Source: an uncultured bacterium | GTDB taxonomy: Bacteria > Bdellovibrionota > JACOXK01 > 2-02-FULL-40-11 | Length of the DNA stretch: 64,000 bases | Direction: 5' to 3' | Assembly: GCA_964371555.1 (NCBI GenBank) | Contig: CAYJMQ010000002.1 | Location: 5,521-69,520, forward strand | Shown: one piece after another, positions 1 to 64,000 of the stretch | How positions within the stretch are numbered: position 1 is the stretch's first letter | How the letters are laid out: each line of letters starts with the position of its first letter | The notes under the pieces: model-generated | Databases searched by the model: none | What the model was told of the DNA's origin: nothing | The model's input: the letters and a program-made list of their open reading frames with translations, nothing else | Position numbers and translations under genes: made by a program

Positions 1-885
1 ACAGTGGCATTGATGAGAAAAAGGGATAAAAAAATTTACGCGACATTGCTCATTGAAGAAGTTTACAAAGTAGACAAATTGAAAATCTGTAAGAAATGGT
101 TTGGGACGACTCATCTTCATCATCCCGGTGTTTTTTATTTAATGTCGAGGGGTGATTATTTTATAGCGGGGAAAGTTAATTTATTGAAAAGGATTCCCAC
201 GCCCCACAAACATTATGAGCTTACCCCTTCCCAGACAAGAAAGATTTTTAAGGAAAAAGGGTGGTCGGTCATTGTCGGTTTTCATACGAGGAATCCGATT
301 CACCGGGCGCATGAATATATTCAACGCAAGGCTCTGGAAGAGATTCGGGGGGATGGCCTGTTTGTCCATCCTGTCGTGGGGCAAAAGAAAAAAGGGGATT
401 TTGAGACGCATATTATTGTGAAAAGCTATGAAATTATGATGAGGAATTATTATCCAAAGAAAAAAGTACTGATGGGGGCTTTTTGGACTTATCCGAGATA
501 TGGGGGTCCAAGAGAGGCCCTCTTTTCCGCTATTTGCAGGCAGAACTTTGGGTGCAGTCATTTCATTGTAGGCAGGGATCATACGGGGGTAAATCATCTT
601 TATCACAGCATGGCTTCGCATGAAATATTTGGAAAATTTCCGGAATTAAAAATCAGACCGGTTTTCTTTGATGAAGTATTTTATTCGAAGAAGCATAAAA
701 AATATCTTATCCATTCTGGGAAAAATGATGCCCATAAAATAAATTATTTTCCGATAAGTGGCACTGATATTAAGCAAACCCTGTCTGAGAATAAGACGCC
801 GCCGGTGTGGCTCATGAGACCTAAAATAGCCAAAATGATTTTTGATCAGAAAGAAAATGGGTCTAAAAGAATATTCGTCGAATAA
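1..885 (+). CDS. sat: sulfate adenylyltransferase (ATP sulfurylase), 5'-truncated by window edge
   Basis: ORF 4..885; motifs GFHTRNPIHRAHE (QTRN/HxxH) and IVGRDHTGV (GRD loop) are diagnostic of ATP sulfurylase. Confidence 0.8.
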   Translation, partial: TVALMRKRDKKIYATLLIEEVYKVDKLKICKKWFGTTHLHHPGVFYLMSRGDYFIAGKVNLLKRIPTPHKHYELTPSQTRKIFKEKGWSVIVGFHTRNPIHRAHEYIQRKALEEIRGDGLFVHPVVGQKKKGDFETHIIVKSYEIMMRNYYPKKKVLMGAFWTYPRYGGPREALFSAICRQNFGCSHFIVGRDHTGVNHLYHSMASHEIFGKFPELKIRPVFFDEVFYSKKHKKYLIHSGKNDAHKINYFPISGTDIKQTLSENKTPPVWLMRPKIAKMIFDQKENGSKRIFVE

Positions 886-1001
886 CCGAAAAAGGTAGAA
901 AAAATGTCATTCCGAGCACAAAGCCACTTGTGGCGTAGTGCGAGGAATCTCCGACGAGGAGATCCTTCACCGGAGCCTGCCCCCGACTCTGATCGGGGGG
1001 C

Positions 1002-1718
1002 TCAGGATGACCTCAGCCGGCTCAGGATGATCTCAGCCTTTTTGAGATCGGCTAATGTGTCGATATCGATAGATTCCTTTTCAGACATCGGATAATACAA
1101 TGTATTTTGGGTATAAAATCCTTCTTTTTTGAGTGTTCTTTCCGGAGCAATATAAATAGCGCCATTTGGCAGGTAATAGGTGGGGATCTGCTGTCGATTC
1201 ATTTCATTGTCTGAAATCCTGAAACAGAAATGAATATAGCCGCTCTTTTGCGCCGACATAAGCCAACCAAATTTTTTCGGGACTTCCTGCACGGAAACCA
1301 ATGTGTCATCGGGAGACTTTCGCTGTTTGAAATAGTATTCAATGGCGCTACGGATATGTTTTGAAGTTCTCAGCGGTGAAGTGGGTTGAAGTAAAATAAC
1401 ATAATCGTATCTTTTATTTTCATTCGAAAACAACCACTCCACACTATGCACGACTGCTTTATCAGCGGCAATTTTGTCACTTGCCAATGCTTTTGGGCGC
1501 AGAAATGGGACATCTGCCCCCGCTTTTCCGGCGATAGCCGCGATTTTGGAGGAGTCTGTTGAAACGACCACCCTGTCGATAAAAGGGACTTCAAGCGCCG
1601 CCTCAATCGACCAGGCAATGAGAGGCTTTCCGCAAAAATTGACAATATTTTTATCTTTCAGCCCTTTAGAACCCGATCTTGCTGGAATCACCGCCAAAAT
1701 TTTATTGCCTTTATACAT
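1002..1718 (-). CDS. nonulosonate/acylneuraminate cytidylyltransferase (CMP-sugar synthetase, CTP_transf_3; NeuA/PseF/LegF/KdsB-like)
   Basis: ORF 1002..1826 trimmed to Met at 1718 (MYKGNKILAVIPARSGSKGLKDKN), the typical N-terminal motif of CMP-NeuAc/CMP-Pse synthetases; starts right after the stop of the upstream gene. Confidence 0.75.
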   Translation of the reverse strand: MYKGNKILAVIPARSGSKGLKDKNIVNFCGKPLIAWSIEAALEVPFIDRVVVSTDSSKIAAIAGKAGADVPFLRPKALASDKIAADKAVVHSVEWLFSNENKRYDYVILLQPTSPLRTSKHIRSAIEYYFKQRKSPDDTLVSVQEVPKKFGWLMSAQKSGYIHFCFRISDNEMNRQQIPTYYLPNGAIYIAPERTLKKEGFYTQNTLYYPMSEKESIDIDTLADLKKAEIILSRLRSS

Positions 1719-1728
1719 CGTTGGGTCT

Positions 1729-3570
1729 CTAGATCCATTTTTTGAATTTATAGTAAGCGATGGCTGCATATTCATGAAATATCGCTTTGAGTTGTTGAAG
1801 ATTTGCATGATGAGATAGAGAATCAAAAAATAGGCTGCTTTCCACCGGTTTTAATAGAAAGGAAACATCGGATGGAAAATATTTTTCGGCCACAAGCCTT
1901 GCGCGTTTCATGTGATACGGGGAGCTCACAATAATGACTTTTTTTAGCCCCTCTCGCCGAATAAATTTTGAAAAATATTTGATGCTTTCATAGGTATTTC
2001 CTGAACGATCCTCGACAAAAATGTCTGTTTCTGGAACTCCCATCGCCAGGGCTAGGTTTTTCATCACCTGTGCTTCTTTCATCAAATAGACATAGCCGCT
2101 TGAAAAGATAATTTTTTTAACAAATCCCTGCTGGTAAAGACTGACGGCGGTTTTGACACGCTCCTGGTAACCCTGGCCGACAAGCCCCGATTCGCCTACC
2201 CCACCGCCGAGCGCCAGAACCGCATCGGCAGCGGCGAGCCTATCTTCGATTTTCAATGGTTGAGCGATGTAATAGGGGACTTTGGAATAAAAGAAGGTTG
2301 CATATCCTAAAATCAAGCAGGCGGATGCGAGAGCGATTTTTCGAGTGATTGCGTGATAAAGAATCTTGATCCGGTGTGACCAGTTCTTTTCAACCGCTTC
2401 ACTCTTTTCGAGAAGCTTTTGATCGATCAGCGAGAGCATCGATTCAATGCGTCGCTCCCATGAATTGGTTTTGGCGATTTCGACAAATTTTGGGGAGAAA
2501 GATATTTTTCCCCCAAGCTCATCCCGGATCATTACCACGAATTCTTCGGCTGTATCGGCAACCGAAACGACGTTGTCATGATTCTGATTAAAAAGCAGGA
2601 TTTCCTGGATCGGAGTCGAGATGACCTTTTTCCCCATGATGAGATATTCGTTGAGTTTTGTTGGATAGACGCTTTGAGTGTAAGGGGTAATGCGGTAGGG
2701 GATGAGACAGAGATCAGCATAAAATAGATAGTGTGACAGCTCCTCTTGGGACTTTTGAGGTATGAAGTGGAGATTTTTAAATCCCTTTAAATCTGAAACA
2801 TCTGTTTGAATCGGGCCAATAAAGACAAAGTTTATATCGGGTAGTTTTTTGAGAAGCTCTTTTACCAGGCGAAAGTCGATCCATCGATGGATTCCTCCGA
2901 TGTATACAATCCGGGGAGAGGGGATATCGGCAAGATCTATGGGTGGGGTGGAGAAGGTTTTTCCCAGATAATGAGTAAGGTCGACGCCAAAGGGGAAAAA
3001 AGAGACATTCGAATGATACTCAGAGCAGTAGTCGATGAGACGATGAGAGGTTGCAAAGACGAGATCAGCCTTTTTAAGCAGGGCGATTTCATCCCCCTTA
3101 ATTTTTTTCGCGCTTTTGGAGCTTTTTGAAAGATTGTCAATACAATAATAAATGAGAAGCTTCGGATCAATTTTTTTGACCATTTTCTGTGTCAGTCTTG
3201 TCGGAATGAAGGTCCAGACGATCGGTTTATGAAAAGAGAGCGCTTTTAACCATCGTTTAAGGCTGTTCCAAAAGATGATCGAATTTATGGCAAGCGCTCC
3301 CCTGGAGTATGGAAATGGCAGAAGAAGCGGTGAATAAATATAGAGATTTGGATGAATACGCCGGATGCCATAAACCCCTTTTCGAAAATTTTCAATTCGA
3401 TGTTTTAGACGACCCATGTCTTTAATTTTAGGCGATCGAATGCCGGTATTTTCAACGTAGAGAACCCGATGACCCTGTGAGGCGAGGGTTTGCATAATTT
3501 GTTGGTGACCTTGCCAGATGAACCCCCAGTCGATCGATGAAAAACAGATAATATCTTCTTTTGAAGGCAT
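1729..3570 (-). CDS. glycosyltransferase (GT-B-like N-terminal domain) fused through a TM helix to a C-terminal DUF218 (ElyC/SanA/YdcF-like) domain
   Basis: 613 aa ORF; the N-terminal 350 aa look like a GT1/GT4-type domain; a hydrophobic segment (LASACLILGYATFFY) is followed by DUF218-like motifs (IIFSSGY...VIIVSSPYHMKRA). Confidence 0.55.
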   Translation of the reverse strand: MPSKEDIICFSSIDWGFIWQGHQQIMQTLASQGHRVLYVENTGIRSPKIKDMGRLKHRIENFRKGVYGIRRIHPNLYIYSPLLLPFPYSRGALAINSIIFWNSLKRWLKALSFHKPIVWTFIPTRLTQKMVKKIDPKLLIYYCIDNLSKSSKSAKKIKGDEIALLKKADLVFATSHRLIDYCSEYHSNVSFFPFGVDLTHYLGKTFSTPPIDLADIPSPRIVYIGGIHRWIDFRLVKELLKKLPDINFVFIGPIQTDVSDLKGFKNLHFIPQKSQEELSHYLFYADLCLIPYRITPYTQSVYPTKLNEYLIMGKKVISTPIQEILLFNQNHDNVVSVADTAEEFVVMIRDELGGKISFSPKFVEIAKTNSWERRIESMLSLIDQKLLEKSEAVEKNWSHRIKILYHAITRKIALASACLILGYATFFYSKVPYYIAQPLKIEDRLAAADAVLALGGGVGESGLVGQGYQERVKTAVSLYQQGFVKKIIFSSGYVYLMKEAQVMKNLALAMGVPETDIFVEDRSGNTYESIKYFSKFIRREGLKKVIIVSSPYHMKRARLVAEKYFPSDVSFLLKPVESSLFFDSLSHHANLQQLKAIFHEYAAIAYYKFKKWI

Positions 3571-3666
3571 GAAGGGAATATAGCAATTTATTTCTGAGCG
3601 GCAAACCCTTTTTCAGGATACCCTCCGCTTCTTGCCTATTCATCAAAAAATAGATATGAACTCTCT

Positions 3667-4599
3667 ATGAACTGTCTCGTCACAGGGGGAGCTGGATTTA
3701 TCGGATCTCACATTGTTCATGCCCTGCTTAAAAGGGGGGAGAACGTTGTCTTAATAGACAATTTTGAGACAGGCAAAAGGGAGAATCTGCTCCCCTTTCA
3801 AGGAAAAACGGAGATCATTGAAGGGGATATCCTCGATAAAGGGCTCCTTAAAGAAGCAATGAAAGGGATAGAGGTGGTGTTTCATCAGGCGGCGCTCAAA
3901 TTAGTCCCCGAATCGTTCGGAAAACCAGATCGTTATAATGATGTGAATATTCAGGGGACACTTTATCTTTTAGAAGCGGCCAAACGGGAAGGGATTCGAA
4001 AATTTGTCTATGCCTCATCGAGCTCGGTCTACGGAGACAATGAAAAACTTCCCAAATGCGAATCTGATCTGACCTCGCCTATTTCCCCCTACGCAGTGGC
4101 AAAGCTTGCGGCCGAACATTATTGTCAGGTTTTTACCAAAAATCATGAACTTCCGACAGTCTCTCTTCGATATTTTAATGTCTTTGGCCCCAGACAAACA
4201 GTCAATGATGGCTATTCCAATGTGATTCCTAAATTTATCAGCTGTTTTTTAAACAATAAACCGCTTCCGATCTATGGAGACGGCAGACAATCACGCGATT
4301 TTACTTACATTGACAATGTGGTGAATGCCAATTTGTTGGCTGCGGAAAAGCGGGATGTGACAGGCGTTTTTAACGTGGGGATGGGAGAACGCCATGATCT
4401 TTTAACGATTATTGAGATTTTGAAAAAGATTTTTAATCGAAAGCCGGAGATCCAGTATCTGCCGCCGCAAAAGGGGGATGTCAGACAGACGCTCGCTTCT
4501 GTTGAGTCTATTGAAAGGGAGTTGGGTTATCGATCGGTCCTCTCATTTGAGGAAGGGCTCCGAAAAACGGTTGATTGGTTTACTTCAATTCCAAAATGA
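3667..4599 (+). CDS. NAD-dependent epimerase/dehydratase (UDP-hexose 4-epimerase family)
   Basis: N-terminal Rossmann VTGGAGFIGSH, catalytic YAVAK (YxxxK), SSSSVYG; typical extended SDR. Confidence 0.8.
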   Translation: MNCLVTGGAGFIGSHIVHALLKRGENVVLIDNFETGKRENLLPFQGKTEIIEGDILDKGLLKEAMKGIEVVFHQAALKLVPESFGKPDRYNDVNIQGTLYLLEAAKREGIRKFVYASSSSVYGDNEKLPKCESDLTSPISPYAVAKLAAEHYCQVFTKNHELPTVSLRYFNVFGPRQTVNDGYSNVIPKFISCFLNNKPLPIYGDGRQSRDFTYIDNVVNANLLAAEKRDVTGVFNVGMGERHDLLTIIEILKKIFNRKPEIQYLPPQKGDVRQTLASVESIERELGYRSVLSFEEGLRKTVDWFTSIPK

Positions 4600-4638
4600 G
4601 TTTGATTTTAAAACCCGCCTCCTGTAATAATAAAAGTT

Positions 4639-5196
4639 GTGAGCCGGTTGAGAGTTCTACTGGTCTATCCCAATTATATGATGGTCAATCTTCTTCCTAC
4701 CAATATTGGGATCCTGACCGCCTGTCTCGTTCGCGAAGGATACGAAGTCGATCTTTTTGATACCACATTCTACCGGACGGCCGAAAAAAGCATTGATGAA
4801 ATGCGGACTGAAAACCTTCAATTTCGGAAGTTTGATTTGTCCGAGGTTGGTATTTTTTATAATGAAAATCCAGTCGATGCCGATTTCGTAAAAAAGGTGA
4901 GAGCGTTTAAACCCGATCTGATCGGGGTTTCCACCGTTGAAGACACATGGCCGCAGGCGCTCAAACTCCTTCATGCAATCCCGGAAACAGAGCGCCCCAA
5001 AGTGATCGTGGGGGGGATTTTCCCCACACTTGCCCCGGACATGGTCATTGGCGACAGCGCTGTCGATTATATCTGTATCGGAGAGGGGGAGGAGGCGCTG
5101 CTTGAGGTCTGTCGTGAACTTGAAAAGGGAAATGAACCGACCCGTGTCAAAATACCTGGGGGAAATCGGGGGGGAAGATTTTCAAGAACTGTATGA
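4639..5196 (+). CDS. B12-binding domain fragment of a class B radical SAM enzyme (N-terminal part, interrupted by a frameshift)
   Basis: Cobalamin-binding-domain-like sequence (LLVYPNY...DLIGVSTVED...VIVGGIFPT); reading frame terminates just after the G7 run at 5168-5174. Confidence 0.6.
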   Translation: MSRLRVLLVYPNYMMVNLLPTNIGILTACLVREGYEVDLFDTTFYRTAEKSIDEMRTENLQFRKFDLSEVGIFYNENPVDADFVKKVRAFKPDLIGVSTVEDTWPQALKLLHAIPETERPKVIVGGIFPTLAPDMVIGDSAVDYICIGEGEEALLEVCRELEKGNEPTRVKIPGGNRGGRFSRTV

Positions 5197-6212
5197 GACC
5201 CCCCATTCCATTGGAAGAGGTTCCGTTTGCCGATTTTACATTGTTTGAAGAGAAGCGTTTTTTTCGGCCGATGCAGGGAAAGATTTTTCGCATGCTCCCG
5301 ATTGAAACCGATCGGGGGTGCCCCTACACCTGCCGGTTTTGTGAGGCCCCTCAATTAAACAGAATTTATAGGACTGAGACTGCTTCGAGATATTTCAGGC
5401 GCAAAGACTGGAAATTGGTGCATGAAGAGCTTGGGCATTACGTGGAAAAATACAATATGCAGTACGTCTATTTCAACGCGGAAACATTCCTCGCCATGTC
5501 GCAGGAAGAGTTTGATCAGTTCATTGAGATCTACTCGGACTTTAAAATCCCCTTTTGGTGCCAGACGCGAATTGAAACGATTAATCTCGAAAAGTTGCGC
5601 CTCATGGAAAAGGTAAACTGCAACCGGATTTCAGTCGGTCTTGAGCATGGGAATGAGGAATTTCGGCGCAAGGTGGTCGGAAAGGGATTTACGAACCAGA
5701 TGATGATTGAAAATTTTAAACTCTTTGACAAAGTTTCAGTTCCAGTGTCGATCAATAATATTCTGGGCTTTCCAGACGAAACGCGGGAGATGGTCTTTGA
5801 TACAATCGAACTCAACCGGCATCTGACTACTGATAGTGTTAACGCCTATTATTTTGTCCCTTACCGGGGGACCCCGTTTTACGAGATTTGTCTCGAAAAG
5901 GGATACATTAGTAAAGATACTGTAACGAAGCCTCTCACCATGGGATCGTGTTTAAATATGCCGTATCTTTCATCAGAGCAAATTCAGGGTTTGGTCAGGA
6001 CATTCAGTCTTTATGTAAAATTTCCAAAATTTGATTGGCCTAAAATCAGAAGAGCGGAGAAGATGGATGAAGAGGGGAACCGTATTTTTAAGGAGCTTGC
6101 GGAAAAATATTATGAATATTTCTTTGATGATGACTTTAAGGCATACAGAAGGGCATGCTTCAATTCCCATATCTATCACTACCAGGTTCCCCAATATCTT
6201 GCGGCGTCCTAG
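5193..6212 (+). CDS. radical SAM domain fragment (C-terminal part of the same B12-binding radical SAM enzyme)
   Basis: CPYTCRFC (CxxxCxxC) cluster; in-frame upstream sequence (PIPLEEVPFADFTLFEE) continues the B12-rSAM linker without a start; adding one G to the G7 run fuses it to the 4639 ORF. Confidence 0.6.
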   Translation: MRPPIPLEEVPFADFTLFEEKRFFRPMQGKIFRMLPIETDRGCPYTCRFCEAPQLNRIYRTETASRYFRRKDWKLVHEELGHYVEKYNMQYVYFNAETFLAMSQEEFDQFIEIYSDFKIPFWCQTRIETINLEKLRLMEKVNCNRISVGLEHGNEEFRRKVVGKGFTNQMMIENFKLFDKVSVPVSINNILGFPDETREMVFDTIELNRHLTTDSVNAYYFVPYRGTPFYEICLEKGYISKDTVTKPLTMGSCLNMPYLSSEQIQGLVRTFSLYVKFPKFDWPKIRRAEKMDEEGNRIFKELAEKYYEYFFDDDFKAYRRACFNSHIYHYQVPQYLAAS

Positions 6213-6215
6213 GAT

Positions 6216-7070
6216 TTGATGGTTGAAGATCGAAAGATAATCAGTATCGATGAACTCTACGGAGTCTATAAAGAGGCCCGGGGGGATGAGTTGATTGTCG
6301 ATTTGCGTCCGGGGACCGACTACCGTGAAATGCATATTGAAGATTCTTTAAATATCCCCTTCAATCGATTGCAATTGGGATCTTTCGATCTCAAAAAAAT
6401 TAAACGCGCCTATGTGATTTGTAAATCGGGGAGTGAGGCGCCGATGGCGGCAAAGCAGATGGGGCGTCGCTACCCGGAAATTGAAATTTATTTTATCGCC
6501 CATGGCGGATTTGACGAGTGGGTTGAAAAAAAATATCCGCTGGTATCCGCTAAAGTTTTAAAACTCAAGAATGCGGTTGAGCTGGAGCAGAATGAGCCAG
6601 ATTTTATCAATTTAAAAAAAACGACCCGGTTGATCACTCAAGAGTGGAGATCGCGAGTTGAGGGAATAAATTATTTTAAAGATCATGAAAGGAATTGTTA
6701 TCTGATTTCAGACGTTAAACGCGGGGAGTCGATCCTGATCAATCCGCTGATCGAAATACACCATCATATTATCGATCAGATCGTGAGGCTTGACTGCGAG
6801 TGTGTGGCGATCTTGTATGATGAGCATCTTCGTTGGAATTTCAGTCCGCCTCCATCCGTGCATGCCAAAGACTTTTCGCAGCTTGTCAGAGGGAAATGTT
6901 ATTCTTTCTCTTCGGTTCATGCCTCGTCCCTCTGGTCAGGCGATCTCATTTCTATGACGGATGACAAGGGACACAACGGGATTCTCTACAAAGGAATTGC
7001 ATTTCATTGCAAACAGTTCTCTTCCCAGTCCTTTTCAAAGAGATCCGGGCTCTCTCTGGAAATTTGTTAG
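6216..7070 (+). CDS. rhodanese-domain protein with a degenerate metallo-beta-lactamase-like C-terminal region
   Basis: The first ~100 aa have the rhodanese fold with an active-site Cys loop (YVICKSGSEAP); the downstream NCYLISDVKRGESILINP resembles an MBL N-terminus, but the HxHxDH motif is not intact. Confidence 0.45.
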   Translation: MMVEDRKIISIDELYGVYKEARGDELIVDLRPGTDYREMHIEDSLNIPFNRLQLGSFDLKKIKRAYVICKSGSEAPMAAKQMGRRYPEIEIYFIAHGGFDEWVEKKYPLVSAKVLKLKNAVELEQNEPDFINLKKTTRLITQEWRSRVEGINYFKDHERNCYLISDVKRGESILINPLIEIHHHIIDQIVRLDCECVAILYDEHLRWNFSPPPSVHAKDFSQLVRGKCYSFSSVHASSLWSGDLISMTDDKGHNGILYKGIAFHCKQFSSQSFSKRSGLSLEIC

Positions 7071-7071
7071 A

Positions 7072-8565
7072 ATGCTTACACCCGAGGTCAAAAAATTAAC
7101 AGATGAATGCGCGCATCTTAGCGTTCGCATGGCAAATCGCATGTCGAAGCTCCAGTGCGATTTTTTAATCTGGGCATCTCCCATTTGTGCCAGAAATTAC
7201 GATGGAAGCTGGCTCTGGCATCCGCGATTCCTGAATAAAGGGATCAGCTATAAATTAGCTGTTTTTGTCTATAGTTTATTGCGGTATTCCCTTTCAGGCA
7301 TCCGAAGATTTTTCACCTACGGCGGCTTTACATTCATATACGAAAAAAAGGGCTCTTCCATGCTTCTTGTCATGCCTTTGGAAATTACAAGCGATTCAAA
7401 AGAATTTAAAACCTCTTATCTTATGGAGGATGAAAACCATCCTGTCGACAAGATAGTTTTTTCTCAATCGAAAAACCTTGGCAAGAGATATACCGCATTG
7501 ACCCCCTATGTGCGTTTTAAAATAACCCTTATTCTTCTCTATTTTCTTGTATGCGACCTGGGGCAGACACTTTTTTCAACGAAGATTACTTCAACTTATC
7601 TCGTCAGTTTCATGATTTTGACCAGGTGGTGTCTCTCGCAGGGTTGGTTTTTTCACTGGGATTTTTATTACTTTCTCGATAACATCTTGTCTTCAGAAAA
7701 TCCAAAATACCGGCGATTGATTTCTCTTCACGAAATGTATTTTTACTCCCGTTCGATATGGAAACTGGCAAATAAGCATCAATTAATCGGGGTGACAGCG
7801 CAACACGCGCTGATTGTCCCTGAACGGTTTTTGTGGTTTCGCCATCCTGTCGAGATAGAAGCGGGCTGTCCCGAGCCCGATATCTTTTTTGTCTATAACG
7901 ATTGGTCGAGAGATCTCTTTCGTCCGTATTATAAGCAAACAAAATTTCTGTTCTGCTGCAGCCCGCGTTTTAGTCATTGGAAATCAGATCATCTGATGAT
8001 GAATAGAGGGGGAGATCAAAAAGATGTGATCTTGTTTATGGGGAGTTCTATGTTTTTAGATATGATCGTCATTCTTTGCGCCATGAAGCGGCTTCTCAAA
8101 GAAGCGACAGAGCGTCGTTTTGTCTTAAGATTGAGATTGCATCCTCACGTGCATCTTCGAAAGATCGATCGGCTATGGATTGATCGGGCAAAGAAAAGGG
8201 GCTGGATTGAAGTCTCCCGGAACTCGTTGAAAGAAGACCTCGAGCATGCGGCGATTGTGGTTGGATGCAATTCGGCCGCGCTTCCGGAGTGCGTTTTGCT
8301 TGGCATTCCGACCCTCTCTATTTTCGATCCGGATGTCATTTGCCCTTCGATGATAGAGTCTTCCCCTGAATGGGAGATTTCTGCCAGAGAGATTACCTGG
8401 GAACGAATATTTCAGCAGATGAAAAAGGGATTTGAGCCGGTAATGACCGAAAACTTCAGGGGAAAAATGGGGCTCTATCAGCGGGACTTGACGACGGGGG
8501 TTATCGCAGAAGCGACAACATTTGCGAAGCGAACGGGGGCAGGTCATCCCCATAAACCCACCTAA
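7072..8565 (+). CDS. hypothetical protein; C-terminal region GT-B/TagF- or capsule-synthesis(KpsS/KpsC)-like
   Basis: Met at 7072 immediately after the upstream stop; the C-terminal segment (RLRLHPHVHL...VVGCNSAALPECVLLGIPTL) resembles CDP-glycerol glycerophosphotransferase/capsule synthesis folds; no firm family assignment. Confidence 0.35.
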   Translation: MLTPEVKKLTDECAHLSVRMANRMSKLQCDFLIWASPICARNYDGSWLWHPRFLNKGISYKLAVFVYSLLRYSLSGIRRFFTYGGFTFIYEKKGSSMLLVMPLEITSDSKEFKTSYLMEDENHPVDKIVFSQSKNLGKRYTALTPYVRFKITLILLYFLVCDLGQTLFSTKITSTYLVSFMILTRWCLSQGWFFHWDFYYFLDNILSSENPKYRRLISLHEMYFYSRSIWKLANKHQLIGVTAQHALIVPERFLWFRHPVEIEAGCPEPDIFFVYNDWSRDLFRPYYKQTKFLFCCSPRFSHWKSDHLMMNRGGDQKDVILFMGSSMFLDMIVILCAMKRLLKEATERRFVLRLRLHPHVHLRKIDRLWIDRAKKRGWIEVSRNSLKEDLEHAAIVVGCNSAALPECVLLGIPTLSIFDPDVICPSMIESSPEWEISAREITWERIFQQMKKGFEPVMTENFRGKMGLYQRDLTTGVIAEATTFAKRTGAGHPHKPT

Positions 8566-8585
8566 ACTAACTACTAAAAGAATTT

Positions 8586-9005
8586 TCATATCAAGAGTTG
8601 GGTAATTTTCTGATGAAGCATTTTCCCTATTTGAAGCCAATCGTTAATTTCTTCTTCACTTAAAGACGGGGATTCAATACCATATTGGCTTTGATTTCTG
8701 AGATCTTTTAATACTTCCATCGTAGAAATCTCGCTTTTTAATGATTTGCCATAAATTTCCTTTACATAGAGGATAGTGCAATAATGAGAGCGTTCTTTAA
8801 TACCATCTTTATAGAGAAGAGCCTTGATCATATGGAAAAAAGCTTGATAAAGCCTTTGCTCGGTAACTTCTAAAAGTTTTGCATCCCTAAGCTTAGGAAT
8901 TTCATCCAAAATAGAAACCCCTCTTTTCAGAGATTTTTTGGCCAAAGATAAATCCGCAGTCATCTTTTTTAATTGTCCTGTGTCAAAGCATTTCTTAAGC
9001 GACAT
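8586..9005 (-). CDS. HEPN domain protein (toxin of a HEPN/MNT toxin-antitoxin pair)
   Basis: 139 aa all-helical protein; HEPN-like LRNQSQY motif region; overlaps the upstream MNT gene by 11 nt. Confidence 0.6.
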   Translation of the reverse strand: MSLKKCFDTGQLKKMTADLSLAKKSLKRGVSILDEIPKLRDAKLLEVTEQRLYQAFFHMIKALLYKDGIKERSHYCTILYVKEIYGKSLKSEISTMEVLKDLRNQSQYGIESPSLSEEEINDWLQIGKMLHQKITQLLI

Positions 9006-9531
9006 TAAAAACCTCTAGATATGTTGTTAAGGACTGTAGTTTTAACCGGTAAAAAAATTCTGAATCCTTTTGTTGCAAATCCTTTAAATACTGTTTTGTT
9101 AAATAAATAACATTGATTTGTCGAGAAAATTCTTTGGATAATGCGTCAATAATTGGTCGAATTCTATCACTCTCTCCTTTGGGCAAATAGACCCATATAT
9201 CGATATCTGAATTTTGGTCAAAGGTTCCTTGAGCAAAGCTTCCATAAATTCCACAGGGGCCAATTTTATTAAGCGCCTTCCAAGCTTTTGAATTTTCCAG
9301 TTTGGATTCTAAAATGAATTTTCTATATCCTATTAACTTTTGTGAAGATGGATTAACTGAATAAAAAACCCTTCGTAAATCACCTTTTTTTTTGATAATC
9401 ATCTTCTTTTTAAGAAGCCAAATGAGCCATTTTTGTGCTTGGGAAGGAGAAATTCTCAATTTTCTAGCAATTTCATTGGGATAACTTGGCCCATTTCCTA
9501 TGAGATCAATGATGTTAAAAGTAATTTTCAT
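8995..9531 (-). CDS. minimal nucleotidyltransferase (MNT) antitoxin with N-terminal winged-helix domain
   Basis: GIYGSFAQGTFDQNSDIDIWV is the GSx9-13DxD nucleotidyltransferase signature; N-terminal wHTH-like segment; gene order MNT then HEPN is canonical. Confidence 0.65.
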   Translation of the reverse strand: MKITFNIIDLIGNGPSYPNEIARKLRISPSQAQKWLIWLLKKKMIIKKKGDLRRVFYSVNPSSQKLIGYRKFILESKLENSKAWKALNKIGPCGIYGSFAQGTFDQNSDIDIWVYLPKGESDRIRPIIDALSKEFSRQINVIYLTKQYLKDLQQKDSEFFYRLKLQSLTTYLEVFNVA

Positions 9532-9553
9532 AATCAGAAAAGTAAGAATAAAT

Positions 9554-9592
9554 CATTCTTTTATAAGAATATAACATTCTTATAAAAGAATG
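9554..9592. promoter_or_regulatory. perfect 17-bp inverted repeat (cattcttttataagaat / attcttataaaagaatg, 5-nt spacer), putative operator of the HEPN/MNT operon
   Basis: Seen directly in the sequence, 23 bp upstream of the MNT start codon in an AT-rich intergenic region. Confidence 0.45.
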
Positions 9593-9749
9593 TAAAGGCA
9601 AATATGTTTAGGACTTAGCGTTTGGTATCAAAAATGCCATTCTTGCGGGAGAAGTAGACGCATTTACTATCAAAACGGTTCAAGTAGTTATTCCAATAAA
9701 AAATTTATTTCTTGCACCCTCTGCCCAGACATGGAAAAACTAAATATAG

Positions 9750-11441
9750 ATGGATCGTGTCAGTGATGTAACCCTTCTCGATTGCACCATCCGGGACGGG
9801 GGATTTTTTAATCAGTGGAATTTTGAAGACCGGGTTGTCAGGGATGTCTATCGCGCTGTGTCGGCGTCTGGGGTCGGAATTGCCGAGCTTGGATACAGAG
9901 TCAATGAGAAATTTTCTGAACCAGAAAGGCTCAAAGAGCCATATGGAAAATGGAGATTTTCTTCTGAAGAGGATCTGAGGCGGGCGACTGAGGGGCTCAA
10001 ATCCCAGGGTGGCGCCAGGATCGCCGTTATGTCAGATTTTGGAAAAGTCGATCTCACCGATTTCGCTCAAGCCAGAGAAAGTGTTGTCGATATTGTCCGA
10101 TTGGCCGCGCACAAAGATCAGCTCTTTAAAGCGATTCAGTTTTTGGAAAAAGTGAAGGAAAAGGGATACGAGGTTTCCTTAAATGCAATGGGGTGTGCCG
10201 ATCTTACAGAGATAGAACGGAAAGAATTGATCCTGGCGTTGAAACGCTCATCTATCGATATGATCTATCTGGCCGATAGCTACGGATCGATCCTTCCGCA
10301 CCAGGTCAGATCCCTCTTTGAGCCCTTTTTGGAGATTCAAAATATTAAAGTCGGATTCCATGCGCATAATAATTTACAAATGGCTTTTGCCAACGCGCTG
10401 GAGGCGATCGCCTGCGGGGTTCATCTTATTGATTCAACGCTCTACGGAATGGGGCGCGGCGCCGGAAATTTATGCACGGAAATCATCGTTCTCTATCTTC
10501 AACTCTTAAATCGTAAAAAATATAACGTGATTCCGGTTTTGAATTGTATCGATTCTTATTTTCTCAAGTTAAAACAAAAACTGAACTGGGGATATCAGCT
10601 CCATTTTATGCTCTCCGGGATGTATCAATGTCATCCCAACTTTGCCAAAGAGCTCGTCGAGTTTCGGGAATACGCGGCAGAAGATATCTGCCGGATTATG
10701 GAAAGAATTAAGGAGGCGCGGCCGATCGGCTATCGCCCCGATCTGATTCGCGGGATTATTGAAAAGGGATATGTTGAAACGCTGGCAAAAGACGCGGTTC
10801 CTTATGTCGGTCGCCATGAGGGGAGAGACTTTCTCATTCTCGCGAATGGACCTTCTTTAAAACAATTCAAATCTCAAATCGATCGTTTTATTGAAAAGTA
10901 TGATCCCGTGGTGATGGGGACGAATCACCTTTCTGGATTATTTGCTCCAGACTATCATGCTTTTAATAATAAAAAGCGATTTATGAGATATATTGATTCG
11001 GTGAGCCCATCTTCCCAGTTATTGCTCAGTCAATATTTTGATCAAAAAATGGTTCGGGATTATACGTCAAGACCCTACGAGAATCTTTATTATAAAGATA
11101 TGCTCGGGAATGAATTTAATATTAAAAATGGCGTGGTTCAGACGAACTGCAGGACCATTTCCGTTCTTCTGATCGGAATTGCAATTGTCATGGGGGCGAG
11201 ACAGATTTATATTGCGGGAATGGATGGATATCTGGGATCGGATATTGAAAATTCTCTTCATTATTATCGTGAAGATGATGAAAACCGAAGCTCCGAAATG
11301 CTTAAAGAGAGGCATTGTTCATGTCAAAACTTTCTTTCTCAGATCAACGACTATTTGCCGGCCGTTGGGCGTGAAAAGCCCTGTTTTCTCACCCCCACGA
11401 GCTACCAGGTTTCATACAGGGATATTAATACATACTTATGA
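9750..11441 (+). CDS. HMGL-like (DRE-TIM metallolyase) aldolase domain fused to a Maf/MptE-like (DUF115, MAF_flag10) domain
   Basis: The N-terminal LLDCTIRDGGF and HAHNN motifs are typical of the pyruvate carboxyltransferase/HMGL-like TIM barrel; the C-terminal 220 aa (ILANGPSL...YIAGMDGY) match the DUF115 architecture of Campylobacter motility accessory factors. Confidence 0.55.
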   Translation: MDRVSDVTLLDCTIRDGGFFNQWNFEDRVVRDVYRAVSASGVGIAELGYRVNEKFSEPERLKEPYGKWRFSSEEDLRRATEGLKSQGGARIAVMSDFGKVDLTDFAQARESVVDIVRLAAHKDQLFKAIQFLEKVKEKGYEVSLNAMGCADLTEIERKELILALKRSSIDMIYLADSYGSILPHQVRSLFEPFLEIQNIKVGFHAHNNLQMAFANALEAIACGVHLIDSTLYGMGRGAGNLCTEIIVLYLQLLNRKKYNVIPVLNCIDSYFLKLKQKLNWGYQLHFMLSGMYQCHPNFAKELVEFREYAAEDICRIMERIKEARPIGYRPDLIRGIIEKGYVETLAKDAVPYVGRHEGRDFLILANGPSLKQFKSQIDRFIEKYDPVVMGTNHLSGLFAPDYHAFNNKKRFMRYIDSVSPSSQLLLSQYFDQKMVRDYTSRPYENLYYKDMLGNEFNIKNGVVQTNCRTISVLLIGIAIVMGARQIYIAGMDGYLGSDIENSLHYYREDDENRSSEMLKERHCSCQNFLSQINDYLPAVGREKPCFLTPTSYQVSYRDINTYL

Positions 11442-12364
11442 ATATGGAACAGGTTTCAATCGTTTTCCCAGTCTATAATGAAGAAAATAATCTGGTTGTT
11501 CTGTATGAAAAAGTGAAAACAGCCTGCCAAATGGCAGGGGTTTCAAGCCAGATGGTTTTCGTGGATAACGGGAGCGAGGATGCGTCATTAGATATTATAA
11601 GACAGCTCAGCCGAAATGATCCCCAGGTAAGCTATATCTCTCTCTCCCGGAATTTTGGTCATCAGAACGCCCTCTTTGCGGGGCTCATGCACTGTAAGGG
11701 GGATGCCGTTATTACCATGGATGCCGATCTTCAACACCCCCCCTCCCTGATTCCCGAGATGATCCGTTTGTGGAGAGAGGGGAATGAAGTTGTTTATACC
11801 GTCAAAAAAAGTGAAAACATCCCCTATTTGAAACGCCTTGTTTTAAAAATTTTTTACAAGTTGATGACAAGGGTTTCCGGGCTTGAGTTTCGTTTTGGTC
11901 AGTCGGACTTCAGGCTGATCGATAAAAAGGTTCTGGAGATAGTCTTAAAGATGCCTGAGTATCATAAATTCCTGCGGGGGCAGATCCGCTGGGTCGGCTT
12001 TAAACAGACAGGCATCACCTTTGCCATTGAGCCAAGATACAGCGGTCAATCAAAATTTTCTGTTAAAGATTTGTTTGTATTTGCAATCGACGGTCTATTC
12101 GGTTTTTCCAGACACCCTCTGCATTTGATCATGCTGATCGGCTTAGTGGTTGGATTTTTTTCTTTCTTATACATGCTGGCTGAGGTTATTTTGCCATGGC
12201 TTTTCAATTCCCCAATGCCTCCAGGGTTTGTTACCCTGGCGGCTGCTATTTTTTTTCTAGGCAGCATTCAGTTGATAGCCATTGGCGTTTTGGGAGAGTA
12301 TGTGGGGAGAATATTTGATCAGACAAAACAACGCCCCAATTTTATTATAAAAGAGAGGTCTTAA
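11438..12364 (+). CDS. GT2 polyprenyl-phosphate glycosyltransferase (GtrB/ArnC/Dpm1-like) with C-terminal TM helices
   Basis: VSIVFPVYNEE...VFVDNGSEDAS...DADLQHPP GT2 motifs plus two C-terminal hydrophobic helices. Confidence 0.75.
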   Translation: MNMEQVSIVFPVYNEENNLVVLYEKVKTACQMAGVSSQMVFVDNGSEDASLDIIRQLSRNDPQVSYISLSRNFGHQNALFAGLMHCKGDAVITMDADLQHPPSLIPEMIRLWREGNEVVYTVKKSENIPYLKRLVLKIFYKLMTRVSGLEFRFGQSDFRLIDKKVLEIVLKMPEYHKFLRGQIRWVGFKQTGITFAIEPRYSGQSKFSVKDLFVFAIDGLFGFSRHPLHLIMLIGLVVGFFSFLYMLAEVILPWLFNSPMPPGFVTLAAAIFFLGSIQLIAIGVLGEYVGRIFDQTKQRPNFIIKERS

Positions 12365-12370
12365 AAATAG

Positions 12371-13111
12371 ATGACCCGGGCAAAGGTTTTCATTTTGTGT
12401 GGAGGGAGGGGGCGTCGCCTTGAGCCGAATCATCCCGGTCTTCCCAAAGTATTGGTGGAACTCCGGGGGAAACCGATCCTTCAGCATATTCTCGAATTTT
12501 ATATTCAGCGTGAGTGGCGTCAGTTTGTTATCTGCGCCGGTTACCGGAGCGATCTCGTTCGTGGTTTTCTATCCCAATTTCAATCCAATGCCGAAATAGA
12601 GATCTCAGACAGCGGCATCGATGCCGGAATGCTTGAGCGTCTTTATCGTGCGCGGCATCTCATCGGTGAGCGGGCGGTCATTACTTACGGAGATACGTTT
12701 ATCGATATCGATATCGATCAGATGCTCAAGGAACATCTGAAAGGAGGGAGAGATCTCACCTTGACAGTCGCCGACATCCGGACCCCTTTTGGCATTGTTA
12801 AAATAGACAAGGACCAAAAGGTCAAATCGTTTGAGGAAAAGCCGGTTTTCTCGTACTATATCGGGCACATGATTCTTGAGCGCAGGGTCCTCGACGAACT
12901 CGATGAACGATTGATTGTTACGCCGGATGGGGAAGGAATCGTCAAACTGTTTCAACTGCTTGCAAGACAAAAGAGACTACACGCCTATAAACATAAGGGG
13001 CTAAAATTGACATTCAATACCTGGGATGAACATAAGAGCGCGGAAGATGTATTTGTGAGGTTTTTTACTGAAGCCGCAAGTCCATTTCCGGAGGAAATGG
13101 ACGCGCAGTAA
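12371..13111 (+). CDS. sugar-1-phosphate nucleotidyltransferase, glucose-1-phosphate cytidylyltransferase-like (RfbF/DdhA family)
   Basis: ILCGGRGRRL (GxGxR) motif, ICAGYRSD; length and motif spacing match RfbF. Confidence 0.7.
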   Translation: MTRAKVFILCGGRGRRLEPNHPGLPKVLVELRGKPILQHILEFYIQREWRQFVICAGYRSDLVRGFLSQFQSNAEIEISDSGIDAGMLERLYRARHLIGERAVITYGDTFIDIDIDQMLKEHLKGGRDLTLTVADIRTPFGIVKIDKDQKVKSFEEKPVFSYYIGHMILERRVLDELDERLIVTPDGEGIVKLFQLLARQKRLHAYKHKGLKLTFNTWDEHKSAEDVFVRFFTEAASPFPEEMDAQ

Positions 13112-13136
13112 AGTCGCAAGCCATTTTCGAAAGAAA

Positions 13137-14153
13137 ATGGCGCGCAGCATGAATATAAGCCTTTTTATGATGTCATTTAGTGGAAAAAAAGTTCTGGTTA
13201 CCGGTGGGGGTGGATTTATCGCCTCTCATCTCACCCGGCGCCTGGTCAAAGAAGGGGCCGATGTCTGGATCACCGCAAAATATCACAGCATCATTGACAA
13301 TGTCCGGTTAGCGGATGTGTGGGGGAAGATCAACTGTCTTGAGGCCGATTTGAGAAATCCCGATGCGCTGAAAGAGATTGCCGCAATTCAACCAGAAATC
13401 ATTTATCACATGGCTGCCTATAATCATGTGGGAGATAGCTTCGCGAATGTTACAGAGGCGATTGATGTGAATGGAACAGGATCAGTGAATTTGCTGGAAG
13501 CGTATGGAGGCTATGAAAGATTTATTTATGTTTCTTCTTCTGAAATTTATGGGCATCAGGAGGCTGTTCCTTTTTGCGAAGAGGCGCTGCCATTTCCAAT
13601 CTCCCCCTACGCTGTCGGAAAATATGCCGGTGAATGTTACGCGCGGCTCAAATGGCATGTGGAGAAAAAACCGATTGTCGTTCTTCGCCCGTTTAATACG
13701 TTTGGCCCGTATCAGAGCCCGCGGGCGATTATTGGCGAGCTCATTATCAAATGTCTCAAAGGGGAAGATATTGTGACGACCGATGGAATACAGACCCGCG
13801 ATTTTAACTATGTTGAAAATATGGTTGAGGCGTTTATATTAGCGGCATTTCATGAAGAGGCGGTTGGGAAGATCATCAATGTCGGTTCAGGAAGGGAGAT
13901 CTCCATTCGGGAGCTTACGACAAAAATTCATGCCGTTGCGCAGTCCCGCTCAAGACTTCGAATCGGGGAGCTGCCGTACCGTCCGACAGAAATCTGGCGG
14001 ATGGCTGCGGACGCGAAGCGGGCAAAACAGATATTGGGATGGACGCCGGGAGTCGATTTTGAAGAGGGACTGAAAAAAACGATTGAATGGTATCGAAAAT
14101 TTATTGCCGTCTTCTACCACGAAAGTTCCGAACTGCGTCGTTTGAGTGAATAA
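13137..14153 (+). CDS. NAD-dependent epimerase/dehydratase (NDP-sugar dehydratase-like)
   Basis: VLVTGGGGFIASHL Rossmann, YAVGKYAGE (YxxxK); the start may instead be the Met at 13167; a hairpin (13120-13141, GAAA loop) overlaps the annotated start. Confidence 0.7.
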   Translation: MARSMNISLFMMSFSGKKVLVTGGGGFIASHLTRRLVKEGADVWITAKYHSIIDNVRLADVWGKINCLEADLRNPDALKEIAAIQPEIIYHMAAYNHVGDSFANVTEAIDVNGTGSVNLLEAYGGYERFIYVSSSEIYGHQEAVPFCEEALPFPISPYAVGKYAGECYARLKWHVEKKPIVVLRPFNTFGPYQSPRAIIGELIIKCLKGEDIVTTDGIQTRDFNYVENMVEAFILAAFHEEAVGKIINVGSGREISIRELTTKIHAVAQSRSRLRIGELPYRPTEIWRMAADAKRAKQILGWTPGVDFEEGLKKTIEWYRKFIAVFYHESSELRRLSE

Positions 14154-15780
14154 GAGGTTCCTACATCTCTCCGTTTTATTTTTGGTATTAATCTTGAGCC
14201 TTTTTCTGGTTCTTCCCACCATTCATAATCATATCAACGACCCCAATGCGATTGTCTATTTTAATCATGATGAAGGGTATCAGATGGATCTTATCTGGTC
14301 GTACTATCGCGGTGAAATTCGTCCGAGCTATGCGGGGAATGTCGATTATGGCCTGGAAATGGTTTACATCACCGATCTTTGCCGTCTCTTTTTTTCCAGA
14401 TTTATCGATTTTACTCCAGGTTTATTTGTTGTCATCATGAGATGGCTGCATCTCATGGGGTGGCTCTTTGCGTTGGTTGTCTTTTGGCGAATGGTCGGAC
14501 GTCATTTTAACAGGGGGTGGCAGCGATCGGCTTCAACCCTTCTGCTTTCGGTTCATCCGGCCTTTGCCTATTTTTCAAATAACAATAAACCCGATTTTTT
14601 GGTCCTCTTATTTATGATCATCGGACTTGACTATTCTCTGCGATTGGTTGAGCGCCCTTCAAAGAAGGCGCTCCTCATCTCTGTCGCTTCAGCGGCGATC
14701 GCTGTTATCATAAAGTTTGCCGGTGTTTTTCTTCTGCCTGCGATTGTTGCAGCGCTCTACTTGGGAAAGGAGGGGGGCAAAGGGGGCAAGGGGGAAGAAC
14801 GGGAGGGGGGCGTTGCAAAGAAAGTACTCTCAGATGGCTTAATCGTCTTTGCCATCTTTGTCTCGGCTATGTTGATCTTTGGTTTTCGATGGTTTCTGGA
14901 CCCTGCCCATTTGATCAATACGTACGTTCAGAATGGACTCGATTTTTCGGGTGGTTTTATGATCAGGGATCTTTCTGTCCCGGCAGCGTTTGTAAAAACA
15001 TATTTGTCGACTCTTGTTAAGAGATTTGTCTCTTTCGATCTGATTATTCTTTCCCTGTTTGGAATATATCTCTTTATGGAGATTTTCTTTAAAAGAGAAG
15101 GATTTTCCTTTAGGCCCGACCAAAGGAAGAAGAAGAAAAGGCTTGTACTGATCATCTATCTTGTCCCCTTTCTTTTATCAATCTTTACCCCTGGCCGTTT
15201 TACCCGGTACCATGCCCTCCCCTTTTTTGCGGCGATCTACATTCTCATTTTCGAGGGGATGGGGATCATGATGTTTGTATTTCGTGACTATCAGATCGCA
15301 AAGGGGATTGCAAAAATTGCGCTGACACTTCTCGTTCTGTTCGACATCTCCGTAAATGCCGCAAGGACAGTCAGGGAAAGGGTTACTCAGTTTCATCAGC
15401 GGGAAGGTGTGTCATTTGAGATCTCTCAATGGTGGCGGCGGCATATTCCCCCGGAAGAAAAGGTCGTAACCGATCATATGACACGCGTCTATGTTCCGCC
15501 CGAACACAAGAACATCACGATTTTTAGAGGATATCAGATTAGCCGGCTCGAACAACTTCGCGGCATCATAAAAGAGGGGGTAAAGGAGGGGGTGAAAGAG
15601 AGTCGGCCACGCTACCTCTATTATAATGAAGGGCCGAGTGGAGGTAAGGCATTTCCGCCGATCGATCTCATGCTTCCGGGTCAAAGGGTAAAATTAGCTA
15701 AATTATTTGAAACTGAGGGGCGGAAATATCAGAGACGGGAAGGAGACAGATTTCTGATCTATGAACTGATGTATGAGTAG
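14146..15780 (+). CDS. polytopic membrane protein, GT-C-like glycosyltransferase (ArnT/PMT-like) with Gly/Lys-rich low-complexity loops
   Basis: More than 10 hydrophobic segments; low-complexity GKEGGKGGKGEEREGG and KEGVKEGVKE loops encoded by G-rich repeats. Confidence 0.45.
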   Translation: MNKRFLHLSVLFLVLILSLFLVLPTIHNHINDPNAIVYFNHDEGYQMDLIWSYYRGEIRPSYAGNVDYGLEMVYITDLCRLFFSRFIDFTPGLFVVIMRWLHLMGWLFALVVFWRMVGRHFNRGWQRSASTLLLSVHPAFAYFSNNNKPDFLVLLFMIIGLDYSLRLVERPSKKALLISVASAAIAVIIKFAGVFLLPAIVAALYLGKEGGKGGKGEEREGGVAKKVLSDGLIVFAIFVSAMLIFGFRWFLDPAHLINTYVQNGLDFSGGFMIRDLSVPAAFVKTYLSTLVKRFVSFDLIILSLFGIYLFMEIFFKREGFSFRPDQRKKKKRLVLIIYLVPFLLSIFTPGRFTRYHALPFFAAIYILIFEGMGIMMFVFRDYQIAKGIAKIALTLLVLFDISVNAARTVRERVTQFHQREGVSFEISQWWRRHIPPEEKVVTDHMTRVYVPPEHKNITIFRGYQISRLEQLRGIIKEGVKEGVKESRPRYLYYNEGPSGGKAFPPIDLMLPGQRVKLAKLFETEGRKYQRREGDRFLIYELMYE

Positions 15781-15809
15781 CAAGTCCATTTCCTTTGGCA
15801 ATGGACTTG
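15781..15809 (+). terminator. hairpin (10-bp stem caagtccatt/aatggacttg, 9-nt loop) followed by a pyrimidine-rich stretch; possible terminator
   Basis: Starts right after the stop codon of the 14146..15780 gene; shares a 14-mer with the 3' end of the 12371..13111 gene. Confidence 0.3.
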
Positions 15810-15858
15810 CTGCTTCTCTCTTGCCATTTCTAACGGTTTTGATACGGCTATCCTTAGT

Positions 15859-16398
15859 ATGAAAAAGATCCTCGATTCCCATGGCAGGGTTTTTGGTATC
15901 ATTAATATTTTCGATTTTCTGTTCCTCCTCTTTCTGATCCTTCTTCTTCCAATGATTTATCATGGCTATAGGCTCACCCATGTAAAACAGGAATTTGTGA
16001 AAGCGGGATATCATCCGGCCAGTGATGTGCCGGCGTCAAAGATTTTGCTGGAGAAAGAGATCCCTCTTGTCCTGCAGATGAGAAATCTCACCCATGAAGA
16101 AGCTTCTTTTATTAAAAAAAGAATAAATAAGATTGAGTGGGAGAACGATGTCAGATTTATAAGGCTGCTCAAAAAGCAAACAGAGCCCCTGATGCTTGGT
16201 ACGAGATCCCTTATGCAGGTACATGGACTCGAGTTTCTGGTTTCTGTTCGGATTTCAGTTTTGAGAAGAAATTATTCCGTGCCAGATGTATTATTTCGAA
16301 ACGCAAAGATCCCGGAGCAGATTGTGAACATCATTATAGGCGAGAGGAGATTTAAGGGGTTTCTTCAGCCCCTAAATTCTAATGAGCAGAATATATAG
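15859..16398 (+). CDS. hypothetical membrane-anchored protein
   Basis: ORF with a single N-terminal hydrophobic helix; no recognisable family. Confidence 0.35.
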   Translation: MKKILDSHGRVFGIINIFDFLFLLFLILLLPMIYHGYRLTHVKQEFVKAGYHPASDVPASKILLEKEIPLVLQMRNLTHEEASFIKKRINKIEWENDVRFIRLLKKQTEPLMLGTRSLMQVHGLEFLVSVRISVLRRNYSVPDVLFRNAKIPEQIVNIIIGERRFKGFLQPLNSNEQNI

Positions 16399-16807
16399 AG
16401 AAAGTTTCATCTATCGGCTTTTTTTTCAGCGCCCCCTGATCGAGAATGGAGGAGAGACATTTCTCGAGCGATCAGTTGTTTTCCGGCGTTATCTTTTATT
16501 TTTTGAAAAAATGAGACTATTTTTATTTCAAAGCGTCGGCTATAGGCTTATAAAAAGGGGACACGATTTTTTTGTGAGATATGGTTTCAGAATAGTCGGA
16601 GTCCTTGTCCTCTTTTCTTCTTTTTACTTCTTTCTATCCAGGTTTATAGTCGAGGATTCTCGTTTTACCCTCTTTGAATTTTTCTTTTATTTAGATTTAT
16701 TCTTTTTAGGTTTTTTTTTCTTTATTCCCCTAAACCATTTGCCAGGCTATTATGAGAGAAGCTGGCTCAAAAAATATCTCTTTTCAAAAAAATTGTTCGC
16801 GCGTTAG
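16382..16807 (+). CDS. hypothetical small membrane protein
   Basis: Hydrophobic, Phe-rich 141 aa ORF in an AT-rich stretch; may be spurious. Confidence 0.25.
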   Translation: MSRIYRESFIYRLFFQRPLIENGGETFLERSVVFRRYLLFFEKMRLFLFQSVGYRLIKRGHDFFVRYGFRIVGVLVLFSSFYFFLSRFIVEDSRFTLFEFFFYLDLFFLGFFFFIPLNHLPGYYERSWLKKYLFSKKLFAR

Positions 16808-17807
16808 CGTCATTATTCCGACTTATAACCGCGCAGCCTATTTAAAAGAAGCGATTGAGAGCGTCCTACAGCAAAGATTCTCCCCCCCCCTATCCCCAAC
16901 TGATGTTGAGCTGATTGTTGTCGATGATGGTTCCACAGATGAAACCGGGAATCTGCTCTCTTTTTATAAAGAGAGAATAAAATGTCTTTATCAGAGAAAC
17001 CGGGAACGGGGAGCGGCAAGAAATCTCGGCATTCTCTCGTCTCTAAATGACCATGGGGATGACAATGGGGATGACCATGGGGGGGAATATATCGCCTTCC
17101 TCGACTCTGATGATCTTTGGCTTCCGGACCATTTACAACTCTGCGTTTTGGCCCTTGAGAAGGAGCCCGATTATGGGGTCGCCTTTTCAAACGCCTATCA
17201 GATCGATGCCTGCGGAAAAATCATCGCTAAAAATGCAAAAAATGTTTGGAAGGGAGATGTTCTTGAAAAACTGATTAAAAAATACTCATCTGTGGGGTGT
17301 AATTCATCCTCTTCTGTCGTGAGAAAAGGGGTGTTCAGTCAAGGGGGTCTCTTTTGTGAAGATCCAGAGCTTTCTGGATCGGAAGACTGGGAGATGTGGG
17401 TGAGGCTTGCGAATCGCGCTCGTTTTCTTCCCGTCGATGCCTATACGGTAAAACTAAGATGTCATGCTGAACAGTCATCACGGAGGATTGAGAAGATGGA
17501 AAAATCAATGACGCTTGCCCTCGATCTCGTTTTTCAGAATAAAGCGCTGATACCTAAAATCGAAAAATGGAAAAGAGAAGGGTATAGCAGTCTCTATACC
17601 ATTATCGCAACGAACTATTGCGGAGCAGCTCATTTTTCGAGAGCTTCGTATTTCTTAAAAAGAGCTGTTTTAGAGTATCCTTTGGCCCTGATTTTCAATA
17701 AACTGGTTTTATATACATTCTTTAGAATGCTTTTGGGAAAGCGTTTGGTTGCGCTTTTGAGAAAGCTCAAATTGCTGGCATATCGTCTTCGATATGGAGA
17801 AAGATGA
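16752..17807 (+). CDS. GT2 family glycosyltransferase containing C9 and G7 homopolymer tracts and a 12-bp tandem repeat
   Basis: VSVIIPTYNRAAYL...VVDDGSTDET...AFLDSDD GT2 motifs; C9 at 16882-16890 encodes SPPLSP; 12-bp repeat at 17047-17087 encodes DHGDDNGDDHGG. Confidence 0.7.
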   Translation: MREAGSKNISFQKNCSRVSVIIPTYNRAAYLKEAIESVLQQRFSPPLSPTDVELIVVDDGSTDETGNLLSFYKERIKCLYQRNRERGAARNLGILSSLNDHGDDNGDDHGGEYIAFLDSDDLWLPDHLQLCVLALEKEPDYGVAFSNAYQIDACGKIIAKNAKNVWKGDVLEKLIKKYSSVGCNSSSSVVRKGVFSQGGLFCEDPELSGSEDWEMWVRLANRARFLPVDAYTVKLRCHAEQSSRRIEKMEKSMTLALDLVFQNKALIPKIEKWKREGYSSLYTIIATNYCGAAHFSRASYFLKRAVLEYPLALIFNKLVLYTFFRMLLGKRLVALLRKLKLLAYRLRYGER

Positions 17808-17851
17808 AAACTGTTTGTTGCAAGCATTATTTTATGATTAGCTGAAGGTAA

Positions 17852-19603
17852 ATGGGTATCAAGGTTGTCATTTGCAATGTTCCGCTCCGTTCTGAAGATG
17901 CCCGGACTACCTATCCCCCGCTTGGCGCGATGTTTATCACGCAGGCGTTAAAATTGAGGGGATTTAATGCCGCATTTTACGATATCAACTATTTTCGCCC
18001 CCCTTTTGAAGAGATTAGAGACTATTTCTTGCGTCATCGGCCAGATGTCATTGGCATCAGTGCTACAGTTTCGACAACGTATGCATATCTGAAAAGGCTC
18101 AGTTCGCTGATTAAAGAAATACTCCCCGATTCAATGATCGTTGTCGGGGGGGCTATTACCGCCTCTTCGGACATTATTCTTAAATTCACAAAGGTCGATA
18201 TTTGTGTGACCGGGGAAGGGGAGCAGGTGATCGTGCATCTGCTCGATTATTTTTCGAAACAGGGGTTGGTAAAGATCGATGAAGAGTTAAAAAAGGTTCT
18301 TGGTATCTGTTTCCTCAATCAAATGGGAGAGATGGTCTTTACCGGCTACGAGATACAGATCCCGGCGCACGAAATACCAGATCCTGATTATGAGATTTTA
18401 AGGGAGTATTCGGAGTTGGATGGCTATATCATCGATCCGAAGTATTATCCCCAATTTAAGTACGATCGACGGACGAAGGAAATGAAAAGACAGGGAAAAA
18501 AGATGGCAACCGTTGTGACCTCGCGTGGCTGTATCGCCCGATGCACCTTTTGTCACAGATGGCAAAAAGGGCTTCGGATTTTTCCGGTAGACCGGGTGAT
18601 CAATCATATTAGATTTCTGATGGAGCGCCACGATGTTGGTTTTATATCATTCGGGGACGAAGATTTTGGGGCTTCACAGAGATGGGTTGAGGAGTTCGTC
18701 GAAAAAATTTCGACTTTGGACATATTATATCGGATTGGCGCGATCCGGGTCGATCATGTTACTCTCCCCGTCCTTAAAAGATATCAAGAGAGCGGCTGCG
18801 TTGCCATTCATTACGGAATGGAATCGGGGAGCGATCGAATCCTTTCTGTGATGGAAAAGAGAGCCACTGTCCAGATGAATCGCGATGCCGCAATGATGAC
18901 ATTCCAGGCAGGTTTGCAGACCGTTCCGGCAGCGGTTGTCGGAATGCCGGGGGAAACTTATGAGACGATAGAGGAGACCGCTGAGTTTCTTAAGGATATT
19001 ACAGAATTTTATCCCTACGACCCGGTTATCAGCCCCAATCTGCTCGTTGCGCTTCCGGGAACCCCCGTCTATGAGTACGCGAGATTTAAGGGTTTCCTCG
19101 GTCAAACGCCGGAAGATGAGGAGAAGTACCTCGTCCGGATTTCAGATCATGGGGGTGATTCCCCCGTTCAGTTTAATTTTACCGATTATCCCTATTTTGC
19201 GGTTCAGTCGTGGGTGCGGTGTCTGATTATCTCTGTTTTGTATAATTATTATAAGAAAAATAATCTTTTGACACTCTCCAATGGAATGTTTGTTGTTTCT
19301 TTATTTCAATTTTTCCTAGGGATAAGGAGGGGACATTCTTTCTCCTGCAGTCTGATGAGTCATCCCCTTTTCTATCGCTTCAGATATGTATTGACACTGA
19401 TTCAGGTGATGATTGTAAATTTTAAAGAGTGCGATACAAAGTTGTTTCTCGAAAGATGCGTCGAACTTCTGGTTTGGCCATTTAAAAGAAAGGCATTCAC
19501 AAAATATATTTCTCTCAGGCAGTTTATGAATGAACGAACCTCCGGTCTCCAGGCAATCAAAGCAAATCTGACAAACCCGCTGCAGCTGCGATTAGGTCGT
19601 TAG
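17852..19603 (+). CDS. B12-binding radical SAM protein (class B rSAM), copy 2
   Basis: N-terminal cobalamin-binding domain (DVIGISATVS...VVGGA), CIARCTFC CxxxCxxC cluster. Confidence 0.8.
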   Translation: MGIKVVICNVPLRSEDARTTYPPLGAMFITQALKLRGFNAAFYDINYFRPPFEEIRDYFLRHRPDVIGISATVSTTYAYLKRLSSLIKEILPDSMIVVGGAITASSDIILKFTKVDICVTGEGEQVIVHLLDYFSKQGLVKIDEELKKVLGICFLNQMGEMVFTGYEIQIPAHEIPDPDYEILREYSELDGYIIDPKYYPQFKYDRRTKEMKRQGKKMATVVTSRGCIARCTFCHRWQKGLRIFPVDRVINHIRFLMERHDVGFISFGDEDFGASQRWVEEFVEKISTLDILYRIGAIRVDHVTLPVLKRYQESGCVAIHYGMESGSDRILSVMEKRATVQMNRDAAMMTFQAGLQTVPAAVVGMPGETYETIEETAEFLKDITEFYPYDPVISPNLLVALPGTPVYEYARFKGFLGQTPEDEEKYLVRISDHGGDSPVQFNFTDYPYFAVQSWVRCLIISVLYNYYKKNNLLTLSNGMFVVSLFQFFLGIRRGHSFSCSLMSHPLFYRFRYVLTLIQVMIVNFKECDTKLFLERCVELLVWPFKRKAFTKYISLRQFMNERTSGLQAIKANLTNPLQLRLGR

Positions 19604-19624
19604 CGGGAGAGCGCCGAGATTTGG

Positions 19625-21400
19625 GTGATGAAGCTAAGTTTTTTAGATGCCCTGCCGACCGATCCTCATGATCTGGCCATCAATGACGGAATGGTTATTG
19701 CCATGAAGCCTACGGTCCATGCCTGGCTTTTGAGACAGAACATAGCGGCGCAAAATACGCTCCCCTATTTTTCCAATGCATCCCACGAGTCTGCCCTTCT
19801 CTCATCTCAAGTTGCTGCCCAATGGCTGAGAGCCGAGGCGAAGTTTTTAGAGACAACATTTGGCATCGAATATGCCTATCGTGAAATGTTTGTCTTTCTT
19901 ACCCGATTTGCGATTCATTATTGTCTTTGGGCGATCGATGTTGTTCAACACGCGCTTGATAGGCACCAACCGACAGGGCTTCTTGCCTCGTGTCAACCTT
20001 ATCGGCAGACCCCCTCTTTTTATATTGAATCTTTCGAAAACTATTTGGCGAAACTTGTGCAAAGAATTGCAAAGAAACGGGGAATTCCGTTTGAAGTTGT
20101 CTCAGCTTGTGAGAATGGCATTTCTCCAAAATCTCGAAACTTGACCTCTTCGTTTTTTCGAGAGGTTATTCGCCCCATGCTTGCCACAGCAAGATACAGG
20201 TGGCTGAAAAAACGCCATCCCAAAAGGAAAAAAATTTTATATACCACCACAGCTTATCAGATGGATCTTGTGATTGGGGATTTGAAAGAGAGATTTCCGA
20301 ATATCGATTTTGAACTTTTAGCAGAATCGTCCGTCGTTTCTTCGGGCAGATTGCCTGCTCAATGGAGCGCCTTTCAGACTCTTGTAGCAAAACTTCGTCA
20401 AAATCCCCCTCCTTTTTCTTATTTGGGCATTTCCTTTGGCGATCTCATTGCGCAAAAAATAGAAAATAATATTGCCCCTTATCTGGTTGGCTATATGCGT
20501 TCGGCCCCGGTGCTCGATCGATGGCTCGATCTATTAAACCCGGCTGCGATCTTATCGAACGCGAATCGCTCCGATGACAAATTGTTGGCTGAGCTTTGTC
20601 GAAAAAAGGGGATCCCAAATGTCGTAATCAGTCACGGCTCTCACATCTCACCAAAGAACGATTTCGAGCGGATCGAATGGGGGGAGCATGGAAAACAATT
20701 CTTAAGCGCTCCTTATTCACATATCGCGCTTCAATCCCCGGTTACAGAAGGCTACATTGATGCCTTTAAACCCGACGCTCTGACGTTAAAAACCGGGCCT
20801 CTCATTTGGGGGAGAAAAATCAGGCGCGCACACCGCAGGCGCGCCCGCATGGCTGAAAAAATCGTTCTTCACGCGGGGACCCCAAAAATAACATCGAGCC
20901 TGAGATTTCAGATCTATGAAACCCCCGACGAATATATTCAATCGCTAAAAGACCTTTCCAATGTCATTCTCAAGATGGAAAATGTAAAACTCGTCATTAA
21001 ATTTAGACCGATGGAAGAGATTTCTTTAGAAACATTGACCACCCTTTTGCCCAGTGCCCCAAATATCATTGTTGAAACGAAACAGGCATTCAGAGAAAGC
21101 CTTTCATGCGCCGACCTCCTTATCAGTTTTTCTTCAACCACCATAGAAGAGGCGCTGCAGAATCAGATTCCTGTGCTCCTCTATGGCGGGAACGGGCGTT
21201 ATCAGCATATTCCAGCTCAGACGGTAAAAAATGGCGTACCGCTTTCAAAAAGCGCTCTCTATTTTGCTCCCGATTTTTCAGATCTTGAATTTGCAGTCCG
21301 GGGGATTCTTGCCGCCGCGCCCTCTCTTGATGAAAAAATTTTTGAGCCTTATATCTATGGGGAGTCAGAACGCGAGTCGCTTCTCGAAAGAATTTTATGA
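19625..21400 (+). CDS. hypothetical protein with a GT-B/TagF-like C-terminal region
   Basis: The C-terminal LLISFSSTTIEEALQNQIPVLLYGG resembles the donor-binding end of GT-B glycosyl- or glycerophospho-transferases; otherwise no recognisable family. Confidence 0.35.
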   Translation: MMKLSFLDALPTDPHDLAINDGMVIAMKPTVHAWLLRQNIAAQNTLPYFSNASHESALLSSQVAAQWLRAEAKFLETTFGIEYAYREMFVFLTRFAIHYCLWAIDVVQHALDRHQPTGLLASCQPYRQTPSFYIESFENYLAKLVQRIAKKRGIPFEVVSACENGISPKSRNLTSSFFREVIRPMLATARYRWLKKRHPKRKKILYTTTAYQMDLVIGDLKERFPNIDFELLAESSVVSSGRLPAQWSAFQTLVAKLRQNPPPFSYLGISFGDLIAQKIENNIAPYLVGYMRSAPVLDRWLDLLNPAAILSNANRSDDKLLAELCRKKGIPNVVISHGSHISPKNDFERIEWGEHGKQFLSAPYSHIALQSPVTEGYIDAFKPDALTLKTGPLIWGRKIRRAHRRRARMAEKIVLHAGTPKITSSLRFQIYETPDEYIQSLKDLSNVILKMENVKLVIKFRPMEEISLETLTTLLPSAPNIIVETKQAFRESLSCADLLISFSSTTIEEALQNQIPVLLYGGNGRYQHIPAQTVKNGVPLSKSALYFAPDFSDLEFAVRGILAAAPSLDEKIFEPYIYGESERESLLERIL

Positions 21401-22443
21401 ACGAATCGGTATATATTTCTCATCATAAATTGTCCTCATTTATGCGAGATGTTCTTAAACGGACCGATGTCAGAGACGATGTCGCCGCCCATCTTACAGA
21501 GGCTCTTATCGAATCCTCCCTTCGTGGTGTCGACTCTCATGGCGTCCGGCTCTTTCCTCATTATGTGAAGGGGGTATTGGGGGGGCGGATCAATCCAAAT
21601 CCGTCATATCGTCGTACGCGAACCTCCCCATCAACAGCCCTTTTTGATGCCGATCATACGTTCGGACATGCGGCCTGCATGGAAGCGGCCAAATATGCGA
21701 TCGCTTTGGCAGATGAGGCAGGAAGCGCGCATGTGGCGGTCTATCACTCAAGTCATTTTGGCGCGGCGGCGACCTACGCGCTGGAAATCGCAAGATGTAA
21801 TATGATCGGCATGAGTTTTACCAATACCGACGCGCTTATTAAGAGCTATGGCGGGAAGAAAGCTTTTCTTGGGAACAATCCGATTTGCATCACTGTGCCA
21901 TGTGAGGGGGAAGAGCCGATTTGTCTGGATATGGCAACCAGTATTGTTACCTTTAACAAAATTAAACAGCTGCGTGAGCATGGTCTTTTTGCGCCGCCAG
22001 GTGTCGGAGCTGATGACGAAGGAAGAGAAACAATCGATCCCCATCGCATTTCAATGTTAAATCCGATCGGTGGATATAAAGGGTACGGTTTGAGTTTTAT
22101 GGTTGAAGTCTTATGCAGTCTGCTCACCGGGATGCCATACGGACCGCAGATTCCAAAAATGTTTGAAGCGCCAATGGATGAAAAAAGAAATCTCGGGCAA
22201 TTTATTATCGCGCTCCGGATTGAGAACTTTCAGGATATCCATTTGTTTAAAAAGAGAATGGCGATGTTTGTCGGGGACTTGAGAAAGAGCCCTCCCTTTC
22301 ATCCGGACCAACCGGTCCATGTTCCCGGTGATCCTGAAAAAGCAAAACAAAAAGAACGATTAAAGACCGGCATCCCCCTCTCTGACACCGAACTCATCCA
22401 CCTTCGCAATATAGGACGGCAATGGGGGATTCAAATTGAATGA
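21397..22443 (+). CDS. Ldh_2 family oxidoreductase (malate/L-sulfolactate/ureidoglycolate dehydrogenase-like)
   Basis: GVDSHGVRLFPHYV and HSSHFGAAATY motifs are typical of PF02615. Confidence 0.65.
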   Translation: MNESVYISHHKLSSFMRDVLKRTDVRDDVAAHLTEALIESSLRGVDSHGVRLFPHYVKGVLGGRINPNPSYRRTRTSPSTALFDADHTFGHAACMEAAKYAIALADEAGSAHVAVYHSSHFGAAATYALEIARCNMIGMSFTNTDALIKSYGGKKAFLGNNPICITVPCEGEEPICLDMATSIVTFNKIKQLREHGLFAPPGVGADDEGRETIDPHRISMLNPIGGYKGYGLSFMVEVLCSLLTGMPYGPQIPKMFEAPMDEKRNLGQFIIALRIENFQDIHLFKKRMAMFVGDLRKSPPFHPDQPVHVPGDPEKAKQKERLKTGIPLSDTELIHLRNIGRQWGIQIE

Positions 22444-22560
22444 AGAGATTTGATTCTTCACTTGAGCATCTGTCCAGCTACTATTTTCAGAGCCCAGGCT
22501 GCATTTTCCTTGGCCTTTTCGGCATCTGGTTCTTTATAAAATTGTGAAGGGGTTAAATCT

Positions 22561-24369
22561 TCACTTCCATTTTATCCAATAAGGGTGTCCATGAGAATAT
22601 TTTCTCTGGATTTTTCCTTCAGAAATAATGCGCCTGATATTTATTAATATATCGAGAAAATAGCCAGGTTTCATTTGGGGTGAAAAATGAAGCAGGTATC
22701 TGCTTCTCAGGAGGTAAGCAATTCCTCCCCCCATCAGAACATGCGTCAAGGGGACGATCGTAAAGCGATACCAGTCTTTGAACTCCTGAATGAAGATCCC
22801 GTCCACCGGGTCGTACATGGTTTGCGAAGTCGTTAACGCATAGGAGATCATTTTGAAAAGAATTAGAAATAACAATGGCATTGAGTATCTCCATTCTTTT
22901 TGTGACAAGAAGATGCCGGCAACCATAAAACAGTAGAGATAAAAGCATAAGACCATGTTATAGGCGGAACTCTTAGGCTGCAAAAAAATAAAGGCAGGGG
23001 TAAAAAAAATGTCATAGTCCCAAAATCTCATGATTTGACCCGCAAGATGCGGCCAAATAATTTGCAGGGTGATTAAGGGATGATGGAAAATCTGTGCAAG
23101 CATCTGTTGAAAATCGTTTACTGGAATTCCAGCGGCCTCAAATTTTTTAAATTCATAAAACCAGGTCTGGTGCAACAATAATTGCTGTGTCGATTCTGAG
23201 GCCGAAACAATCGATGATAAAGTAAAATCACCAAACGTTAGAAAATTGCGATACATCCACGGAAGGGCAATAACCATAAAGCCGAATGAAAAGAAAAGAA
23301 TCTTTATTTTGGATTTTCTCCACGAAAAGGCAATCCATGGGAAGATAAGGAATAAGCTATAATAATATTCTGGCCTTGCCATGATCAATAACGTTAAACC
23401 GAGGCCGGAAATAAATGCGGCGATTTGAGAGGTGAAGTCCTTGCGTTTCATTGCGATAAATAAGGCGAGTAAGAAGAGCTCCAGTGTAAAGAGCCCAAAT
23501 GCCTCGGAGCCGATATATCCCCCATATTGAATCAGAAAACCGTAGCCGGCGCTAAGGATCGAGGCAATTTTTGCGGCTGTTTCATCAAATATGAATCTCG
23601 CAATGGCGTATGTGAATAAGATACAGATTGCCCCCAAAAGGGCGTTAAAGAGCCGTGCGATCAGCGGGTAATATCCAAATATCTTATAAATGGTTGCGTA
23701 AAATATGACGACTGAACCTTTCTGCGATAGAAAAGGCCTGGTTGCGTCAAATAGGTTTCCGGTTTGAGCCAGGTAGAGGGCATCTTCATTATATTGACTG
23801 TCAGGGCCTTCCATGACCCCAGGAGGGAGATTGATCGTAAGCTGAACCGCAAAGAGGGTTCTCACAGCCAAACCAAACAAAAAAATAAAAAGAATAAATC
23901 GCTTGCCTTTCCAAAAATTAAGAATGACAGAGGGGAGAATGGAAAGTTCCCACACTGAAATGCCATGTCCCTTTTTAAAAAAGATCCAAAAAAGAGTCTT
24001 TATGAGGTAGTAAAAAGAAAAATAAAGAATAGTTATAAAAAAAATAAAATAATAGATTTTTTGCATATTGAAAGAAAAGGCATACCCGATCAGCTGATCG
24101 CTAAGTCTTATCAGGGAGAAAATGAGGCTGAATGAAATGACGATGAGCGCTCCCCGGGGCCAGATACGGTCAAAGGGAAATTTGAAGAGCCGGCTGATCG
24201 AGAAAAAGTAGACAAAGGAAAGGAGGAGGTAAAAGATGAGATAGGGGGTTTCAGTCCATCTGGGGGAGAGATGAGACAGTAAAAATACCGAAAGAATTGC
24301 GTAGATAATAGAACCGCATAGCGCGCAACTGTATTTGAACTTTGATATTACCATCCCAAGAAAATTCAC
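22561..24369 (-). CDS. GT-C membrane glycosyltransferase (ArnT/PMT, GT39/GT83-like)
   Basis: 602 aa, many TM helices; the N-terminal region has an acidic loop motif (YNEDALYLAQTGNLF) resembling PMT/ArnT first-loop DE motifs. Confidence 0.55.
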   Translation of the reverse strand: MNFLGMVISKFKYSCALCGSIIYAILSVFLLSHLSPRWTETPYLIFYLLLSFVYFFSISRLFKFPFDRIWPRGALIVISFSLIFSLIRLSDQLIGYAFSFNMQKIYYFIFFITILYFSFYYLIKTLFWIFFKKGHGISVWELSILPSVILNFWKGKRFILFIFLFGLAVRTLFAVQLTINLPPGVMEGPDSQYNEDALYLAQTGNLFDATRPFLSQKGSVVIFYATIYKIFGYYPLIARLFNALLGAICILFTYAIARFIFDETAAKIASILSAGYGFLIQYGGYIGSEAFGLFTLELFLLALFIAMKRKDFTSQIAAFISGLGLTLLIMARPEYYYSLFLIFPWIAFSWRKSKIKILFFSFGFMVIALPWMYRNFLTFGDFTLSSIVSASESTQQLLLHQTWFYEFKKFEAAGIPVNDFQQMLAQIFHHPLITLQIIWPHLAGQIMRFWDYDIFFTPAFIFLQPKSSAYNMVLCFYLYCFMVAGIFLSQKEWRYSMPLLFLILFKMISYALTTSQTMYDPVDGIFIQEFKDWYRFTIVPLTHVLMGGGIAYLLRSRYLLHFSPQMKPGYFLDILINIRRIISEGKIQRKYSHGHPYWIKWK

Positions 24370-24436
24370 ACCAATATTTAGCCAAAAGCAATAAGATTGA
24401 CATTCGTGGGAGGTTGCCAGTAACCTTGATTAATAC

Positions 24437-25912
24437 GTGTGTTCCACTGATCTTCGAGTCACAAAAGCGCTAATCCCCGCCGCTGGGAGAGGGCTGAGAT
24501 CGTATCCTAAGAGCAAACATCTCCCCAAAGGGATGTTTGAAATCGAAAACAGACCGATTCTTGAGAACACGCTTATCCTGCTCAGGGATAAGATGAATAT
24601 TCGCGACATTTTTATGATCGTGGGGCATCAGAAAGAAAAAATAATAAATTATTTTAAAAATGGAGAGCGATGGGGGATCGATATTTCTTATATCGATTGC
24701 CCGGATCCTGAAGAAGGGATAGGGAGGGGGATTCTCTATGCTGAACAGTCGTTGCAAGAGCCTTTCATCTGCATTCTCGGTGATGAATATTACAGCCGTT
24801 CCAATCACGATCTTTGTCTGACATTACCGGATCAGATCTTTGCGGTCTGCGCGATTAAATATTCGAATGATATTAAATCAATAAAAAAAAATTATACAGT
24901 GGAGATCGGGGATGGTCTGATTCGGAAAATTATTGAAAAACCGGCTGTCAACCCGTCATCGCATTTAAGATATCTGGGATGCGGAACCTGGTTATTCAGA
25001 CCGGAAATTTTTGAGTGGATTAGAAAAACAGGGCATTCGGGGAGATCCGGAAAAGTCGAACTGATGGATGCCCTCGATCTGGCAATACAAAACGGGCGCC
25101 TGATCAAACCGTTTTATCTTGAGGGGGACTATTTCAATATCAATTCAATCGAAGACATCAACCAGTGCAATTATGTCGTTCGCTCGTCACACTTTTCTGA
25201 AAAAAGGATCAGTTTGATTATCCCTTCCCGCAATGAAGAGCAGACGATAGCGGCTGTCATTCAGGATGCCCTGCCGCATGTAGACGAAGTTATGGTAGTC
25301 GATAACCGATCGACCGATCAAACAGTGGAGGCAGCTCTTTCAGCGGGGGCGAGGGTAGAGAGAGTCAACCTCAAAGGGTATGGGGATACGATCCGACATG
25401 GTCTCGATCATGCCACTGGAGATATTCTGATTGTCATGGAGGCCGATTATTCATTTCGTGCAAAAGATTTGGGGAAGTTTCTCGAATATATTAAGGATGC
25501 TGATATGGTCATTGGAACCCGGACCACACGACAACTCATTGAACAAGGGGCCAACATGAATGGCTGGCTCCGGTTGGGGAATTTGATTGTTGCCAAACTG
25601 GTTGAGCTTTTATGGTGGGAGAGTGAGCCGCGTTTTACAGATGTCGGCTGTACTTACAGGGCAATCTGGAAAGAGGCGTATCAAAAAATCCGAAACGACC
25701 TCCATTCAACGGGACCGGAATTTTCGCTGGAAATGATGATAAAAATGTTAAAGTATAAACAACGGATCTTAGAGATTCCCATTTCGTATTATCCGCGTTT
25801 GGGAGGAATTTCAAAACACTCGAACCAGTGGTTTGGGATCTTTAAAACGGCGGCAAGAATGTTGCATCTTACCTTCATGGAAAGATTTTTTACAAGAGGA
25901 CGCCCGAGATGA
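24437..25912 (+). CDS. bifunctional sugar-phosphate nucleotidyltransferase / GT2 (Dpm1-like) fusion protein
   Basis: N-terminal ALIPAAGRGLR nucleotidyltransferase fold (~260 aa), then ISLIIPSRNEE...VVDNRSTD...MEADYSF GT2 domain. Confidence 0.7.
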   Translation: MCSTDLRVTKALIPAAGRGLRSYPKSKHLPKGMFEIENRPILENTLILLRDKMNIRDIFMIVGHQKEKIINYFKNGERWGIDISYIDCPDPEEGIGRGILYAEQSLQEPFICILGDEYYSRSNHDLCLTLPDQIFAVCAIKYSNDIKSIKKNYTVEIGDGLIRKIIEKPAVNPSSHLRYLGCGTWLFRPEIFEWIRKTGHSGRSGKVELMDALDLAIQNGRLIKPFYLEGDYFNINSIEDINQCNYVVRSSHFSEKRISLIIPSRNEEQTIAAVIQDALPHVDEVMVVDNRSTDQTVEAALSAGARVERVNLKGYGDTIRHGLDHATGDILIVMEADYSFRAKDLGKFLEYIKDADMVIGTRTTRQLIEQGANMNGWLRLGNLIVAKLVELLWWESEPRFTDVGCTYRAIWKEAYQKIRNDLHSTGPEFSLEMMIKMLKYKQRILEIPISYYPRLGGISKHSNQWFGIFKTAARMLHLTFMERFFTRGRPR

Positions 25913-27363
25913 GTTCCAAACTGAAAAAGGCTTTTTTGTGTTATTTGCCGATTGGCCGGTATCAGAGAGGGGAGGATCGTTGCCAGGCCGATATTGATGG
26001 ATCGACCACACAGGCCCCGCACGCGCCAAACGATTTGGGGTACATCGCCGCGCAATTGGAAAAATTCTCTGTAAAAAGTTTTATCAGGGATTATCCCGCT
26101 GAAGGATTATCTGAAGAACAGTTGATAGAAGATGTTAAAGCGTTTGAGCCGGACATTTTTTTTATCAGCACAACCTTTCCGACATTTGAAAAAGACGCCT
26201 TATTCTTAAAAAAAATAAAATCTTTAAAGCCGGACATCCTGACGATCGCAAAAGGGAGTTGCTTTTTTTCACTCCCGCTCAAAGATTTGAAAAATGAAAA
26301 TTACGCCTCTCTTGATATCGCAGTTTATGGGGAATCGGAGTTTATTATTGTAGATATTATCGAAAGCCTGCGGGGGGGAATGCCCCTTACAGATGTTTCC
26401 GGATTGCTTCTCTACATCGGGAGTCCGGAGGTTCGGCGCACCCCTCAGCCAGCTTTTGAGGAGAATCTCGATCTTCTTCCATTTCCAAAAAGAGAGTTGA
26501 TAAAGAATGAATTATATACCTGCCCCAATACGGGAAAGCCGATGGCAACGATTGTGGTATCAAGAGGGTGTCCTTTATCGTGTATATTTTGTCTGACTCC
26601 GATTATTTCCGGCCAAAAATTAAGAAAGCGTTCGGTCCAGAATGTGCTGGAGGAAGTAAAGGAGTGTGTCCATCATCATGGAATCAGCGATTTTTTTATG
26701 AGGGCTGATACATTTACCATGGATAGAGGATACGTAAAGGAATTCTGTCGGCAATTGCTTTCCGAACGTCTTTCTATTTCATGGGTTGCAAACAGTACGA
26801 CCACAGCGGCGCTCGACCGGGAAATGCTCGGTCTCATGAAAGCGGCCGGCTGCTGGCTTATCGCGTTTGGCATAGAGTCTGGCAATGAAGAGATCCAAAA
26901 AAGAATCAAACCCGGAATTCCGGTTGAAAACAGCTTTAAAGCTGTCCGACTCTGCAAGGATCTGGGAATTAAAACCTTCGGATTTTTTATGATAGGACTC
27001 CCCCACGATTCAAAATCAACGATGAACGACACTTTTCATCTTATGAAAGAGCTAGACTGCGATTTTATTGAGGTCCATATTGCCCTCCCTTATGACGGGA
27101 CCCCCTTAAATCGCTTGTCGAAAGAATTGGGGTTGCTTAAAGATTCTGTTCTCGGTCATAATTATTTTTCAATTCCCTATACCAGCGGTACTCTTCATCT
27201 GACAAGAAAAGAGATTATTCAGTTCAGAAAAAAAATGCTTGCGCACCATTATTTGCGTCCAACCTACATGTATCGAACGTTAAAGGGCTGCCGCTCCACG
27301 CACGAAGCGTTGAATTATCTCAAATATGGGACAAGGCTCCTTTATAATCTGGCTGTAAAATAG
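25909..27363 (+). CDS. B12-binding radical SAM protein (class B rSAM), copy 3
   Basis: Cobalamin-binding region (DIFFISTTFPT...ILTIAKGS), CPLSCIFC cluster, ELP3-like barrel. Confidence 0.8.
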   Translation: MSSKLKKAFLCYLPIGRYQRGEDRCQADIDGSTTQAPHAPNDLGYIAAQLEKFSVKSFIRDYPAEGLSEEQLIEDVKAFEPDIFFISTTFPTFEKDALFLKKIKSLKPDILTIAKGSCFFSLPLKDLKNENYASLDIAVYGESEFIIVDIIESLRGGMPLTDVSGLLLYIGSPEVRRTPQPAFEENLDLLPFPKRELIKNELYTCPNTGKPMATIVVSRGCPLSCIFCLTPIISGQKLRKRSVQNVLEEVKECVHHHGISDFFMRADTFTMDRGYVKEFCRQLLSERLSISWVANSTTTAALDREMLGLMKAAGCWLIAFGIESGNEEIQKRIKPGIPVENSFKAVRLCKDLGIKTFGFFMIGLPHDSKSTMNDTFHLMKELDCDFIEVHIALPYDGTPLNRLSKELGLLKDSVLGHNYFSIPYTSGTLHLTRKEIIQFRKKMLAHHYLRPTYMYRTLKGCRSTHEALNYLKYGTRLLYNLAVK

Positions 27364-28643
27364 GCTGCATGGTCGGTTTTCTTATGATGCAGTGTCTGTA
27401 CAAACCCGATGCCAAAAAAGAAGAGATAACAGGGGAGAAATAAGTCTCTATGACGAAAAGCGGCGCCAATGTTTCCTTCTGAAAGCGAAAATCCGACGAC
27501 AAAAATGAAAATCGTCAAAACAATCGGGAAAAAGAACCGTGCGTAGGAGGTTAATGAAAGGCAGACGCCTCTCAGAAGAAAAAAGCAACCAAGCAGCATG
27601 AAAAGGCTTTGAGGGTATGCCATCAGTTGGTTTTTTGATTGTATGTCCCATAAAAAGGGGGAAAAGAGGGCATAGGCAAGCCCTTTCAGTAGGATGAAGA
27701 GCCACGAAGAGAAAATGGGGCGATCTCCCGAAAAAAGCCCTTCTTGAATGGCATAAGGAGCGCCTGACCTGTCTATTACATGAGGGTACAAAAAGTAACC
27801 TGCGCTATCAGATAAGGCTACGTTCAACTGTTTGTCAACGAAAGGGTTCAGATGACGGTTTTTGACCAGAAAAGGGGTAATGGTAAACGCACCGACCAGA
27901 AGGGAGATGAAAAGCTTCTGCCGCCCTTCAAATGTTCTAAATAGGGCTACCAGTAGGGACAATAGAAGGAATAGTGAAAAAAAAACGGATTTATGGGCAA
28001 TGAAATACATCAGAAGTAAGGGAGGAGCCAGATAAAGTAATGGCCACTTCGGTTTTTCAAACAGAAGAAGGCAGATTCCAAGCAATACAACTACCAAGAG
28101 CAATAGGTAGGGCTCCTTAAATCCCCCCAACGAGTAATAAAAATAGCTTGGCCAAAATGAGAATAGTACTGAGACGAGTTTTGCTGTTTTTTTCCCAGAG
28201 AGCCTTAAACAGATAAAGTAAAAAATAATGGGGGTGAGGGATCCGACCAATATAGCAGTCATTTTTGTATAGATGATGGAAACCGAAAAAAAACAAAATA
28301 TGAAATAATGAAGAAAGGACAAGATGGTTAAAGGGTTCATGAATCCAAAGCCATAAGGGTCATTATAGTCGGGCAATATGAGGTAGAGTAAATTTACGTT
28401 TGTCGTGTTGCTAATGTCATAGAGTTCGAGTCCCTTATAAAAGTAAAGGGCTTCGTCGCTGGAAATAAAACCTTCCGCTCCGCGCTGTTGTGCCTGGTAA
28501 TAGAGATAACCCGCTATGACGAGGCGGGCAAGGAGCGAGAGAGAAAAAAGCATTATCAGAAATGGGGCATGATTCCCTCCTTTGAGATAAAGAGCGGTAA
28601 AGAGAATTAAAAGACAAATAAGAAAGAAAAGATAAAAAGTCAT
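27342..28643 (-). CDS. polytopic membrane protein (putative GT-C glycosyltransferase or polymerase)
   Basis: 433 aa, 10 or more hydrophobic helices; no soluble domain. Confidence 0.4.
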   Translation of the reverse strand: MTFYLFFLICLLILFTALYLKGGNHAPFLIMLFSLSLLARLVIAGYLYYQAQQRGAEGFISSDEALYFYKGLELYDISNTTNVNLLYLILPDYNDPYGFGFMNPLTILSFLHYFIFCFFSVSIIYTKMTAILVGSLTPIIFYFICLRLSGKKTAKLVSVLFSFWPSYFYYSLGGFKEPYLLLLVVVLLGICLLLFEKPKWPLLYLAPPLLLMYFIAHKSVFFSLFLLLSLLVALFRTFEGRQKLFISLLVGAFTITPFLVKNRHLNPFVDKQLNVALSDSAGYFLYPHVIDRSGAPYAIQEGLFSGDRPIFSSWLFILLKGLAYALFSPFLWDIQSKNQLMAYPQSLFMLLGCFFLLRGVCLSLTSYARFFFPIVLTIFIFVVGFSLSEGNIGAAFRHRDLFLPCYLFFFGIGFVQTLHHKKTDHAAYFTARL

Positions 28644-30202
28644 AATTTCAATCTCTTTCCATCATTAAAATTATTTCCAAAGACATCATAAAAATCGATC
28701 ATGAGCGTGCCTGCGACCGGCAGTGTAATTGTTTCTGGCGCCACATTCCGATATCCGGAAAGCTTTGTGACCGAAAAGATCATTCTACCTTCGGTCTGTC
28801 TCGGAGTCTCTACGGCGACATATGTCCCCTTTTTCATCTCGCCGGTGACAAGCCGAACCATTGAGATCAATCCCCAATCTTCGATTGCTTGGGCCCCATA
28901 GTAGGTATTTAAATAGTTCTCGCGTTTTCGGAGCCAACTATAATCGATTTGACGCGTAAAGCTTTCTATGTCGATTACAATATTCTTTGCCTGCATGAGC
29001 TTTTCTCTTTTTTCTATCAGCGTTTCATAGATAGCGCGGTTGAGCCGGCAAGCCACAACCTGCGTCCAGGCTCCCCCCTGGCATGTGATCATAAAAATGA
29101 TAAGCAGTGTCAAGAGAACCGGCTTTTGATACCTCTTCATCCGGCTAAAGACCCAGAGAAGAAACGAGCCTATACCGATAGAAGGTAAAACAAGATGCCT
29201 TGCCCCCACCCCACCCCAGGAATTAATGAGAATCGGTAAAGCAAAGGAAAAGAATATGATCACTGAAAGCGGAAGGAATCTGGCATCTATTTTTTTGAAA
29301 GAGCGATTTTTGATCGCTGCCATAAAGATCGCAATGGCAAGGAAATTCAAGAGAATGATGATCAAAAGCCATGGGCTTTCGATTGTGAAGAATTTGTAAA
29401 GACCATATAGGAGATTTCTTGCCATATAGCGCCCCGTGTAATGATGTGCGAGATCAACCAGATTGAAAGGGATCATTGAAAATGAGGGCGAGTGCGTATG
29501 AACGGGACTGAGAGCGCCCAAGCCAAAAACATTCGTAAGCTTAAATAAAAGGTAAAAAGCGGATGGAATAATAAAAAGGAGGGAGACTTTGAGCTTTTCC
29601 CTCTTGAAGAGAAAAACATAGCTTATGAGGATGATCGGTAAAAAGAAGCCGGGTTCATAGAAAAAGATCGCAAAAGAATATGAGGCGATTGAATACCAGA
29701 GGTATTTTCTTTTTTCGGATTGGGTATAATAAACGGTGAAAAGAAAGCTCAGGACATGAAAAATATTGGCAATGTCCATCACGGTGTAAACGGGAATATG
29801 GTACATCTCAAGCTTATTCGGAAGCAGACAAAAAATAATGGCGCCAACGACCGCTAAGAAGGAATCGTTCAAGAGCGCCTCTAATAATAGAAAAATAGCG
29901 ATGAGAAGAGCGGAGCTCAAAATTACCATCAACATGAATCCGATTTGCGGCTCGCCGTAAGAGAGTTTTTCCTGAAGCATCAGGAAAATAAAAGAGAGGG
30001 GACGGTCTGGCTGCCTCAAGGCATTGGAGAAGATCTCCTGATATGAGAGTTCATCTGCCTTTACCGATAAGGCGTAATCGTCGTTACCGATCGATGCGCG
30101 TTCAAATGGCAGAAAGTGCGCTAAAATATTGAGACAGATCAGAAAAACAAAAACCTTAGTTCTGTTAAACATTTTTTTGAGCGATGACCAGCATAATATC
30201 AA
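28640..30202 (-). CDS. polytopic membrane protein with C-terminal soluble domain (putative GT-C-like)
   Basis: 520 aa; N-terminal 370 aa multi-TM; C-terminal 150 aa soluble; translationally coupled to 27342..28643. Confidence 0.4.
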   Translation of the reverse strand: MILCWSSLKKMFNRTKVFVFLICLNILAHFLPFERASIGNDDYALSVKADELSYQEIFSNALRQPDRPLSFIFLMLQEKLSYGEPQIGFMLMVILSSALLIAIFLLLEALLNDSFLAVVGAIIFCLLPNKLEMYHIPVYTVMDIANIFHVLSFLFTVYYTQSEKRKYLWYSIASYSFAIFFYEPGFFLPIILISYVFLFKREKLKVSLLFIIPSAFYLLFKLTNVFGLGALSPVHTHSPSFSMIPFNLVDLAHHYTGRYMARNLLYGLYKFFTIESPWLLIIILLNFLAIAIFMAAIKNRSFKKIDARFLPLSVIIFFSFALPILINSWGGVGARHLVLPSIGIGSFLLWVFSRMKRYQKPVLLTLLIIFMITCQGGAWTQVVACRLNRAIYETLIEKREKLMQAKNIVIDIESFTRQIDYSWLRKRENYLNTYYGAQAIEDWGLISMVRLVTGEMKKGTYVAVETPRQTEGRMIFSVTKLSGYRNVAPETITLPVAGTLMIDFYDVFGNNFNDGKRLKL

Positions 30203-31058
30203 ATAGATTCATTTTTAAAGCGATTTTTGAAAAGCGGGACTGTGAAAAGCGTTGATACCAGGCCGAGGCAAATGACCATTTGTATGAAGTGATAAACCGA
30301 AAGAATAAGTAGTCGAGTGTCAAATGGAGACCGGGATAGCAGATCTCTTTTGCCGTAAAACCCCCTTGTTCCAGTAATTTTCGAATCGTATCTGTGTCGA
30401 AGTAGGAAAGATGCTGGGGAATATTATAGAGGTGCCATTTCCGTCCAGAAAGTCTGGCCACAAGGCTTCCGACATCGCCTGTTGTCAGTGCGACGATCCC
30501 TCCCGGTTTTACGATATTTCCGATCAATTTGATCGTTTTAACCGGCTGAGCAACATGCTCTATGACATCCCACATTGTGACAACATCAAATTGTGTTGTC
30601 AGATGTTTAAGTTCCTCTACCCCCCCTTCATAAACCTCGAATCCCTTTTGTCTTGCCATCTTTGCGGCGTATGCGGATATTTCAGAGCCGGATACATCCC
30701 AATATTTTGAGGCTGCTTCGAGAAATGTACCCGTTGCGCACCCCACATCGAGCAGGGAGCCCCCATCGCTGAATTTTCTGATCTGTTTGATTCTCTCAAG
30801 AAACGTGGCATGAAAGCTCTTCGATTCATTTTCGTAGTGACTGTACCCATGTTTTTTCCCGGTATCGTTGAAAAAATCCTCTGCGTAATACTCTTTTAAA
30901 AATGTGGGGGTAGGATCAAAATTTAAGAAAACAAGGTTGCACGCTTTGCAACGGCAAACTTCGTGTTGATCCTTTACAAAAAGAGGGATCAGTTGCCCGG
31001 TGGTATCAGATGAGCCGCAGAGTCTGCAAAAATCGAGTTTTTTAATGGTATTTTCCAA
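30165..31058 (-). CDS. class I SAM-dependent methyltransferase with N-terminal C4 zinc ribbon
   Basis: CRLCG...CRCKAC zinc ribbon; LDVGCATGTF motif I; DVVTMWDVIEH. Confidence 0.7.
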   Translation of the reverse strand: MENTIKKLDFCRLCGSSDTTGQLIPLFVKDQHEVCRCKACNLVFLNFDPTPTFLKEYYAEDFFNDTGKKHGYSHYENESKSFHATFLERIKQIRKFSDGGSLLDVGCATGTFLEAASKYWDVSGSEISAYAAKMARQKGFEVYEGGVEELKHLTTQFDVVTMWDVIEHVAQPVKTIKLIGNIVKPGGIVALTTGDVGSLVARLSGRKWHLYNIPQHLSYFDTDTIRKLLEQGGFTAKEICYPGLHLTLDYLFFRFITSYKWSFASAWYQRFSQSRFSKIALKMNLFDIMLVIAQKNV

Positions 31059-31791
31059 GATAGTAGTTCAATTTTATTTTTATTAAATCACGAAACGATC
31101 CAAAGGTATCGACAACGGGAGAGACTTTACTCCCCTCCATATGATACCACCGGACTGGCAATTCAAAGGTTTTATAATTGAAAAGCTTTGCCAGGAAAAG
31201 AATCTCTGAATCATAAGACCAGCGTTCAACCGCTGCCCGCTTAAACAAATTTTTCGCAACAGGCGTCCGAAATCCTTTGAAGCCGCAGGTAATATCTGTA
31301 AACCGGAGCCCCAGGAAAAAATTTGTCATCATCGTGAAGCCCTTGCCTAAAATTCTTCTTGGAATTCTTTGTTTGACCATCGTTTGTGTCAGCAGATGTT
31401 TTTTGGTTCCGACAACAATGTCGTATGAGTCGAGTAAGGCGAGGCATCTTTCGATTTCATCCAAATGAATTGAAAAATCGGCATCCATGACGATTACTTT
31501 GTCCCCTCCTGCCTGCAGGATCCCTTGTTTTACAGCGCAGCCCTTTCCCCGGTTGGGTTGATAACTTACGATTTTAACAGACGGCTGGAGCAGATTTTTT
31601 TTAAATTCTTCCAGAATATTCAATGTTTGGTCGGTCGATCCGTCATTGACAAAGACGATCTCAGCGCGCTCCGGGAGTTTTTTTTGAATATGTGTCTGAA
31701 ACGAGGAGAGATTTGGTTTAAGGCGCTTTGCCTCATTGAAACAGGGGATGACAATACTCAATTCATCTCTTTCAAGAGGGGCCATACTCAT
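31042..31791 (-). CDS. GT2 glycosyltransferase (dolichyl/polyprenyl-phosphate beta-glucosyltransferase-like)
   Basis: LSIVIPCFNEAKR...VFVNDGSTDQT...MDADFS motifs. Confidence 0.75.
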   Translation of the reverse strand: MSMAPLERDELSIVIPCFNEAKRLKPNLSSFQTHIQKKLPERAEIVFVNDGSTDQTLNILEEFKKNLLQPSVKIVSYQPNRGKGCAVKQGILQAGGDKVIVMDADFSIHLDEIERCLALLDSYDIVVGTKKHLLTQTMVKQRIPRRILGKGFTMMTNFFLGLRFTDITCGFKGFRTPVAKNLFKRAAVERWSYDSEILFLAKLFNYKTFELPVRWYHMEGSKVSPVVDTFGSFRDLIKIKLNYYLGKYH

Positions 31792-31860
31792 TAAACGGCT
31801 ATCTTAAAGAGAAACGCATGGCAAGATTAAATTAGACTTGCATGATATCCAAAGAGCCTT

Positions 31861-32643
31861 CTATGTTGGAAGGGATCCTTCTTTGTTCGCGTGATTTCTC
31901 AAGGGGCTGATCGGTTGGGGAAAGGGGGGGGAAAGAGGGGGAGAAAGGGGAGGGCGCAAACCGTGATCCGGCATACCGAGTTCCTGAAAGCCGATCGTAT
32001 ATTTTGAATTCTTCGTTACGCGGAAGGGAAAAAAGTTCATGACGTTCGCAGCCGATATATCATGATGCCGGGCATATTTTAGCTCGATGACGGTGTCATA
32101 GCATTTAGCCCAATGAAACATTTGTTGGGATAATTTAAATATTCTTGCGGTTATTAATTCTGAATCAACCGTCAAACGAAATTGTCTATCAAAAGATTGA
32201 TAATATTTTCGTTTGTAGCGATTGACCAAAACTGGCATGAGAAGTTCCATGAGATTTTTTGTTGTCAGGCCGATTTCGGATTCTAGAATAGTCTCTTTTA
32301 GAATGTCAGCCATCTTATCATCTTTAAGGAAAGAAAAGGGCTTCAAATCATATTGTTTCTTAACTGTCAGAGAATTCTTTTTTATTTTGAGTTCCAATAC
32401 GGGTTTTGAAATATCACCCCACAATTGGCCATACCAACGAACCCGGATCTTTTGGCGATAGGGATGCCCCTCAATGGAATCTCGATAACACTCACTGTCA
32501 TGGGTGTCAAAATAGATATTGTTAATATATCGTTCATGATAGATTTCAGAAAATGCCAGTGGATGTAGTCGGATCAGTAATTCTATTTGGGGACGTGTTA
32601 ACTCTTTTGTAACAAATTTATTCTCGTATCGTATGTCACTCAT
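31861..32643 (-). CDS. VTC domain protein (CYTH-like, polyphosphate-polymerase-like) with Pro-rich C-terminal tail
   Basis: N-terminal RYENKF (ExK), NIYFDT and KIRVRWYG motifs characteristic of the VTC domain; PPLSPPLSPPFPQP tail encoded over a G8 tract (31924-31931). Confidence 0.6.
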   Translation of the reverse strand: MSDIRYENKFVTKELTRPQIELLIRLHPLAFSEIYHERYINNIYFDTHDSECYRDSIEGHPYRQKIRVRWYGQLWGDISKPVLELKIKKNSLTVKKQYDLKPFSFLKDDKMADILKETILESEIGLTTKNLMELLMPVLVNRYKRKYYQSFDRQFRLTVDSELITARIFKLSQQMFHWAKCYDTVIELKYARHHDISAANVMNFFPFRVTKNSKYTIGFQELGMPDHGLRPPLSPPLSPPFPQPISPLRNHANKEGSLPT

Positions 32644-35254
32644 TTGCGTACAATAATTTCTTTATGTTGCTCTGTTTTTCATTTAGGGGAATCTCTTTGC
32701 CATTCAATGTCAGAGAGGAATCATTCTCAACGAGATGGTTTCGCACAACATTGTTTATTGTAAGTTTGTTACACTCCATCGATGCTGGCCCAAATTCAGG
32801 TTTTTTGCGGAAGACAGCTATGCCAATCTCACTGTTTTTAATAGAACTATCAAATAGAGAGACTCGGCTTAAATCCTTGCTCGCTATCCCTATTTTTGAG
32901 CTTTCTATTTCAATATGTCTGGCTTGAACAAGGCTATTTTCACCCGCACTGATCCCTTTATCCCGGATATGCGACATAAAAAGCCGATCTAATTCGATCA
33001 CACTTCCAGAAAAATCGAGGGCATCCCCACCGATGTTTGTAAACATTGTATCTATAATTTCCCCTTTAGTGAAATCCCCATCCACTGCGTCGCTCAAGAT
33101 ATTGCTAAATAGGGATGAATGGATTTTAAATTCCGAGCGAAAGATATTCAGGTAATCATCCCCCTTTTTATTATTCAGAAATTTTGTGTGATAAATTTCA
33201 ACCGGGGATTCGTAAAACGTAATGGCCCCGGTTAAGATCCAATTCTTTTCAGAGGGAGCATTTAAACCATGAAAGACGAGATGTTTTAGTATCGATTTTT
33301 CACGGGCTTTTAAAACCACAAGCCCCTCACCTGTAAAATCAGATGAATGAATCGAAATCGGTTCTTGAACAGAACCCAAAAAATAGAGGGGTGAATAAGA
33401 AATAATTTTTGCTCTCTTCCTTAAGTCAATTTTTGTTCCGGGAAAGCAATAAACGGTATATCCAGGCGGTATAATAAGGGGATGATTGAGGTTCCAAGAT
33501 CCCTGTCGAATCAGGATTTCCTTTTTGGAATCATTCATCGTCATAAAAGGGACCGTATGGCTGTTGGGGTCTTGACGAAGTAGATCGCTGCTCACATCAA
33601 CAAGAGCTTCTTGCCGTTGGGGCGAGATCGGCGCAATTTTCTCTTCTTTTCCACCCAACATTTTGTATGCCAGTTTAAAGTGATCGATGTTTTTATCTAA
33701 AGTCGCTTTTGGATGCTCTTGGGGATAGAACGTGAAGTTATGAAATTCGAGAGGTTGCGCTTCTTTTTTTGGATCTAAAATGATTCTTGTTTTTGGTGTG
33801 AGTTTTAAGGAGCCTTTATAGAGGAGATGGGATATTTCGACCGGCAGGGCTTGAATATTGGCGACCTCTAAAATGAGATGGTTATCATCAATTCCTCTCT
33901 CATATGCCAAAAGCCCGTTCAAGGGGTTCAGTAATTGTTTGATAAACGCTTGATTTGCATAGAGGTACTTCGTTGTATAGTGGAAATAGGGGAAATCTTT
34001 ATAGAGGATGGAAAGTTTTTTCTGTAACTCTGCATTCAAATCCTTAAGAAGACGATCTAAGTATTCCTTTTCAGAAATTCGATATAGTTCTGATAAATAT
34101 TTTTCCAACAAAATCGGATTGCTAAAAATGCGACGATGATGCTCTTTTGAAATATAACTATCACGATTTTCCAAATAGTGAATGGTTTGAATATAAAAAC
34201 CCCTCCCCTTATCGAAAGCAATCGGTTCTAGCTTGGAAGTGATTGGGTTGTAATAAAATCGTAGATTTGGCCACCCCAATGCATGTGATCCATCCATAAG
34301 ATCGCTGATGGCATAAAAAGTAGCCAGTTTATCTACGTCGATCAATTTGTGAACTGCAAGAGCGCCATTTCGAAATTCATTTAAGAGGGCTTTAGCCTGA
34401 ATCATTTCTGAGGCGGGGGTATTTTTCTTATCATAATCTAAAATGGGCGCCGACATAATATATTCATCAAAAAGTCTATTGGCGGCGTCAGGGATGCGGT
34501 TCGAACTGTAGCGAGCTCCAAAATAAGTATCAAAAAAAAGATTTTCATCGAAACGTACAATAGCGCCTGTACGTCGGGCATTGCTCTCAATCGTCAATTT
34601 ATCAAAATGTTCTTCTAGTGCATAAATGCCCAGTGTTTTTCCATTTAAAATAACTTTAACAAAATCATATCTCAATGCTGCGATGCCCTCCCTCTTTAGG
34701 GCCTCATGATAGATCCATTCATAGATATAATTTCGTGTCTTTGGGTGTTGGAGAGAAATTTTTTTCATTCCTCTCCATGTTTCGTTTCCTTTGATCTTTA
34801 CACGAAATGACCACCGATCTCCTTGCCAATGATCTGACAGATCCCCTTTGAGTCGCAGTTCTATATTGTAGGTCTTATCGTTGTAACGGAGTTTGGCATT
34901 TACAAAGTCATCGTCTTTGCTGTCAAGTTGGCCTGTCTTTAACGCAATATCCCGTTTTTTTTCCAATTTTTGATAATTTACAAAACTGATATCAATATAA
35001 ATCGTTTTAACATCTGCAAATAACCCCCTTAGAAAATTAAGGGGGACCTTTATATTTTCCAAAAAGAGGGGTTTTAACACATCACTTGTTGATCCCAGTT
35101 TTGTTGAAAATACCCCCAAGATATAAGAGACTAGAAACCCACCCACAACAAAGACAAGGATGAGAAACCGTCGAATCTTTTGTATGTATTTCCAGCCAGA
35201 GAAGATAGTCTTGCGCCAGAATAGATAATCAGGGGGCTCATTTTTGAGGAGCAT
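32636..35254 (-). CDS. CotH family atypical protein kinase with C-terminal parallel beta-helix-like region
   Basis: AKLRYNDKTYNIELRLKG...SFRVKIKG...LNGKTLGIYALEEHFD matches the CotH (PF08757) core; N-terminal TM anchor; C-terminal ~350 aa repeat-rich. Confidence 0.7.
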   Translation of the reverse strand: MLLKNEPPDYLFWRKTIFSGWKYIQKIRRFLILVFVVGGFLVSYILGVFSTKLGSTSDVLKPLFLENIKVPLNFLRGLFADVKTIYIDISFVNYQKLEKKRDIALKTGQLDSKDDDFVNAKLRYNDKTYNIELRLKGDLSDHWQGDRWSFRVKIKGNETWRGMKKISLQHPKTRNYIYEWIYHEALKREGIAALRYDFVKVILNGKTLGIYALEEHFDKLTIESNARRTGAIVRFDENLFFDTYFGARYSSNRIPDAANRLFDEYIMSAPILDYDKKNTPASEMIQAKALLNEFRNGALAVHKLIDVDKLATFYAISDLMDGSHALGWPNLRFYYNPITSKLEPIAFDKGRGFYIQTIHYLENRDSYISKEHHRRIFSNPILLEKYLSELYRISEKEYLDRLLKDLNAELQKKLSILYKDFPYFHYTTKYLYANQAFIKQLLNPLNGLLAYERGIDDNHLILEVANIQALPVEISHLLYKGSLKLTPKTRIILDPKKEAQPLEFHNFTFYPQEHPKATLDKNIDHFKLAYKMLGGKEEKIAPISPQRQEALVDVSSDLLRQDPNSHTVPFMTMNDSKKEILIRQGSWNLNHPLIIPPGYTVYCFPGTKIDLRKRAKIISYSPLYFLGSVQEPISIHSSDFTGEGLVVLKAREKSILKHLVFHGLNAPSEKNWILTGAITFYESPVEIYHTKFLNNKKGDDYLNIFRSEFKIHSSLFSNILSDAVDGDFTKGEIIDTMFTNIGGDALDFSGSVIELDRLFMSHIRDKGISAGENSLVQARHIEIESSKIGIASKDLSRVSLFDSSIKNSEIGIAVFRKKPEFGPASMECNKLTINNVVRNHLVENDSSLTLNGKEIPLNEKQSNIKKLLYANE

Positions 35255-35256
35255 TT

Positions 35257-35943
35257 TTAGAAAATACCTTTGTTATCTAAAAAGGTGAATCTAAGGGAGG
35301 TGTCCAACGTCTGAAGGGATTTTTTGGTTTCTTCAATTTTTTGAGGATCATTAAACTCAACGAGGAACGAGGCATCGATTGTGCGATTGTTCTCATCGAA
35401 ACGTTTTAAATTGACGGTTGTGCAGTGTTTTTTGAGGATGAAGATGATTTGACTGAGTGTGACATCTGTTTGAGAGGGGCTCGAAACGGTTAAGAAGAGA
35501 TTCTGAGAATCAAATGACTGTGAATAGAGATTTTTTATATAAATGACGGCAACAATAAAAAGAAAAGCAACAAGGGTGATCGTTCTTTGGCCAGCTCCCA
35601 ATCCAAGTCCAATAGCTATGGCCAAAAAAAGATAAGAAAGCTCTTCGGGTTCCTTGATTGCCGCACGGAATCTCACAATAGAAAGGGCTCCAACCAGACC
35701 GAGCGATAGAGCCAAGGATGATTTAACGATCATAATGACCACAAGTGTTGTCAGCGTGATCAGCACAAAATTGCTTGCAAAGAATCTCCTGTTAGAGAGC
35801 GAACGACCATATTTGGTATAGATGATGGCCAATGTATAGGCCAATATCGCAGCAAGGGACAGATTAATCAAGAAATCAGGAAGTGAAAGGGCGCTGGATC
35901 CTGCAGCTTCTGATTGAATGAGAGAGTCAATTTTTGGATTCAT
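35257..35943 (-). CDS. DUF4956-like membrane protein (partner of VTC/CotH)
   Basis: Three or four TM helices and a soluble C-terminal domain; gene order and 2-nt spacing with the CotH gene. Confidence 0.45.
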   Translation of the reverse strand: MNPKIDSLIQSEAAGSSALSLPDFLINLSLAAILAYTLAIIYTKYGRSLSNRRFFASNFVLITLTTLVVIMIVKSSLALSLGLVGALSIVRFRAAIKEPEELSYLFLAIAIGLGLGAGQRTITLVAFLFIVAVIYIKNLYSQSFDSQNLFLTVSSPSQTDVTLSQIIFILKKHCTTVNLKRFDENNRTIDASFLVEFNDPQKIEETKKSLQTLDTSLRFTFLDNKGIF

Positions 35944-36028
35944 TTCTATTAAATGCAGAGAAATCCTATTTTAAAAGATACTGGGAGTCAATGCTAACTT
36001 ATTTTATGGGCCTAGATGGGAGCGTCCG

Positions 36029-36478
36029 CTATCTGTCCACCCGTTCCCAGCGGTAGGGGACACTATCGCCGTATGGGGGATAGCGTTTCATCTCTTTCGG
36101 GTCGTGTGGAAAGTTTGCGCAGTTTGCGACAATGGCAGTCTCCCTCCCGATGACCTTGTAGCCATTGATCACTCCAGGCGGGATCCGGGTGAGCTGATAA
36201 TTGTTTTCACCGGTAAAAATTTCCATGAGAGTTTTGTATGTTTTGGAATCGGCCCTGTTGTCATAGAGCACAAGTTTAATCATCCCTTTTATCACGGCAT
36301 AAAATTGGGTCTGATAGGTATGTTCGTGCCATCCCTTGATGACGCCCGGATAGGCGGTCGAAAAATATATTTCCCCAAACTTTTCGAAATGGGGGTCGTT
36401 TGCGCGAAGCATGTGCAGGATGCTCCCCCTCTCATCGCAAATCCTTTTAAGCGGAACAATCAGGACGTCTTGAATCAT
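36029..36478 (-). CDS. cupin-fold sugar-nucleotide isomerase/epimerase (WxcM-like, FdtA/QdtA or RmlC-like)
   Basis: 149 aa; GSILHMLRANDP...GEIYFSTAYPGVIKGWHEH...RIPPGVINGY pattern typical of TDP-4-keto-6-deoxysugar 3,4-ketoisomerases. Confidence 0.6.
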   Translation of the reverse strand: MIQDVLIVPLKRICDERGSILHMLRANDPHFEKFGEIYFSTAYPGVIKGWHEHTYQTQFYAVIKGMIKLVLYDNRADSKTYKTLMEIFTGENNYQLTRIPPGVINGYKVIGRETAIVANCANFPHDPKEMKRYPPYGDSVPYRWERVDR

Positions 36479-37512
36479 GGTTTTATCCAGAAATAATCTG
36501 AATCCAGTTTCTTATCCCGGATGAGGGATTGAATTTTTTTTGTCCGAAAATATCGATCCGATTTAAAAGTGTTCATTGTGAGATCATATTTTTGATAGGC
36601 ATCAATCAACTCCCTAATCCCCTGTTTCAGATTCCATTGTGGCTCAAATTCGCTGAACGATTGACGAATTTTTGTGAAATCAACCCGGTATGTCCGCTCA
36701 TCCTTCTCATTTTCATTGAGAATTTTTAAGCGGGTTCCAGGCAGCTCTCTCTGGATTTGAACAGCAATGTCTTTAATTTGATAATTTTCATTGTTGAATC
36801 CCACATTAAATGTCTGATTGTCAATTTTTTCGATGGGCGCCTTTAGCACCGTTAAAAACGCCCTGCAAAAATCTGCAATATGAATCAGCGGTCTCCAGGG
36901 GGTGCCATCGCTTTTGACGACAATTTCTCCGGTCAAAAGCGCCATTGCGACAAGTTGGTTCACAACCAGATCGAGCCGAAGTCTTGGGGAAACGCCATAG
37001 ACGGTGGCGTTTCGAAGGAGCGTCGGATGAAAATCGCAAGTGGCAAGCTGGCTTAAAGCGCCTTCCGCGGCGACCTTGCTCTTTGCGTAAGCGGTCTGGG
37101 GATTGAGGGCGTCGTTTTCTGTCAAAAAATCGCCGCGCGATGCAATTCCATATAAACTGCAGGAGGAGGCAAAAATGAATCTTTTAATTTTTAGTTCCCT
37201 GCAATAAGAGGCAAGTCTCAGCGTTGCTTTATAATTGATCTCATTTGTCAATGCCTCATTCATTTCTCCAAGCGGATCATTTGACAGGGCTGACAGATGG
37301 ATAACAGCTTGGACTCCATCAAGATCTTTTGCGTCGATATGACGAATATCTTTCTTGATCTGCCTGTCTGGCTTCGATTGAGCATCGGTCTTAAAAAAAA
37401 CGGATTCCTGAAAAAAACCGGTATCGAGTCCAATGACTTCATACGATGCCTTTTTCAGGATTTTTGTCATGACGGTTCCAATATATCCGAGATTGCCGGT
37501 TAAGAGGATCAT
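36475..37512 (-). CDS. NAD-dependent epimerase/dehydratase family protein
   Basis: ILLTGNLGYIGT Rossmann, YAKSKVAAE (YxxxK). Confidence 0.75.
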   Translation of the reverse strand: MILLTGNLGYIGTVMTKILKKASYEVIGLDTGFFQESVFFKTDAQSKPDRQIKKDIRHIDAKDLDGVQAVIHLSALSNDPLGEMNEALTNEINYKATLRLASYCRELKIKRFIFASSCSLYGIASRGDFLTENDALNPQTAYAKSKVAAEGALSQLATCDFHPTLLRNATVYGVSPRLRLDLVVNQLVAMALLTGEIVVKSDGTPWRPLIHIADFCRAFLTVLKAPIEKIDNQTFNVGFNNENYQIKDIAVQIQRELPGTRLKILNENEKDERTYRVDFTKIRQSFSEFEPQWNLKQGIRELIDAYQKYDLTMNTFKSDRYFRTKKIQSLIRDKKLDSDYFWIKP

Positions 37513-38594
37513 CCCTTTCTCCCTCCTGCATTTTTAAAAAGTGTTACAAATTTGGGTGCCTGAACTTTGAGTGAATAGAATTGCTCAACCGTTTTTCTTC
37601 CTGCCTCGGCCATCCGATTTCTCAGATCGGGCGAAGAGAGTAAAAGGGAGAGTTTTTCTATCCATTCTTCCTTACGCTTTACGAGAAAACCGTTGTGGCC
37701 GTTCCGGATGATTTCCCTGTTTCTACCGATATCGGAAGCGACGCAAACGGCATGCGCGGACATATACTGAACCGGCTTAAATCCGGTTTTTCCTTTCACC
37801 CATTCGTTGTCAGGAAGGGGATAGACGCCGATATCGAGACTTTGAAATTCCCCGATTTCATCTTCCAGTCTCCATTCAGGTTGATCGAGATCGACGTTCA
37901 AGAGCGCTATTTTCTTTGGCGCGCCGACAATTTTTAAAACAAAATCGTGGTTTTTAGAAAGCGTCGGAAAGAGATCCAAAATTTCTTCAAGATATGGAAA
38001 TGTCGTGTGGCTCCCAATCCATCCAATAACCGGCTTTTGACGCGGCCTGCTCTCTCTTTTTTGATAGAGAGAGGTATCAACAGAGGTGGGAATAATCGTT
38101 ATATTTTGGGGATCCTGAAATCCTGAGGCGTAATTTTTTAAATAGTCATTACAGACAATGGTGTGAGAACTCATCGACGCAAGCCTCGCGATTTTCCTGT
38201 CGGATTTAAAGATTTTTCGAATGAAAGAAACCGATCCCTCTTTCTTCATAAAAATCGCGTCATCGAGGTCGTAAATCAGCGGCTTCTTTAGAAATCTTGC
38301 GAGACGCTCAAGGAGAAGAATGGGGAAAGGGGAAGATTCAAGATGAACGCAAATGATGTCGTACCTTGGAAGATTGATGAGATCGAGGAGCCTTCTTGCA
38401 ATCGCCCCCCCAAGGTAGAATATCTTCTTTGCCAAATACCCTTTTTTGTAAACGATCTTATAGAATCGCGAAGAAATAAATGAGCTGACTTTATAATCTA
38501 TATTCTCTTTTTTGAGATAGGGTAGAAATTGATGAATCCGGTATCTGTAGCTTGCGCCTTCAATTGGATATGGAACGAGAAAAAGAACCCGCAT
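37509..38594 (-). CDS. GT4 family glycosyltransferase (GT-B)
   Basis: The C-terminal region (MSAHAVCVASDIGRNREIIRNGHNGFLV) is the GT4 EX7E region; translationally coupled to its neighbours. Confidence 0.7.
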   Translation of the reverse strand: MRVLFLVPYPIEGASYRYRIHQFLPYLKKENIDYKVSSFISSRFYKIVYKKGYLAKKIFYLGGAIARRLLDLINLPRYDIICVHLESSPFPILLLERLARFLKKPLIYDLDDAIFMKKEGSVSFIRKIFKSDRKIARLASMSSHTIVCNDYLKNYASGFQDPQNITIIPTSVDTSLYQKRESRPRQKPVIGWIGSHTTFPYLEEILDLFPTLSKNHDFVLKIVGAPKKIALLNVDLDQPEWRLEDEIGEFQSLDIGVYPLPDNEWVKGKTGFKPVQYMSAHAVCVASDIGRNREIIRNGHNGFLVKRKEEWIEKLSLLLSSPDLRNRMAEAGRKTVEQFYSLKVQAPKFVTLFKNAGGRKG

Positions 38595-38601
38595 AACAAA
38601 A

Positions 38602-39708
38602 CTATTTGTTCATGGTTAATGAATTACGGTCATCTGTCAAGTATCTGAATGTTCTTACGCAGGCCTCGAGATGATGAACCGAGTTGGAATAAAATCGATT
38701 TTTGAAGCACTTCAGGCGATAGAGCGGTTCCCTAAGATTGCACCATTGATGTTTGTAAAATCGCTGATAGCCATACCAGTTATAGTAGCTATCGCCATGT
38801 TCATCGATCTCCCGAATGATCTCTTCAATTAATAAATATCCGGGTCTCAGATGTTTAAAGCGATAATTAAAGGCGGTCAGCGCCCAGTGAAATCCCTTTC
38901 CAAAGCGATAGGCAAAACTTACGGCCAATATTTCATTCCCGGCTTTCAAAATATGGGCATCCAATCTCTGATTTTTTTCCATGATTTTCAAAAAATCTTT
39001 AAAAAAACTTACATATCTTGAATCGAGAAAAGCGCTTTTCTTCCCCCTGTTGTGAAAAGATTCTTGTGATAGGCGGACATATACTTCGAAATATTTCTCT
39101 ATCTCTTTTTCACCGGAGATTCGGATCAGAATAGGGGCCCCTAATTCCCTTGTCGCGCGTCTTCTTCGTGATCGTAAATCGCGTTTCAGTTTTCCTGGAA
39201 TTGTGCTCAAATACGCCTCTCTCCCCTGTTCCAAACCGATCGCCCAGTTGTCATGGTCGTGAATTGCCCGAACTACCATCTGGTTATCATCAAACGTTTT
39301 TAAATTGTAAGACATTAAGGGATGAGAGTGGCGAACATCTTTTAAATAGAGCAGATCGACATCGCCTCGAAGTCCAATCGTTTTAAAGAATAGAGATGGC
39401 GAAACCGATTTGGAAAGGCACGGTTCCGTGTAGTTTGCGGCCCCATCTCCAATGTAAGCCAGTGTGCGAAGAAACCCATATCGAAAAGAGCGTTTCCCCA
39501 TGTAGAGAGGGATCCCCCCCTGAATCCGGTTGTCTTCAGAAAAAATGAGAAACCGAAATGACAGGCCTGTCTGGTAATATTTCCAGCACGTCAAAATAAA
39601 ATCCGACAACAAAAATGGATTATAGACATTCTCTTGAATTAAAAATTTATCCCACGACGATGCAATCTCTTCAAATTGTCTGGGATTCTCTAACCAGATA
39701 GATTCCAT
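38602..39708 (-). CDS. FemAB/CelD-like GNAT acyltransferase (Acetyltransf_6 family), paralog 1
   Basis: 368 aa; architecture and motifs (ANYTEP, LRPGYLLIEEIIRE) shared with the paralog at 42371..43504. Confidence 0.55.
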   Translation of the reverse strand: MESIWLENPRQFEEIASSWDKFLIQENVYNPFLLSDFILTCWKYYQTGLSFRFLIFSEDNRIQGGIPLYMGKRSFRYGFLRTLAYIGDGAANYTEPCLSKSVSPSLFFKTIGLRGDVDLLYLKDVRHSHPLMSYNLKTFDDNQMVVRAIHDHDNWAIGLEQGREAYLSTIPGKLKRDLRSRRRRATRELGAPILIRISGEKEIEKYFEVYVRLSQESFHNRGKKSAFLDSRYVSFFKDFLKIMEKNQRLDAHILKAGNEILAVSFAYRFGKGFHWALTAFNYRFKHLRPGYLLIEEIIREIDEHGDSYYNWYGYQRFYKHQWCNLREPLYRLKCFKNRFYSNSVHHLEACVRTFRYLTDDRNSLTMNK

Positions 39709-39844
39709 TCTTTTTTCTCAGCTTTCTAATAAGCAGCGCCATAATCACAATAATAATGAATGTGCGCAAATGCTTTTTACCGCTCATCTGCCCCTTCTTA
39801 ATGCTTTCCCTTTGGCACAATTTTCGATATACCGATTAAGAAAA

Positions 39845-40732
39845 ATGTCTTTGGTCAAAAAGAGAATGCTTGTGACTGGAAGTGCGGGGATGGTCGGCGC
39901 CTATGCTTCCGCTCTCTTCGCTGACTATGAGCTTTATTTAACGGATCTCTACTTTGAAGATTGGGAAACTTCCAAACTGGATGTGACAAACAAAGAAGAG
40001 ACGCTCTCCACCGTTAAAAAAATAGATCCCGACGTTGTGCTTCATCTTGCCGCGGCAACAGATGTCGACCGGTGCGAAAGGGATCCTTTTTATGCCTACC
40101 TCTCAAATGTGGTTGGAACCCAGCATGTTGCCGAAGCATGCAGGGAAAACGATTCTATGATGGTCTATATCAGCACCGGGGCGGTGTTTGACGGCGCCCG
40201 CAGGGAGCCCTATACGGAAAATGATCTTGCCAATCCGTCAACCGTTTATGGTCTTTCGAAATGGCTTGGAGAAAAAATGACCTCATTCATTCTACGGAAA
40301 TATTTGATTATCCGGGCCGGCTGGATGTTTGGCGGCGGGGTGAAAGACAAGAAGTTTGTTGGAAAAGTCGCGCAGATGATATTAAAGGGAGAGAAGAGAT
40401 TGAAGGTGGTCGATGATAAATTTGGGAGTCCGACCTATGCGAAAGATTTGTTAAAAACGGTCAAATCACTATTGGATCAAGAGAGTTTTGGGATCTTTCA
40501 CGCGGTGAATGGAGGGGGATGTTCGAGATACGATATTGCAAATGAAATCAGGGCTATTTTGGAAGCGAATGATGTGACGATTGAGCCGGTTAAATCGGAC
40601 GCATTTAAACTCGATGCCCCCAGAGGGTTCTCTGAACAGCTATTGAATTGCAGACTGGCAGATGTGGCGGGTGTTTCGATGAGGGGATGGCAGGAGGCGC
40701 TAAAAGAGTATCTCAGTCTGGAATGGATGTGA
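39845..40732 (+). CDS. dTDP-4-dehydrorhamnose reductase-like NAD(P)-dependent oxidoreductase (RmlD family)
   Basis: MLVTGSAGMVG, YGLSKWLGE (YxxxK in RmlD context); ORF 39770..40732 trimmed to Met at 39845. Confidence 0.65.
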   Translation: MSLVKKRMLVTGSAGMVGAYASALFADYELYLTDLYFEDWETSKLDVTNKEETLSTVKKIDPDVVLHLAAATDVDRCERDPFYAYLSNVVGTQHVAEACRENDSMMVYISTGAVFDGARREPYTENDLANPSTVYGLSKWLGEKMTSFILRKYLIIRAGWMFGGGVKDKKFVGKVAQMILKGEKRLKVVDDKFGSPTYAKDLLKTVKSLLDQESFGIFHAVNGGGCSRYDIANEIRAILEANDVTIEPVKSDAFKLDAPRGFSEQLLNCRLADVAGVSMRGWQEALKEYLSLEWM

Positions 40733-41433
40733 AGTATAAAGGGTTTAAAATCTTTTTGGTTATTTTTGTTTCTCTGCTGTTTCTTTTGATCCTCAATTTC
40801 AAGGTAACCACGAAACAGGGGATCAATACCGTTGTCACAAAGAGGAAAACCCCGCTTTATTTGAAAGGGATATCATTTCTTGCCCGTCATTATGAGACCC
40901 AATATCTCGCAGAATCGATCACTGCATCTCAAAATTCTGATCAAAGAAAAATCGAAGCCATTTTTGAATGGACTCTGAAAAATGTCAGGCATCAGCCGGG
41001 CAATTTACCGGTGATAGATGATCATCCGTGGCATATCATTGTCCGGGGATATGGGGCGTCTGATCAGATCAACGATGTTTTTTCTTTGTTGTGCGTCTAC
41101 AATGGCTTTAAATCGTATTATCAATTACTCAAAGACCGTGAGCAACGAAGACATCCGATCTCTTTTGTGTTTGTGGAAGGACGGTGGGTGCTCTTTGATG
41201 TTTGCCATGAAACGTATTTTCTCAATGAGCAGTCGCGCTGGGCATCGCTATCGGAATTGCGTGTTGGCCGGTTTCGGGTCGTTTCCGGGCATCCCAGCGA
41301 TATAGATAAATCGGAATATTCCTATATGTTCCGGTTTGTGGAATTCGATGCGTCGGGATTAAAACGAAATTATATGCAGATGCCGGTGGAAAGAATCTGG
41401 ATCGGCATGAAATTGTTGTTTACTAAAAGTTGA
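40723..41433 (+). CDS. hypothetical membrane-anchored protein
   Basis: ORF trimmed to MDVKYKGFKIFLVIFVSLLF (signal anchor); weak resemblance to transglutaminase-like folds, catalytic Cys not evident. Confidence 0.3.
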   Translation: MDVKYKGFKIFLVIFVSLLFLLILNFKVTTKQGINTVVTKRKTPLYLKGISFLARHYETQYLAESITASQNSDQRKIEAIFEWTLKNVRHQPGNLPVIDDHPWHIIVRGYGASDQINDVFSLLCVYNGFKSYYQLLKDREQRRHPISFVFVEGRWVLFDVCHETYFLNEQSRWASLSELRVGRFRVVSGHPSDIDKSEYSYMFRFVEFDASGLKRNYMQMPVERIWIGMKLLFTKS

Positions 41434-42371
41434 TTTTCATCATGGGCGACAAAACATTTACAGTGATTCTTGCCACCTTTAACCGGCGGGATCTTTTGCC
41501 AAGAGCGATTCAGAGTGTTTTACATCAGTCTTATGAAGATTTTGAGCTTTTGGTGATTGACAACGGATCAACGGATGACACACGGTCTATTGTGGAACGG
41601 ATAAAAGATGAAAGATTGAGCTACCTTCTAAACTCCCCGCCGACCCGATCGTGCGACGCGCCCAGAAATTTGGGGATCGCGGCGGCAAATGGCAATTATA
41701 TCTGCTTTCTCGATGATGACGATATCTGGTATCCCCAAAAATTGGAAAAAGTGAAGCGGGTGTTTGATCAATATCCCGATGTTGGCGTCGTTTGCCATTA
41801 CGAAAATCAGCGTAACAACGGCAGGATAGATCGTGTTTTGAAACATGGGCCGTTTCGCCCCCATTTTTATGAATACCTGCTTTATGAAAGGAATTGTCTC
41901 TCCCCATCTGCGATGGTGATCAGGAAAGAAATTCTTGTGAGGCTTGGCGGCTTTGACTTGCGGCCAGAGATTGAACTCGCTTCTGATTATGAATGCTGGC
42001 TTCGGATGGCAGAAAAGGGAATAAAAATTCATTTTATCCCAGAGCCTTTGGGTGAGTTTTCACTGACCGGCTACAATGGGTATAGCGTAAATGCCGATTT
42101 TCACCTTCGGGTCGCTTATTTTGTGAGAGAACAGATATTGCGGCATGAAAAAAAGCCCTATTTCCGAATCTCAAAAAGGGGAGCGAAGAGATTGGCCGGG
42201 CTCTATCTGACCGCAGCTTTGGACCTCTTTAAGGCAAGGTGTTACCGGGCTTCCCTCAAGACGATTCTTCGCATTGTCGGTTTAATTTCTTTTAGACCCC
42301 AGCTTACGATCGAATTCTTTTTAAAACTGGGGAAACTGGGCCAAAAAGTTGTCCAGAGGGTTTCCATATAA
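41430..42371 (+). CDS. GT2 family glycosyltransferase
   Basis: FTVILATFNRRDLL...VIDNGSTDDT...CFLDDDD motifs. Confidence 0.75.
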   Translation: MIFIMGDKTFTVILATFNRRDLLPRAIQSVLHQSYEDFELLVIDNGSTDDTRSIVERIKDERLSYLLNSPPTRSCDAPRNLGIAAANGNYICFLDDDDIWYPQKLEKVKRVFDQYPDVGVVCHYENQRNNGRIDRVLKHGPFRPHFYEYLLYERNCLSPSAMVIRKEILVRLGGFDLRPEIELASDYECWLRMAEKGIKIHFIPEPLGEFSLTGYNGYSVNADFHLRVAYFVREQILRHEKKPYFRISKRGAKRLAGLYLTAALDLFKARCYRASLKTILRIVGLISFRPQLTIEFFLKLGKLGQKVVQRVSI

Positions 42372-43504
42372 TGATCAGCTACCGATGGATAGATCGGATT
42401 GAAGATTTTCATGAAATAGCGAATGAGTGGGACAGCCTTCTTCTTTCTAAAAGGGCTAAAAGGGCTAAAGTGGCCGAAGAGGATAATTTTTTCCTCCTTT
42501 CCGATTTTATATTAACCTGGTGGAAATACTATCAGAGTGGGCGACGGCTCAGCATATTGGCCTTTTATGAAAAACAAAAATTAATCGGTGGAATTCCCCT
42601 GTGCATTAAAAGAGAGGGGATAAAGTGCGGGGGGCTTCGATTTATGACCCATCTTGGAGAGGTTGCGGCCAATTATACAGAGCCCTTTTTTTGCGCCCCA
42701 AAAGACATTTTTTTTTCTGTCTTTGAAAAGGCGCTTCAGGCGAGAGGGGATTGGGATATTCTTTTTTTGACCGATCTCAGGCATCGGCATTTTTGTGTTT
42801 CCGGTTTTCAGACAAGAGCCTATCCCTTTATTTTTCCATACCATGAGGCTGAACAGGGAATGAATTGGTCGATCGATATCTCTTGCGGTTTCGAAAAATA
42901 TCTTCAGTCGCTCAGCGGGAGATTTAAGAAAGATCTGCGATTAAGACGGAGACGCCTTTTGGAACAGCGGGGGGAGATTCGGCTGGTCGAGATATCTGGA
43001 AGGGGAGATATTGAAAAACATTTTGATATGTATGCCGATTTTTCAAAGACGAGTTTTGATGGCCGCGGGGGGGAGAGCAATTTTACAGATCCGTTATACC
43101 GCGCCTTTTTCAGGGAATTTCTGGTTTTAATGGATGAAAAAAAGAGACTGAGCTGCCATGCCCTTTTGGCAGGGGATCAGGTTTTGGCGATAGCCTTTGG
43201 CTATCGGTTACGGAACGAATTGAACCTCGTGCTCACAAGCTTTAATCTGCATCTTAAAGAATACCGACCCGGTTATCTCCTCATTGAAGAGATGATTAAA
43301 AAAGTCGATGCCACTCAGGAGACCTCTTTCAATATGTTTGGCGGCGAACGGTTTTATAAGCGGCAATGGGGTAATCGCGTTGAACCGCTTTATCAGATAA
43401 AAATTTATAGAAACCGCGGGATTCAGTATATAGATGAAGGCCTCCAGTGGGGAAAAAAAGTAAAAAATGCAATATTAAAGAAGTCTCAAGAGAGATGGGT
43501 ATAA
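42371..43504 (+). CDS. FemAB/CelD-like GNAT acyltransferase, paralog 2
   Basis: About 35-40% identical by eye to 38602..39708 (LLSDFILTWWKYYQ, ANYTEPF, RPGYLLIEE). Confidence 0.55.
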   Translation: MISYRWIDRIEDFHEIANEWDSLLLSKRAKRAKVAEEDNFFLLSDFILTWWKYYQSGRRLSILAFYEKQKLIGGIPLCIKREGIKCGGLRFMTHLGEVAANYTEPFFCAPKDIFFSVFEKALQARGDWDILFLTDLRHRHFCVSGFQTRAYPFIFPYHEAEQGMNWSIDISCGFEKYLQSLSGRFKKDLRLRRRRLLEQRGEIRLVEISGRGDIEKHFDMYADFSKTSFDGRGGESNFTDPLYRAFFREFLVLMDEKKRLSCHALLAGDQVLAIAFGYRLRNELNLVLTSFNLHLKEYRPGYLLIEEMIKKVDATQETSFNMFGGERFYKRQWGNRVEPLYQIKIYRNRGIQYIDEGLQWGKKVKNAILKKSQERWV

Positions 43505-44250
43505 GTATGCCGAAATCTCTGATAATAGGTGTAGCAACTTAAGATTGCGACAATAGAGATTCCAACCGATGCCAGAAATGTTGTTGAAATCGGAACGAGA
43601 TAATTTGAGCCAGCTGAAAAAAGTGGGCTGAGTATCGACGTTACCCCGATCCAGACAATCCGTTCCGATCGCTGCATGATGCCAATTCTTCCAGCCACAT
43701 CCATTCCTTCCGAGCGCGCTTTTGAATAGCTCACCATCAAAGAGCCTGTGAAGGCGACAAAAACGACATAAAAAAAGAGGGTATTTGCGTAAAAATTAAA
43801 AAGCCCCAAAAACCAAAGGCACTCGCTCAGCCGATCAAGGTTGGAGTCTAAAAATTCTCCCCGCTGGCTTGTCATTCTCAATCTTCGCGCCACCCGTCCA
43901 TCGAGCATGTCACAAAAGCCGCTGATGACAACAGACCATCCTGCCAGAACAAACCCGCCGAAACTATAGAAAATGCAGGCGAGCAGCGCAAAAAAGAGAC
44001 CCGCCCAACTGATGTGGATCGGGGCTACTTTTCTTTTGACGAGAAACTCTTCGATTGGAGATACAAGCTGAACCCCCCATTCCCTGCTTGTCCGGTTGAG
44101 CATAAAGGAATCGGGGATATTGGCGAGCTCGGAATCGCGCCTGTGTTTTTCTTTCTGAAAGAAGAGAAAATAGAGAAAGTGTCCGCCAAAACCGATTGTA
44201 ATAACAGCATAAACCCAGAACAGAATGTTCAAATTCCAGCCTGCAAACAT
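43486..44250 (-). CDS. CDP-alcohol phosphatidyltransferase family protein
   Basis: DMLDGRVARRLRMTSQRGEFLDSNLDR matches D(x)2DG(x)2AR...G(x)3D(x)3D; six TM helices. Confidence 0.65.
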   Translation of the reverse strand: MFAGWNLNILFWVYAVITIGFGGHFLYFLFFQKEKHRRDSELANIPDSFMLNRTSREWGVQLVSPIEEFLVKRKVAPIHISWAGLFFALLACIFYSFGGFVLAGWSVVISGFCDMLDGRVARRLRMTSQRGEFLDSNLDRLSECLWFLGLFNFYANTLFFYVVFVAFTGSLMVSYSKARSEGMDVAGRIGIMQRSERIVWIGVTSILSPLFSAGSNYLVPISTTFLASVGISIVAILSCYTYYQRFRHTYTHLS

Positions 44251-44391
44251 TGAAAAAAGTCTACCGCTTGAGGACGGGAAAAATCAAGAGGGAAAATTCC
44301 TCATTAGAACCCCACGGAAGACTGCCATGATATCGAAATCCACTATGATTTTGCAGTACTCAATAATATCACATTACGCTATATTAAAAGC

Positions 44392-44877
44392 ATGAGGGAT
44401 CTTTTTAAGAAGTTACTTACTCTCTCTTGTTTTTTAATCCTCATTTTTCTCGCCTACTATTTCATAGAACGTCCCGCTTCAGAGCGCTATTTCCTAACCA
44501 TTAACGGATCAACTCTGGAAGTAGAAATTGCCGATAATCCTTATTTGCGGCAGCAAGGACTGATGGGGAGACAGCTATTATCTGAAAATCGCGGGGTTCT
44601 TTTTATTTTCCCGATGGAGGTGATCCAAAAATTCTGGATGAAAAATACAATCATTCCCCTTTCAATCGCTTTCATCCGAAACGATGGGAATATTTCACAG
44701 ATTCTTCAGATGAAACCAGACTTGTGGAACGGCATTCTTCCAGAATATCGCTCGAATGAAAAGGTACGATTCGCGCTGGAGGTCAATCAGGGATGGTTCG
44801 AAACGCGGGGAATTAAGTCCGGTCACAAGATTCATTTTTCACGTGCTATTCAGAAACGACTTTTGGTTTCTGAATAG
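44392..44877 (+). CDS. DUF192 domain protein
   Basis: 161 aa with signal anchor; LEVEIADNPYLRQQGLMGR and PMEVIQKFWMKNTIIPLSIAF are typical of DUF192. Confidence 0.5.
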   Translation: MRDLFKKLLTLSCFLILIFLAYYFIERPASERYFLTINGSTLEVEIADNPYLRQQGLMGRQLLSENRGVLFIFPMEVIQKFWMKNTIIPLSIAFIRNDGNISQILQMKPDLWNGILPEYRSNEKVRFALEVNQGWFETRGIKSGHKIHFSRAIQKRLLVSE

Positions 44878-45925
44878 CTCCCATCGGTATTCTTCTGCAT
44901 CGCCCGATCCCTTCAATTAAAATCCACTCAAGTTTGGAACCGACCCTTTTTTTATCGTTCTTCATGAATGAAAAGGCCTGTTTTGGAATGGCTTGCCTGT
45001 AAAAATCATATCTCTTGAGGAGATTGTAGATCTTTTGGGCTGTCTTTGGAGAGCAGAGTTTTCTCTGAACTGAGAGATCTGCTGCAAAGTAGAGCCCCTG
45101 AGCGACGGCTTCCCCGTGCGAAAGTTTTTTATAAGCGTTTGATGCCTCGAGCGCGTGCGCCATCGTATGTCCCAGATTTAATAATTTTCGATCTCCATGA
45201 TCTTTTTCGTCTTTTTCAATGAATTCCTTTTTTATTTTCAGACATTCGAGAATCAATGTTTGAAGAGACTCAGGGGATCTCTGGAAATCGCCGATCTGAT
45301 ACCGATGCAGTAGAGACCAGAGTTTCCCGCCATCGAGTATCGCGTATTTAATGATCTCGGCAAAACCCGATCGCCATTCACGCTGAGGGAGTGTTTCCAA
45401 TAAAGAAGTATCTGTAAAAACCGCTTTTGGCTGGTGAAATGAACCGATCAGATTTTTCCCAATGGGCAAATTGACACCACATTTTCCGCCAATCGAACTG
45501 TCTATGGAGGATAATAATGTCGTTGGAATAACTATATGTGGGAGACCGCGCATATAAATGGAAGCGGCAAAGCCAGCTAAATCGCCGATCATCCCTCCGC
45601 CGACTGCAACAAGGATGGTTTTGCGATCGGCGCCAAATTTAAGGAGTTTTGAGATCAGGGTATTGACACTCTTTAAAGTTTTATGCCTCTCAGCGTCTGA
45701 AACGACGATTTTTGAAATAGTCCATTCTTTTTGAAAGCTATTTTTAATCTTCTCCCAGAAGAGTTTGTGAACATTGGGGGATGTGACAAAAATGAGATTC
45801 CTTTGAGGGGTGATATCTTTCAAGAGGCGGTCGATATTTGAGAGAACAGAGTGGTGACCAAGAAAGAGGGGGTATCTTTGGTGAGGGGCGCCCCCCGCAG
45901 GCGTGTCAATCAGAAGTTTTTTCAT
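44846..45925 (-). CDS. aroB: 3-dehydroquinate synthase
   Basis: GGGMIGDLAGFAASIYMRG, IPTTLLSSIDSSIGGK, GHTMAHALE motifs. Confidence 0.85.
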   Translation of the reverse strand: MKKLLIDTPAGGAPHQRYPLFLGHHSVLSNIDRLLKDITPQRNLIFVTSPNVHKLFWEKIKNSFQKEWTISKIVVSDAERHKTLKSVNTLISKLLKFGADRKTILVAVGGGMIGDLAGFAASIYMRGLPHIVIPTTLLSSIDSSIGGKCGVNLPIGKNLIGSFHQPKAVFTDTSLLETLPQREWRSGFAEIIKYAILDGGKLWSLLHRYQIGDFQRSPESLQTLILECLKIKKEFIEKDEKDHGDRKLLNLGHTMAHALEASNAYKKLSHGEAVAQGLYFAADLSVQRKLCSPKTAQKIYNLLKRYDFYRQAIPKQAFSFMKNDKKRVGSKLEWILIEGIGRCRRIPMGAIQKPKVVSE

Positions 45926-47004
45926 ATCTCTTTTTTAGAAAGTTTCAATTTAAGATAGTTGTCAAAGTTGCGTTTTACTTCTTTAAAAGAATCCCCCCCG
46001 AATTTTTCCAAAAAGGCTTTTGCAATTTCAATGGCGACGACATTTCTTGCGATGATGGCAGCCGGAGCGACAGCGCAGCTATCCGTTCGCTGTGAAAATG
46101 CACGGGCATTTTCCAGCGTGAATATATTGACGGTTCTCAATGGTTTTTTTGACAAAGTAGAGAGGGGTTTCATCGCCGCGCGAATAATAATTTCTTCTCC
46201 CGTTGTCATCCCTCCTTCCAATCCGCCGCTTCGATTGGTTTTTCTGTAAAAGCCAAAACTCTTTTTATTTTTGCCGTCATAGAAAATTTCATCGTGGCAT
46301 TGAGATCCGGTCAGCGCTGCCGATTTAAAACCATGACCGATTTCGACCCCTTTAATGGCAGGGATCGACATGATAGCCTGCGCGATGCGTCCGTCGAGCC
46401 TCAAGTCCCATTGACCATAGCTTCCGAGGCCAACGGGGATTCCCTGCCCCCGGACTTCAAAGATTCCGCCGACCGTTTCCCCCTTTTTCTGACAGGCCTG
46501 GATGTGACGGGTCATTTTATTTTTTGCGCGAACAGAACCGATCTCTGTGACGAAAGATAAAAAAGAGATGTCAAAATTTTTTAAAAAATTTTGACAAACG
46601 GCGCCTACCGCTGTTCGGATTGCCGTTTCCCGGGCGCTCGCCCGCTCGAGCGTGTTTCGAATGTCATCATGTTGAAATTTAAGAGTTCCCACAAGGTCTG
46701 CATGGCCCGGGCGGGGAGTTTCGAGACGGGGGGGATGGCTGTGAATTGTAAAATCTTTATTTTTAATCAGAAGGGCAATCGGCGATCCAATGGTTTTCCC
46801 ATTTCTTATGCCAGAAAGGATCTGGATCGTATCTGTTTCAATTTTCATTCGACCGCTTCGGCCATAGCCTTTCTGTCGAAGGGAGAGTTCAGTCTGGATT
46901 TTTTCTCTGTTGAGAAAAAATCCGGATGGCAGGCCTTCCACAATCGCGAGCAATGCCTCTCCATGCGATTCCCCTGAAGTTAAAAAACGAAGTGTCATAA
47001 GCAA
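45922..47004 (-). CDS. aroC: chorismate synthase
   Basis: FLTSGESHG N-terminal motif, RSSARETA, GGMTTGE. Confidence 0.85.
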   Translation of the reverse strand: MLMTLRFLTSGESHGEALLAIVEGLPSGFFLNREKIQTELSLRQKGYGRSGRMKIETDTIQILSGIRNGKTIGSPIALLIKNKDFTIHSHPPRLETPRPGHADLVGTLKFQHDDIRNTLERASARETAIRTAVGAVCQNFLKNFDISFLSFVTEIGSVRAKNKMTRHIQACQKKGETVGGIFEVRGQGIPVGLGSYGQWDLRLDGRIAQAIMSIPAIKGVEIGHGFKSAALTGSQCHDEIFYDGKNKKSFGFYRKTNRSGGLEGGMTTGEEIIIRAAMKPLSTLSKKPLRTVNIFTLENARAFSQRTDSCAVAPAAIIARNVVAIEIAKAFLEKFGGDSFKEVKRNFDNYLKLKLSKKEI

Positions 47005-47010
47005 TTTTAT

Positions 47011-48555
47011 CTATTTTGTGTCGAGTGAAGCGATAAAGCTTTTGGCTCGATCGAGGACACTCGGAATGTCGCTCATAATAATCGTGTTTGATGACCTGTC
47101 AACCGAGATCGAGCCGCGATCTGAAAGAAGTGGATAAAGATGCTGTTTGAGTTCCGAGGCCTTTCGGTATCTGACCGGGAGAAAGAGAATCCTGACAGGC
47201 GTAAGACGATCTTTGGCGAGCAGCGCCGCGCGCGCTTTTTCTTTTTCCTTTCGCAAACCATCCAGGCTTGCAATACGAAGAATATTCCCCTGTTTTACAA
47301 ATCCCAATTGATGGGCTTCCAGTATCGCAATCAATGCTTCATCCCATGGGACGCGAAGCAGCCTTAAATTCAGGGATGCTTTGATCCCTTTTCCGATAAT
47401 AATGTTATAGTCGCTTGCCTCCGAGAGCATTTGAAGGAGATCTTCAATGGGAGTATCTTTTGCATGCAATGAAAGTTCTTTTCCCTGAAGTCGCGAGGGA
47501 GACGTAAGATAGCGACCGAAGTCGGTAACTTCATCTGCCGTCACCCCTTCCAAAAATCTGGGGGGTTTCTTTTTTTCAAATTCCACATAAATCTCATTTG
47601 CCTTTTGGACTACCGTCGGAGATACCGTGTCATTAAACTGAATAGAAACTTTCGCGCTCTTATACGGAGCGTCTGTTGTTGCCGCTGTAACTTTTGACAG
47701 ATAGCTCTCTTCCTCGTTAATATCCAAAGGGGCTATCTCCTCCCCCAGTTCCGTTTCTTTGAATTCTAAAATGATCTCGCGATCGAAAATTGTTTTTTCA
47801 AACGATACCGGAAGAGAACTGAAGAGAGTGAGTTTTTCTCTGTTTTTCTCCTGGCTCCGACTGATTTTTTCAAGTTTCCCCCCTTTTACCCCCTCTTCTG
47901 TTCCCCATTCTGTTCCCAAAACAGGTTCGAGAGCCGGGGTTTCTGCCTGACTCTCTGGTATGGACTCTTCAGGCCTTTTTCCAAGTTCTTTTATGTCCTC
48001 TTCGGAGACAATCTTGTCTTTTTCTTCTGTTCGTGCAAGTTCAGCCAGATCCTTTTCGATCTCATTCGGAGATGTGGCGGCGGAGGGCGGCGCTGTCCGT
48101 TCTTTAGGTTTTTCTGGGATTTCTTCCGGGGTTTCTTCCTGAACAGGGCGGATATCAAGTCTTAAACCATATTCGGTCTGCCTTGCCGTAAAATCAGCAT
48201 CTTGTTTGAGGTTTAGGAAAAGCTGTCCATAAGTTTTGCCTTCAATGGGCGTATTTTTGGCTGAGAATGATTTGATAGCCTTGCTCTTGAATCGCTTTGG
48301 GAAACTAACTTGAGATGTATCCACAGCATCAGCTGTCACAAGGATGGCGTCATCTGTTTTTGTGACCGCGTAATTTTGAAGGGGGTGTGTGGTAAAAACA
48401 CCGACATATTCAAGTCCCCCTTTTTCAAGATGTTTTACTTCATCAATATAGATGCGGTTAGGATCTCTGGGCTGTTTTCCTGAACAACCGGAAGCCAAAA
48501 TGGCGCCCATCAGGCAACTCAGGCAACCGATCACAACAACAGCTTTTTTTGTCAT
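47011..48555 (-). CDS. pilQ: type IV pilus secretin PilQ, N-terminal domains only (lipobox, two AMIN-like domains, N0 and N1 secretin-N domains); C-terminal secretin domain absent
   Basis: LASGC lipobox; N0 (NIIIGKGIKASLNLRLLRVPWDEALIAILE) and N1 (PVRYRKASELKQHLYPLL...SNTIIMSDIP) motifs; ORF stops 6 nt before aroC. Confidence 0.6.
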   Translation of the reverse strand: MTKKAVVVIGCLSCLMGAILASGCSGKQPRDPNRIYIDEVKHLEKGGLEYVGVFTTHPLQNYAVTKTDDAILVTADAVDTSQVSFPKRFKSKAIKSFSAKNTPIEGKTYGQLFLNLKQDADFTARQTEYGLRLDIRPVQEETPEEIPEKPKERTAPPSAATSPNEIEKDLAELARTEEKDKIVSEEDIKELGKRPEESIPESQAETPALEPVLGTEWGTEEGVKGGKLEKISRSQEKNREKLTLFSSLPVSFEKTIFDREIILEFKETELGEEIAPLDINEEESYLSKVTAATTDAPYKSAKVSIQFNDTVSPTVVQKANEIYVEFEKKKPPRFLEGVTADEVTDFGRYLTSPSRLQGKELSLHAKDTPIEDLLQMLSEASDYNIIIGKGIKASLNLRLLRVPWDEALIAILEAHQLGFVKQGNILRIASLDGLRKEKEKARAALLAKDRLTPVRILFLPVRYRKASELKQHLYPLLSDRGSISVDRSSNTIIMSDIPSVLDRAKSFIASLDTK

Positions 48556-48557
48556 GG

Positions 48558-48893
48558 TCAGTGTCCCCGTATGGTAAATACCTTTTTCCCGAAGTCCCCT
48601 TGAATGATAACTATTTTATCATCAATCTTTGTAATTTTGCCACCATTTTTGCCAACCGAAGTCCCAACTTTAGCGATGAAACTTTTTCCGTCATTGGCTT
48701 GAAAAAGGGCAATGTTTGCGTCTATTCCCCAAATAACCGCCTTCAATTCGAGTTCATTAAACGGATAATCGGTCAGGCTTTCTTTTTTCGGGGGTTTTTC
48801 TATCGGAAGAGGGAGCGGTGTAAAGGGATTTTTTGCCCCATGGCAGACAGGCGCAGTCAATAGCAACAGACACAATGAAATCACTATTTTCAT
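48558..48893 (-). CDS. pilP: pilus assembly protein PilP
   Basis: 111 aa lipoprotein-like ORF between pilO and pilQ; LKAVIWG...IALFQANDGKSFIAKVG pattern. Confidence 0.55.
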   Translation of the reverse strand: MKIVISLCLLLLTAPVCHGAKNPFTPLPLPIEKPPKKESLTDYPFNELELKAVIWGIDANIALFQANDGKSFIAKVGTSVGKNGGKITKIDDKIVIIQGDFGKKVFTIRGH

Positions 48894-49441
48894 GGTTTGT
48901 CTCCAGTTCTTCGAAATGTTGTCATCTTTGCCGCGGTTGAAATAACAAATACCTCTCCCCGTTTTTGGGGAGAGGTCATTTCAATGTTTGAGAGGAGGAT
49001 TCTTCTTTGGAGTTGAGATAAATAACGGAAGAATTCGACTGTTTGCGGGAATGTTCCCTTCAGTTGAATTTCAATCGGCATTTCAACAACGGGGCCAATG
49101 GTCTGTTCTTCAAGGGGTTTAAAGAGCAAAAATTCAATCCCCATTTTTTTTCCTTCTTCGCTCAGACCTGCCAAGAGCTCTGCGGTGTCATCTATTGAAG
49201 GGAGTTGGTTGAGAGTGGCGCCTGGAATGTCTACGATTTCTTCTTCCCGGAACAGCCTTTGAGCAGAGTCCAACTGTTGTTTCAGAGAGAGAAATTTAAC
49301 TTCTGTTTCCTGAATTTCTTTCCGCAACGCTTCGAAGGATTGCTTTTTGGGGGCATAAATTCCTATATAGAAGAATAGAAGCAAAAAAACACCGAGAAGA
49401 AAAATCAGGACCAGCCGAATCATTGAAGAAAGGGGTGTCAT
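48890..49441 (-). CDS. pilO: pilus assembly protein PilO
   Basis: N-terminal TM, coiled coil, position in the pilMNOPQ operon. Confidence 0.6.
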   Translation of the reverse strand: MTPLSSMIRLVLIFLLGVFLLLFFYIGIYAPKKQSFEALRKEIQETEVKFLSLKQQLDSAQRLFREEEIVDIPGATLNQLPSIDDTAELLAGLSEEGKKMGIEFLLFKPLEEQTIGPVVEMPIEIQLKGTFPQTVEFFRYLSQLQRRILLSNIEMTSPQKRGEVFVISTAAKMTTFRRTGDKP

Positions 49442-49989
49442 TGGCTGTAGTTACACGCGATTGTGAATTTTTTTAATAGTCCTTCTTTTTGAGAAAGCTG
49501 TTCGATTGCAACAATTTTTACGGTTTCAAAAAATTTTGAATTTTCAAGCCCCGCAAGAAAGCGTGAAATGATCTGATGGTTCAACGCGAAACCCTGGAGT
49601 ATCATTTTGTTTTCTTTTTGAGAAAGCGCGTGCAGCCATGCTTTGTCAGGGAGCGAAGAACTGATCGCTTCAAGAATTTTAAGTAGTGTCTGATTGTCCT
49701 GCTTCAAGCGCTCCAAAACCGCAGCCTCGGGTTTCATTTTCCTTTGCGATTTTATCTTGATGATCTCCCGCTGAAGGGATGTTTGTTGACTGCCGAGGTC
49801 TGATAAATATTTTTCTGATACCCTGATTTCTCTTGCCAGATTGTTGTAGAAGGTTGCCAGAAACGCAATCTCAAAACCGATGAGAATGAAAGCAAAGATG
49901 GTAAGGAAAAGAGAGGGGCGGTAGGGGATTTTCTCAAACAGCGATGGTTTGGTTTTTGCCGGTTGTCTTAAGAGGTTGAGTCTTTTCAT
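49438..49989 (-). CDS. pilN: pilus assembly protein PilN
   Basis: Bitopic protein with N-terminal TM; position and overlaps within the pilMNOPQ operon. Confidence 0.6.
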   Translation of the reverse strand: MKRLNLLRQPAKTKPSLFEKIPYRPSLFLTIFAFILIGFEIAFLATFYNNLAREIRVSEKYLSDLGSQQTSLQREIIKIKSQRKMKPEAAVLERLKQDNQTLLKILEAISSSLPDKAWLHALSQKENKMILQGFALNHQIISRFLAGLENSKFFETVKIVAIEQLSQKEGLLKKFTIACNYSQ

Positions 49990-51035
49990 CGGGTTGCCAA
50001 TCCTACGGCGACAGGAACCAAAGGCTCCAGCTCTTCGACATATTTCGGATTCAGATTTTGTTTATTATAAGTAAGTTTCTCCAGTAATTTCAGCGGGTGT
50101 GTTTCAATGGCGGTTTTTTGAGAAATCCAGCCTGCCAGCGGAACAATTTTGGCGGTTCCCCCTGAAAGATAGATTTTTTCGATCGCAAGCTCCGGGAATT
50201 GAGTGAGCGCATGATGGATGGCGGTCTGAACCTCATGACAAAGCTGATCACAAGACTTCTCGATGATTTCTGTTGTTTCCTCTGGCAGGTGTTTTTCTTT
50301 AAAACAGCTTACTTTTAAAGATTCGGCTTCCGTAAGGCTTATTTTAAGTGTTTCTCTTAACGCATCCGTGATGTGGTTTCCTCCAAATGGGAGATGCCTG
50401 TGAAATGCAAATCCCCCATTGTGAAGGACAATCGCCTCTGTTGAATAAGCGCCCGCATGAATGAGCAACACATTTTTTTCTTCGGGATAGAGGAGGGTGA
50501 AGAGATTGGCCAGCGTCGTAGAAACCGGCTCAACCGCAACGGTTTTGAGATCTGCGCCTTCGATGACATTTTGGCAAATTTCCAGAAATTTTTTTTTCAC
50601 GGCTACCATGAGGAGAGGCGTTTTCTGCGCCTGTCCCGGCTCGGGGGGGAGGATCTGGTAGTCGATATTTGTTTCGTCAATTGAAAACGGGATATATTGG
50701 GATGCGATGATTGGGAGTTGATCTTCAATTTCCTCTTCGGCCAACTTTGGCAATGTAATCCTTTTTGCGATCACCGCAGATCCTGAGACCGCGTAAGCTA
50801 CCTCTTTTTGGGGGAGTTTTTCTTTTGAAAAAAGCTCTTTGATGGATTCCTCAAGTGTGTAGGCATCCATAATGTCACCGTCCACAACTGTCCCGCGCGG
50901 GAGTCCAATATAACTTAATGTTTCGATTTCAAGCTGGGATTTCTTTTTTTTAAGAGATACCGCCTTTAGAGTATGCGAGCCAATATCCAATCCGATGACG
51001 TTTGAGGACCCCTTCCATCTGTTTAGAAATGACAT
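49986..51035 (-). CDS. pilM: type IV pilus assembly ATPase-fold protein PilM
   Basis: Actin-like fold; IGLDIGSHTLKAV N-terminus. Confidence 0.8.
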   Translation of the reverse strand: MSFLNRWKGSSNVIGLDIGSHTLKAVSLKKKKSQLEIETLSYIGLPRGTVVDGDIMDAYTLEESIKELFSKEKLPQKEVAYAVSGSAVIAKRITLPKLAEEEIEDQLPIIASQYIPFSIDETNIDYQILPPEPGQAQKTPLLMVAVKKKFLEICQNVIEGADLKTVAVEPVSTTLANLFTLLYPEEKNVLLIHAGAYSTEAIVLHNGGFAFHRHLPFGGNHITDALRETLKISLTEAESLKVSCFKEKHLPEETTEIIEKSCDQLCHEVQTAIHHALTQFPELAIEKIYLSGGTAKIVPLAGWISQKTAIETHPLKLLEKLTYNKQNLNPKYVEELEPLVPVAVGLATR

Positions 51036-51124
51036 CGATCTTGCTCCAGTGAAAGCCTAAAAAAATAAGATAAGTTACTAATTTTATAACAAATTTTAGC
51101 AATGACAGCAAGGAAATGACACTT

Positions 51125-51170
51125 GGAGTCTGTCGGAGTACTGGACGAAACGAGTACTCCGACAGACTCC
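51125..51170. promoter_or_regulatory. 46-nt perfect palindrome (18-bp stem ggagtctgtcggagtact, 10-nt loop) in the divergent pilM-gatC intergenic region
   Basis: Seen directly in the sequence; lies between two divergent start codons, so more likely an operator or RNA element than a terminator. Confidence 0.4.
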
Positions 51171-51217
51171 TTGGCAATTTTGACGATAAATGCTAGAGCA
51201 ATGGCTAAAGGAATAGA

Positions 51218-51517
51218 ATGACGCGATTGACCAAAGCAGAGGTCGAACATGTGGCGAAACTTTCGTATTTGGAACTGACTCCGGAAGAGCTTGAGCGCCA
51301 CACAAAAGATTTGGCTTCCATTGTGCGCTATGTTGAGAAGTTGAATGAGCTCGACACAACACGGGTTCAGCCGACATACCAGGTGAATGCGGTAACAAAC
51401 GCCATGCGGGAAGACGAGGTCACAGATTCACTGAATACTCAGGAATTGCTTAAAATGGCTCCCGAGCATGATGACCACTCGATTCAGGTCCCAAAAATTA
51501 TTGATCTGGAACCCTAG
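51218..51517 (+). CDS. gatC: Asp-tRNA(Asn)/Glu-tRNA(Gln) amidotransferase subunit C
   Basis: 99 aa; EVEHVAKLSYLELTPEE start typical of GatC; followed by gatA. Confidence 0.8.
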   Translation: MTRLTKAEVEHVAKLSYLELTPEELERHTKDLASIVRYVEKLNELDTTRVQPTYQVNAVTNAMREDEVTDSLNTQELLKMAPEHDDHSIQVPKIIDLEP

Positions 51518-51520
51518 CCA

Positions 51521-52978
51521 ATGTCCGTTTACGAACTAAGTTTATCTGAACTCTCTCAAAAACTTTCCAAAAAAGAGATCAGTTCGAGAGAACTCACAGC
51601 GTCTGTTCTCAAACGGATTCACAATACCAATGCCGCTCTTAATACATTTGTGACGATTACGGAAGAAGAAGCTATTTCCGATGCCAAAAGGGTAGATGAA
51701 AAAAGGGGAAGGGGGGAAACACTTTCCCCGTTGGCCGGGATTCCGATTGGACTCAAGGATATATTTCTCACAAAAGGGATTAAAACCACCTGCTGCTCAA
51801 AAATTTTGTCAAATTTTGTCCCTCCTTACGACGCAACCGTTGTCCGGAGGCTCAAAGAAAATGATTATGTGCTCGTTGGCAAACTCAATATGGATGAGTT
51901 TGCCATGGGATCGTCCAACGAAAATTCATATTATGGCGCCGTAAAAAATCCGTGGGATCTTGAGAGAATTCCCGGTGGCTCAAGCGGGGGATCGGCGGCC
52001 GCGGTTTCTGCTTCCCAGTGTATCGGATCTTATGGAACTGACACGGGGGGATCGGTGAGACAACCCGCCGCTTTATGCAGTGTGGTGGGACTAAAACCAA
52101 CTTATGGACGTGTGAGCCGTTATGGAATTATTGCCTTTGCGTCGTCTCTGGATCAGGTGGGGCCCTTTGGAAAAACAGTTAAAGACACCGCGCTTCTTTT
52201 ACAGGCGGTAGCCGGCTACGATCCCCTCGATTCAACATCGGCTTCACTTGCGGTTCCGGACTATGCAAAATTCCTTAAAAATGACGCAAAGGGGCTGACG
52301 GTTGGGATTGCAAAAGAATATTTCACAGAAGGGATGCAGAAAGAGGTTGAACGATCGGTCAGAGACGCGATTGACCAACTTAAAAAACTCGGCGCAAAGA
52401 TCGTTGATGTTTCTCTCCCTCATACCCCCTATGCCATTCCAACTTATTATATTGTGGCGACCGCTGAGGCGAGTTCGAACCTCGCCCGTTATGATGGAGT
52501 TAAATATGGGTACCGCGCGAAGGGTGAGACGCTGCTTGAAATGTACCGAAAGACAAGGGGGGAAGGTTTTGGCAGAGAAGTGAAGAGAAGAATCATGTTG
52601 GGGACATTTGCCTTAAGCAGTGGGTACTACGAAGCCTATTATAAAAAAGCAGGCCAGGTGAGGACACTCCTTAAAAACGATTTTCATGATGCCTTTAAAA
52701 AATGCGATGTCATTGTAACCCCAGCCTCTCCGACCACCGCTTTTAAGTTGGGAGAGAAGATGGAAGATCCGCTTACGATGTATCTGTCAGATATTTTTAC
52801 GATTTCTGCCAATCTGGCCGGAATTCCGGGATTGGTTCTTCCATGCGGTTTTGACCGGAAGGGACTTCCGATCGGTCTTCAGATTTTGGCCCCCCATTTC
52901 AAAGAGGAATCGTTGTTTCATTTGGCCCATGCCTATGAAAAATCGACGGAATGGCATTTGAGAAAACCCGCTCTATGA
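51521..52978 (+). CDS. gatA: Asp-tRNA(Asn)/Glu-tRNA(Gln) amidotransferase subunit A
   Basis: Amidase signature [16 protein letters not shown], 485 aa. Confidence 0.9.
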
Positions 52979-52985
52979 AGACGCC

Positions 52986-54428
52986 ATGAAAATGAAAGAT
53001 AAGAGAGAAGATCGGTTTGAAGCGGTCATTGGACTCGAAGTCCACGCGCAGCTGCGGACAAAGAGTAAAATTTTTTGCGGCTGCTCAACCAAATTTGTTT
53101 CTGAAGAAAATGTTCATGTTTGTCCTGTCTGTGCGGGGCTTCCGGGGACCCTCCCTGTTTTGAACCGCAAGGCTGTCGATTTTGCGATGAAGATGGCGTT
53201 GGCGGCGCATTGTCATATCAATGAAACGTCTATTTTTGCCCGGAAGAATTATTTTTATCCCGATCTTCCGAAGGGGTATCAAATTTCCCAGTATGACAAA
53301 CCGCTGGCCGAAGAAGGGTGGGTGGAGATTCAGACAGATGGTCAAAGCAAGAAAATACGGATTCAGCGCATTCATATGGAAGAAGATGCCGGAAAAAATG
53401 TGCATGGGAAAAGAGGGAGTTATGTCAATCTCAATCGTGCCGGGGTTCCACTGATTGAAATTGTTTCGTATCCCGATTTGGCGACCAGCGGGGAGGCAAG
53501 TCAGTATGTGAAAAAACTTCGTTCTATTCTCCGGTATACGGGGGTTTCAGATGGAAACATGGAAGAAGGGAATTTAAGATGCGATGTCAATGTTTCCGTG
53601 AGACAGCGCGGGGAAAAGAAGTTGGGGACCCGGTCGGAAGTAAAAAATATTAATTCTTTTCGGTTTATTGAAAAGGCGATTGAGTTTGAAATTCAGAGGC
53701 AAACGGAAATTCTGGAAGGCGGCAATCAGGTGATTCAGGAAACGCGGCTTTTTGACGCCAACCGGGGGGAGACGTTTTCCATGCGAAGCAAAGAAGAGGC
53801 GCACGATTATCGCTATTTTCCTGAACCGGATCTCGTTTCACTCAATGTAGAAAAATCGTGGATTGAAGATTGTGAGAGCAAGCTTCCTGAACTTCCAGAT
53901 GAGAAAGCAAAGAGGTTTGCGGCTCAATACCAGCTTTCACATTATGATGCCGCGCTTTTGGTTCAGGAAAAAGAGCTGGCAGAGTATTATGAAGAGGTTG
54001 CCCACGCCTCTCATCAACCCAAACTTGCGAGCAATTGGATTCTTACAGAGCTTTTGCATGTTGTCTCTGCCGATCAAATCGAAACATCGCCGGTTTCTTC
54101 CAAACATCTTGGTGAATTGATCCAGTTAATTACAAGCGGGGTTATTTCCGGAAAAATTGCCAAAACTGTTTTTGAGAAGATGATGATTTCTCGACAAGCG
54201 CCAAAAATCATTGTAGAAAAAGAGGGTCTTTGGCAGGTTTCAGATGAGGGTGTTGTGATAGAGGCTGTGGAAAAGATTCTGACGGAGCGAAAAGAAGAAG
54301 TCGAAAAATACAGGGCTGGAAATGAAAAACTTTTTGGTTTTTTTGTTGGGCAAATTATGAAACTGACCGAAGGAAAGGCAAATCCCGCTTTGGTAAATCA
54401 GATCTTGAAGAAAAAATTGGGAAAATAA
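52986..54428 (+). CDS. gatB: Asp-tRNA(Asn)/Glu-tRNA(Gln) amidotransferase subunit B
   Basis: VIGLEVHAQL, CPVCAGLPG, C-terminal YqeY-like domain. Confidence 0.9.
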   Translation: MKMKDKREDRFEAVIGLEVHAQLRTKSKIFCGCSTKFVSEENVHVCPVCAGLPGTLPVLNRKAVDFAMKMALAAHCHINETSIFARKNYFYPDLPKGYQISQYDKPLAEEGWVEIQTDGQSKKIRIQRIHMEEDAGKNVHGKRGSYVNLNRAGVPLIEIVSYPDLATSGEASQYVKKLRSILRYTGVSDGNMEEGNLRCDVNVSVRQRGEKKLGTRSEVKNINSFRFIEKAIEFEIQRQTEILEGGNQVIQETRLFDANRGETFSMRSKEEAHDYRYFPEPDLVSLNVEKSWIEDCESKLPELPDEKAKRFAAQYQLSHYDAALLVQEKELAEYYEEVAHASHQPKLASNWILTELLHVVSADQIETSPVSSKHLGELIQLITSGVISGKIAKTVFEKMMISRQAPKIIVEKEGLWQVSDEGVVIEAVEKILTERKEEVEKYRAGNEKLFGFFVGQIMKLTEGKANPALVNQILKKKLGK

Positions 54429-54438
54429 GGAGGAATCG

Positions 54439-56451
54439 ATGAAGACAGCAGTAACAGTTCTGGGGGTATTGTTGGTCCTGGGGATCATAGGGGTTGTTAC
54501 TTTGCCGTTTGTGGTCGATCTCAATAAATACCGCGCTCAAATTAAACAAGAGGTTGAAAAGAAGATCGATGGTGAAATTGATTTTGAGAGCATTCGTTTT
54601 AGGGGGCTGGGGATTCAGATTAAGAAACTTTCCATCCGGTCAAAAGGGGCATTTGAAAACAAGAATCTTCTTGAAGTGGGTGAGGCGCGGCTCAAGATTT
54701 CTTTGGGATCGCTGCTCACCGGGCATCCAAAAGCGACATTTATTTTTAGGCAGCCAAAAATTACGTTGGTGAAAAATGAAAAGGGGGCGCTCAATCTGAC
54801 AGAGCTTCCCAAAAAAACCGAAGAACCCGAAAAAGAACTTAAAGAAGCAGAGTCGCCCAGGAAAAAATCGAAACTCCCAGGTCTTCTTTTAGGGGCAAAG
54901 CTTTCTTTTCAGGTTGAGCAGGCCTCTTTGAAATATATTGATGAAAAGAAACATTCCACAAGCGCTGTTGAAAACCTGAACGCAACACTGAGCAATGTCG
55001 CCCTTAACTCACCGATCGATTTTTCGGTCAATGCCGAATTACAGTCTTCGGAGGGGGCCAGGCGGTTATTTCAAGGGGAGCTATCGCTCAAGGGGCGGGC
55101 AAAGGTCGAAGCCGAACGGTCAAAAAAGATTTCAGCGATAGAGCTTGATACCCAATTTGCCTTGGGAGAACTCAAGGCTTCCCTTGAGGGGAAGGTGACA
55201 GATCTCGACTTGATACAGGTTGATCTTAAAATAAAAACCCCCCTTCTTTCTCTTTCGAAAATCAAAAGTTCTTTTGAGGCATTGGGGCAATATCCATTCG
55301 ATGGGACGATGTCACTCGATGGGAGTATAAAAGGTCCTCTCAAAAAGTTGGATCAATGTCGGGTAGGGGGGAATCTGAATATTCATCTGAAATCGGGTTC
55401 GACCGATTTGAAATTCAAATCTGAGATATCTGATACCCTTGCCTCGCTCAACGGGCGCTTTACATTGGATGCCCCTCTCCTGCATTTAGATGAGCTCCTC
55501 CCCGGGAAGCGAGGGGGAATGGCCTTTTTTAGACTCCCTTCGGCTTATGCGGATGCCGGAATGTCGCAAGATCCGTTAAAAACATTGAGAGAATCGCCCA
55601 TTTTTAAGGGGCTCAGAGCTTCAGGAAAAGTCGATATTCAAAAAATCGTTCTGCGCGGTTCAGAGATGACACACCTCTCATCAAAGCTTGATTTGGAAAA
55701 TCTTGGCTTCTCCATTTCTCAATTTGCAATGAATGCATTCGGAGGAAAACTCAATCTCAAGGGGGGGATTAAGATGTCCACGCCGAAACCTCAATTTCAG
55801 CTGTCTACAGTTATTGAGAAGTTTAATCTCAATTCGCTTCTGACGTTTGCGTCTCCGACAATGAAGAATGTCGCCCATGGAACCGTGACGGCAAATCTTG
55901 ATCTCGAAGGGAAGGGGACGACGCTTTCGGATGCAAAGCAAAATCTTTTCGGAAATGGAAAAATGGAAATGAGGGAGATCGAGCTGAAAGGGCTTAATAT
56001 GGGAAAATCGCTGCAGGATCAATTGCGACTCATTGCGATATTTGCGGGTTCCGACATTCTTAATGAAGACCTGACGGGGCGTTTTGATTCCTTTAAATCT
56101 TCTTTGCTCATCAAAGGGGGGAGACTTTACACGCCGGACGCCGTTCTTTCGGCTCCTCAATATGGGGCGACACTTAAAGGATTTGCGTCGTTTGATAAAG
56201 AAATCCAATATGATGGCAAGGTTTTGCTGCCGGCAAAGAAATTCAGTTCCAAGGCGCTTCAATCCCTTGCCGATAATCGGGGGATGATCGGTTTTCCGTT
56301 TAAATTGAGCGGGGTTCTCCCGAAATTTTCATTTACTGTCGATGCGGCTGAAATCACAAGGATGGCGGCCAAGTCAGTGTTGACCGATACGGCAAAACAG
56401 AAACTAAAAGAAAAACTGGGGATCGATCTGCCGGTCGATCTTCCATTCTAA
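54439..56451 (+). CDS. AsmA family outer-membrane biogenesis protein
   Basis: N-terminal signal anchor, 670 aa beta-rich repetitive sequence typical of the AsmA/DUF3971 architecture. Confidence 0.6.
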   Translation: MKTAVTVLGVLLVLGIIGVVTLPFVVDLNKYRAQIKQEVEKKIDGEIDFESIRFRGLGIQIKKLSIRSKGAFENKNLLEVGEARLKISLGSLLTGHPKATFIFRQPKITLVKNEKGALNLTELPKKTEEPEKELKEAESPRKKSKLPGLLLGAKLSFQVEQASLKYIDEKKHSTSAVENLNATLSNVALNSPIDFSVNAELQSSEGARRLFQGELSLKGRAKVEAERSKKISAIELDTQFALGELKASLEGKVTDLDLIQVDLKIKTPLLSLSKIKSSFEALGQYPFDGTMSLDGSIKGPLKKLDQCRVGGNLNIHLKSGSTDLKFKSEISDTLASLNGRFTLDAPLLHLDELLPGKRGGMAFFRLPSAYADAGMSQDPLKTLRESPIFKGLRASGKVDIQKIVLRGSEMTHLSSKLDLENLGFSISQFAMNAFGGKLNLKGGIKMSTPKPQFQLSTVIEKFNLNSLLTFASPTMKNVAHGTVTANLDLEGKGTTLSDAKQNLFGNGKMEMREIELKGLNMGKSLQDQLRLIAIFAGSDILNEDLTGRFDSFKSSLLIKGGRLYTPDAVLSAPQYGATLKGFASFDKEIQYDGKVLLPAKKFSSKALQSLADNRGMIGFPFKLSGVLPKFSFTVDAAEITRMAAKSVLTDTAKQKLKEKLGIDLPVDLPF

Positions 56452-57473
56452 TGTCTGATTTTTTTACGATTCAATGGCGGGTCGACCATCTCTTGATGAT
56501 CGATCAGAGAAAACTCCCGCACGAAGAAATCTACTTAAAGTGTGACAACTATGACGATGTTTCCGAAGCTATTCAAAAGATGGTCATTCGCGGCGCCCCG
56601 GCCATTGGGGTTGCGGCTGGCATGGGGGTTGCTCTCGGCGTAAAAAAATCGAAGGCAAAAAATCGCCCCGATTTTCAAAAAGAATTTCTTAAAATTTATG
56701 ACACCCTTTACCTGTCCCGTCCTACGGCTATCAACCTCCGCTGGGCGCTCGATCGTATGAAGGCCTCATTTGACGAATCTCTTTCTCAAGGGATCCCAAA
56801 GACCAAAGAGCGTCTCGAGAGAGAAGCCCTGAAAATCTATGAAGAAGACATTCAAATCAACCAGGCGATGGCCAATCATGGCGAGCCGCTGATTAAGGAA
56901 GGGTTCCAGCTCTTGACCTATTGTAATACAGGAGCGCTTGCCACTGCGGGCTATGGAACAGCGCTGGGTGTGATCCGAAAGGCGCATCGGGGAGGGAAAA
57001 AAATTCATGTTTATGTTTCTGAGACGCGCCCCTATTTTCAGGGATTGAGACTTACCTCATGGGAATGTTGGAAAGAAGGGATCCCGCATACGGTCATTGC
57101 AGATAATATGGCGGCCTCGCTCATGTCTCAAAAAAAAATCGATGCTGTTTTTGTCGGCGCCGACCGCGTTGCCCGCAATGGCGATGTCGCAAACAAAATC
57201 GGGACTTATAATTTGGCAGTGCTTGCCAAACATCATCATATCCCTTTTTATGTCGTTGCCCCCGCTTCAACGATCGATCGAACATGTAAAACCGGAAGCG
57301 AGATACCCATTGAGGAAAGAGATCCCAAAGAAATCACGCATTTTAGAAATGAAGCGGTCGGTTTAGACAGCGTCTCAGTATATAATCCCGCCTTCGATGT
57401 CACCCCCCACACGCTGATTACCGCTATCATTACTGAAAAGGGAATCTTTCATCATCGTGTATGGCAGATGTGA
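56451..57473 (+). CDS. mtnA: S-methyl-5-thioribose-1-phosphate isomerase (eIF-2B alpha/beta/delta-like)
   Basis: RGAPAIGVAAG, VGADRVARNGDVANKIGTY motifs. Confidence 0.8.
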   Translation: MSDFFTIQWRVDHLLMIDQRKLPHEEIYLKCDNYDDVSEAIQKMVIRGAPAIGVAAGMGVALGVKKSKAKNRPDFQKEFLKIYDTLYLSRPTAINLRWALDRMKASFDESLSQGIPKTKERLEREALKIYEEDIQINQAMANHGEPLIKEGFQLLTYCNTGALATAGYGTALGVIRKAHRGGKKIHVYVSETRPYFQGLRLTSWECWKEGIPHTVIADNMAASLMSQKKIDAVFVGADRVARNGDVANKIGTYNLAVLAKHHHIPFYVVAPASTIDRTCKTGSEIPIEERDPKEITHFRNEAVGLDSVSVYNPAFDVTPHTLITAIITEKGIFHHRVWQM

Positions 57474-57586
57474 CAGCGCCCTCGCTGTGCAAAACCAAGA
57501 TAGATCACGCGTGGACATCATAGACTAAATTCCTCGGAGAGAGATGATTTGAATTGATTTAAAATGAAGAGTTGCAATTCTTTAAT

Positions 57587-57608
57587 CTAATGGTATTATT
57601 ACCATTAG
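57587..57608. promoter_or_regulatory. perfect inverted repeat ctaatggta-ttat-taccattag abutting the start codon of the 57609 ORF
   Basis: Seen directly in the sequence. Confidence 0.35.
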
Positions 57609-57914
57609 ATGCCTTCCGAACTTGTTTTTCATGAGAAGATCATATTGAAACATCGAGATCCAGAAAGACAAGGCATCTTTGAATTTGTTGTTTGGGAGGT
57701 AGAGAAATCGAAGGGTTACCCTGAAGGTTTGAAATATCGTGCTTGGCTTTCAGAAAGAGACGAGACCATCTTTGGTTTTGATAACCACAAACCCAAAGGC
57801 CCTCATCTACACATTGGGGAACAAGAGGTCGGATATGTATTCCGAGGACTTAAAGCTTTGAAAGAAGACATAATCGCTATGATTAAAAAGGAGGGATTTA
57901 TTTATGAAGACTAA
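57609..57914 (+). CDS. small conserved protein, putative toxin component of a two-gene cassette (resembles TumE/DUF6516-type proteins; assignment tentative)
   Basis: 101 aa; overlaps the downstream wHTH gene by 11 nt; preceded by a palindromic operator. Confidence 0.4.
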   Translation: MPSELVFHEKIILKHRDPERQGIFEFVVWEVEKSKGYPEGLKYRAWLSERDETIFGFDNHKPKGPHLHIGEQEVGYVFRGLKALKEDIIAMIKKEGFIYED

Positions 57915-58263
57915 AAGAGCATTTTTAATGGTGGAACCCACAAAGAAAGCATTTGATCGTGCATTTCGAGTTCTTTCACGCCCATCTAAGAAATACGCGG
58001 GAACAACGATTTTGAGCTTTCCCGATTATGAAACATTGGGGAAGGCTATTTCAGCAACACGAATAGAACTCCTAAATGTCATTCGTACTCAACGCCCAAG
58101 ATCGATTCAGCATTTAGCAAAACTTGTGAAAAGAGATTTCAAGAATGTTTATACAGATGTCAAATTTTTACAAGAATTTGGGCTTATTGATTTAGAAGAG
58201 CGCGGCGCCAGGCGTTCTTCTGTTCCTAAAACAAAATTTGAAGAATTTGTGCTGGCTGCATAA
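57904..58263 (+). CDS. winged-helix DNA-binding protein (HVO_A0114-like putative antitoxin/regulator)
   Basis: 119 aa; LSFPDYETLGKAISATRIELLNVIRTQRPRSIQHLAKLVKRDFKNVYTDVKFLQEFGLI HTH pattern. Confidence 0.45.
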   Translation: MKTKRAFLMVEPTKKAFDRAFRVLSRPSKKYAGTTILSFPDYETLGKAISATRIELLNVIRTQRPRSIQHLAKLVKRDFKNVYTDVKFLQEFGLIDLEERGARRSSVPKTKFEEFVLAA

Positions 58264-58439
58264 TCATTCTTGACAATATCTCCCCAGAGTCCTGTTCCAC
58301 CAGCTGCTCAAGAAGATAATTTCGAAATAACCGACATTCCTCCAGGGTCCCACATACGGGATCAGCTAAAGCATTGCCAGTGGAAAACAATCCAACAGAT
58401 GTGCTGAACGTTTAGGCAGTCTTCTCACTCACTCTATTT

Positions 58440-59825
58440 CTAAACACGATGGCGGATTTCAATAATGCATTTCTTTTCGGATAATTGATCGATGAGGTGG
58501 GAGAGTTCCTGTTGATTCGAATGATCGAGGTTGGAGTCCCATTCGTCCAATAACAAAATGTCTGTATTGACCTTTTCGCTCAGTTCCTTAAGCCGTGCTC
58601 TCAAGAGCTCCCCCGTGGATAAACCCTGAGCGCTTTCAAATTCGAGATGATGCTGGGCCGGTAAATAATAAGCTTTTTCTCCCCACTGATCTTTGAGCAG
58701 CATAAGGAGGGTCGATTTCCCGGAGCCGTTTTCTCCGCGGAGGGTGATTCTACCAGCCTTTGGAAGAGTGCGATGCATGTCATCGATGGATTTCAGTTCA
58801 GTAACCTTATCTTGAACGTGGAGTCTTAATTTGTTCCACTGAATGCGGGAAGCGAGATCAAAGATGGGTGTTGAGAAGATTGAGTTATGAAGACCTCGAA
58901 GTCGATTTTTGTGGGTGGTCCATTGTGAGAGAAGCCAGAGAATTTCGTGAGTAAACCCTAAGATCATAAACAGTCGCGGTAAAGTGACTACAAATGTTGA
59001 AAGCATCACCTTGTTATCCATATTTTGTACGAGTGAAGTGATAAGAATCACGATGGTCGGAAGCAGTGTCAACAGAGCAATGGCAATGGAGACACTTTGT
59101 CGAAATGTTTCTGAACGAATATTGTCTTTTTCGGCCCTGGAAAAATTTCTGAAGGTTTTATTCCACCAGAGCTTGAGGTTATAGATATTGCCAATGAGGA
59201 CATTGTCCCAGGCAGAGAGAAGGGATTGCCCAAGTTTGACTCGTGATTCCTGGGCCCGTGTCGCCAGCGCCCCCTGTTTTTTGCTTTGAAGCTTAAGAAG
59301 CAAAGCGACAAGAATGAGGCTTAGTCCATATCCTAGAACATACTTCGGTTCAACAACAAAAGAGAGCACCGTAATATTGAAGAGGACATTTAAGGCGCAT
59401 GAAGAGAGATCATAAAGATACCCTATAGAATCTGATAGTGTACTTTGCCCTTCAGAGGTGAGATAAGCAATTTTCTCTTCTCTCTCTTGCCGCTGACTCC
59501 ATGCTGATATCTGTTTTTGATTGAACTTGGTAAATTTTTCGATGAGATGGCCAAGACTTCTCTGTTTCCATTTTGCGGCAAAGATAAGAGCGATTCCCCC
59601 TGGTACATAGGGGAGAGTGAGCGATAGAAGATAAAGGCCAAGATTATTCCAAATCGGGTAATTCGCATGAATATCTTGTACGAGCCTTGCCAACCACACG
59701 GTGGAAGAAGCCACAATGATTTGTTGAATCAGAAGGCACAGAAAACAATAGAGCCCTTCTCGGCCCATTAAAATTTTATATATTCGAAACTGCATGGACC
59801 TTCTCATTTTTAAAATTTTGATCAA
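58440..59825 (-). CDS. ABC transporter, fused permease/ATP-binding protein (exporter type)
   Basis: Six TM N-terminal domain; Walker A GENGSGKST, signature LSTGE, Walker B ILLLDEWD. Confidence 0.75.
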   Translation of the reverse strand: MIKILKMRRSMQFRIYKILMGREGLYCFLCLLIQQIIVASSTVWLARLVQDIHANYPIWNNLGLYLLSLTLPYVPGGIALIFAAKWKQRSLGHLIEKFTKFNQKQISAWSQRQEREEKIAYLTSEGQSTLSDSIGYLYDLSSCALNVLFNITVLSFVVEPKYVLGYGLSLILVALLLKLQSKKQGALATRAQESRVKLGQSLLSAWDNVLIGNIYNLKLWWNKTFRNFSRAEKDNIRSETFRQSVSIAIALLTLLPTIVILITSLVQNMDNKVMLSTFVVTLPRLFMILGFTHEILWLLSQWTTHKNRLRGLHNSIFSTPIFDLASRIQWNKLRLHVQDKVTELKSIDDMHRTLPKAGRITLRGENGSGKSTLLMLLKDQWGEKAYYLPAQHHLEFESAQGLSTGELLRARLKELSEKVNTDILLLDEWDSNLDHSNQQELSHLIDQLSEKKCIIEIRHRV

Positions 59826-60013
59826 TTTCTTCTATTTTCTCGCTGCATGATTCTATGAGCATGAGGGCGCGAGGTGTTAAAAGTTTCTCAAAGCGAGACA
59901 TATCGCAAATGGAATTCACGGAGTTCCGGGTTTTTTCTATAACAGACTCCGATGGAGGATGAAGTTTGGGATTTTGGGGATGACCTAAAAATCGATCTCG
60001 CAGGAGTAAAATT

Positions 60014-60130
60014 TCAGTGGCGACAACGAGACTGTGGAGAACCTTTGGCCGTTTCGATCGCTTGTTGAATGTCGTTGTCTTGAACATTTTCAGAAATTTG
60101 CGCGATCAGTGAGTTGCAGTTGTTCTTCAT
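60014..60130 (-). CDS. small ORF (38 aa, MKNNCNSLIAQISENVQDNDIQQAIETAKGSPQSVCRH) with a strong Shine-Dalgarno, between a GT2 gene and the ABC exporter
   Basis: AGAAAGGAAcaatcATG; below the 60-aa cutoff of the ORF track; speculative. Confidence 0.2.
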   Translation of the reverse strand: MKNNCNSLIAQISENVQDNDIQQAIETAKGSPQSRCRH

Positions 60131-60201
60131 GATTGTTCCTTTCTAACCTGGCAATGTTGGTCCAGGGACTATTCTTTTATGGGGGGAAATTGAGGGCACT
60201 T

Positions 60202-61185
60202 CTATCTTTTTTGGAGGGGGCTGTCAAGTCGCGATTTTACACTTAATGATTTAGACAAAGCGAATATTTCGCGATCGCTGACGAGGGATAATTCATTTCT
60301 CATTCGAATGCGTCTTATCATTGCCTCCGGAAAGCGCATGAGGGCGTCCTTAAATCCCAAGATGAAATCCCATTCCCCGAAAGCGATATATTTTAGAAGG
60401 TGTAATGGCATGAAAAATATATGTTGAATCAGGAGCCATGGATCCCGAATGTTTTTCCATACAAAAAGGTATAAATTTCTCCGATTCATTCTTCTTAGAC
60501 CTGAGATTCCAAATTCCTTTTTAAAACTCATCTGTCCATAGTGATATACAATGCTTTCAGGGCAATAAAATGCCCGCCATCCTTTACGATAAGCCCTGAA
60601 ACAAAGATCTGTGTCTTCCACGGTGCCCGGCAGATAGAGTGTGTCGAAACCGCCAAGGCTGACAAACATATCCCTTCTAAATGCCCCGTAACCGGCCTGC
60701 ATCGTCAACTTTTTCGCGGCAATCTTTTTTTCATGTCCGATGAACCGGCTTGTCCCCCAGATAAGGCCATTTTTCATTTCCATTTTTGAAAGGGAGCCAT
60801 GATAGGCGCCGTCATCCATGTTTCTTGATTGAGAGGCGGCCAGAAAACAGTTTTTGTCTTCCATGAGAACATCCATAAGAGGATCGATAAATTTCGGATC
60901 GACTTTGATGTCGTTATTGAGGAGAATCGCGAAGGGCTCATTGATTTTTTTTAAGTAATCATTAAATGAACAATAGACGAGATTTTGAGGGCACTTCACA
61001 AAGTCGACCAGAGAGGCGTAATTTTCTTCTATAAATTTCTGGCTGTTATCACGGCTCTGATTATCTAAAATCGTAATTGATGAGAAGTATCTGCTGTGAT
61101 GAGCCGCATCAATGATTGACGGCAGACACTCTTTGAGGAGCGTTTCGCCATTATAATTCAGAATGATAATTCGGCAGACCGGCAT
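60202..61185 (-). CDS. GT2 family glycosyltransferase
   Basis: RIIILNYNGETLL...ILDNQSRDNS...LNNDIKV and VEDTDLCFRA (DxD-like) motifs. Confidence 0.75.
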   Translation of the reverse strand: MPVCRIIILNYNGETLLKECLPSIIDAAHHSRYFSSITILDNQSRDNSQKFIEENYASLVDFVKCPQNLVYCSFNDYLKKINEPFAILLNNDIKVDPKFIDPLMDVLMEDKNCFLAASQSRNMDDGAYHGSLSKMEMKNGLIWGTSRFIGHEKKIAAKKLTMQAGYGAFRRDMFVSLGGFDTLYLPGTVEDTDLCFRAYRKGWRAFYCPESIVYHYGQMSFKKEFGISGLRRMNRRNLYLFVWKNIRDPWLLIQHIFFMPLHLLKYIAFGEWDFILGFKDALMRFPEAMIRRIRMRNELSLVSDREIFALSKSLSVKSRLDSPLQKR

Positions 61186-61314
61186 GAATCCTTATATCCT
61201 CAAGATCTTTTGACCGTCAATGGAGTTCCATTAAAAGCATGAGTGTAAGGCCTTACACATTGTTGATAAAAATTGTTTGACGAGGGATGAGTTCCGTGGC
61301 ATGGGCTTTGCGAT

Positions 61315-62367
61315 ATGCCGCACAAAAATAAAGACCGGGCGGAACGAATTGAGATCCTGGGGGCCGTTCATAATTTCAGCAATTTTATTGGCGCCATCCT
61401 TTCCCGGACAGAGCTTCTGCTGAGTAAAATTCAGGATTCTGATCTTGTTCGTGACATTGAAGTGATTCGATCGGCTGCCAAAGAGGCAGTGACTATTGCC
61501 AATCGCTTACAGTCTCCGAAGTCGGTTCGATCCGTTAAAAAGGATTGGGTCAATCTCAATGAATTGATTACGACGGTCATTGAGATGGTGAAACCAAAAT
61601 GCCTTGATTCATCCGGCAGGCCAAAAATTCTTATTCGTTTTGAAACCACCTCCATTCCAAAAATTTATGGCTGGTCTTCGCTCTTGCTTGAGGCGCTCTT
61701 GAATCTCCTTCTCAACGCGATTGAAGCGGTTCCTCAGGAGATGGGGGGAGAAATTGTGATTCAATCCTTTGTAGATGGCAATTGGCTTAAAATTCGCATT
61801 TCGGATTCCGGTATCGGAATGTCGGAGAAGACCCTTCGGCATCTTTTTAAACCTTTTTTTACCACTAAAAAAGAAAGTGGGCATGGGCTGGGACTGGCCA
61901 GTTCACAAAATTTTGTAAAGAAACATGGGGGTTCTATTGAGATAGAAAGCGCCGCCGAAATGGGGACAAGAGCGCTCATCTGCCTCCCCCTCCCCCGTAC
62001 TTTCCAACGGAAAAAAAGATCGGTGAAAGGAAGAAAAATCATGCTCATTGATGATGAAAAAGACTATCGGGAAGCGACGGCCGAATTACTTTCGCTGCAG
62101 GGGTATAAAGTGGAACAGGCGGCGAATGGCTTTGAGGCGCTTAAAAAATTAAAACGAAATAATTTTGACATCATTTTGTCAGATCTTAAGATGCCGAAGC
62201 CTTCTGGAAATGATCTTTTAAAAAAGATCAAAGCGAGAAATAAGAATACAAAAGTCATATTTGTTTCTGGCTATTCAAATAAAAATGCGATTAAGGCGGA
62301 TGGTTGGCTTGTAAAGCCATGTCTGTTTGAGGATATTTCCGAGGCCATTCGAAAAACATGTCATTAA
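61315..62367 (+). CDS. hybrid sensor histidine kinase/response regulator (HisKA-HATPase_c-REC), no sensor domain
   Basis: H-box LGAVHNFSNFIG, N-box LLNLLLNAIEA, G-boxes DSGIGM and GHGLGLA; REC domain IMLIDDE...ILSDLKMP. Confidence 0.7.
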   Translation: MPHKNKDRAERIEILGAVHNFSNFIGAILSRTELLLSKIQDSDLVRDIEVIRSAAKEAVTIANRLQSPKSVRSVKKDWVNLNELITTVIEMVKPKCLDSSGRPKILIRFETTSIPKIYGWSSLLLEALLNLLLNAIEAVPQEMGGEIVIQSFVDGNWLKIRISDSGIGMSEKTLRHLFKPFFTTKKESGHGLGLASSQNFVKKHGGSIEIESAAEMGTRALICLPLPRTFQRKKRSVKGRKIMLIDDEKDYREATAELLSLQGYKVEQAANGFEALKKLKRNNFDIILSDLKMPKPSGNDLLKKIKARNKNTKVIFVSGYSNKNAIKADGWLVKPCLFEDISEAIRKTCH

Positions 62368-63005
62368 GAGTGATTCGTCCGGAAAATGATGAAAGGTTGG
62401 GTTGGCTTGCCGCGACCTTTGAATCGGTTTCTGATCTTGTTTTTATTTCGGATCTTGAAGACCGGTTTATTTATGCCAATCCGGCCGCCTTAAGGAAACT
62501 TGGCTATACTCGCGAGGAGATCATTGGAAAAACAGCAAGTCTTATTATGTCTCCAAATAATCCAAAGGGACTTCGTGAAGAGATTATCAAAGCCACACTT
62601 CAAAATCCGAGCGGATGGGAGGGAGAGGTTTTAAACGTCAGAAAAGATGGAACCGAGTATTGCGCGCATCTGAAAACCGCGCTGGTGCGCAATAAACGGC
62701 AGGAACCGATAGGGATGACCGGAATTTCCCGTGACATTACTGAACTGGTTGCCAAAGAGAAGATGGCCGCAATTGGAATGCTTTCTTCAGCGCTTGCCCA
62801 TGAAATAGGAAATCCCCTGGCTTCTATTTCTTCTCTTGTTCAGCTTCTTGAAAGAAGAATTGAGGACGAAAAGACACTCAAGAATCTAAAACTGATGCGA
62901 ATTCATATTCAAAGAATCAGTCAACTCATTCACAGCGTAGAAGAGTCAAGCCTTTTGGGTGTCATGGAGGGGCAGGAGAAATATGAAAAACGAAAAAAGA
63001 GCTAG
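62358..63005 (+). CDS. PAS domain-HisKA (DHp) protein lacking a catalytic ATPase domain
   Basis: PAS (FISDLEDRFIYANPAALRKLGYTREEIIGK), H-box ALAHEIGNPLASI; ORF ends about 70 aa after the H-box with no N/G boxes. Confidence 0.6.
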   Translation: MSLRVIRPENDERLGWLAATFESVSDLVFISDLEDRFIYANPAALRKLGYTREEIIGKTASLIMSPNNPKGLREEIIKATLQNPSGWEGEVLNVRKDGTEYCAHLKTALVRNKRQEPIGMTGISRDITELVAKEKMAAIGMLSSALAHEIGNPLASISSLVQLLERRIEDEKTLKNLKLMRIHIQRISQLIHSVEESSLLGVMEGQEKYEKRKKS

Positions 63006-64000
63006 TATACTCATCGTAGATGATGAGCGGACACTTTGCGAAACCTTATCTGAAGTATTAAAAGAAGAGGGATATGAAACAGATCTTGCGTTTGATGGCG
63101 ATGAAGCCATTTCAAAAATAGAAACAAATAAATTTGATCTGATTTTTTGTGATCTTCGGATGCCGCGCGTAGATGGTCTCAAGGTTCTCAAAAAAGTGGA
63201 GGGAATTACTCCCGAAACTTATTTCATTGTGATGACAGCGTATAATTCGATGGAAACGACAATCGAAGCGTTGAAATTGGGCGCATATGACTATGTCGTT
63301 AAGCCGCTTATTTTTGATGATGTTCTTTTAAAACTGAAACGGCTGCTTGCCTTTAAAAATCTGAGCGTTGAAGATCAGGTGACAAAGGGGATGATTACCG
63401 AACAATTTGCTCTGGATAATCTTTTGGGTCAGGGGCGTGAAATGAAGGCGATCTATTCGTTGATACAAAAAGTTGCTCCGACATCAGAGACGATTTTGAT
63501 CACCGGGGAAATTGGGGTTGGGAAAGGAAGGCTTGCGAAGGCGATTCATTACGCATCCCATCAGAAAGAAAACCCTTTTTGGGACATTCGTTGCAGCAGC
63601 GTTCGGGAAAAACAGATTGAGGCATCGCTTTTTGGTGAGGAAGGGATCTTTAAAAAAAACAAGAGGGGCACTCTCTATTTGTCTGAGATTTCGGAATTGA
63701 CGCCCCGTCTTCAGACAAAATTGTTGGAAGTCCTTTCAGGAAAAGAGGAGAGTGGAACAAGACTCATTGTTTCTGCCACAAAAGATTTATCTGAAGATCT
63801 CCTCTATCGGGTTAATGTGATTGAGATTAAGGTGCCGCCCCTTCGGGCAAGACGGGGGGATATTCCTTTTCTTATTAAATATTTTGTTCAGATGTTTGCT
63901 GGGGGGCTTGGAAAAAAGGCCCGGTTTGTTGAAGAGGGTATGGTTGAAGCGCTGATGAATTATCCATGGCGGGGGAATGTGCGGGAACTTCAGAATGTTT
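62983..64000 (+). CDS. NtrC-family response regulator (REC + AAA+ sigma-54-interaction-like domain, degenerate), 3'-truncated by window edge
   Basis: REC ILIVDDE...DLIFCDLRMP; AAA+ region GEIGVGKG (Walker A), TLYLSEI (Walker B with D to S), no GAFTGA motif; ORF runs off the window. Confidence 0.65.
   Translation, partial: MKNEKRASILIVDDERTLCETLSEVLKEEGYETDLAFDGDEAISKIETNKFDLIFCDLRMPRVDGLKVLKKVEGITPETYFIVMTAYNSMETTIEALKLGAYDYVVKPLIFDDVLLKLKRLLAFKNLSVEDQVTKGMITEQFALDNLLGQGREMKAIYSLIQKVAPTSETILITGEIGVGKGRLAKAIHYASHQKENPFWDIRCSSVREKQIEASLFGEEGIFKKNKRGTLYLSEISELTPRLQTKLLEVLSGKEESGTRLIVSATKDLSEDLLYRVNVIEIKVPPLRARRGDIPFLIKYFVQMFAGGLGKKARFVEEGMVEALMNYPWRGNVRELQNV

Follow-up and report, generated by a model that had tools for sequence, protein, structure and literature searches.

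The window analysed here, a stretch of 64,000 nucleotides on contig CAYJMQ010000002.1 of an uncultured bacterium from the Bdellovibrionota, contains a glycan locus extending from about 1.7 to 44 kb. Genes for GT2, GT4 and PMT_2-type glycosyltransferases, sugar epimerases and dehydratases, nucleotidyltransferases, GNAT/FemAB-like proteins and radical SAM enzymes were identified there, in agreement with the setting of glycosyltransferases and sugar-modifying enzymes described in an initial annotation. Within this locus, genes for a DUF4956 membrane protein, a CotH-like protein and a VTC protein directly follow each other, which raises the question of what these three proteins do together. The three genes and their junctions, the latter read off the sequence, are as follows.

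35257..35943, minus strand: DUF4956 membrane protein gene, 228 aa (ORF list, Pfam)
32636..35254, minus strand: CotH-beta-helix protein gene, 872 aa (Pfam PF08757, homologs, AF2, Foldseek)
31861..32643, minus strand: VTC protein gene, 260 aa (ORF list, Pfam)
35254..35259, minus strand: DUF4956/CotH junction, with the stop codon TAA, a 2-nt gap (aa) and the CotH ATG
32636..32643, minus strand: CotH/VTC junction, an 8-nt overlap ATGAGTGA

All three ORFs are intact and lie exactly where the initial annotation had placed three consecutive minus-strand genes (31861-35943). Its family calls and the Pfam accessions quoted with them were also right, since all matches exceed the gathering scores: the DUF4956 protein matched PF16316 with E=2.1e-17 (63.8 bits, GA 30.6), the CotH protein PF08757 over residues 133-411 with E=3.7e-9 (37 bits, GA 23.8), and the VTC protein PF09359 with E=3.4e-28 (99.2 bits, GA 23). 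The start codon of the VTC gene lies inside the 3' end of the CotH gene, and both junctions are, as far as can be read from the nucleotides, compatible with the translational coupling that had been claimed.

The beta-helix-fused CotH subfamily is encoded in at least 377 species-representative genomes of bacteria and archaea. Among the 64 evaluable loci, each from a different species and with room on both sides of the CotH gene, all three genes were found on one strand in 58, in identical and compact order in 44 across both domains of life, while both partners were missing in 4. When the search was started from VTC, CotH was located directly upstream in 17 of the 24 evaluable metagenome loci. 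The cassette ranges over bacteria, CPR, DPANN and methanogens, with strong motif conservation in all three proteins, and the association of the trio far exceeds chance. The gene-neighbourhood statistics suggested as a check by the initial annotation thus bear out its account of a conserved, functionally uncharacterised module, which the literature places beside Pel loci. A refinement concerns the unity of the trio: DUF4956-VTC pairs without CotH also exist, beside cell-wall or transport genes, and because the pair persists in this way, the two look like a tighter pair that forms the core unit of the cassette. Some variant cassettes carry an inserted calcineurin-like metallophosphoesterase with a Tat signal or a signal peptide, which points to phosphate chemistry outside the cytoplasm. 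The endopolyphosphatase Ppn2 of yeast belongs to the same calcineurin-like superfamily. An alginate-lyase-like gene was observed within one cassette (locus L005).

For the CotH-beta-helix protein, more than 500 full-length homologs with 37-45% identity were identified. An AF2 model (pLDDT 83, pTM 0.74) consists of a long N-terminal helix, the CotH domain, a beta-sandwich and a parallel beta-helix; model and Foldseek agree with the membrane anchor and the C-terminal beta-helix described before for this 872-aa protein.

35105..35176, minus strand: N-terminal membrane anchor, about aa 27-50, a hydrophobic stretch within model helix 9-52
33920..35005, minus strand: CotH kinase-fold domain, aa 84-445, with 84-442 in the AF2 model (profile match, hhalign, AF2, column conservation)
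33620..33913, minus strand: beta-sandwich linker domain, aa 448-545 (AF2 secondary structure)
32690..33544, minus strand: right-handed parallel beta-helix, aa 571-855 (AF2, Foldseek, Pfam matches of homologs, conservation)

In 82 family members, the mean number of K/R residues was 5.5 before the TM segment and 2.6 after it, with more before it in 90% of the proteins. From this excess an N-in/C-out orientation is predicted, which would place the CotH-beta-helix part outside the cytoplasm. Conservation within the protein is highest in the CotH domain, where more than 40 positions are conserved at ≥85%. Its model was matched by Foldseek to B. cereus CotH (5JDA, E=1.5e-12), and the family profile aligned to residues 25-348 of 5JD9 (E=1.2e-6; hhalign probability 94%). 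Conserved residues in the 82 sequences are K136, R151, E214/E215, N330, N336, E343 and D348, of which N330 corresponds to the catalytic-loop Asn of CotH kinases and D348 to the metal-binding Asp (D251 in B. subtilis, D247 in B. cereus). The designation as a CotH kinase stands for family and fold, but the columns of the 82-sequence alignment and the profile alignments identified the near-invariant H324 at the position of the canonical catalytic Asp. Since this Asp is absent, the domain may have no catalytic function or a different chemistry.

The beta-sandwich is little conserved, with only 3 positions at ≥85% in the 82 sequences. For the beta-helix, Foldseek matches comprised GH87 alpha-1,3-glucanase, polygalacturonases, the epimerase AlgG, PL6 lyases and phage tailspike depolymerases, and homologs matched PF12708 (18 of 26) and PF13229 (14 of 26). 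Along the beta-helix runs a row of conserved Asp, Lys and Glu residues, about one per turn, formed by D722/D725/D727, D744/D747, D765/K766/E772, K793/D794, K817/K818/E820 and E843.

The VTC protein (260 aa) is soluble and cytoplasmic, with neither a signal peptide nor a TM segment, and two parts were distinguished.

31978..32643, minus strand: VTC/triphosphate-tunnel domain, aa 1-222 (Pfam PF09359, profile, invariant columns)
31864..31977, minus strand: proline-rich C-terminal tail, aa 223-260, containing PPLSPPLSPPFPQPISP, not conserved

Homologs are typically about 232 aa long and cover only about 85% of the 260-aa query. The family profile matched the structures of Vtc2 (5.7e-6) and Vtc4 (4.8e-5), chains of 7YTJ and 8I6V being among the matches. 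Counted from the alignments, K9, R67, R69, K86, R145 and R156 correspond to Vtc4 K200, R264, R266, K281, R361 and R373, and all six fall in invariant columns of the VTC-family alignment; the alignment to Vtc4 ends short of the C-terminal part holding E426, S457 and K458. By sequence comparison, the protein resembles the polymerase tunnel of Vtc4 more than generic CYTH hydrolases, which corrects the earlier label "CYTH-like".

The DUF4956 protein has five predicted TM helices (aa 21-144), followed by an ACT/ferredoxin-like domain (aa 147-223) with the order beta-alpha-beta-beta-alpha-beta, which is predicted to be cytoplasmic from the loop charges. Conservation of the protein is very high, and the core VKSSLALSLG.VGALSIVRFR.AIK.PEEL is invariant. 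MgtC matches over the TM region were obtained for 26 of 30 DUF4956 members and were consistent but weak, the best (E=2e-3) being far under the gathering score; some homologs are named "YhiD-like" by JGI. DUF4956 is thus a distant MgtC-like protein. No sequence or fold similarity was detected to the transmembrane subunits of VTC.

The genes on both sides are regarded as context outside the conserved cassette.

27342..31791, minus strand: downstream context, with a GtrB/DPM1-like small GT2, a SAM methyltransferase and two polytopic membrane proteins
36029..39708, minus strand: upstream context, with an RmlC/WxcM-like cupin, an NAD-dependent sugar epimerase, a GT4 and a FemAB/GNAT-like acyltransferase

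The downstream genes are candidate partners on the same envelope glycan, although no family was assigned to the two polytopic membrane proteins. The trio itself is conserved, whereas its wider flanks are not: 118 Pfam families were counted in 131 flanking genes, a diversity indicating a self-contained cassette that was dropped into varied contexts. Glycan-assembly genes are frequent in the flanks, and they directly adjoin the cassette in Methanosarcina, Anaerolineaceae and the window. With these neighbours, the likeness of the beta-helix to glycan-active enzymes and the predicted extracytoplasmic location, the earlier link to a surface glycan holds in spirit.

Gram-positive Pel loci have been described as carrying accessory genes for cotH, a "poly-phosphate polymerase" and DUF4956 (Whitfield et al. 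2020, PMC7112168). In S. intermedius, the trio consists of SIR_1594/1593/1592; deletion of CotH or DUF4956 changed the Pel level, in opposite directions, and aggregation, no phenotype was reported for the VTC deletion, and trio synteny was not found outside Pel loci by the authors (PMC12345266). Compared by their descriptions, the streptococcal proteins fall into the three Pfam families found here, their genes lie contiguously beside exopolysaccharide genes, their CotH is exported, and for their DUF4956 an MgtC-like TM domain with an intracellular ACT domain is described. However, the streptococcal CotH is secreted with FN3 while the one identified here is TM-anchored with a beta-helix, the gene order is CotH-VTC-DUF4956 instead of DUF4956-CotH-VTC, neither pel genes nor DUF4832 were found among the ORFs scanned in the window, whose host looks Gram-negative, and the subfamily described here reaches archaea and CPR. 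In C. perfringens, NELoc-2 encodes VTC, a "tubulin/FtsZ-like" membrane protein, CotH and a chitin-synthase-like GT (PMC2879425). Here, too, VTC-domain genes form pairs with genes for membrane proteins of about 225 aa and adjoin CotH and a processive GT; the 226-aa membrane proteins may be DUF4956. In contrast, the VTC-membrane pair is duplicated around a resolvase, and the CotH, of 497 aa, is not reported to have a beta-helix.

For B. subtilis CotH, protein kinase activity has been proven, and the D228Q variant is inactive (PMC7821199). With the Bacillus enzymes (5JD9/5JDA) the protein shares the Pfam family, the fold, the metal-binding Asp and the catalytic-loop Asn, but His324 replaces the catalytic D228, a membrane anchor is present, the location is predicted to be extracytoplasmic, about 420 C-terminal residues (beta-sandwich and beta-helix) are added, and the family is not sporulation-linked and also archaeal. 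MgtC regulates the F-ATPase and phosphate homeostasis (summarised in PMC12345266). The MgtC/YhiD/SapB family (PF02308) resembles DUF4956 in its roughly five TM helices and C-terminal ACT-like domain, while the DUF4956 core motif is distinct, all matches stay below the gathering score, and MgtC is known as a regulator, not as a polymerase partner. Yeast VTC (3G3Q, 7YTJ, 8I6V) has a homologous tunnel domain (PF09359; profile E of about 1e-5 to 1e-6), and its catalytic domain is likewise genetically coupled to an oligo-TM partner. Unlike in yeast, an SPX domain is lacking, the tunnel domain forms a soluble protein of its own (about 230 aa in the family), the membrane partner is DUF4956 and not the TM channel of the Vtc1/2/3/4 type, and polymerase activity is putative; for eukaryotic VTC, no CotH partner is known. 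Fam20B, a xylose kinase, and POMK have protein-kinase-like folds and act on glycans in the secretory pathway, on the non-cytosolic side, using ATP imported into the lumen. By analogy of the general kinase fold they exemplify action on glycans beyond the cytosol, with the difference that a luminal ATP supply is theirs.

We tentatively propose, at somewhat less than even chances, that the trio is a self-contained envelope phosphorylation cassette which connects cytoplasmic polyphosphate to an extracytoplasmic glycan phosphotransferase. The VTC protein would dock onto a DUF4956 oligomer at the inner membrane face and use NTP to make polyphosphate or a short phospho-anhydride donor. DUF4956 would move this product across the membrane, with its invariant cytoplasm-facing basic loop (RFRxAIK) as the entry point. 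Outside, the beta-helix groove would grip a surface or periplasmic glycan chain, and the CotH-beta-helix enzyme would transfer phosphate or polyphosphate to it, His324 serving as base or as phospho-enzyme intermediate. In the window, the target would likely be the product of the surrounding GT2/GT-C-like/methyltransferase locus. The cassette would thus probably bring phosphate chemistry to surface sugars.

This phosphorylation reading is based on the domain identities and folds of the three proteins, the six invariant VTC residues matching the Vtc4 tunnel, the N-in topology in 90% of 82 CotH homologs, and a beta-helix with a conserved charged row that resembles glycan-active enzymes. It further draws on the tight co-inheritance from both search directions (58/64, 44/64 in the same order, 17/24), the DUF4956-VTC unit with its parallel to yeast VTC, where a catalytic part is likewise combined with a membrane part, the exported metallophosphoesterase of variant cassettes, and the glycan genes adjoining the cassette and frequent in its flanks. 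Against it stand the missing catalytic Asp of CotH, the 4 of 64 CotH-beta-helix genes without either partner, the Vtc4 alignment that stops before E426, S457 and K458, and the dissimilarity of DUF4956 to the VTC TM subunits, its MgtC relatives not being known as channels. We know of no polyphosphate-dependent CotH or kinase-fold enzyme, and in the literature no biochemical data were found for any prokaryotic VTC-domain protein or the beta-helix-fused CotH subfamily; both points also count against it. The S. intermedius deletions bear on both sides, since loss of CotH or DUF4956 alters Pel level and aggregation, but in opposite directions for Pel, and loss of VTC had no reported phenotype (PMC12345266).

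Among the other explanations, it is conceivable, if rather unlikely, that DUF4956 and VTC make and export polyphosphate as a surface or exported product, which the CotH-beta-helix protein binds, anchors or sizes by its Asp/Lys row, perhaps through divalent cations, with no glycan phosphorylation. The occurrence of the DUF4956-VTC pair beside cell-wall and transport genes without CotH would fit such a product, as would the replaced catalytic Asp and the exported metallophosphoesterases, and acidic and basic residues in each turn would suit a metal-bridged linear polyanion. However, the highly conserved CotH positions, the metal-binding Asp and catalytic-loop Asn among them, argue for catalysis, and both the structural relatives of the beta-helix and the frequent neighbours point to glycans. 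Slightly less probable is a regulatory or hydrolytic role, in which VTC would be a CYTH-type tri- or polyphosphatase and DUF4956 an ACT-like ligand sensor, together tuning a CotH-beta-helix glycan lyase, epimerase or hydrolase with a degenerate CotH domain as binding module. ACT-like folds are typical ligand sensors, the beta-helix with its conserved Asp clusters resembles such enzymes, cassette L005 contains the alginate-lyase-like gene, and TTM superfamily members perform many reactions, hydrolysis included, as stated in PMC4641920 and PMC9582702; but the match to PF09359 (Vtc2/Vtc4) and not to generic CYTH, the retained Vtc4 tunnel residues, and a CotH domain that is the best-conserved portion of a large protein are at odds with it.

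Lower again ranks the view that CotH phosphorylates Ser/Thr of envelope proteins or glycoproteins with ATP, like the conventional protein kinase of Bacillus spores, while VTC and DUF4956 do no more than adjust the phosphate or energy status of the cell, in the manner of MgtC. Family membership and fold, the proven kinase of B. subtilis (PMC7821199), the distant MgtC likeness and the role in phosphate metabolism discussed in PMC12345266 are in its favour. It conflicts with the predicted location in a compartment without ATP, with the His in place of an Asp whose D228Q exchange inactivates the B. subtilis enzyme, and with the fused beta-helix, which points to a polymer substrate; mere regulation would also leave the strict operon coupling in bacteria, CPR, DPANN and methanogens unexplained. 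Fortuitous adjacency or decay of the genes, with no joint function, is extremely improbable: no supporting point was found, the ORFs are intact with coupled junctions, motifs are strongly conserved in three proteins, and chance adjacency is effectively refuted by the full trio in 58 of 64 loci, its same order in 44 over two domains of life, and CotH upstream of VTC in 17 of 24.

Already known was the trio next to Pel loci of Gram-positive bacteria, described by partial knockout phenotypes but not by a mechanism. New is a form of the trio with a beta-helix-fused CotH, which occurs outside Pel loci and in both bacteria and archaea. If the proposed phosphorylation of envelope glycans from cytoplasmic polyphosphate is true, a kinase-fold enzyme could work in an ATP-free compartment.

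Three minus-strand open reading frames were found at exactly the positions where the initial annotation had placed them, and were assigned by ORF calling and Pfam searches.

35257-35943, minus strand: DUF4956 protein, 228 aa
32636-35254, minus strand: CotH-beta-helix protein, 872 aa
31861-32643, minus strand: VTC protein, 260 aa

The three domains named in that annotation were confirmed by HMM searches, each above its Pfam gathering score (GA). DUF4956 (PF16316) was matched with E=2.1e-17 and 63.8 bits (GA 30.6), and the same family was identified in 30/30 homologs. CotH (PF08757) was matched over residues 133-411 with E=3.7e-9 and 37 bits (GA 23.8), as well as in 26/26 aligned homologs, and VTC (PF09359) over profile positions 2-232 of 235 with E=3.4e-28 and 99.2 bits (GA 23). 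No NCBIfam model matched any of the three proteins. The proposed translational coupling is in line with the junctions read from the sequence: the DUF4956 and CotH genes are separated by 2 nt (TAA-aa-ATG) and the CotH and VTC genes overlap by 8 nt (ATGAGTGA), as expected of co-translated genes. Promoter and terminator scans gave nothing usefully above shuffle expectation.

The triad lies within a run of 13 consecutive minus-strand genes (27342-39708) and inside a glycan-biosynthesis region of about 1.7-44 kb of the window, as had been claimed. This region codes for GT2, GT4 and PMT_2-type glycosyltransferases, sugar nucleotide enzymes, FemAB/GNAT-like acyltransferases and radical SAM enzymes. 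Three of the latter, two of them with B12-binding domains, are encoded on the plus strand (5193-6212, 17852-19603 and 25909-27363), a hint of unusual C-methylation of sugars or of some other radical modification. Two fusion proteins were also identified on this strand. One, 563 aa long and encoded beside GT2 and nucleotidyltransferase genes (9750-11441), joins an HMGL-like aldolase domain to an MptE-like (DUF115/Maf-type) domain; the other is a 491-aa ORF in which a sugar-nucleotidyltransferase domain is fused to a GT2 domain (24437-25912). For two further plus-strand ORFs of 534 and 591 aa (6961-8565 and 19625-21400), weak sub-threshold matches to DUF6716, a putative glycosyltransferase family, were the only ones obtained. 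Directly downstream of GT2 and methyltransferase genes, two overlapping polytopic membrane proteins of 433 and 520 aa are encoded (27342-30202, minus strand); they have no Pfam match even at E up to 0.1, and may be unclassified GT-C-type glycosyltransferases or polymerases. Elsewhere in the window, a PilQ-like ORF of 514 aa (47011-48555, minus strand) with STN and Secretin_N matches stops right after Secretin_N, and a C-terminal secretin domain was not detected. Since aroC begins 7 nt downstream, there is no space for the missing domain; the secretin could be truncated or split, or the ORF may code for a pilus outer-membrane component of an unusual kind.

Proteins with the CotH-beta-helix architecture are widespread: the full-length homologs, at 37-45% identity, number more than 500. 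A pattern scan covering one genome per GTDB species, in which the window's own genome was not among the matches, identified relatives in at least 377 genomes. Bacterial carriers include KSB1, Omnitrophota, Planctomycetota, Chloroflexota, Acidobacteriota, Gemmatimonadota, Myxococcota, Clostridia, Spirochaetales and Nitrosomonas; CPR were also matched, and among archaea, Methanosarcina, Methanolobus, Methanogenium and DPANN were found. The partner proteins of the window were used to search the six-frame ORFs of the loci, 64 of which extend at least 900 bp to either side. Both partners were present in 58 of these 64, 44 of which have the compact order DUF4956-CotH-VTC, while one extra gene of about 1 kb lies between CotH and VTC in seven and the arrangement differs in another seven; the DUF4956 partner only was found in two loci and neither partner in four. 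The trio is thus a conserved module, as the initial annotation had stated. The recorded gene calls of Methanosarcina sp. Mfa9 and of an Anaerolineaceae genome show the same order with glycan genes directly adjacent.

A reverse test was started from VTC in metagenome contigs, where 24 loci had enough upstream sequence. Directly upstream of VTC, CotH was identified in 17/24, only DUF4956 in 6/24 and neither in 1/24, and D-V and V-D pairs of DUF4956 and VTC genes devoid of CotH are common. Two such DUF4956-VTC loci, L089 (5267-6684) and L100 (5279-6669), contain no CotH within flanks of more than 5 kb each. This implied that DUF4956 and VTC form the core unit and that CotH is a frequent third partner. 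A secreted lamin-tail-domain protein with Por_Secre_tail is encoded about 1.2 kb away from the L089 pair, one 193-aa ORF separating the two, and the L100 pair lies between a cation-efflux gene and a mraW/PBP/MurE cluster. When nine inner ORFs from six variant cassettes were scanned, seven were found to code for a calcineurin-like metallophosphoesterase and two matched no family. The metallophosphoesterase was identified at the following loci.

L005, 12624-15419: metallophosphoesterase variant
L022, 13305-14171: metallophosphoesterase variant
L025, L041, L043 and L055: metallophosphoesterase variants

The L022 enzyme carries a twin-arginine signal (SRREFLQLGAVAG) and the L055 enzyme a signal peptide and a C-terminal anchor, which in these systems puts chemistry on phosphate esters or phospho-anhydrides outside the cytoplasm. 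The L005 cassette also holds an alginate-lyase-like gene, and in L022 the D-V pair is duplicated.

As a gene trio, the module had been published before. In streptococci, clostridia and bifidobacteria, Whitfield et al. found accessory genes adjoining pelDEADAFG, namely cotH, a 'poly-phosphate polymerase' gene, DUF4956 and DUF4832 (PMC7112168). In Streptococcus intermedius, cells lacking either the CotH or the DUF4956 gene lost more than 50% of their aggregation in sputum medium, and their Pel levels moved in opposite directions; a phenotype of the VTC deletion is not reported, and synteny of the trio was not found outside Pel loci by the authors (PMC12345266). NELoc-2 of C. perfringens contains VTC-membrane protein pairs, CotH and a chitin-synthase-like glycosyltransferase (PMC2879425), and the Zetaproteobacteria stalk protein Sfz6 has a CotH domain with no link to VTC. 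Beyond the Pel papers, the literature search found no functional study of DUF4956, of prokaryotic VTC, or of CotH in connection with polyphosphate or polysaccharide, nor a biochemical study of a prokaryotic VTC domain, DUF4956 or an exported CotH.

The window triad shares with the Pel accessory module the contiguity of all three genes, but is not contiguous with pelDEADAFG, with or without DUF4832. A Pel locus was rejected, as no Pel-specific family or DUF4832 was present in the 40 window ORFs scanned; the commonest families of the 131 genes flanking the cassette at other loci do not include them either. The window CotH protein belongs to a distinct subfamily, which is beta-helix-fused, membrane-anchored, carries a histidine (His324 in the window protein) in the CotH domain, and is found, away from Pel loci, in both bacteria and archaea.

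Conservation of the gene neighbourhood ends with the trio, since the 131 flanking genes, taken from 39 loci, fall into 118 Pfam families. The commonest are GT2 and Wzx-type flippases with 5 each, followed by sugar epimerases and methyltransferases (4 each) and by Wzy, GT4 and radical SAM (3 each); as raw counts, these families point to glycan assembly. Archaeal and bacterial CotH sequences are interleaved; their mean identity is 0.41 within bacteria, 0.45 within archaea and 0.39 between the two. In the window, the GC3 of the triad is 0.38-0.42 compared to 0.44-0.60 in its neighbours, and of all 4-kb stretches in the 64 kb, the one that deviates most in tetranucleotide composition (z=3.4) lies in the triad. 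The interleaving and this composition suggest that the triad spread horizontally as a cassette, the evidence for mobility consisting of the patchy cross-domain distribution and the deviant composition. Errors in MAG binning could inflate some of the taxonomic jumps; complete and isolate methanogen genomes carry the cassette. A plasmid or phage vehicle was rejected, because no cassette was found on plasmids by tblastn or on IMG/VR viral contigs. The CotH-beta-helix protein of an Ignavibacteriales MAG (L029) is 73-76% identical to those of Methanosarcinales (L028, L032 and L033), with 75-76% for Methanosarcina, compared to a family average of about 40%, which reflects either an inter-domain transfer of recent date or faulty binning. 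Immediately upstream of the triad, a WxcM/RmlC-like cupin gene (36029-36478, minus strand) has a GC3 of 0.60 compared to 0.38-0.50 in neighbouring genes.

The VTC protein was compared to yeast VTC using a profile of 28 homologs, which matched the tunnel-domain structures of Vtc2 (E=5.7e-6) and Vtc4 (E=4.8e-5). By counting within the printed alignments, Vtc4 residues K200, R264, R266, K281, R361 and R373 were assigned to K9, R67, R69, K86, R145 and R156 of the window protein, all of which are invariant among the 28 homologs. These Vtc4 residues are said to line and activate the tunnel, in work attributed to Hothorn et al. 2009. The HMMER alignment stops short of the C-terminal part holding Vtc4 E426, S457 and K458, for which the invariant E187-x-K189 and S213-K214 are plausible candidate equivalents. 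The window protein consists of a single domain, with neither the SPX nor the TM domain of eukaryotic VTC subunits. Its last 38 residues (31864-31977, minus strand) form a proline-rich repeat (PPLSPPLSPPFPQPISP) which is not conserved; most homologs lack this tail and are about 232 aa long. When 1.84 billion cluster representatives were scanned by HMMER for VTC relatives, 8,008 proteins were matched at E<=1e-3 and 1,630 at E<=1e-30, the best 150 all being 219-277 aa in length. A large family of stand-alone prokaryotic VTC domains of about 230 aa therefore exists, comprising at least 1,630 clusters at 50% identity. In reviews, VTC is treated as a eukaryotic enzyme and prokaryotic polyphosphate synthesis is attributed to PPK1 and PPK2 (PMC12526157).

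DUF4956 is the most conserved protein of the triad, with 55-66% identity across phyla and the invariant core VKSSLALSLG.VGALSIVRFR.AIK.PEEL. Weak but consistent sub-threshold matches to MgtC (PF02308) were obtained for 26/30 members (best E=2e-3), the window protein scoring 10.9 bits, below the gathering score of 31.4. These agree with the JGI names 'YhiD-like' and with the MgtC-like description in PMC12345266; DUF4956 is at most a distant MgtC relative. From the loop charges, the basic loops SLSNR(R/K) and RFRxAIK and an ACT-like domain are predicted to face the cytoplasm. Homology to the membrane channel of yeast VTC was rejected, since profile and fold searches gave no match to the yeast TM subunits, and any equivalence would be one of analogy only.

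For the CotH protein, an AlphaFold model was built from 26 homologs (pLDDT 83, pTM 0.74). It consists of an N-terminal helix with a hydrophobic anchor, the CotH domain (aa 84-442), a weakly conserved beta-sandwich (aa 448-545) and a right-handed parallel beta-helix (aa 571-855); both the membrane anchor and the C-terminal beta-helix proposed from the sequence were thus recovered. Foldseek matched the model to Bacillus cereus CotH 5JDA (E=1.5e-12, target-normalised TM-score 0.66), and the CotH profile matched 5JD9 over residues 25-348 (E=1.2e-6). The C-terminal part was matched to GH87 alpha-1,3-glucanase, polygalacturonases, the alginate epimerase AlgG, PL6 lyases and phage tailspike depolymerases. 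A line of conserved Asp, Lys and Glu residues runs along the beta-helix about once per turn, and its putative role is that of a binding groove or active site rather than a passive stalk. Averaged over 82 sequences of the family, 5.5 Lys/Arg are found in the 20 residues preceding the anchor and 2.6 in those following it, with an excess before the anchor in 90% of the sequences. On the positive-inside rule, this predicts that the CotH domain and the beta-helix are located outside the cytoplasmic membrane.

In B. subtilis CotH, D251 was identified as the metal-binding and D228 as the catalytic Asp, and a D228Q variant is inactive (PMC7821199). The two residues are 23 positions apart, and on this spacing their counterparts in the B. 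cereus structure are D247 and D224. HMMER and hhalign (probability 94%) alignments of the CotH domain agree that D247 aligns to D348 of the window protein and the catalytic-loop Asn to N330, while D224 aligns to His324, the canonical catalytic Asp being absent in both of these independent alignments. In 82 homologs, H324 and D348 are each conserved in 79, N330 in 75, and K136, E214 and E215 in 81 each; D318, six residues upstream of H324, is Asp or Glu in 75. With more than 40 positions conserved at 85% or above, the domain is under strong selection and the metal site has been kept. His324 in place of the canonical base could reflect a different catalytic strategy, a phospho-His intermediate, or a substitution by D318. 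The initial interpretation, phosphorylation or polyphosphate/triphosphate-dependent modification of a surface glycan or glycoprotein, is supported in part.

From homology, topology and co-inheritance, we tentatively favour, at rather less than an even chance, a reading in which polyphosphate serves to phosphorylate a glycan outside the cell membrane. The VTC enzyme would make polyphosphate at the inner face of the membrane, DUF4956 would pass it across, and the external CotH-beta-helix enzyme would spend it on a glycan gripped by the beta-helix. This would explain a kinase fold at a place where ATP is absent, the joint travel of three genes across very different envelopes, the ability of the D-V pair to stand alone, and the exported phosphoesterases which join the cassette. 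Against it stand the missing phenotype of the S. intermedius VTC deletion, the fact that no MgtC-like protein is known to act as a channel, and the loss of the catalytic Asp from the CotH domain. The full proposal reaches further, to a prokaryotic VTC synthase-translocase, with a soluble tunnel enzyme on an MgtC-like DUF4956 pore, which would feed an extracytoplasmic, His-using CotH-fold enzyme that phosphorylates or polyphosphorylates surface glycans with polyphosphate and not ATP as donor, and which would have spread horizontally across bacteria, CPR, DPANN and methanogens; in this complete form it is unlikely to hold.

Three other readings have to be weighed on the same observations. Surface polyphosphate could itself be the product, which is distinctly unlikely; the D-V pairs devoid of CotH and the replaced catalytic Asp speak for it, and the strong conservation of the CotH domain against it. 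That the cassette forms a hydrolytic or regulatory module is improbable; the fold neighbours of the beta-helix, which include hydrolases, lyases and an epimerase, are in its favour, and the VTC tunnel residues, which resemble those of a polymerase, are against it. Least probable is a conventional protein kinase, which would have the CotH fold in its favour and the histidine at the catalytic position against it.

Independent of the mechanism, the data correct the published statement which restricted synteny of the trio to Pel loci. The cassette provides a compact, testable three-protein system, with K9, R67/R69, H324 and D348 as targets for point mutants, and genetically tractable or cultured carriers exist, including Methanosarcina and Methanogenium isolates. 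The question of how a kinase fold can act beyond the cytoplasmic membrane without ATP also concerns the many exported CotH proteins, namely cellulosomal, streptococcal and fungal surface CotH. Polyphosphate delivery, if true, would energise extracytoplasmic phosphorylation by a novel route. It would also define a new class of surface-glycan modification, with a bearing on the charge of the biofilm matrix, on phage and immune recognition, and on mineral binding.

Follow-up and report, generated by a model that had tools for sequence, protein, structure and literature searches.

In a pilMNOPQ operon, the fifth gene, here called pilQ', is probably an intact, lineage-wide gene that encodes only the periplasmic half of a type IVa pilus secretin, a protein that would act as a stand-alone scaffold. 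Judged from sequence comparison, this pore-less form is a conserved and selected trait of an uncultured groundwater clade, maintained under purifying selection.

Domain anatomy and operon of pilQ'

The pilQ' open reading frame (47011-48555, minus strand) was located in a 64-kb window (the whole stretch of DNA analysed) and encoded a pore-less PilQ of 514 aa, with MTKKAVVVIGCLSCLMGAILASGCSGK at its N-terminus and ...SVLDRAKSFIASLDTK at its C-terminus, in which two AMIN-like domains preceded an N0 and an N1 domain. The signal peptide and lipobox (LASG-C24; residues 1-26, positions 48478-48555, same strand as all parts of the gene) displayed a cysteine at position 24 that did not vary among the 17 family members; the residue before it was G or S. 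PilQ' is therefore a predicted lipoprotein, and we infer acylation of Cys24 from this motif.

The first AMIN-like beta-sandwich (residues 30-138, positions 48142-48468) was modelled by AlphaFold with strands between residues 35 and 137 (pLDDT 81-91), and showed a mean pairwise identity of 0.49 across the family. It was followed by an acidic and lysine-rich linker (residues 139-224, positions 47884-48141) of low model confidence (pLDDT <50), with one predicted helix (166-190) and a conserved ED[IL]xE motif, of which D187 and E190 were invariant. The second AMIN-like beta-sandwich (residues 225-328, positions 47572-47883; AlphaFold strands 226-327) was matched weakly by Foldseek with 4aqz, the B2 domain of PilQ (E 5.6e-3), and with AmiC (4bin, E 3e-2). 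The AMIN assignment made in the earlier note was partly borne out, by the two modelled sandwiches, the weak Foldseek matches and the precomputed PF11741 (AMIN) annotation of three homologues (P0007, P0012 and P0015), although the protein of the window itself had no Pfam match to PF11741.

The N0 (STN) domain, expected to be the PilP-docking domain (residues 358-431, positions 47263-47484), matched Pfam STN at residues 383-429 marginally below the cut-off (23.3 bits), aligned by profile with the N0 domain of Neisseria meningitidis PilQ (4ar0, E 6e-18), and spanned residues 361-430 in the AlphaFold model. The N1 (Secretin_N) domain (residues 453-514, positions 47014-47199; pLDDT 89-93) matched PF03958 at residues 459-513 with 39.2 bits for a cut-off of 28.2, and its last helix was also the C-terminal end of the protein (...SLDTK). 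The TAG stop codon (47011-47013) thus fell on the N1/secretin-domain boundary: the end of PilQ' aligned with ...SLDT634 of Myxococcus xanthus PilQ, immediately ahead of the secretin domain of the latter. This PilQ was the best solved structure in profile comparisons (residues 475-634 of 901, E 8e-39), as well as the top Foldseek match of the PilQ' model.

No Pfam match to the secretin domain (PF00263) was obtained for PilQ'. In the NCBIfam model of whole PilQ (TIGR02515, 428 positions), only positions 1-167 were aligned, so that about 261 positions, corresponding to the pore domain, were absent, and the score (118.6 bits) was far under the curated whole-protein cut-off of 284.35. Without a beta-barrel domain, the 12-15-mer outer-membrane channel formed by secretins is structurally impossible for PilQ'.

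Upstream of pilQ' and on the common strand, pilM (49986-51035; PF11104, 197.5 bits), pilN (49438-49989; PF05137, 61.4 bits), pilO (48890-49441; PF04350, 70 bits) and pilP (48558-48893; Pfam PilP, 32.5 bits) were all present, as the earlier note had read them. PilP was short (111 aa), with a signal-peptidase-I-type signal and an HR beta domain, and its orthologues, aligned by eye, shared a (K/R)NPF mature N-terminus. Downstream, on the minus strand, were the genes coding for a full-length chorismate synthase (aroC, 45922-46998; PF01264, 345 bits) and for 3-dehydroquinate synthase (aroB, 44846-45925; PF01761 and PF24621). The distance of 6 nt previously given between pilQ' and aroC holds for the first in-frame start of aroC (TTG 47004), but the likely start is ATG 46998, 12 nt past the pilQ' stop, because its product MTLRFLTSGESHG agrees with the N-termini of orthologues. 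The other elements that had been described from the sequence, i.e., the lipobox, N0, N1, the missing pore and the adjacent aroC-aroB pair, were confirmed. The promoter and terminator scan returned no terminator between pilQ' and aroC. It also placed one good sigma-70-like match inside the 3' end of pilQ', in a region whose match counts were not above chance.

Conservation of the pore-less form

Sixteen homologues of PilQ' (437-521 aa, 42-87% identity) were retrieved from several independent groundwater metagenome-assembled genomes (MAGs), and PF00263 was found in none of the 16. All family members ended in ...SLDxK(K), and the gene was carried by six GTDB species representatives in addition to several independent assemblies, which had been obtained in different studies and at different sites (NCBI, ENA, JGI and Logan). 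When 1.84 billion representatives were searched exhaustively with HMMER, the family formed a small cluster of its own, beyond which scores fell from 582 to 229 bits, with fragments and then ordinary full-length PilQs. Scanning JGI metagenomes added only four loci and nothing new.

Comparing the pil locus across related genomes, as the earlier note had proposed, placed the end of every orthologue at the equivalent stop of pilQ', encoded as TAA, TGA or TAG and surrounded by differing junction sequences; the stop position was identical in at least seven independently assembled genomes or contigs. The gene was always located downstream of pilMNOP, which was intact at all loci, while four different contexts followed it. 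These were aroC, at a distance of 0-12 nt (an ATGA overlap being among these cases), toxin-antitoxin insertions of two kinds, and an 804-aa gene in convergent orientation. Overall dN/dS values of pilQ' ranged from 0.07 to 0.21, with 0.005-0.12 for N0 and 0.05-0.13 for N1. These two domains were also the best-conserved segments of the protein (identity 0.69 for N0, the highest, and 0.64 for N1).

Such a pattern leaves little room for artefact or decay. A chimeric join near 47010 that removed the 3' half of pilQ, as the earlier note had envisaged, has nothing in its favour except the unusual architecture, and can be practically dismissed: the same stop recurred in independent assemblies with different junction sequences and four different downstream neighbours, and GC content showed no break at the pilQ'/aroC junction. 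It is also very improbable that the gene is a recent deletion or a pseudogene in a type IV pilus operon decaying in the organism of the window. Truncated pilQ genes do occur in other bacteria as strain-level loss-of-function variants, and one family member (L013) had a frameshift; however, the end point was kept in members as distant as 42% identity, the dN/dS values were low, pilMNOP was intact throughout, and no secretin-coding remnant was found downstream of pilQ' in the window or in related loci.

History of the pore loss

A related group of PilQs from groundwater MAGs, the R family (P0047, P0308, P0309 and P0048), is encoded at the orthologous locus and has a reduced secretin domain. From the lipobox up to and including N1 it was co-linear with PilQ', at 26% identity across residues 3-514. 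It shared its lipobox and N-terminal motif, and was encoded in the same order of genes as in the window (pilMNOP-Q-aroC-aroB-CDP-alcohol transferase). Whereas the family of the window has no C-terminal domain of secretin fold, the R family keeps one as a remnant of 136-168 aa, whose homology to secretin domains had an hhalign probability of 98.2% and which matched whole secretins in Foldseek. This remnant lacked about 60 internal residues, together with the C-terminal GVPxLxxIPxLGxLF-type motif of full-length PilQ sequences. In a neighbour-joining tree of N0-N1, every group was obtained with 100% bootstrap and the deep nodes were unresolved; the R family was not recovered as sister of the pilQ' family, so the link between the two is based on their synteny and their co-linear alignment of 26% identity.

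Because the R family combines a remnant with aroC-aroB directly after pilQ, the position of aroC predates the final loss of the pore, and no deletion of aroK was involved, contrary to what had been suggested for the junction. A deletion of the secretin domain, proposed at the same time, is upheld as a loss in situ, but an ancient one, given members down to 42% identity under purifying selection. This in-cis loss would have proceeded by steps of reduction, with the deletion of the pore domain coming last.

In a second, Oligoflexia-like lineage, a single syntenic locus carried PilQs of three forms: full length at 745-818 aa, reduced at 677 aa, and without a pore at 541-550 aa. This argues for an independent loss of the pore. 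Pfam Secretin scores were graded among the PilQs compared, from 171 (P0038) and 140 (P0195) to 46 (P0045) and 23 (P0047), with none for P0048 and the protein of the window. P0216, a 390-aa N0-N1-secretin protein 62% identical to P0046, was considered as a trans-encoded pore of the second lineage and rejected: at its locus (L017), a full-length pilQ was broken into two open reading frames, and pilM was also fragmented in that assembly.

Putative role of PilQ' and passage of the filament

Type IVa PilQ, as represented by that of M. xanthus (PDB 3jc8) and by TIGR02515, is the closest known counterpart in gene position (fifth in a pilMNOPQ operon) and in its homologous N-terminal beta-sandwich (AMIN-like), N0 and N1 domains, but PilQ' differs from it by the absence of the entire C-terminal secretin domain and by the presence of a lipobox. 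We know of no classical PilQ with a lipobox. Liposecretins, e.g., HxcQ of Pseudomonas aeruginosa, are self-piloting lipidated secretins that retain the pore domain, the lipid targeting the channel to the outer membrane; PilQ' is likewise a secretin-family protein with a predicted N-terminal lipid anchor, but has no pore domain. The role proposed for PilQ', linking peptidoglycan to the inner-membrane platform and forming no pore, is comparable to that of GspB/OutB, ExeAB and TsaP (for peptidoglycan-binding scaffolds of secretin machines, see PMC9239104). These proteins are not homologous to PilQ'; their domains are of the LysM, SPOR-like or HR type, and they function alongside a complete secretin. 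The loss of the pore from a T4aP gene set also recalls the type IV pili of monoderms, for which secretin loss has been described, and described as frequent in evolution (PMC6668835). In contrast to these, the periplasmic half of PilQ was kept and conserved here, in an apparently diderm organism.

By analogy with what the same domains do in canonical PilQ, N0 of PilQ' would dock the PilP beta domain and thereby the PilMNO inner-membrane platform, the AMIN-like domains would bind peptidoglycan, the N-terminal lipid would tether the assembly to a membrane, and N1 may have kept its ability to form a ring in the periplasm. With an in-cis loss of the pore domain, passage of the filament through the outer membrane would not be encoded at the pilQ' locus. 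The statement that the pilus has no secretin pore unless a channel is supplied in trans stands.

The diderm character of the lineage appeared mainly from one AsmA-family gene, an outer-membrane context marker outside the pil operon (54439-56451, plus strand; Pfam AsmA 69.6 bits, DUF748 and YhdP), that adjoined gatB in the related loci L004 and L006. The remainder of the window encoded mostly glycan biosynthesis, and no other pilus or secretion genes were found in it. Searches by tblastn, for which seven full-length PilQs provided the C-terminal domains used as queries, gave no credible match to a secretin domain in the 64 kb. A weak match at 63835-63999 (E 0.03-0.1) to the secretin C-terminus was discarded, its translation being a sigma-54 NtrC-type regulator. 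The domain was also absent within 10 kb on either side of the gene in 13 related loci from at least seven genomes.

A channel could nevertheless be provided in trans, as the earlier note also considered, by a separate secretin, either the C-terminal half of a fissioned PilQ or a paralogous PilQ, T2SS or Tad secretin, for which PilQ' would be an adaptor binding peptidoglycan and PilP, and the pilus would be surface-exposed. We hold this only tentatively, as a possibility short of an even chance. The strong conservation of pilMNOP and of N0/N1 points to a functional machine that spans the envelope, the lineage is apparently diderm, and several secretins are usual in related Bdellovibrionota-type genomes. 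Secretins have also been co-opted repeatedly between systems (PMC6668835). Besides the negative searches in the window and around the 13 loci, several features argue against a separate secretin: halves produced by gene fission normally stay adjacent, the R family points to gradual shrinkage of the domain in situ rather than to a split, and the cognate N0-PilP contact stays on PilQ', so that a foreign secretin would be deprived of it.

It is rather unlikely that no secretin channel exists at all, the PilMNOPQ' filament being periplasmic or leaving by a non-secretin exit, or the module being re-purposed, for instance as an envelope or pole scaffold. Loss or reduction of the pore recurred independently at the pilQ locus of two lineages, and the graded Secretin scores fit a relaxed need for the pore with strong constraint on the periplasmic part. 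On the other hand, no precedent for a diderm T4aP without secretin was found in the literature, and known truncated pilQ alleles abolish function, as in Fusobacterium nucleatum 25586. That two apparently diderm Bdellovibrionota-like lineages independently run a secretin-free T4aP-type apparatus, with a periplasmic filament or another channel, is accordingly a doubtful proposition.

The stand-alone scaffold reading of PilQ' separates two jobs that are normally fused in PilQ, the nucleation and anchoring of the machine and the formation of the channel. These jobs appear separable because the periplasmic half is strongly selected in the absence of the pore, related lineages have shrunken intermediates, and a second loss occurred independently. 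In reviews, diderms encode a secretin, which is treated as obligatory for their type IV pili, while monoderms do not; in the literature on pore-less or truncated PilQ and secretin-less systems, no published description of the pilQ' family was found. The family would offer a natural experiment on what the N-terminal domains of PilQ do alone, on the function or re-use of the pilMNOP platform without a pore in cis, and on the loss of outer-membrane components in envelope evolution. Annotation is affected as well, since a genome survey could count pilQ' as an existing PilQ or treat it as a defective one. At present these genes bear the labels 'secretin N-terminal domain-containing protein' or 'hypothetical', in records named 'Deltaproteobacteria bacterium' or 'uncultured bacterium'.

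Structure and neighbourhood of pilQ'

The pilQ' gene (47011-48555, minus strand) encoded 514 residues, ending in ...SVLDRAKSFIASLDTK before a TAG stop codon. In Pfam, Secretin_N (N1) was matched above cut-off at residues 459-513 and STN (N0) just under cut-off at residues 383-429, with no match to the Secretin pore domain. The NCBIfam PilQ model TIGR02515 (428 positions) aligned over its positions 1-167 only (118.6 bits, below the cut-off of 284 bits); the other ~260 positions, absent from PilQ', represent the whole pore domain. Seven full-length PilQs supplied C-terminal domains as tblastn queries, and these detected no secretin domain in the 64-kb window; the one weak match, at the window's end, was an NtrC-type regulator. 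These results bear out the earlier note, which had described a PilQ lacking its secretin domain after N1.

As also described there, pilM, pilN, pilO and pilP lay directly upstream, and aroC (chorismate synthase, full-length) and aroB (dehydroquinate synthase) directly downstream. The reported 6-nt distance to aroC (start at 46996-47004, minus strand) holds for TTG at 47004, the first in-frame option; ATG at 46998 lies 12 nt past the pilQ' stop and gives the N-terminus of aroC orthologues, M(T/P)(L/F)RFLT.GESHG, which favours it as the probable start. A near-consensus sigma-70-like promoter (47075-47102, minus strand; TTGACA, 16 nt, TATTAT; 11/12) was located within the last 100 nt of pilQ' and could allow separate aroC-aroB transcription; promoter-like counts for the region were not above chance. 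No terminator was found between the two genes.

The AlphaFold model built from the family alignment (mean pLDDT 69.6; domains 72-93) began with a signal peptide that carried the lipobox LASG-C24. Two beta-sandwiches followed (residues 35-137 and 226-327), separated by a disordered linker rich in acidic residues and lysine that contained one helix (140-224), and after them came N0 (361-430), a long helix, and N1 (455-511) as the chain end. Its top Foldseek match was Myxococcus xanthus PilQ in 3jc8, a model of the T4aP machine, followed by N0-N1 fragments of PilQ, HofQ, GspD/XcpQ and T3SS secretins, and weakly by the PilQ B2 domain and AmiC. In a profile search of PDB sequences, family residues 340-499 aligned to M. 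xanthus PilQ 475-634 (of 901). PilQ' thus ends at a domain boundary, since its terminal ...SLDxK falls on ...SLDT634, just ahead of the M. xanthus secretin domain.

Conservation of the pore-less form

Sixteen PilQ' homologues (42-87% identity, 437-521 aa) were recovered from 5.8 billion proteins, none with PF00263 (0/16); members are labelled in GenBank 'secretin N-terminal domain-containing protein' or 'hypothetical'. Every complete member ended in ...SLDxK(K), and the lipobox Cys24 was invariant. Six GTDB species representatives carried the gene, as did independent assemblies from NCBI, ENA, JGI and Logan, and most identifiable sources were groundwater (Rifle GWA2_38_16, NC_groundwater_713 and 714, nzgw280, Hainich). 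In the NC_groundwater_713 MAG (L013 1223-2700), a frameshifted pilQ' was called at 437 aa, and the DNA past the frameshift still coded for ...SLDKK and a stop.

Comparison of the pil locus among relatives, which the earlier note had proposed, gave a stop position common to all and no secretin domain within ±10 kb of pilQ' in any locus. Downstream sequence varied: aroC followed after 0-12 nt in some loci, with an ATGA overlap in L011, and in others the next gene was a convergent one of 804 aa, a PIN toxin gene or a DUF2442/DUF4160 pair. The latter two are small toxin-antitoxin-type insertions between pilQ' and aroC in some relatives (L004 11604-12069; L006 7593-8201), PIN being accompanied by a small ORF, and they left the pilQ' end unchanged. 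A stop shared by independent assemblies with differing downstream sequence refutes the assembly join that had been suggested.

Pairwise dN/dS of pilQ' was 0.21 between the window and L004 and 0.07-0.09 among L001, L006 and L010. N0 and N1 were the best-conserved domains (mean identity 0.69 and 0.64; dN/dS 0.005-0.13). On sequence comparison, the pore-less PilQ' is neither an artefact nor a recent loss.

Reduced secretin domains and a second pore-less lineage

An exhaustive HMMER search of 1.84 billion representatives recovered the PilQ' family as a small island (P0011, P0015, P0016, P0034 and some fragments), beyond which scores dropped from 582 to 229 bits, with fragments and then ordinary full-length PilQs. 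Among these lower matches, P0047 and P0048 each spanned the whole profile; P0047 aligned with the window's PilQ' from lipobox through N1 (residues 3-514, 26% identity). Together with P0308 and P0309 they form the R family (625-656 aa, from similar groundwater MAGs), with a shrunken secretin domain (L018 10001-11917; L019 9206-11176). Its C-terminal 136-168 residues, with a sub-threshold or absent Pfam Secretin match, showed homology to the secretin domain in hhalign (probability 98.2%), lacked ~60 internal residues and the usual C-terminal GVPxLxxIPxLGxLF-type motif, and were given a confident secretin-like fold by AlphaFold, the whole model matching complete secretins.

R family synteny was that of the window, pilMNOP-Q-aroC-aroB-CDP-alcohol phosphatidyltransferase (the last at 43486-44250 in the window). 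Since this family keeps a reduced pore domain in the shared order, aroC-aroB followed pilQ before that domain was gone. Judging from these remnants, complete pore loss in the window's family came after a reduced-pore stage. The deletion of the secretin domain put forward in the earlier note is retained as a loss in situ, to which the R family remnant points; as a recent event it does not fit a conserved family. The neighbour-joining tree of N0-N1 gave each group 100% bootstrap and did not resolve their deeper relationship.

A second, unrelated group (P0046, P0192, P0193, P0194; 541-550 aa, ~80% mutual identity, different samples) also lacked PF00263 and ended in ...IDVNS(R/T)VVKM, six residues inside the start of the secretin domain. 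Its nearest relatives were full-length PilQs (745-818 aa, 41-47% identity over the whole length), and a more distant one, P0050 (37% identical), was labelled Oligoflexia. The locus order was HTH-pilMNOP-Q-(convergent TPR gene)-transketolase, with pilQ pore-less (L014 8755-10407; L016 2142-3770), reduced to 677 aa (P0045, L024 2903-4936) or full-length (L017 4180-6478); BamD-like and OmpA genes adjoined the pore-less locus. Pfam Secretin scores fell from 171 (P0038) through 140 (P0195), 46 (P0045) and 23 (P0047) to none (P0048, window). Pore loss in this Oligoflexia-like group looks independent of that in the window's family.

Possible role of PilQ' and other observations

PilQ of canonical T4aP machines binds the beta domain of PilP through N0 and (septal) peptidoglycan through its AMIN domains, and it nucleates the assembly of PilP, PilN, PilO and PilM (background in PMC9239104). 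PilQ' retained these N-terminal parts, the AMIN domains as AMIN-like beta-sandwiches with no Pfam AMIN match, under the strongest constraint and added an invariant lipobox. The window's PilP (48558-48893, minus strand) was not of the lipidated type; it was very short, as in orthologues (109-111 aa), without a canonical lipobox, and the mature N-terminus in this clade was (K/R)NPF. The lipobox on PilQ' rather than PilP reverses the arrangement of classical systems. Because the parts predicted to bind PilP and peptidoglycan are kept and constrained and a lipobox is added, PilQ' is most likely a stand-alone periplasmic scaffold, which would link both the wall and a membrane to the PilMNOP platform through putative binding steps. 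An outer-membrane conduit, if any, would be encoded elsewhere or absent.

An AsmA-family gene beside gatCAB in the window suggests that the organism has an outer membrane. Secretins are encoded by diderms and absent in monoderms, and their loss went along with moves into monoderms (Denise et al. 2019, PMC6668835). A secretin supplied in trans is a tentative possibility, in keeping with the conservation of the machine in what appears to be a diderm cell; its origin by simple gene fission is opposed by the lack of an adjacent C-terminal ORF and by the in-situ shrinkage seen in the R family. That there is no secretin channel at all is a similarly tentative possibility, judged slightly less probable. 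Non-function is the ordinary outcome of pilQ truncation, as in F. nucleatum 25586, where a truncated pilQ was cited as the reason for non-competence. Full-text literature searches turned up no account of a PilQ that is conserved and naturally lacks its pore; PilQ' is of interest for its conservation, its recurrence and the existence of intermediates, within the limited reach set by uncultured organisms.

In two relatives, a gene for a secreted ~800-aa protein with C-terminal HEAT repeats adjoined the pil operon (L001 4840-7245 and L010 2038-4452, both minus strand), on the upstream side in one relative and on the downstream side in the other; the window had no such gene beside the operon. The window's large glycosyltransferase/sugar-nucleotide region (~1000-43500) contained three B12-binding radical-SAM enzymes (4639-6212, 17852-19603 and 25909-27363, plus strand), one of them split into overlapping ORFs (4639-5196 and 5193-6212), near large ORFs without Pfam match (6961-8565, 19625-21400, 27342-28643, 28640-30202). 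At 31861-35943 (minus strand), genes for a 260-aa VTC-domain protein, a CotH-kinase-like protein of 872 aa and a DUF4956 membrane protein formed a cluster. At 61315-64000 (plus strand), an unusual signalling gene order comprised a HATPase_c plus receiver protein, then a separate, overlapping PAS plus HisKA protein, then a sigma-54 NtrC-type regulator that extends past the window end; the histidine kinase appears to be split.

Follow-up and report, generated by a model that had tools for sequence, protein, structure and literature searches.

Within the window (the whole 64,000-nt stretch of DNA analysed here), a two-gene cassette lies on the forward strand at positions 57569-58265, an extent that is given by the stretch common with its closest relative, locus L009. 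The cassette comprises a promoter/operator region followed by gene A (57609-57914, +), a tumE-like gene that starts with ATG and encodes a putative toxin of 101 aa, and gene B (57904-58263, +), which also starts with ATG and encodes a 119-aa winged-helix protein of HVO_A0114 type, a candidate for both antitoxin and autorepressor. The ORF coordinates bear out the two overlapping reading frames described in an earlier sequence-only reading of this DNA, with an overlap of 11 nt (57904-57914, +) and the TAA stop codon of A at 57912-57914. The upstream neighbour had likewise been correctly recognised as mtnA (TIGR00512 equivalog, 447 bits versus a cut-off of 279), and this gene ends at 57473. On the other side, in convergent orientation, lies a divergent ABC permease/ATPase-like ORF (58440-59825, −) of 461 aa with a TTG start, Walker A and B motifs, an LSTGE signature and an unusually compact nucleotide-binding domain, which stays under every Pfam and NCBIfam curated cut-off. 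No further copy of gene A or B is found in the 64-kb window, and neither tRNA genes nor Rfam families at the gathering threshold are found in positions 1-64000.

Both family guesses made from the letters agree with the Pfam searches. ORF A scores a modest 32.3 bits with the TumE family PF20126 (formerly DUF6516; cut-off 23.4, E = 1e-7) and aligns with profile positions 8-80 of 81, and ORF B matches the HVO_A0114 family PF25212 with 78 bits versus a cut-off of 27.6 (profile positions 6-82 of 84). The latter family is named after a gene of Haloferax volcanii pHV4. The homologues of A carry precomputed PF20126 matches and the source name 'DUF6516 family protein'. The NCBIfam search gives no match for A and, for B, only winged-helix matches that score far under the cut-offs, and in Pfam B matches no RHH or RelB-type family, only winged-helix families. 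Neither protein matches a well-characterised non-toxin-antitoxin (non-TA) family, and the earlier proposal of a TA or regulatory module stands in this respect.

A genome scan with one genome per GTDB species yields 32 related loci, almost all of them in Bdellovibrionota, Oligoflexia or Bacteriovoracaceae MAGs. Using tblastn, we observe a B homologue immediately 3′ of the A homologue in 32/32 loci, and the 11-nt A/B overlap is present in 20 of the 22 loci with an intact A. Several A and B matches share contigs of the same size and source (1571, 1355, 5092, 9588 and 119650 nt). Independent genomes show the gene pair, the 11-nt overlap and the preceding palindrome again, and none of the three is due to chance. 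For now, we regard the enrichment of the cassette among predatory Bdellovibrionota as a curiosity rather than a finding.

More distant pairs (24-37% identity) are found on plasmids of Acetobacter, Rhizobium, Brevundimonas and haloarchaea. Conservation of the two genes as neighbours, which the sequence-only reading had named as a check, extends to these replicons, with a 'DUF6516 family protein' gene directly 5′ of a winged helix-turn-helix (wHTH) gene on the same strand in 7/8 of the annotated alphaproteobacterial and haloarchaeal plasmid regions examined, and with all four downstream plasmid proteins that were checked against Pfam matching PF25212. The plasmid members of the HVO_A0114 family that were checked are mostly situated directly 3′ of a DUF6516 gene, as is the case here, and the window B protein, a member of a Bdellovibrionota clade, is 23-30% identical to the plasmid examples. 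Neighbours of the plasmid pairs include VapBC (VapC/Phd), an IS3 transposase and a recombinase. On the Halobacterium salinarum plasmid pKBTZ03_58 (L040, 1093-1488), we observe an HVO_A0114-type gene that has no annotated DUF6516 gene upstream and lies directly 3′ of an AbrB/PIN (VapBC-like) pair; this gene could be an orphan antitoxin, or its toxin could be an unlisted pseudogene.

Our literature search found one substantive source on TumE, Durairaj et al. 2023 (Nature 622:646, PMC10584680), and found no paper on the HVO_A0114 family and none testing a toxin-first TumE with a winged-helix partner. The published work reports that six gammaproteobacterial DUF6516 proteins (Proteobacteria, subcluster 1a) halted the growth of E. 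coli and that the adjacent gene neutralised them, and that TumE of Allochromatium tepidum lowered 35S-methionine incorporation, meaning that translation was inhibited; an RNase activity of TumE is proposed, and is unproven even in the published members (PMC10584680). The label "uncharacterised" that the sequence-only reading had attached to the module does not hold at the level of the superfamily, which is already characterised, TumE-TumA having been validated experimentally in 2023 (PMC10584680). Both families are in Pfam, and 'DUF6516 family protein' is an NCBI name already in use. By Pfam criteria the cassette belongs to the TumE-TumA superfamily and, as far as its sequence tells, would work like it.

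The comparison with the validated TumE-TumA pairs shows a common two-gene arrangement with a small partner, encountered in all 32 loci and in seven of the eight plasmid regions, as well as several differences. The antitoxin gene lies upstream in the validated pairs, and DUF6516 genes are mostly downstream of their partner (clusters 1, 2, 4 and 6; PMC10584680), whereas B lies downstream of A in all 32 loci. The validated antitoxins are RelB-like or short hypothetical proteins, the named partner families of DUF6516 being RelB-L, HP185, HP167 and HP181 (PMC10584680), whereas the partner here is a 119-aa HVO_A0114 winged-helix protein. The validated toxins belong to the gammaproteobacterial subcluster 1a, whereas the putative toxin here is shorter (101 aa) and lies outside that subcluster. 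A partner that is not of the RelB type does not exclude membership, since the superfamily admits 'diverse unrelated antitoxins' (PMC10584680).

With respect to transcription, the sole sigma-70-like site on the forward strand of positions 57300-58600 consists of a -35-like hexamer TTGCAA (57572-57577, +), a 16-nt spacer and TATTAT (57594-57599) with TG before it, forming an extended -10 element, TGgTATTAT (57591-57599, +). The promoter scan finds no second promoter-like site within A. The palindrome ctaatggta-ttat-taccattag (57587-57608), which had been described as ending at the first start codon, does adjoin the ATG of A at 57609, and it extends further to perfect 11-nt arms at 57585-57595 and 57600-57610, of which the right one takes in the AT of the ATG. 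Given the position of the TATTAT box, the -10 forms the centre of this conserved operator candidate, ATCTAATGGTA-ttat-TACCATTAGAT (57585-57610, unstranded), which occurs once in the 64-kb window even when up to three mismatches are allowed (0.01 expected by chance). At the level of sequence, a candidate operator over the cassette's own promoter is present, as in type II TA modules.

The same architecture is visible across 30 aligned loci, for which the consensus of the palindrome is CTrATGGTATA-N3-ACCATyAG. Its TGG and CCA are invariant in 30/30 loci at a fixed spacing, TG precedes the -10 in 30/30, the -10 matches at least four of six bases in 26/30, and a -35 matching at least four of six bases is found 16-18 nt upstream in 27/30. 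The mirrored position 9 is non-complementary in 17/30 loci, so that the palindrome looks like two protein half-sites and not like an RNA stem. A palindrome in this place could nevertheless act as an RNA hairpin, either as a terminator of mtnA or as a stem hiding the start codon of A, and it does fold at -15.4 kcal/mol (z-score of -4.8 versus shuffles) with a stem that includes the AU of the AUG. However, the stem is not followed by a run of T residues, and the palindrome accompanies the cassette in loci whose upstream genes are unrelated; on these two grounds the terminator reading is rejected. Furthermore, the TGG/CCA core is invariant instead of covarying, which together with the mismatches at position 9 fits base-specific protein contacts and not pairing, and the left arm would fall outside the mRNA if transcription starts from the -10 box within the palindrome. 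We consider an RNA hairpin as the main function of the palindrome very improbable; a minor role is conceivable on mtnA read-through transcripts, where the hairpin would conceal the start of A and B would continue to be produced.

The two genes differ in their translation signals. In 22/30 loci, gene A (start codon ATG or GTG) begins 8-12 nt rightward of the centre of the palindrome and 7-10 nt past the -10 hexamer, leaving no room for a Shine-Dalgarno sequence. In the window, the ATG of A begins 10 nt downstream of the -10 box, and no Shine-Dalgarno sequence precedes it. Since the start codon stands where transcription should begin, the promoter geometry indicates that the A message is probably leaderless or nearly so. 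The remaining 8 loci have a leader of 20-37 nt, with a GGAG-type Shine-Dalgarno sequence visible in several of them (L001-L003, L005). Gene B, on the other hand, is preceded by a Shine-Dalgarno sequence AGGAGGG (57889-57895, +), located within the K-E-G-F codons of A and 8 nt before the ATG of B, and an AGGAGG/AGGAAGG-like motif is seen in the same place in nearly all of 29 related loci.

The AF2 model of protein B, for which we find 33 homologues, has a pLDDT of 88.1; in it, residues 5-39 form a beta-alpha-beta segment and residues 42-117 a wHTH domain. Foldseek matches the wHTH (approximately residues 42-117) to ArsR (6j05), CzrA, PH1932 and MarR. B resembles the ArsR/SmtB and MarR proteins in the wHTH fold only and carries an extra N-terminal beta-alpha-beta segment; the ArsR model NF033788 gives B 16.9 bits versus a cut-off of 55, and there is no match to the ArsR metal site. 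The invariant residues R77, K80, N81, V82 and D85 are located in or beside helix 79-91, which in the model is taken to be the putative recognition helix, and their invariance parallels that of the operator core. Among distant homologues, the pattern of the N-terminal segment is conserved and its sequence is not, which would suit a partner-specific toxin-binding region.

The wHTH of B also draws weak PDB sequence matches to the C-terminal wHTH of Csa3, and the best PADLOC matches of B are the CasR, Csa3 and CARF3 models (E = 3e-7 to 1e-3). These matches raise the alternative of an anti-phage abortive-infection or defence module in which B is related to the CRISPR-associated Csa3/CasR regulators, and many type II TA modules do act in phage defence. 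The alignment is nevertheless confined to the C-terminal wHTH (B residues 33-103 versus profile positions 114-179 of 191). Csa3/CasR proteins combine an N-terminal CARF domain with a wHTH, whereas B, at 119 aa, has a short beta-alpha-beta N-terminus and no CARF domain, and we reject an assignment of B to the Csa3/CasR family. A has no PADLOC match, the neighbours are housekeeping genes and not a defence island, and tblastn against 50,697 phage records as well as a search of IMG/VR viral contigs gives no relative. Taken with the matches in its favour, this makes a dedicated defence module improbable.

For protein A we find 181 homologues, nearly all of 101 aa and 58-81% identical. Its AF2 model (pLDDT 92) has 6 strands and 1 helix, whereas the published TumE fold is described as alpha+beta, with helices packing against an antiparallel sheet (7 strands and 2 helices), and as having no relative in the PDB (PMC10584680). 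In a wider alignment (24-43% identity), the conserved positions Y43, D58, N59, K63, G64, H66, H68, E73, Y76, L84, D87 and F88 are located on strands 5 and 6 and where strand 4 ends, and according to the model they make up a plausible metal or catalytic cluster. The window gene is intact and keeps all of the family-wide conserved residues except F88, which is changed to I.

As judged from the alignments, the conservation of A is unusually strong for a toxin, which counts against a TA reading and in favour of a regulatory pair, in which B would be an ordinary wHTH autorepressor and A a non-toxic co-regulator (a ligand or metal sensor) or a benign enzyme. The His-rich motif of A could be a metal sensor acting with an ArsR-like wHTH, DeepFRI predictions for several TumE clusters are mostly DNA or transition-metal binding and not nuclease (PMC10584680 supplement), and the toxicity of the toxin-first class with wHTH partners is drawn from analogy. 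Against this stand the six tested members of A's Pfam family, all of which are toxic (PMC10584680), and the way in which the two genes decay. A is disrupted in 7/29 close loci, whereas B is full-length and stop-free in 29/29 (Fisher's exact, p = 0.010), a count that is based on MAGs and in which some defects may be assembly errors. The lesions are diverse and comprise a 24-aa in-frame deletion (L009), two stop codons (L013), a stop within the KPKGPHLH motif (L023), N-terminal stops (L026), a frameshift (L027), a stop with truncation (L028) and multiple lesions (L032); additionally, the A gene of L019 has no start codon. Loss of A first is what a TA module predicts, since the antitoxin cannot go while the toxin is active, and one-sided decay of A with an always intact B is unpredicted for a co-regulator. 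The L009 deletion (approximately position 4075; window 57684-57755) spans 72 nt, removes residues 27-50 and has GAA microhomology at its bounds, and the antitoxin gene beside the deleted toxin is intact and 95% identical.

The genomic context of the cassette is variable. Clustering of the flanking ORFs of the 32 loci and the window reveals no conserved neighbour besides A and B, and in a blastn comparison with L009 the identity of 94-97% is confined to 57569-57683 and 57753-58265 (the counterpart of window 57569-58265 being L009 3961-4585), with unrelated flanks. The shared stretch thus begins 3 nt upstream of the -35 box and ends 2 nt past the stop codon of B. GC content over the cassette is 0.37-0.40 versus 0.43-0.50 in the flanks. 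In L009, the cassette lies between a UDG-family gene and cutA. Our searches give no sign of an integrase, an IS element or flanking repeats, and the positions around 57569 and 58265, searched for terminal repeats and target-site duplications, show only short, chance-like repeats. From these comparisons, the 697-bp unit of promoter and two genes travels between genomes as a block, and the cassette is an autonomous, mobile unit in variable contexts, as are type II TA modules. Two MAGs hold two cassettes each, CAYYYP01 (L006 and L008) and PSRN01 (L016 and L030). A patchy, multi-copy distribution in variable contexts beside TA and mobile-element genes is typical of TA modules and, together with the toxicity of the tested relatives and the decay pattern, leaves the regulatory pair unlikely, if still worth bearing in mind. 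The flanks of L009 (UDG-family gene, NfeD, SPFH and CutA1) contain neither mobile-element genes nor flanking repeats. Upstream of the -35 box, at window positions of approximately 57492-57568, there is patchy similarity with L009 and L038 (CAAG-TA-ATCA, GACT, GATGAT).

We consider it likely that the locus is a chromosomal, toxin-first type II TumE cassette that is repressed by its own winged-helix antitoxin. In the mechanism that we propose, A, a minimal TumE/DUF6516 protein, would be the toxin and would arrest growth by blocking protein synthesis, by analogy with the Allochromatium TumE, possibly as a metal-dependent nuclease via its D58-N59...H66-x-H68...E73 cluster. B would bind and neutralise A, probably via its variable N-terminal beta-alpha-beta segment, and a B dimer would bind the palindrome ATCTAATGGTA-N4-TACCATTAGAT and block RNA polymerase, resulting in autorepression; B binding is expected to shut its own promoter, since the palindrome spans the predicted transcription start as well as the extended -10 box. 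Transcripts would start at, or within 0-3 nt of, the AUG of A, which would be translated leaderless and at a low rate, while the strong Shine-Dalgarno sequence inside A, together with translational coupling at the 11-nt overlap, would yield more B than A, keeping the antitoxin in excess. If the level of B falls, freed A would be expected to arrest growth through translation inhibition, as in a TumE of another subcluster.

HigBA, MqsRA and HicAB are toxin-first type II systems in which the second gene encodes a DNA-binding antitoxin and a palindromic operator lies over the promoter. The window cassette resembles these systems in gene order and in its promoter-overlapping palindrome, whereas the protein folds are unrelated. 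Several reverse-order TA systems use an extra antitoxin promoter. In comparison with HigBA, MqsRA and HicAB, the window cassette differs in that its putative toxin gene apparently starts without a leader and that it has a single promoter. The promoter-centred operator, the putative leaderless start of the toxin and the decay pattern are new details and not a new principle.

For annotation, two 'hypothetical' genes can be described as a putative TumE-family TA cassette with exact promoter, operator and ribosome-binding-site coordinates. With its 181 toxin homologues and 30 aligned operators, the family provides a compact and well-populated test case for the toxin-first, winged-helix TumE class, supplying candidate catalytic residues and a defined predicted operator. 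A minimal TumE of 101 aa with a confident model is also a convenient target for activity and structure work.

A broader possibility, which we put forward tentatively and hold to be somewhat less than even in probability, is that toxin-first TumE and HVO_A0114 pairs form an old TA class of Bacteria and Archaea with one control design. This design would combine an operator that straddles the core promoter (extended -10 or TATA-like TTTATT), a leaderless toxin, an antitoxin made from an internal ribosome-binding site and a metal-dependent toxin (D-N...H-x-H...E), with a fold for which there is no solved structure; our literature search found no description of any part of this design. On haloarchaeal plasmids we observe the palindromes CCTAACATT-TAT-TATGTTAGG and CCAACATATT-T-ATTATGTTGG (L034 1030-1130; L039 671-771), which lie approximately 20 nt 5′ of the DUF6516 start and are centred on a TATA-like TTTATT. 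These few TATA-centred examples, archaeal parallels to the operator centred on the -10 box, hint at a control design common to both domains. Within CAYYYP01, the operator half-sites of the two cassettes L006 and L008 are nearly identical (ATCTGATGG...CCATCAGAT), so that cross-regulation between the copies is possible.

Follow-up and report, generated by a model that had tools for sequence, protein, structure and literature searches.

The window analysed here (the whole stretch of DNA, 64,000 nt) ends in three overlapping signalling genes, g1, g2 and g3, all on the + strand. They raise the question of how a signal could pass through a kinase that has no sensor, a sensor protein that has no ATPase domain and an NtrC-family regulator that has lost its means of contacting sigma-54. 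The genes are as follows:

61315-62367, + strand: g1, 350 aa, sensor-less DHp-CA-REC hybrid kinase (Pfam HATPase_c and Response_reg, H-box alignment)
62358-63005, + strand: g2, 215 aa, PAS and DHp without an ATPase domain (only Pfam PAS and HisKA)
62983-64000, running past the window, + strand: g3, REC and degenerate AAA+, with 339 of its 386 aa inside the window

The g2 gene shares 10 nt with the end of g1 and 23 nt with the start of g3; the 10-nt overlap is kept in all loci compared. In relatives the locus order is gatB-asmA-mtnA-g1-g2-g3-pepA, with full-length g2 (352-387 aa, including N, G1, F and G2 boxes) and full-length g3 (about 430-444 aa, HTH included). Contig L001 matches the window without a difference over 3001 nt (100% identity), continues 190 nt beyond it and places the stop codon of g3 144 nt past the window end; given this identity, the 386-aa g3 is taken as the true product. 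As judged from sequence, the three genes are a genuine and conserved bacterial signalling operon, which is a variation on known phosphorelays, not a new type of system.

The g1 product had been described in the original prediction as a kinase H-box, HATPase and REC without a sensor. The residues bearing on this description are:

61369-61371, + strand: DHp phospho-acceptor His19
61699-61728, + strand: N box
61801-61821, + strand: G1 box
61846-61869, + strand: F box
61879-61899, + strand: G2 box
62182-62184, + strand: receiver Asp290
62260-62274, + strand: FVSGY
62314-62316, + strand: Lys334

The description was borne out. The N, G1, F and G2 boxes are all intact, as in a hybrid kinase, in an HATPase_c domain at aa 123-227 (PF02518, E 6.5e-23), and the Response_reg domain at aa 242-345 (PF00072, E 2.9e-22) conserves the receiver residues DD246-247, Asp290, Ser318 and Lys334. 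Pfam HisKA gave no score on g1, and a PDB search with the g1 DHp alone as query returned no match; the DHp was assigned by H-box alignment, in which His19, Phe21 and Asn23 (AVHNFSNF), invariant in the clade, line up with AHDFNNLL, the H-box of homologues recognised by Pfam HisKA. An in-frame TGA at 61288 blocks upstream extension of the ORF, so that g1 is without a sensor domain. Between g1 and its relatives, dN/dS was 0.15-0.31.

The g1 receiver combines FVSGY with a short beta4-beta5 linker, traits of CckA-type intermediary receivers (for comparison see PMC9981736). The exact FxSGY is restricted to the window group, its relatives having ISG and then F, K, V, M or D, and by whole sequence the receiver is nearest to those of Thermotoga TrrA and NtrC1, not to that of CckA; it shares 33% identity (E 1e-22) with the receiver of g3. 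With CckA-type hybrid kinases g1 shares a CA domain, an H-box of HDFNN type and a C-terminal FxSGY receiver with a short beta4-beta5 linker; it differs in having no transmembrane or PAS input. The NCBIfam CckA models matched g1 at E 1e-31 to 1e-33, far below the cut-off (109-116 bits versus an equivalog cut-off of 1000), and g1 was rejected as a CckA orthologue.

In g2 two features are relevant:

62796-62819, + strand: H-box AHEIGNPL
62799-62801, + strand: His148

That g2 consists of a PAS domain and an AHEIGNPL H-box and ends before any ATPase boxes was likewise upheld. Pfam assigned PAS (aa 19-130) and HisKA (aa 142-195) and found no HATPase match in g2; g3 starts at 62983, within the end of g2, which leaves no space for a CA domain; tblastn of the window with the CA domain of a full orthologue gave g1's own CA as the sole match; and the AF2 model consists of the PAS domain and two long helices (aa 128-167 and 171-214), with nothing after the DHp hairpin. 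By Pfam, coding space, tblastn and AF2 alike, g2 is not a canonical sensor histidine kinase, in which HATPase_c follows the DHp. The recovery of an HATPase domain by frameshift or realignment of 62358-63005, which the original prediction had named as evidence against itself, was looked for and excluded by the overlap with g3, the single open frame downstream and the same tblastn result. The 90% identity cluster of g2 has seven members of 206-228 aa, and His148, Glu149, Asn152 and Pro153 are invariant in the orthologue alignment. In HisKA proteins the phosphatase residue is Asn or Thr four positions past the His (PMC3510030). In structure, the g2 PAS domain comes closest to the FAD-PAS domains of MmoS and NifL.

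Placement of g2 in the ChpT/Spo0B family, also suggested in the original prediction, did not hold. ChpT of Caulobacter and Spo0B of Bacillus are HK-derived DHp four-helix bundles acting as dimeric histidine phosphotransferases, which pick up phosphate at an intermediary receiver (CckA Rec, Spo0F) and deliver it to a terminal regulator (PMC3433190; PMC9981736). The g2 protein shares with them a DHp helical hairpin with an invariant phospho-His position, its dimer being predicted only. However, ChpT and Spo0B have a C-terminal CA-like alpha/beta domain and no sensor, whereas this pseudo-CA domain is wholly absent from g2 by Pfam, tblastn and AF2, and g2 retains an N-terminal PAS sensor.

The features of g3 are:

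63151-63153, + strand: Asp57
63505-63528, + strand: Walker A GEIGVGKG
63631-63651, + strand: L1/GAFTGA deletion site
63670-63690, + strand: Walker B LYLSE (Asp to Ser)
63733-63771, + strand: L2 deletion site
within 63772-63819, + strand: 9-aa deletion that takes out the FRxDL arginine
63973-63996, + strand: sensor II GNVRELQN

The receiver of g3 is intact (PF00072, E 3.6e-29; Asp57, Thr85 and Lys107 conserved), and its Sigma54_activat match is partial, covering profile positions 2-121 of 168. Walker A GEIGVGKG, Walker B TLYLSEI and the lack of GAFTGA were all seen where they had been predicted. A clean 12-residue gap takes the place of GAFTGA in the alignments with 28 relatives and with NtrC1 (PDB alignment), by which a hidden GAFTGA was rejected, and a second gap lies at the pre-sensor-I loop (L2). 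The L1 (GAFTGA) and L2 loops are absent in all 21 clade members (21/21) and present in relatives at 39-43% identity. Walker B is LYLSE in the window group and in locus L008, versus DE or DQ in relatives; g3 thus keeps the Walker A Lys and lacks the Asp of the Walker B Asp-Glu pair, and its ATP hydrolysis has probably been lost. As the original prediction had suggested, g3 is no canonical sigma-54 activator. The AF2 model (pLDDT 80.8) has an intact five-stranded AAA+ core and lid.

Whether a C-terminal HTH follows beyond the window had been left open, and it is absent: the 386-aa product contains no HTH_8, and no remnant of one was found. An HTH past the window was rejected on the grounds that the ORF ends at 386 aa in the identical contig and that three related assemblies agree. 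The HTH is also missing from g3 of L008, L012 and L172 and retained in the orthologues of L009, L010, L013, L002, L005, L173 and L174, while the C-terminal tail of g3 differs among close relatives. Compared with the NtrC-family regulators that lack GAFTGA and act with sigma-70, g3 has the L1 deletion but not the HTH; the full-length g3 orthologues of sister lineages, GAFTGA-less and HTH-retaining, would qualify.

Comparison of the loci indicates an order for these losses. Two outgroup loci, L016 and L094, contain g2 and g3 only, with no g1; their upstream synteny is conserved, and pepA lies downstream in L016. The reconstructed ancestral locus consists of a PAS-HisKA-HATPase kinase (g2) and an NtrC-family g3 between mtnA and pepA. 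The g1 gene lies upstream of g2 across the whole clade and, since two outgroup lineages are without it, was probably gained later. Outgroup L016 is already without GAFTGA, and the whole g1-bearing clade has deletions of both sigma-54 contact loops. On the same reconstruction, three further losses from g3 took place in the sub-lineage of the window: the HTH, the FRxDL arginine and the Walker B aspartate.

The comparison further indicates that the ATPase domain of g2 was deleted or broken repeatedly, after g1 was present in the clade. The CA domain has been lost in the window group and L008 (g2 of 215-223 aa), in L009 (233 aa) and in L011 (261 aa); in the g2 of L010 an out-of-frame deletion of 53 nt removes the G1 box, and in that of L092, otherwise identical to L173, 14 nt are deleted in the N box. 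The breakpoints differ among loci, the loss was seen only in genomes with g1, and g1 is intact wherever readable. An NJ tree groups the window group with L008 (100%) and then with L011 (80%) and does not place L009; since the position of L009 is not fixed, the number of independent CA losses lies between 3 and 5, and a single origin was rejected.

Such a series of losses could be taken for decay, with g2 and g3 as non-functional pseudogenes heading for loss. The losses are indeed progressive (CA domain first, followed by the HTH, one arginine and the Walker B aspartate), the out-of-frame deletions in L010 and L092 are fresh, and the g3 tail varies in near relatives. However, with the window and L008 both already CA-less and HTH-less and synonymous sites saturated (pS about 0.65-0.7), dN/dS between them was 0.07-0.13 for the retained domains (g2 PAS 0.07 and DHp 0.07; g3 REC 0.07, AAA+ core 0.12 and lid 0.13). 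The g1 domains gave 0.18 (CA) and 0.11 (REC). Every remaining domain of the three genes is under purifying selection, under which g2 His148, Glu149 and Asn152, g3 Asp57 and g1 Asp290 are conserved. Values of 0.07-0.18 in reduced genes argue against both pseudogenes and assembly errors; in addition, the open frames are intact in at least 5 independent assemblies, and the catalytic His and Asp are invariant. The dN/dS values largely refute the pseudogene reading, and decay of the cassette is very unlikely. That the domains are missing through an assembly or frameshift error in the window is a negligible prospect: nothing speaks for it except the general error rate of metagenome assemblies, whereas the same architecture recurs across assemblies of different samples at NCBI, Logan, JGI and ENA, g3 starts within the end of g2, and no CA or HTH remnant occurs in any frame.

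We propose, at a rough probability of 0.45 for the reading as a whole, that the three genes may form a co-transcribed, translationally coupled cassette, reduced stepwise in the lineage, through which a relay would run from g1 through g2 to g3. In this relay g1, the only predicted ATP-using autokinase, would phosphorylate its own His19, from which the phosphoryl group would move to Asp290 of its receiver. A g2 dimer, forming a PAS-gated DHp four-helix bundle, would then accept the group on His148 and exchange it with Asp57 of g3, as a reversible phosphotransferase that could possibly also act as a phosphatase through Asn152. Phosphorylated g3 would make no sigma-54 contact, bind no DNA and probably hydrolyse no ATP, so that its output would have to run via oligomerisation or protein-protein contacts.

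The HK to REC to DHp to RR relay, as put forward in the original prediction, fits the new evidence in several respects: the last ATPase domain of the cassette sits in g1, CA loss in g2 was seen only where g1 is present, the proposed phosphoryl-carrying residues (g2 His148 with Glu149 and Asn152, g3 Asp57 and g1 Asp290) stay conserved under purifying selection, and the g1 receiver has a CckA-type FxSGY motif. By analogy, PhyT and RedD/RedE offer a precedent for passage from a receiver through a kinase-dead HK-like protein to a regulator (PMC5898713; PMC2755868). Several points count against it. We infer the direction and the partners of phosphotransfer from sequence, and since the ancestral g2 had an ATPase domain of its own, finding g1 in the cassette does not prove that it has ever supplied g2. 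Only the window group has an exact FxSGY, in a receiver nearer to TrrA and NtrC1 than to CckA, and the g1 DHp has neither a Pfam HisKA score nor a PDB match. RedE, a similar sensor-less transmitter, did not autophosphorylate in vitro (PMC2755868). Finally, a sigma-54-type motif was found at the head of the cassette by motif matching:

61297..61311, + strand: sigma-54-type -24/-12 motif, TGGCATGGGCTTTGC

Such motifs matched twice in the window versus 0.21 times expected by chance, and the same motif heads the cassette in 11 of the 12 loci of the clade as well as in the two outgroups; the candidate in the window stops only 3 nt 5' of the g1 ATG. A putative sigma-54-type promoter would precede an operon whose regulator, g3, cannot activate sigma-54.

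The same proteins could be connected otherwise. The g2 protein may be a dedicated, PAS-gated phosphatase, or may bind and sequester g3 stoichiometrically, with His19 of g1 phosphorylating g3 directly and the g1 receiver serving as phosphate sink or autoregulator, in which case there would be no His-Asp-His-Asp relay. Kinase activity ends with loss of the CA domain but phosphatase activity need not, and the DHp domain of EnvZ alone retains phosphatase activity. The invariant Asn152 is the H+4 residue required for HisKA phosphatase activity (PMC3510030), and PhyT likewise keeps its regulator complexed (PMC5898713). We nonetheless regard this arrangement as rather unlikely, since g2 has also kept Glu149, which is specific to kinase activity or phosphoryl acceptance, the usual target of a hybrid kinase is its own tethered receiver, and the g1 DHp (HNFSNF type) is of another subfamily than the NtrB/AtoS-type HEIGNPL DHp, the usual partner of NtrC-type receivers.

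An improbable variant is a split kinase, in which the ATPase domain of g1 would phosphorylate His148 directly in a g1-g2 hetero-complex and g2 would be an ordinary phosphodonor to g3. The conserved 10-nt overlap implies co-translation and matched stoichiometry, a sensor-less g1 and an ATPase-less g2 are formally complementary, and the CA domain of EnvZ is able to phosphorylate a separate DHp in vitro; yet g1 keeps its conserved His19 and its receiver under selection, both superfluous in a pure ATPase donor, and the cassette had two complete kinases before the CA loss. A distinctly improbable extension starts from the fact that g3 is without HTH, GAFTGA and Walker B aspartate and its AAA+ fold is still selected: the reduced module might be a DNA-independent regulator of sigma-54 transcription, in which phosphorylated g3 would enter mixed assemblies with a canonical enhancer-binding protein, poisoning or tuning the hexamer of the latter, with the conserved sigma-54-type promoter of its own operon as the feedback point and g2 as a repeated snapshot of the change from kinase to signal-gated phosphotransferase.

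The cassette resembles PhyT, ChpT and RedE but belongs with none of them. PhyT (formerly PhyP) of Sphingomonas melonis acts in a relay from Pak through SdrG and PhyT to PhyR (PMC5898713). Like g2, it is HK-derived and has kept a sensor domain and the DHp phospho-His; it cannot autophosphorylate, passes phosphate from a FATGUY-type receiver to the terminal regulator, and also complexes with and restrains that regulator (PMC5898713). PhyT, however, is membrane-bound, with an HisKA_2/HRxxN DHp and a degenerate ATPase domain still in place, whereas g2 is soluble, with an HisKA (HExxN) DHp and its ATPase domain wholly deleted; the upstream receiver, a separate protein in the PhyT relay, is fused to the kinase in g1. 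In the RedCDEF "four-component" system of Myxococcus xanthus, the receiver RedD hands phosphate back to RedE, a histidine-kinase-like protein unable to autophosphorylate, which in turn acts on the output regulator (PMC2755868). As a transmitter that lacks a sensor and carries its His close to the N-terminus, RedE is similar to the DHp-CA portion of g1; it differs from g2 in keeping HATPase_c and having no PAS, and the Red regulators consist of one or two receivers and are not AAA+ proteins.

For g3, the closest parallels are NtrX, Rhodobacter capsulatus NtrC, Caulobacter NtrC and Vibrio VpsR, NtrC-family REC-AAA+ proteins in which the L1 GAFTGA is also deleted and which are sigma-54-independent (bioRxiv 10.1101/2023.06.06.543975; PMC6158489; PDB 5m7n). 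All of these have kept their C-terminal HTH and exert their effect on DNA, at sigma-70 promoters, whereas g3 has no HTH, has lost the L2 loop too and has Ser for the Walker B Asp. Helicobacter FlgR and Chlamydia CtcC are NtrC-family REC-AAA+ proteins that, like g3, have no HTH and act from solution; they retain GAFTGA and ATPase activity and activate sigma-54, whereas g3 has lost the former and probably also the latter activity of the AAA+ domain.

Spo0B, ChpT and PhyT are thought to derive from kinases that lost catalysis, and to our knowledge only the end states are known. At one syntenic locus, the present clade has a full kinase, freshly broken forms (the 14-nt and 53-nt deletions) and a long-maintained truncated PAS-DHp g2, each version adjoining a second kinase that could supply phosphate; the transition from kinase to phosphotransferase is thereby testable by comparison of orthologues. 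The g3 protein is a case of an NtrC-family protein that stays selected after losing sigma-54 contact, DNA binding and probably ATP hydrolysis, and it points to a possible undescribed output mode for REC-AAA+ proteins.

A link of the cassette to the neighbouring GT2/ABC pair, as implied in the original prediction, was not supported. The gap between mtnA and g1 is empty in L005, L010, L011, L013, L173 and L174 and contains different genes in L002, L009 and L172. A metagenome scan added no more than three loci that belong to the clade or lie close to it, namely L092, L093 and the outgroup L094, and the lineage is rare. The hosts are uncultured "Deltaproteobacteria" MAGs from groundwater and sediment.

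The interval 61315-64000 is filled by three overlapping ORFs on the same strand, and ORF and domain calls (Pfam, alignments and AF2 models) confirmed the three-gene signalling module that had been noticed there from the sequence alone:

61315-62367, g1, 350 aa: sensor-less hybrid kinase, with Pfam HATPase_c at aa 123-227 and a receiver at aa 242-345
62358-63005, g2, 215 aa: Pfam PAS at aa 19-130 and HisKA at aa 142-195 only
62983 (start, 23 nt within g2), g3: receiver, then a truncated Sigma54_activat match and AAA_lid_14 (Pfam)

The domain losses in this cassette are real and not artefacts. The kinds of protein involved, degenerate-kinase phosphotransferases and GAFTGA-less relatives of the bEBPs, are known, and the cassette is a new variation on them; its value lies in offering a natural series of intermediates.

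The description of g1 as HATPase and receiver without a sensor is borne out by Pfam, and an in-frame stop at 61288 rules out an N-terminal sensor. Pfam HisKA gave no score on g1. Its segment AVHNFSNF, in which His19, Phe21 and Asn23 are invariant across orthologues, aligns with the H-box AHDFNNLL of more distant hybrid kinases having Pfam HisKA. The N, G1, F and G2 boxes are intact, as are Asp290, Ser318 and Lys334 of the receiver. The receiver contains FVSGY and a short beta4-beta5 linker; an FxSGY-type motif with such a linker has been described in CckA-type intermediary receivers (PMC9981736). Conservation of the motif is partial, relatives having F, K, V, M or D after ISG. Since the g1 and g3 receivers share 33% identity (E 1e-22), both could plausibly dock on the NtrB/AtoS-type phospho-His (DHp) domain of g2.

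Pfam, tblastn and the AF2 model agree that g2 has a PAS domain and an H-box (AHEIGNPL, with His148 at the phospho-acceptor position) and no ATPase domain. The model (pLDDT 76) comprises only PAS and a pair of long helices (aa 128-167 and 171-214). A tblastn search of the window and reduced relatives with the catalytic ATPase (CA) domain of a full-length orthologue found no remnant except the CA of g1 itself. Seven sequences form the 90% identity cluster of g2; their lengths are 206-228 aa and their sources NCBI, Logan, JGI and ENA. Membership in the ChpT/Spo0B type, which g2 was first said to resemble, does not hold, g2 being PAS plus HisKA alone. His148, Glu149, Asn152 and Pro153 are invariant; in HisKA kinases the acidic residue adjoining His serves phosphorylation and Asn/Thr at His+4 serves phosphatase activity (PMC3510030). 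The stop of g1 and the start of g2 overlap by exactly 10 nt (62358-62367, ...ACATGTCATTAA) in every lineage of the clade, which locks the g1 C-terminus (TCH) and the g2 N-terminus (MSL) together and argues for co-translation.

Among solved structures, the g2 PAS (62412-62747) is closest to two FAD-binding PAS domains, those of MmoS (3ewk, E 2e-18) and NifL (2gj3, 9qq6), and it lacks the LOV cysteine motif; a flavin or redox input is thus possible, as a lead and not a finding. At the PAS-DHp junction (62745-62760), the window group (the lineage of the window and its close relatives) and the homologous locus L008 lack a coiled-coil linker of ~28 residues that is present in L009, L010, L011, L013, L173 and L174. 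The linker is short in L002 and L005 too, so its length is variable in the g2 family.

The end of g3 lies beyond the window. The Logan contig L001 matches window 61000-64000 without a difference over 3001 nt and extends 190 nt further; there, and on a 71-kb NCBI contig carrying the same protein, g3 ends at 386 aa (...LERAILLCDPAVSFLKIQDLPSDFLTPARSIKNSDINRTQAAVAPFG). No Fis-type HTH was found in this complete protein, indicating that the DNA-binding domain is missing, and tblastn with the HTH of a full-length orthologue detected no remnant in the window or reduced relatives. In the AF2 model (pLDDT 81) the receiver is followed by a compact AAA+ core of five strands and a lid, and the tail is disordered. 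As predicted, GAFTGA is absent: all 21 clade members lack both the L1 loop that bears it and the pre-sensor-I L2 loop. Relatives with 39-43% identity carry the L2 insertion along with GAFTGA, GSFTGA or GAFTDA, and the g3 of L016, an outgroup, is intermediate, with GAFTGA gone and L2 kept. The predicted Walker B change from DE to SE (LYLSEI) was found together with loss of the FRxDL arginine in the window group and L008 only. Judged by its sequence, the window g3 cannot contact sigma-54. We know of no characterised protein combining this with a Walker B Asp-to-Ser change, loss of one conserved Arg and absence of an HTH. The protein resembles NtrC1 and NtrC4 of Aquifex and NtrX of Brucella. GAFTGA-less NtrC-family proteins that act via the HTH at sigma-70 promoters are known (bioRxiv 10.1101/2023.06.06.543975; PMC6158489), and the full-length g3 orthologues fit this class. 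Among ~90% identical HTH-less relatives (L012:5626-6741, L172:4872-5969 and the protein variant P0025) the tail differs, ending in ...DFSIG, ...SVRSIN or ...AAVAPFG, and therefore looks dispensable; P0025 (326 aa) diverges past the Walker B region.

The cassette is carried by a small clade of uncultured 'Deltaproteobacteria'-labelled MAGs from groundwater and sediment, as found by homologue searches and contig look-ups, at the constant position gatB-asmA-mtnA-[g1-g2-g3]-pepA. The window's architecture recurs on the independent contigs L007, L008, L012 and L172. In L002-L005, L013, L173 and L174, g2 is a complete kinase of 352-387 aa with N, G1, F and G2 boxes, and g3 has 430-441 aa and HTH_8. 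The more distant outgroups L016 and L094 have g2 and g3 only, without g1, in the same upstream synteny, with pepA downstream in L016. The g2 CA has been lost at differing end points in three groups, g2 being 215-223 aa long in the window group and L008, 233 aa in L009 and 261 aa in L011. Two more lineages have a freshly broken CA: an out-of-frame deletion of 53 nt removes the G1 box in L010 (L010:6320-7418 versus its sister L013:2089-3252), and one of 14 nt affects the N box in L092 (L092:262-1430 versus L173:4813-5995); the latter, the only difference over 1183 nt, looks like a strain-level variant. An NJ tree groups the window group with L008 (100%) and these with L011 (80%) but does not place L009, which gives three to five independent losses. 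Every locus with a broken or missing CA whose upstream gene is readable carries g1. Along its entire length g1 is never disrupted, nor are the PAS-DHp part of g2 and the REC-AAA+ part of g3. The window and L008 each lack the CA and the HTH; in a comparison of these two, dN/dS at near-saturated synonymous sites (pS 0.53-0.72) was 0.07 for g2 PAS, g2 DHp and g3 REC, 0.12 for the g3 AAA+ core, 0.13 for the g3 lid, 0.18 for g1 CA and 0.11 for g1 REC, which shows that the reduced proteins were long maintained after the deletions; whole-gene values for closer pairs were 0.12-0.35. We infer that an HK/RR pair would first have lost GAFTGA, then gained g1 with deletion of both sigma-54 contact loops of g3, and then lost the g2 CA; loss of the g3 HTH, the Walker B Asp-to-Ser change and loss of the FRxDL arginine would have followed in the window group and L008 only.

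After CA loss, the only such ATPase domain in the cassette is that of g1. These data strengthen the phosphorelay of the original prediction, and a three-step relay from g1 through g2 to g3 is plausible and the best-supported model. Phosphate would pass from His19 to Asp290 of g1, then to His148 of g2 under control of the PAS domain, and would be exchanged between His148 and Asp57 of g3; g2 may have phosphatase activity as well. Experimental precedent for phosphate donation from a receiver to an HK-like protein that is kinase-dead comes from PhyT (PMC5898713) and RedD/RedE (PMC2755868). The output of g3 would have to run through oligomerisation or protein-protein contacts, and this step is the weakest in the model.

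A sigma-54-type -24/-12 consensus, TGGCAY-N5-TTGC(W), precedes the first gene of the cassette in 11 of the 12 clade loci and in both outgroups, where it lies upstream of g2 (window 61297-61311; L009:2058, L010:5170, L013:936, L174:3713, L002:4902, L005:4900, L173:3720, L016:2742, L094:2356). The consensus matched 16 times in 221 kb of these loci (both strands) and twice in the window, where 0.21 matches would be expected. Seven lineages have 30-42 nt between the end of the -12 element and the start codon (motif start 45-57 nt upstream), and a Shine-Dalgarno sequence lies in this spacer. The motif ends 3 nt before the annotated g1 ATG in the window group and 13-14 nt before the g2 ATG in the outgroups, with a Shine-Dalgarno-like AGAGG within that gap. 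It is thus conserved although the cassette's own regulator lacks GAFTGA; if it is a real promoter, the operon would depend on another bEBP that retains GAFTGA. Further motifs occur at L010:12926(-), L174:9883(-), L013:7180(-) and L005:12140(-). In L010 and L174 the motif precedes, by ~40 nt, an unannotated ~290-aa gene beyond pepA that has no Pfam domain; in L013 it directly adjoins the start called for a similar gene. These sites may mark a further sigma-54 target close to the cassette.

The mtnA-g1 gap (window 57474-61314) is an insertion hot spot. It contains a TumE-like/HVO_A0114-like pair (57609-58263), an ABC exporter-like gene and a GT2 gene in the window, PMT_2, two GT2 genes and a GT87 gene in L002, and an MqsA-like pair in L009, and is empty in L005, L010, L011, L013, L173 and L174. 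As its contents differ or are missing among relatives, the suggested link of the module to the GT2/ABC pair is not upheld. In the ABC exporter-like protein (58440-59825, minus strand, 461 aa) the nucleotide-binding part is unusually short: the Pfam ABC_tran match is confined to aa 348-378, the Walker A-Walker B stretch is compressed and LSTGE stands in place of LSGGQ.
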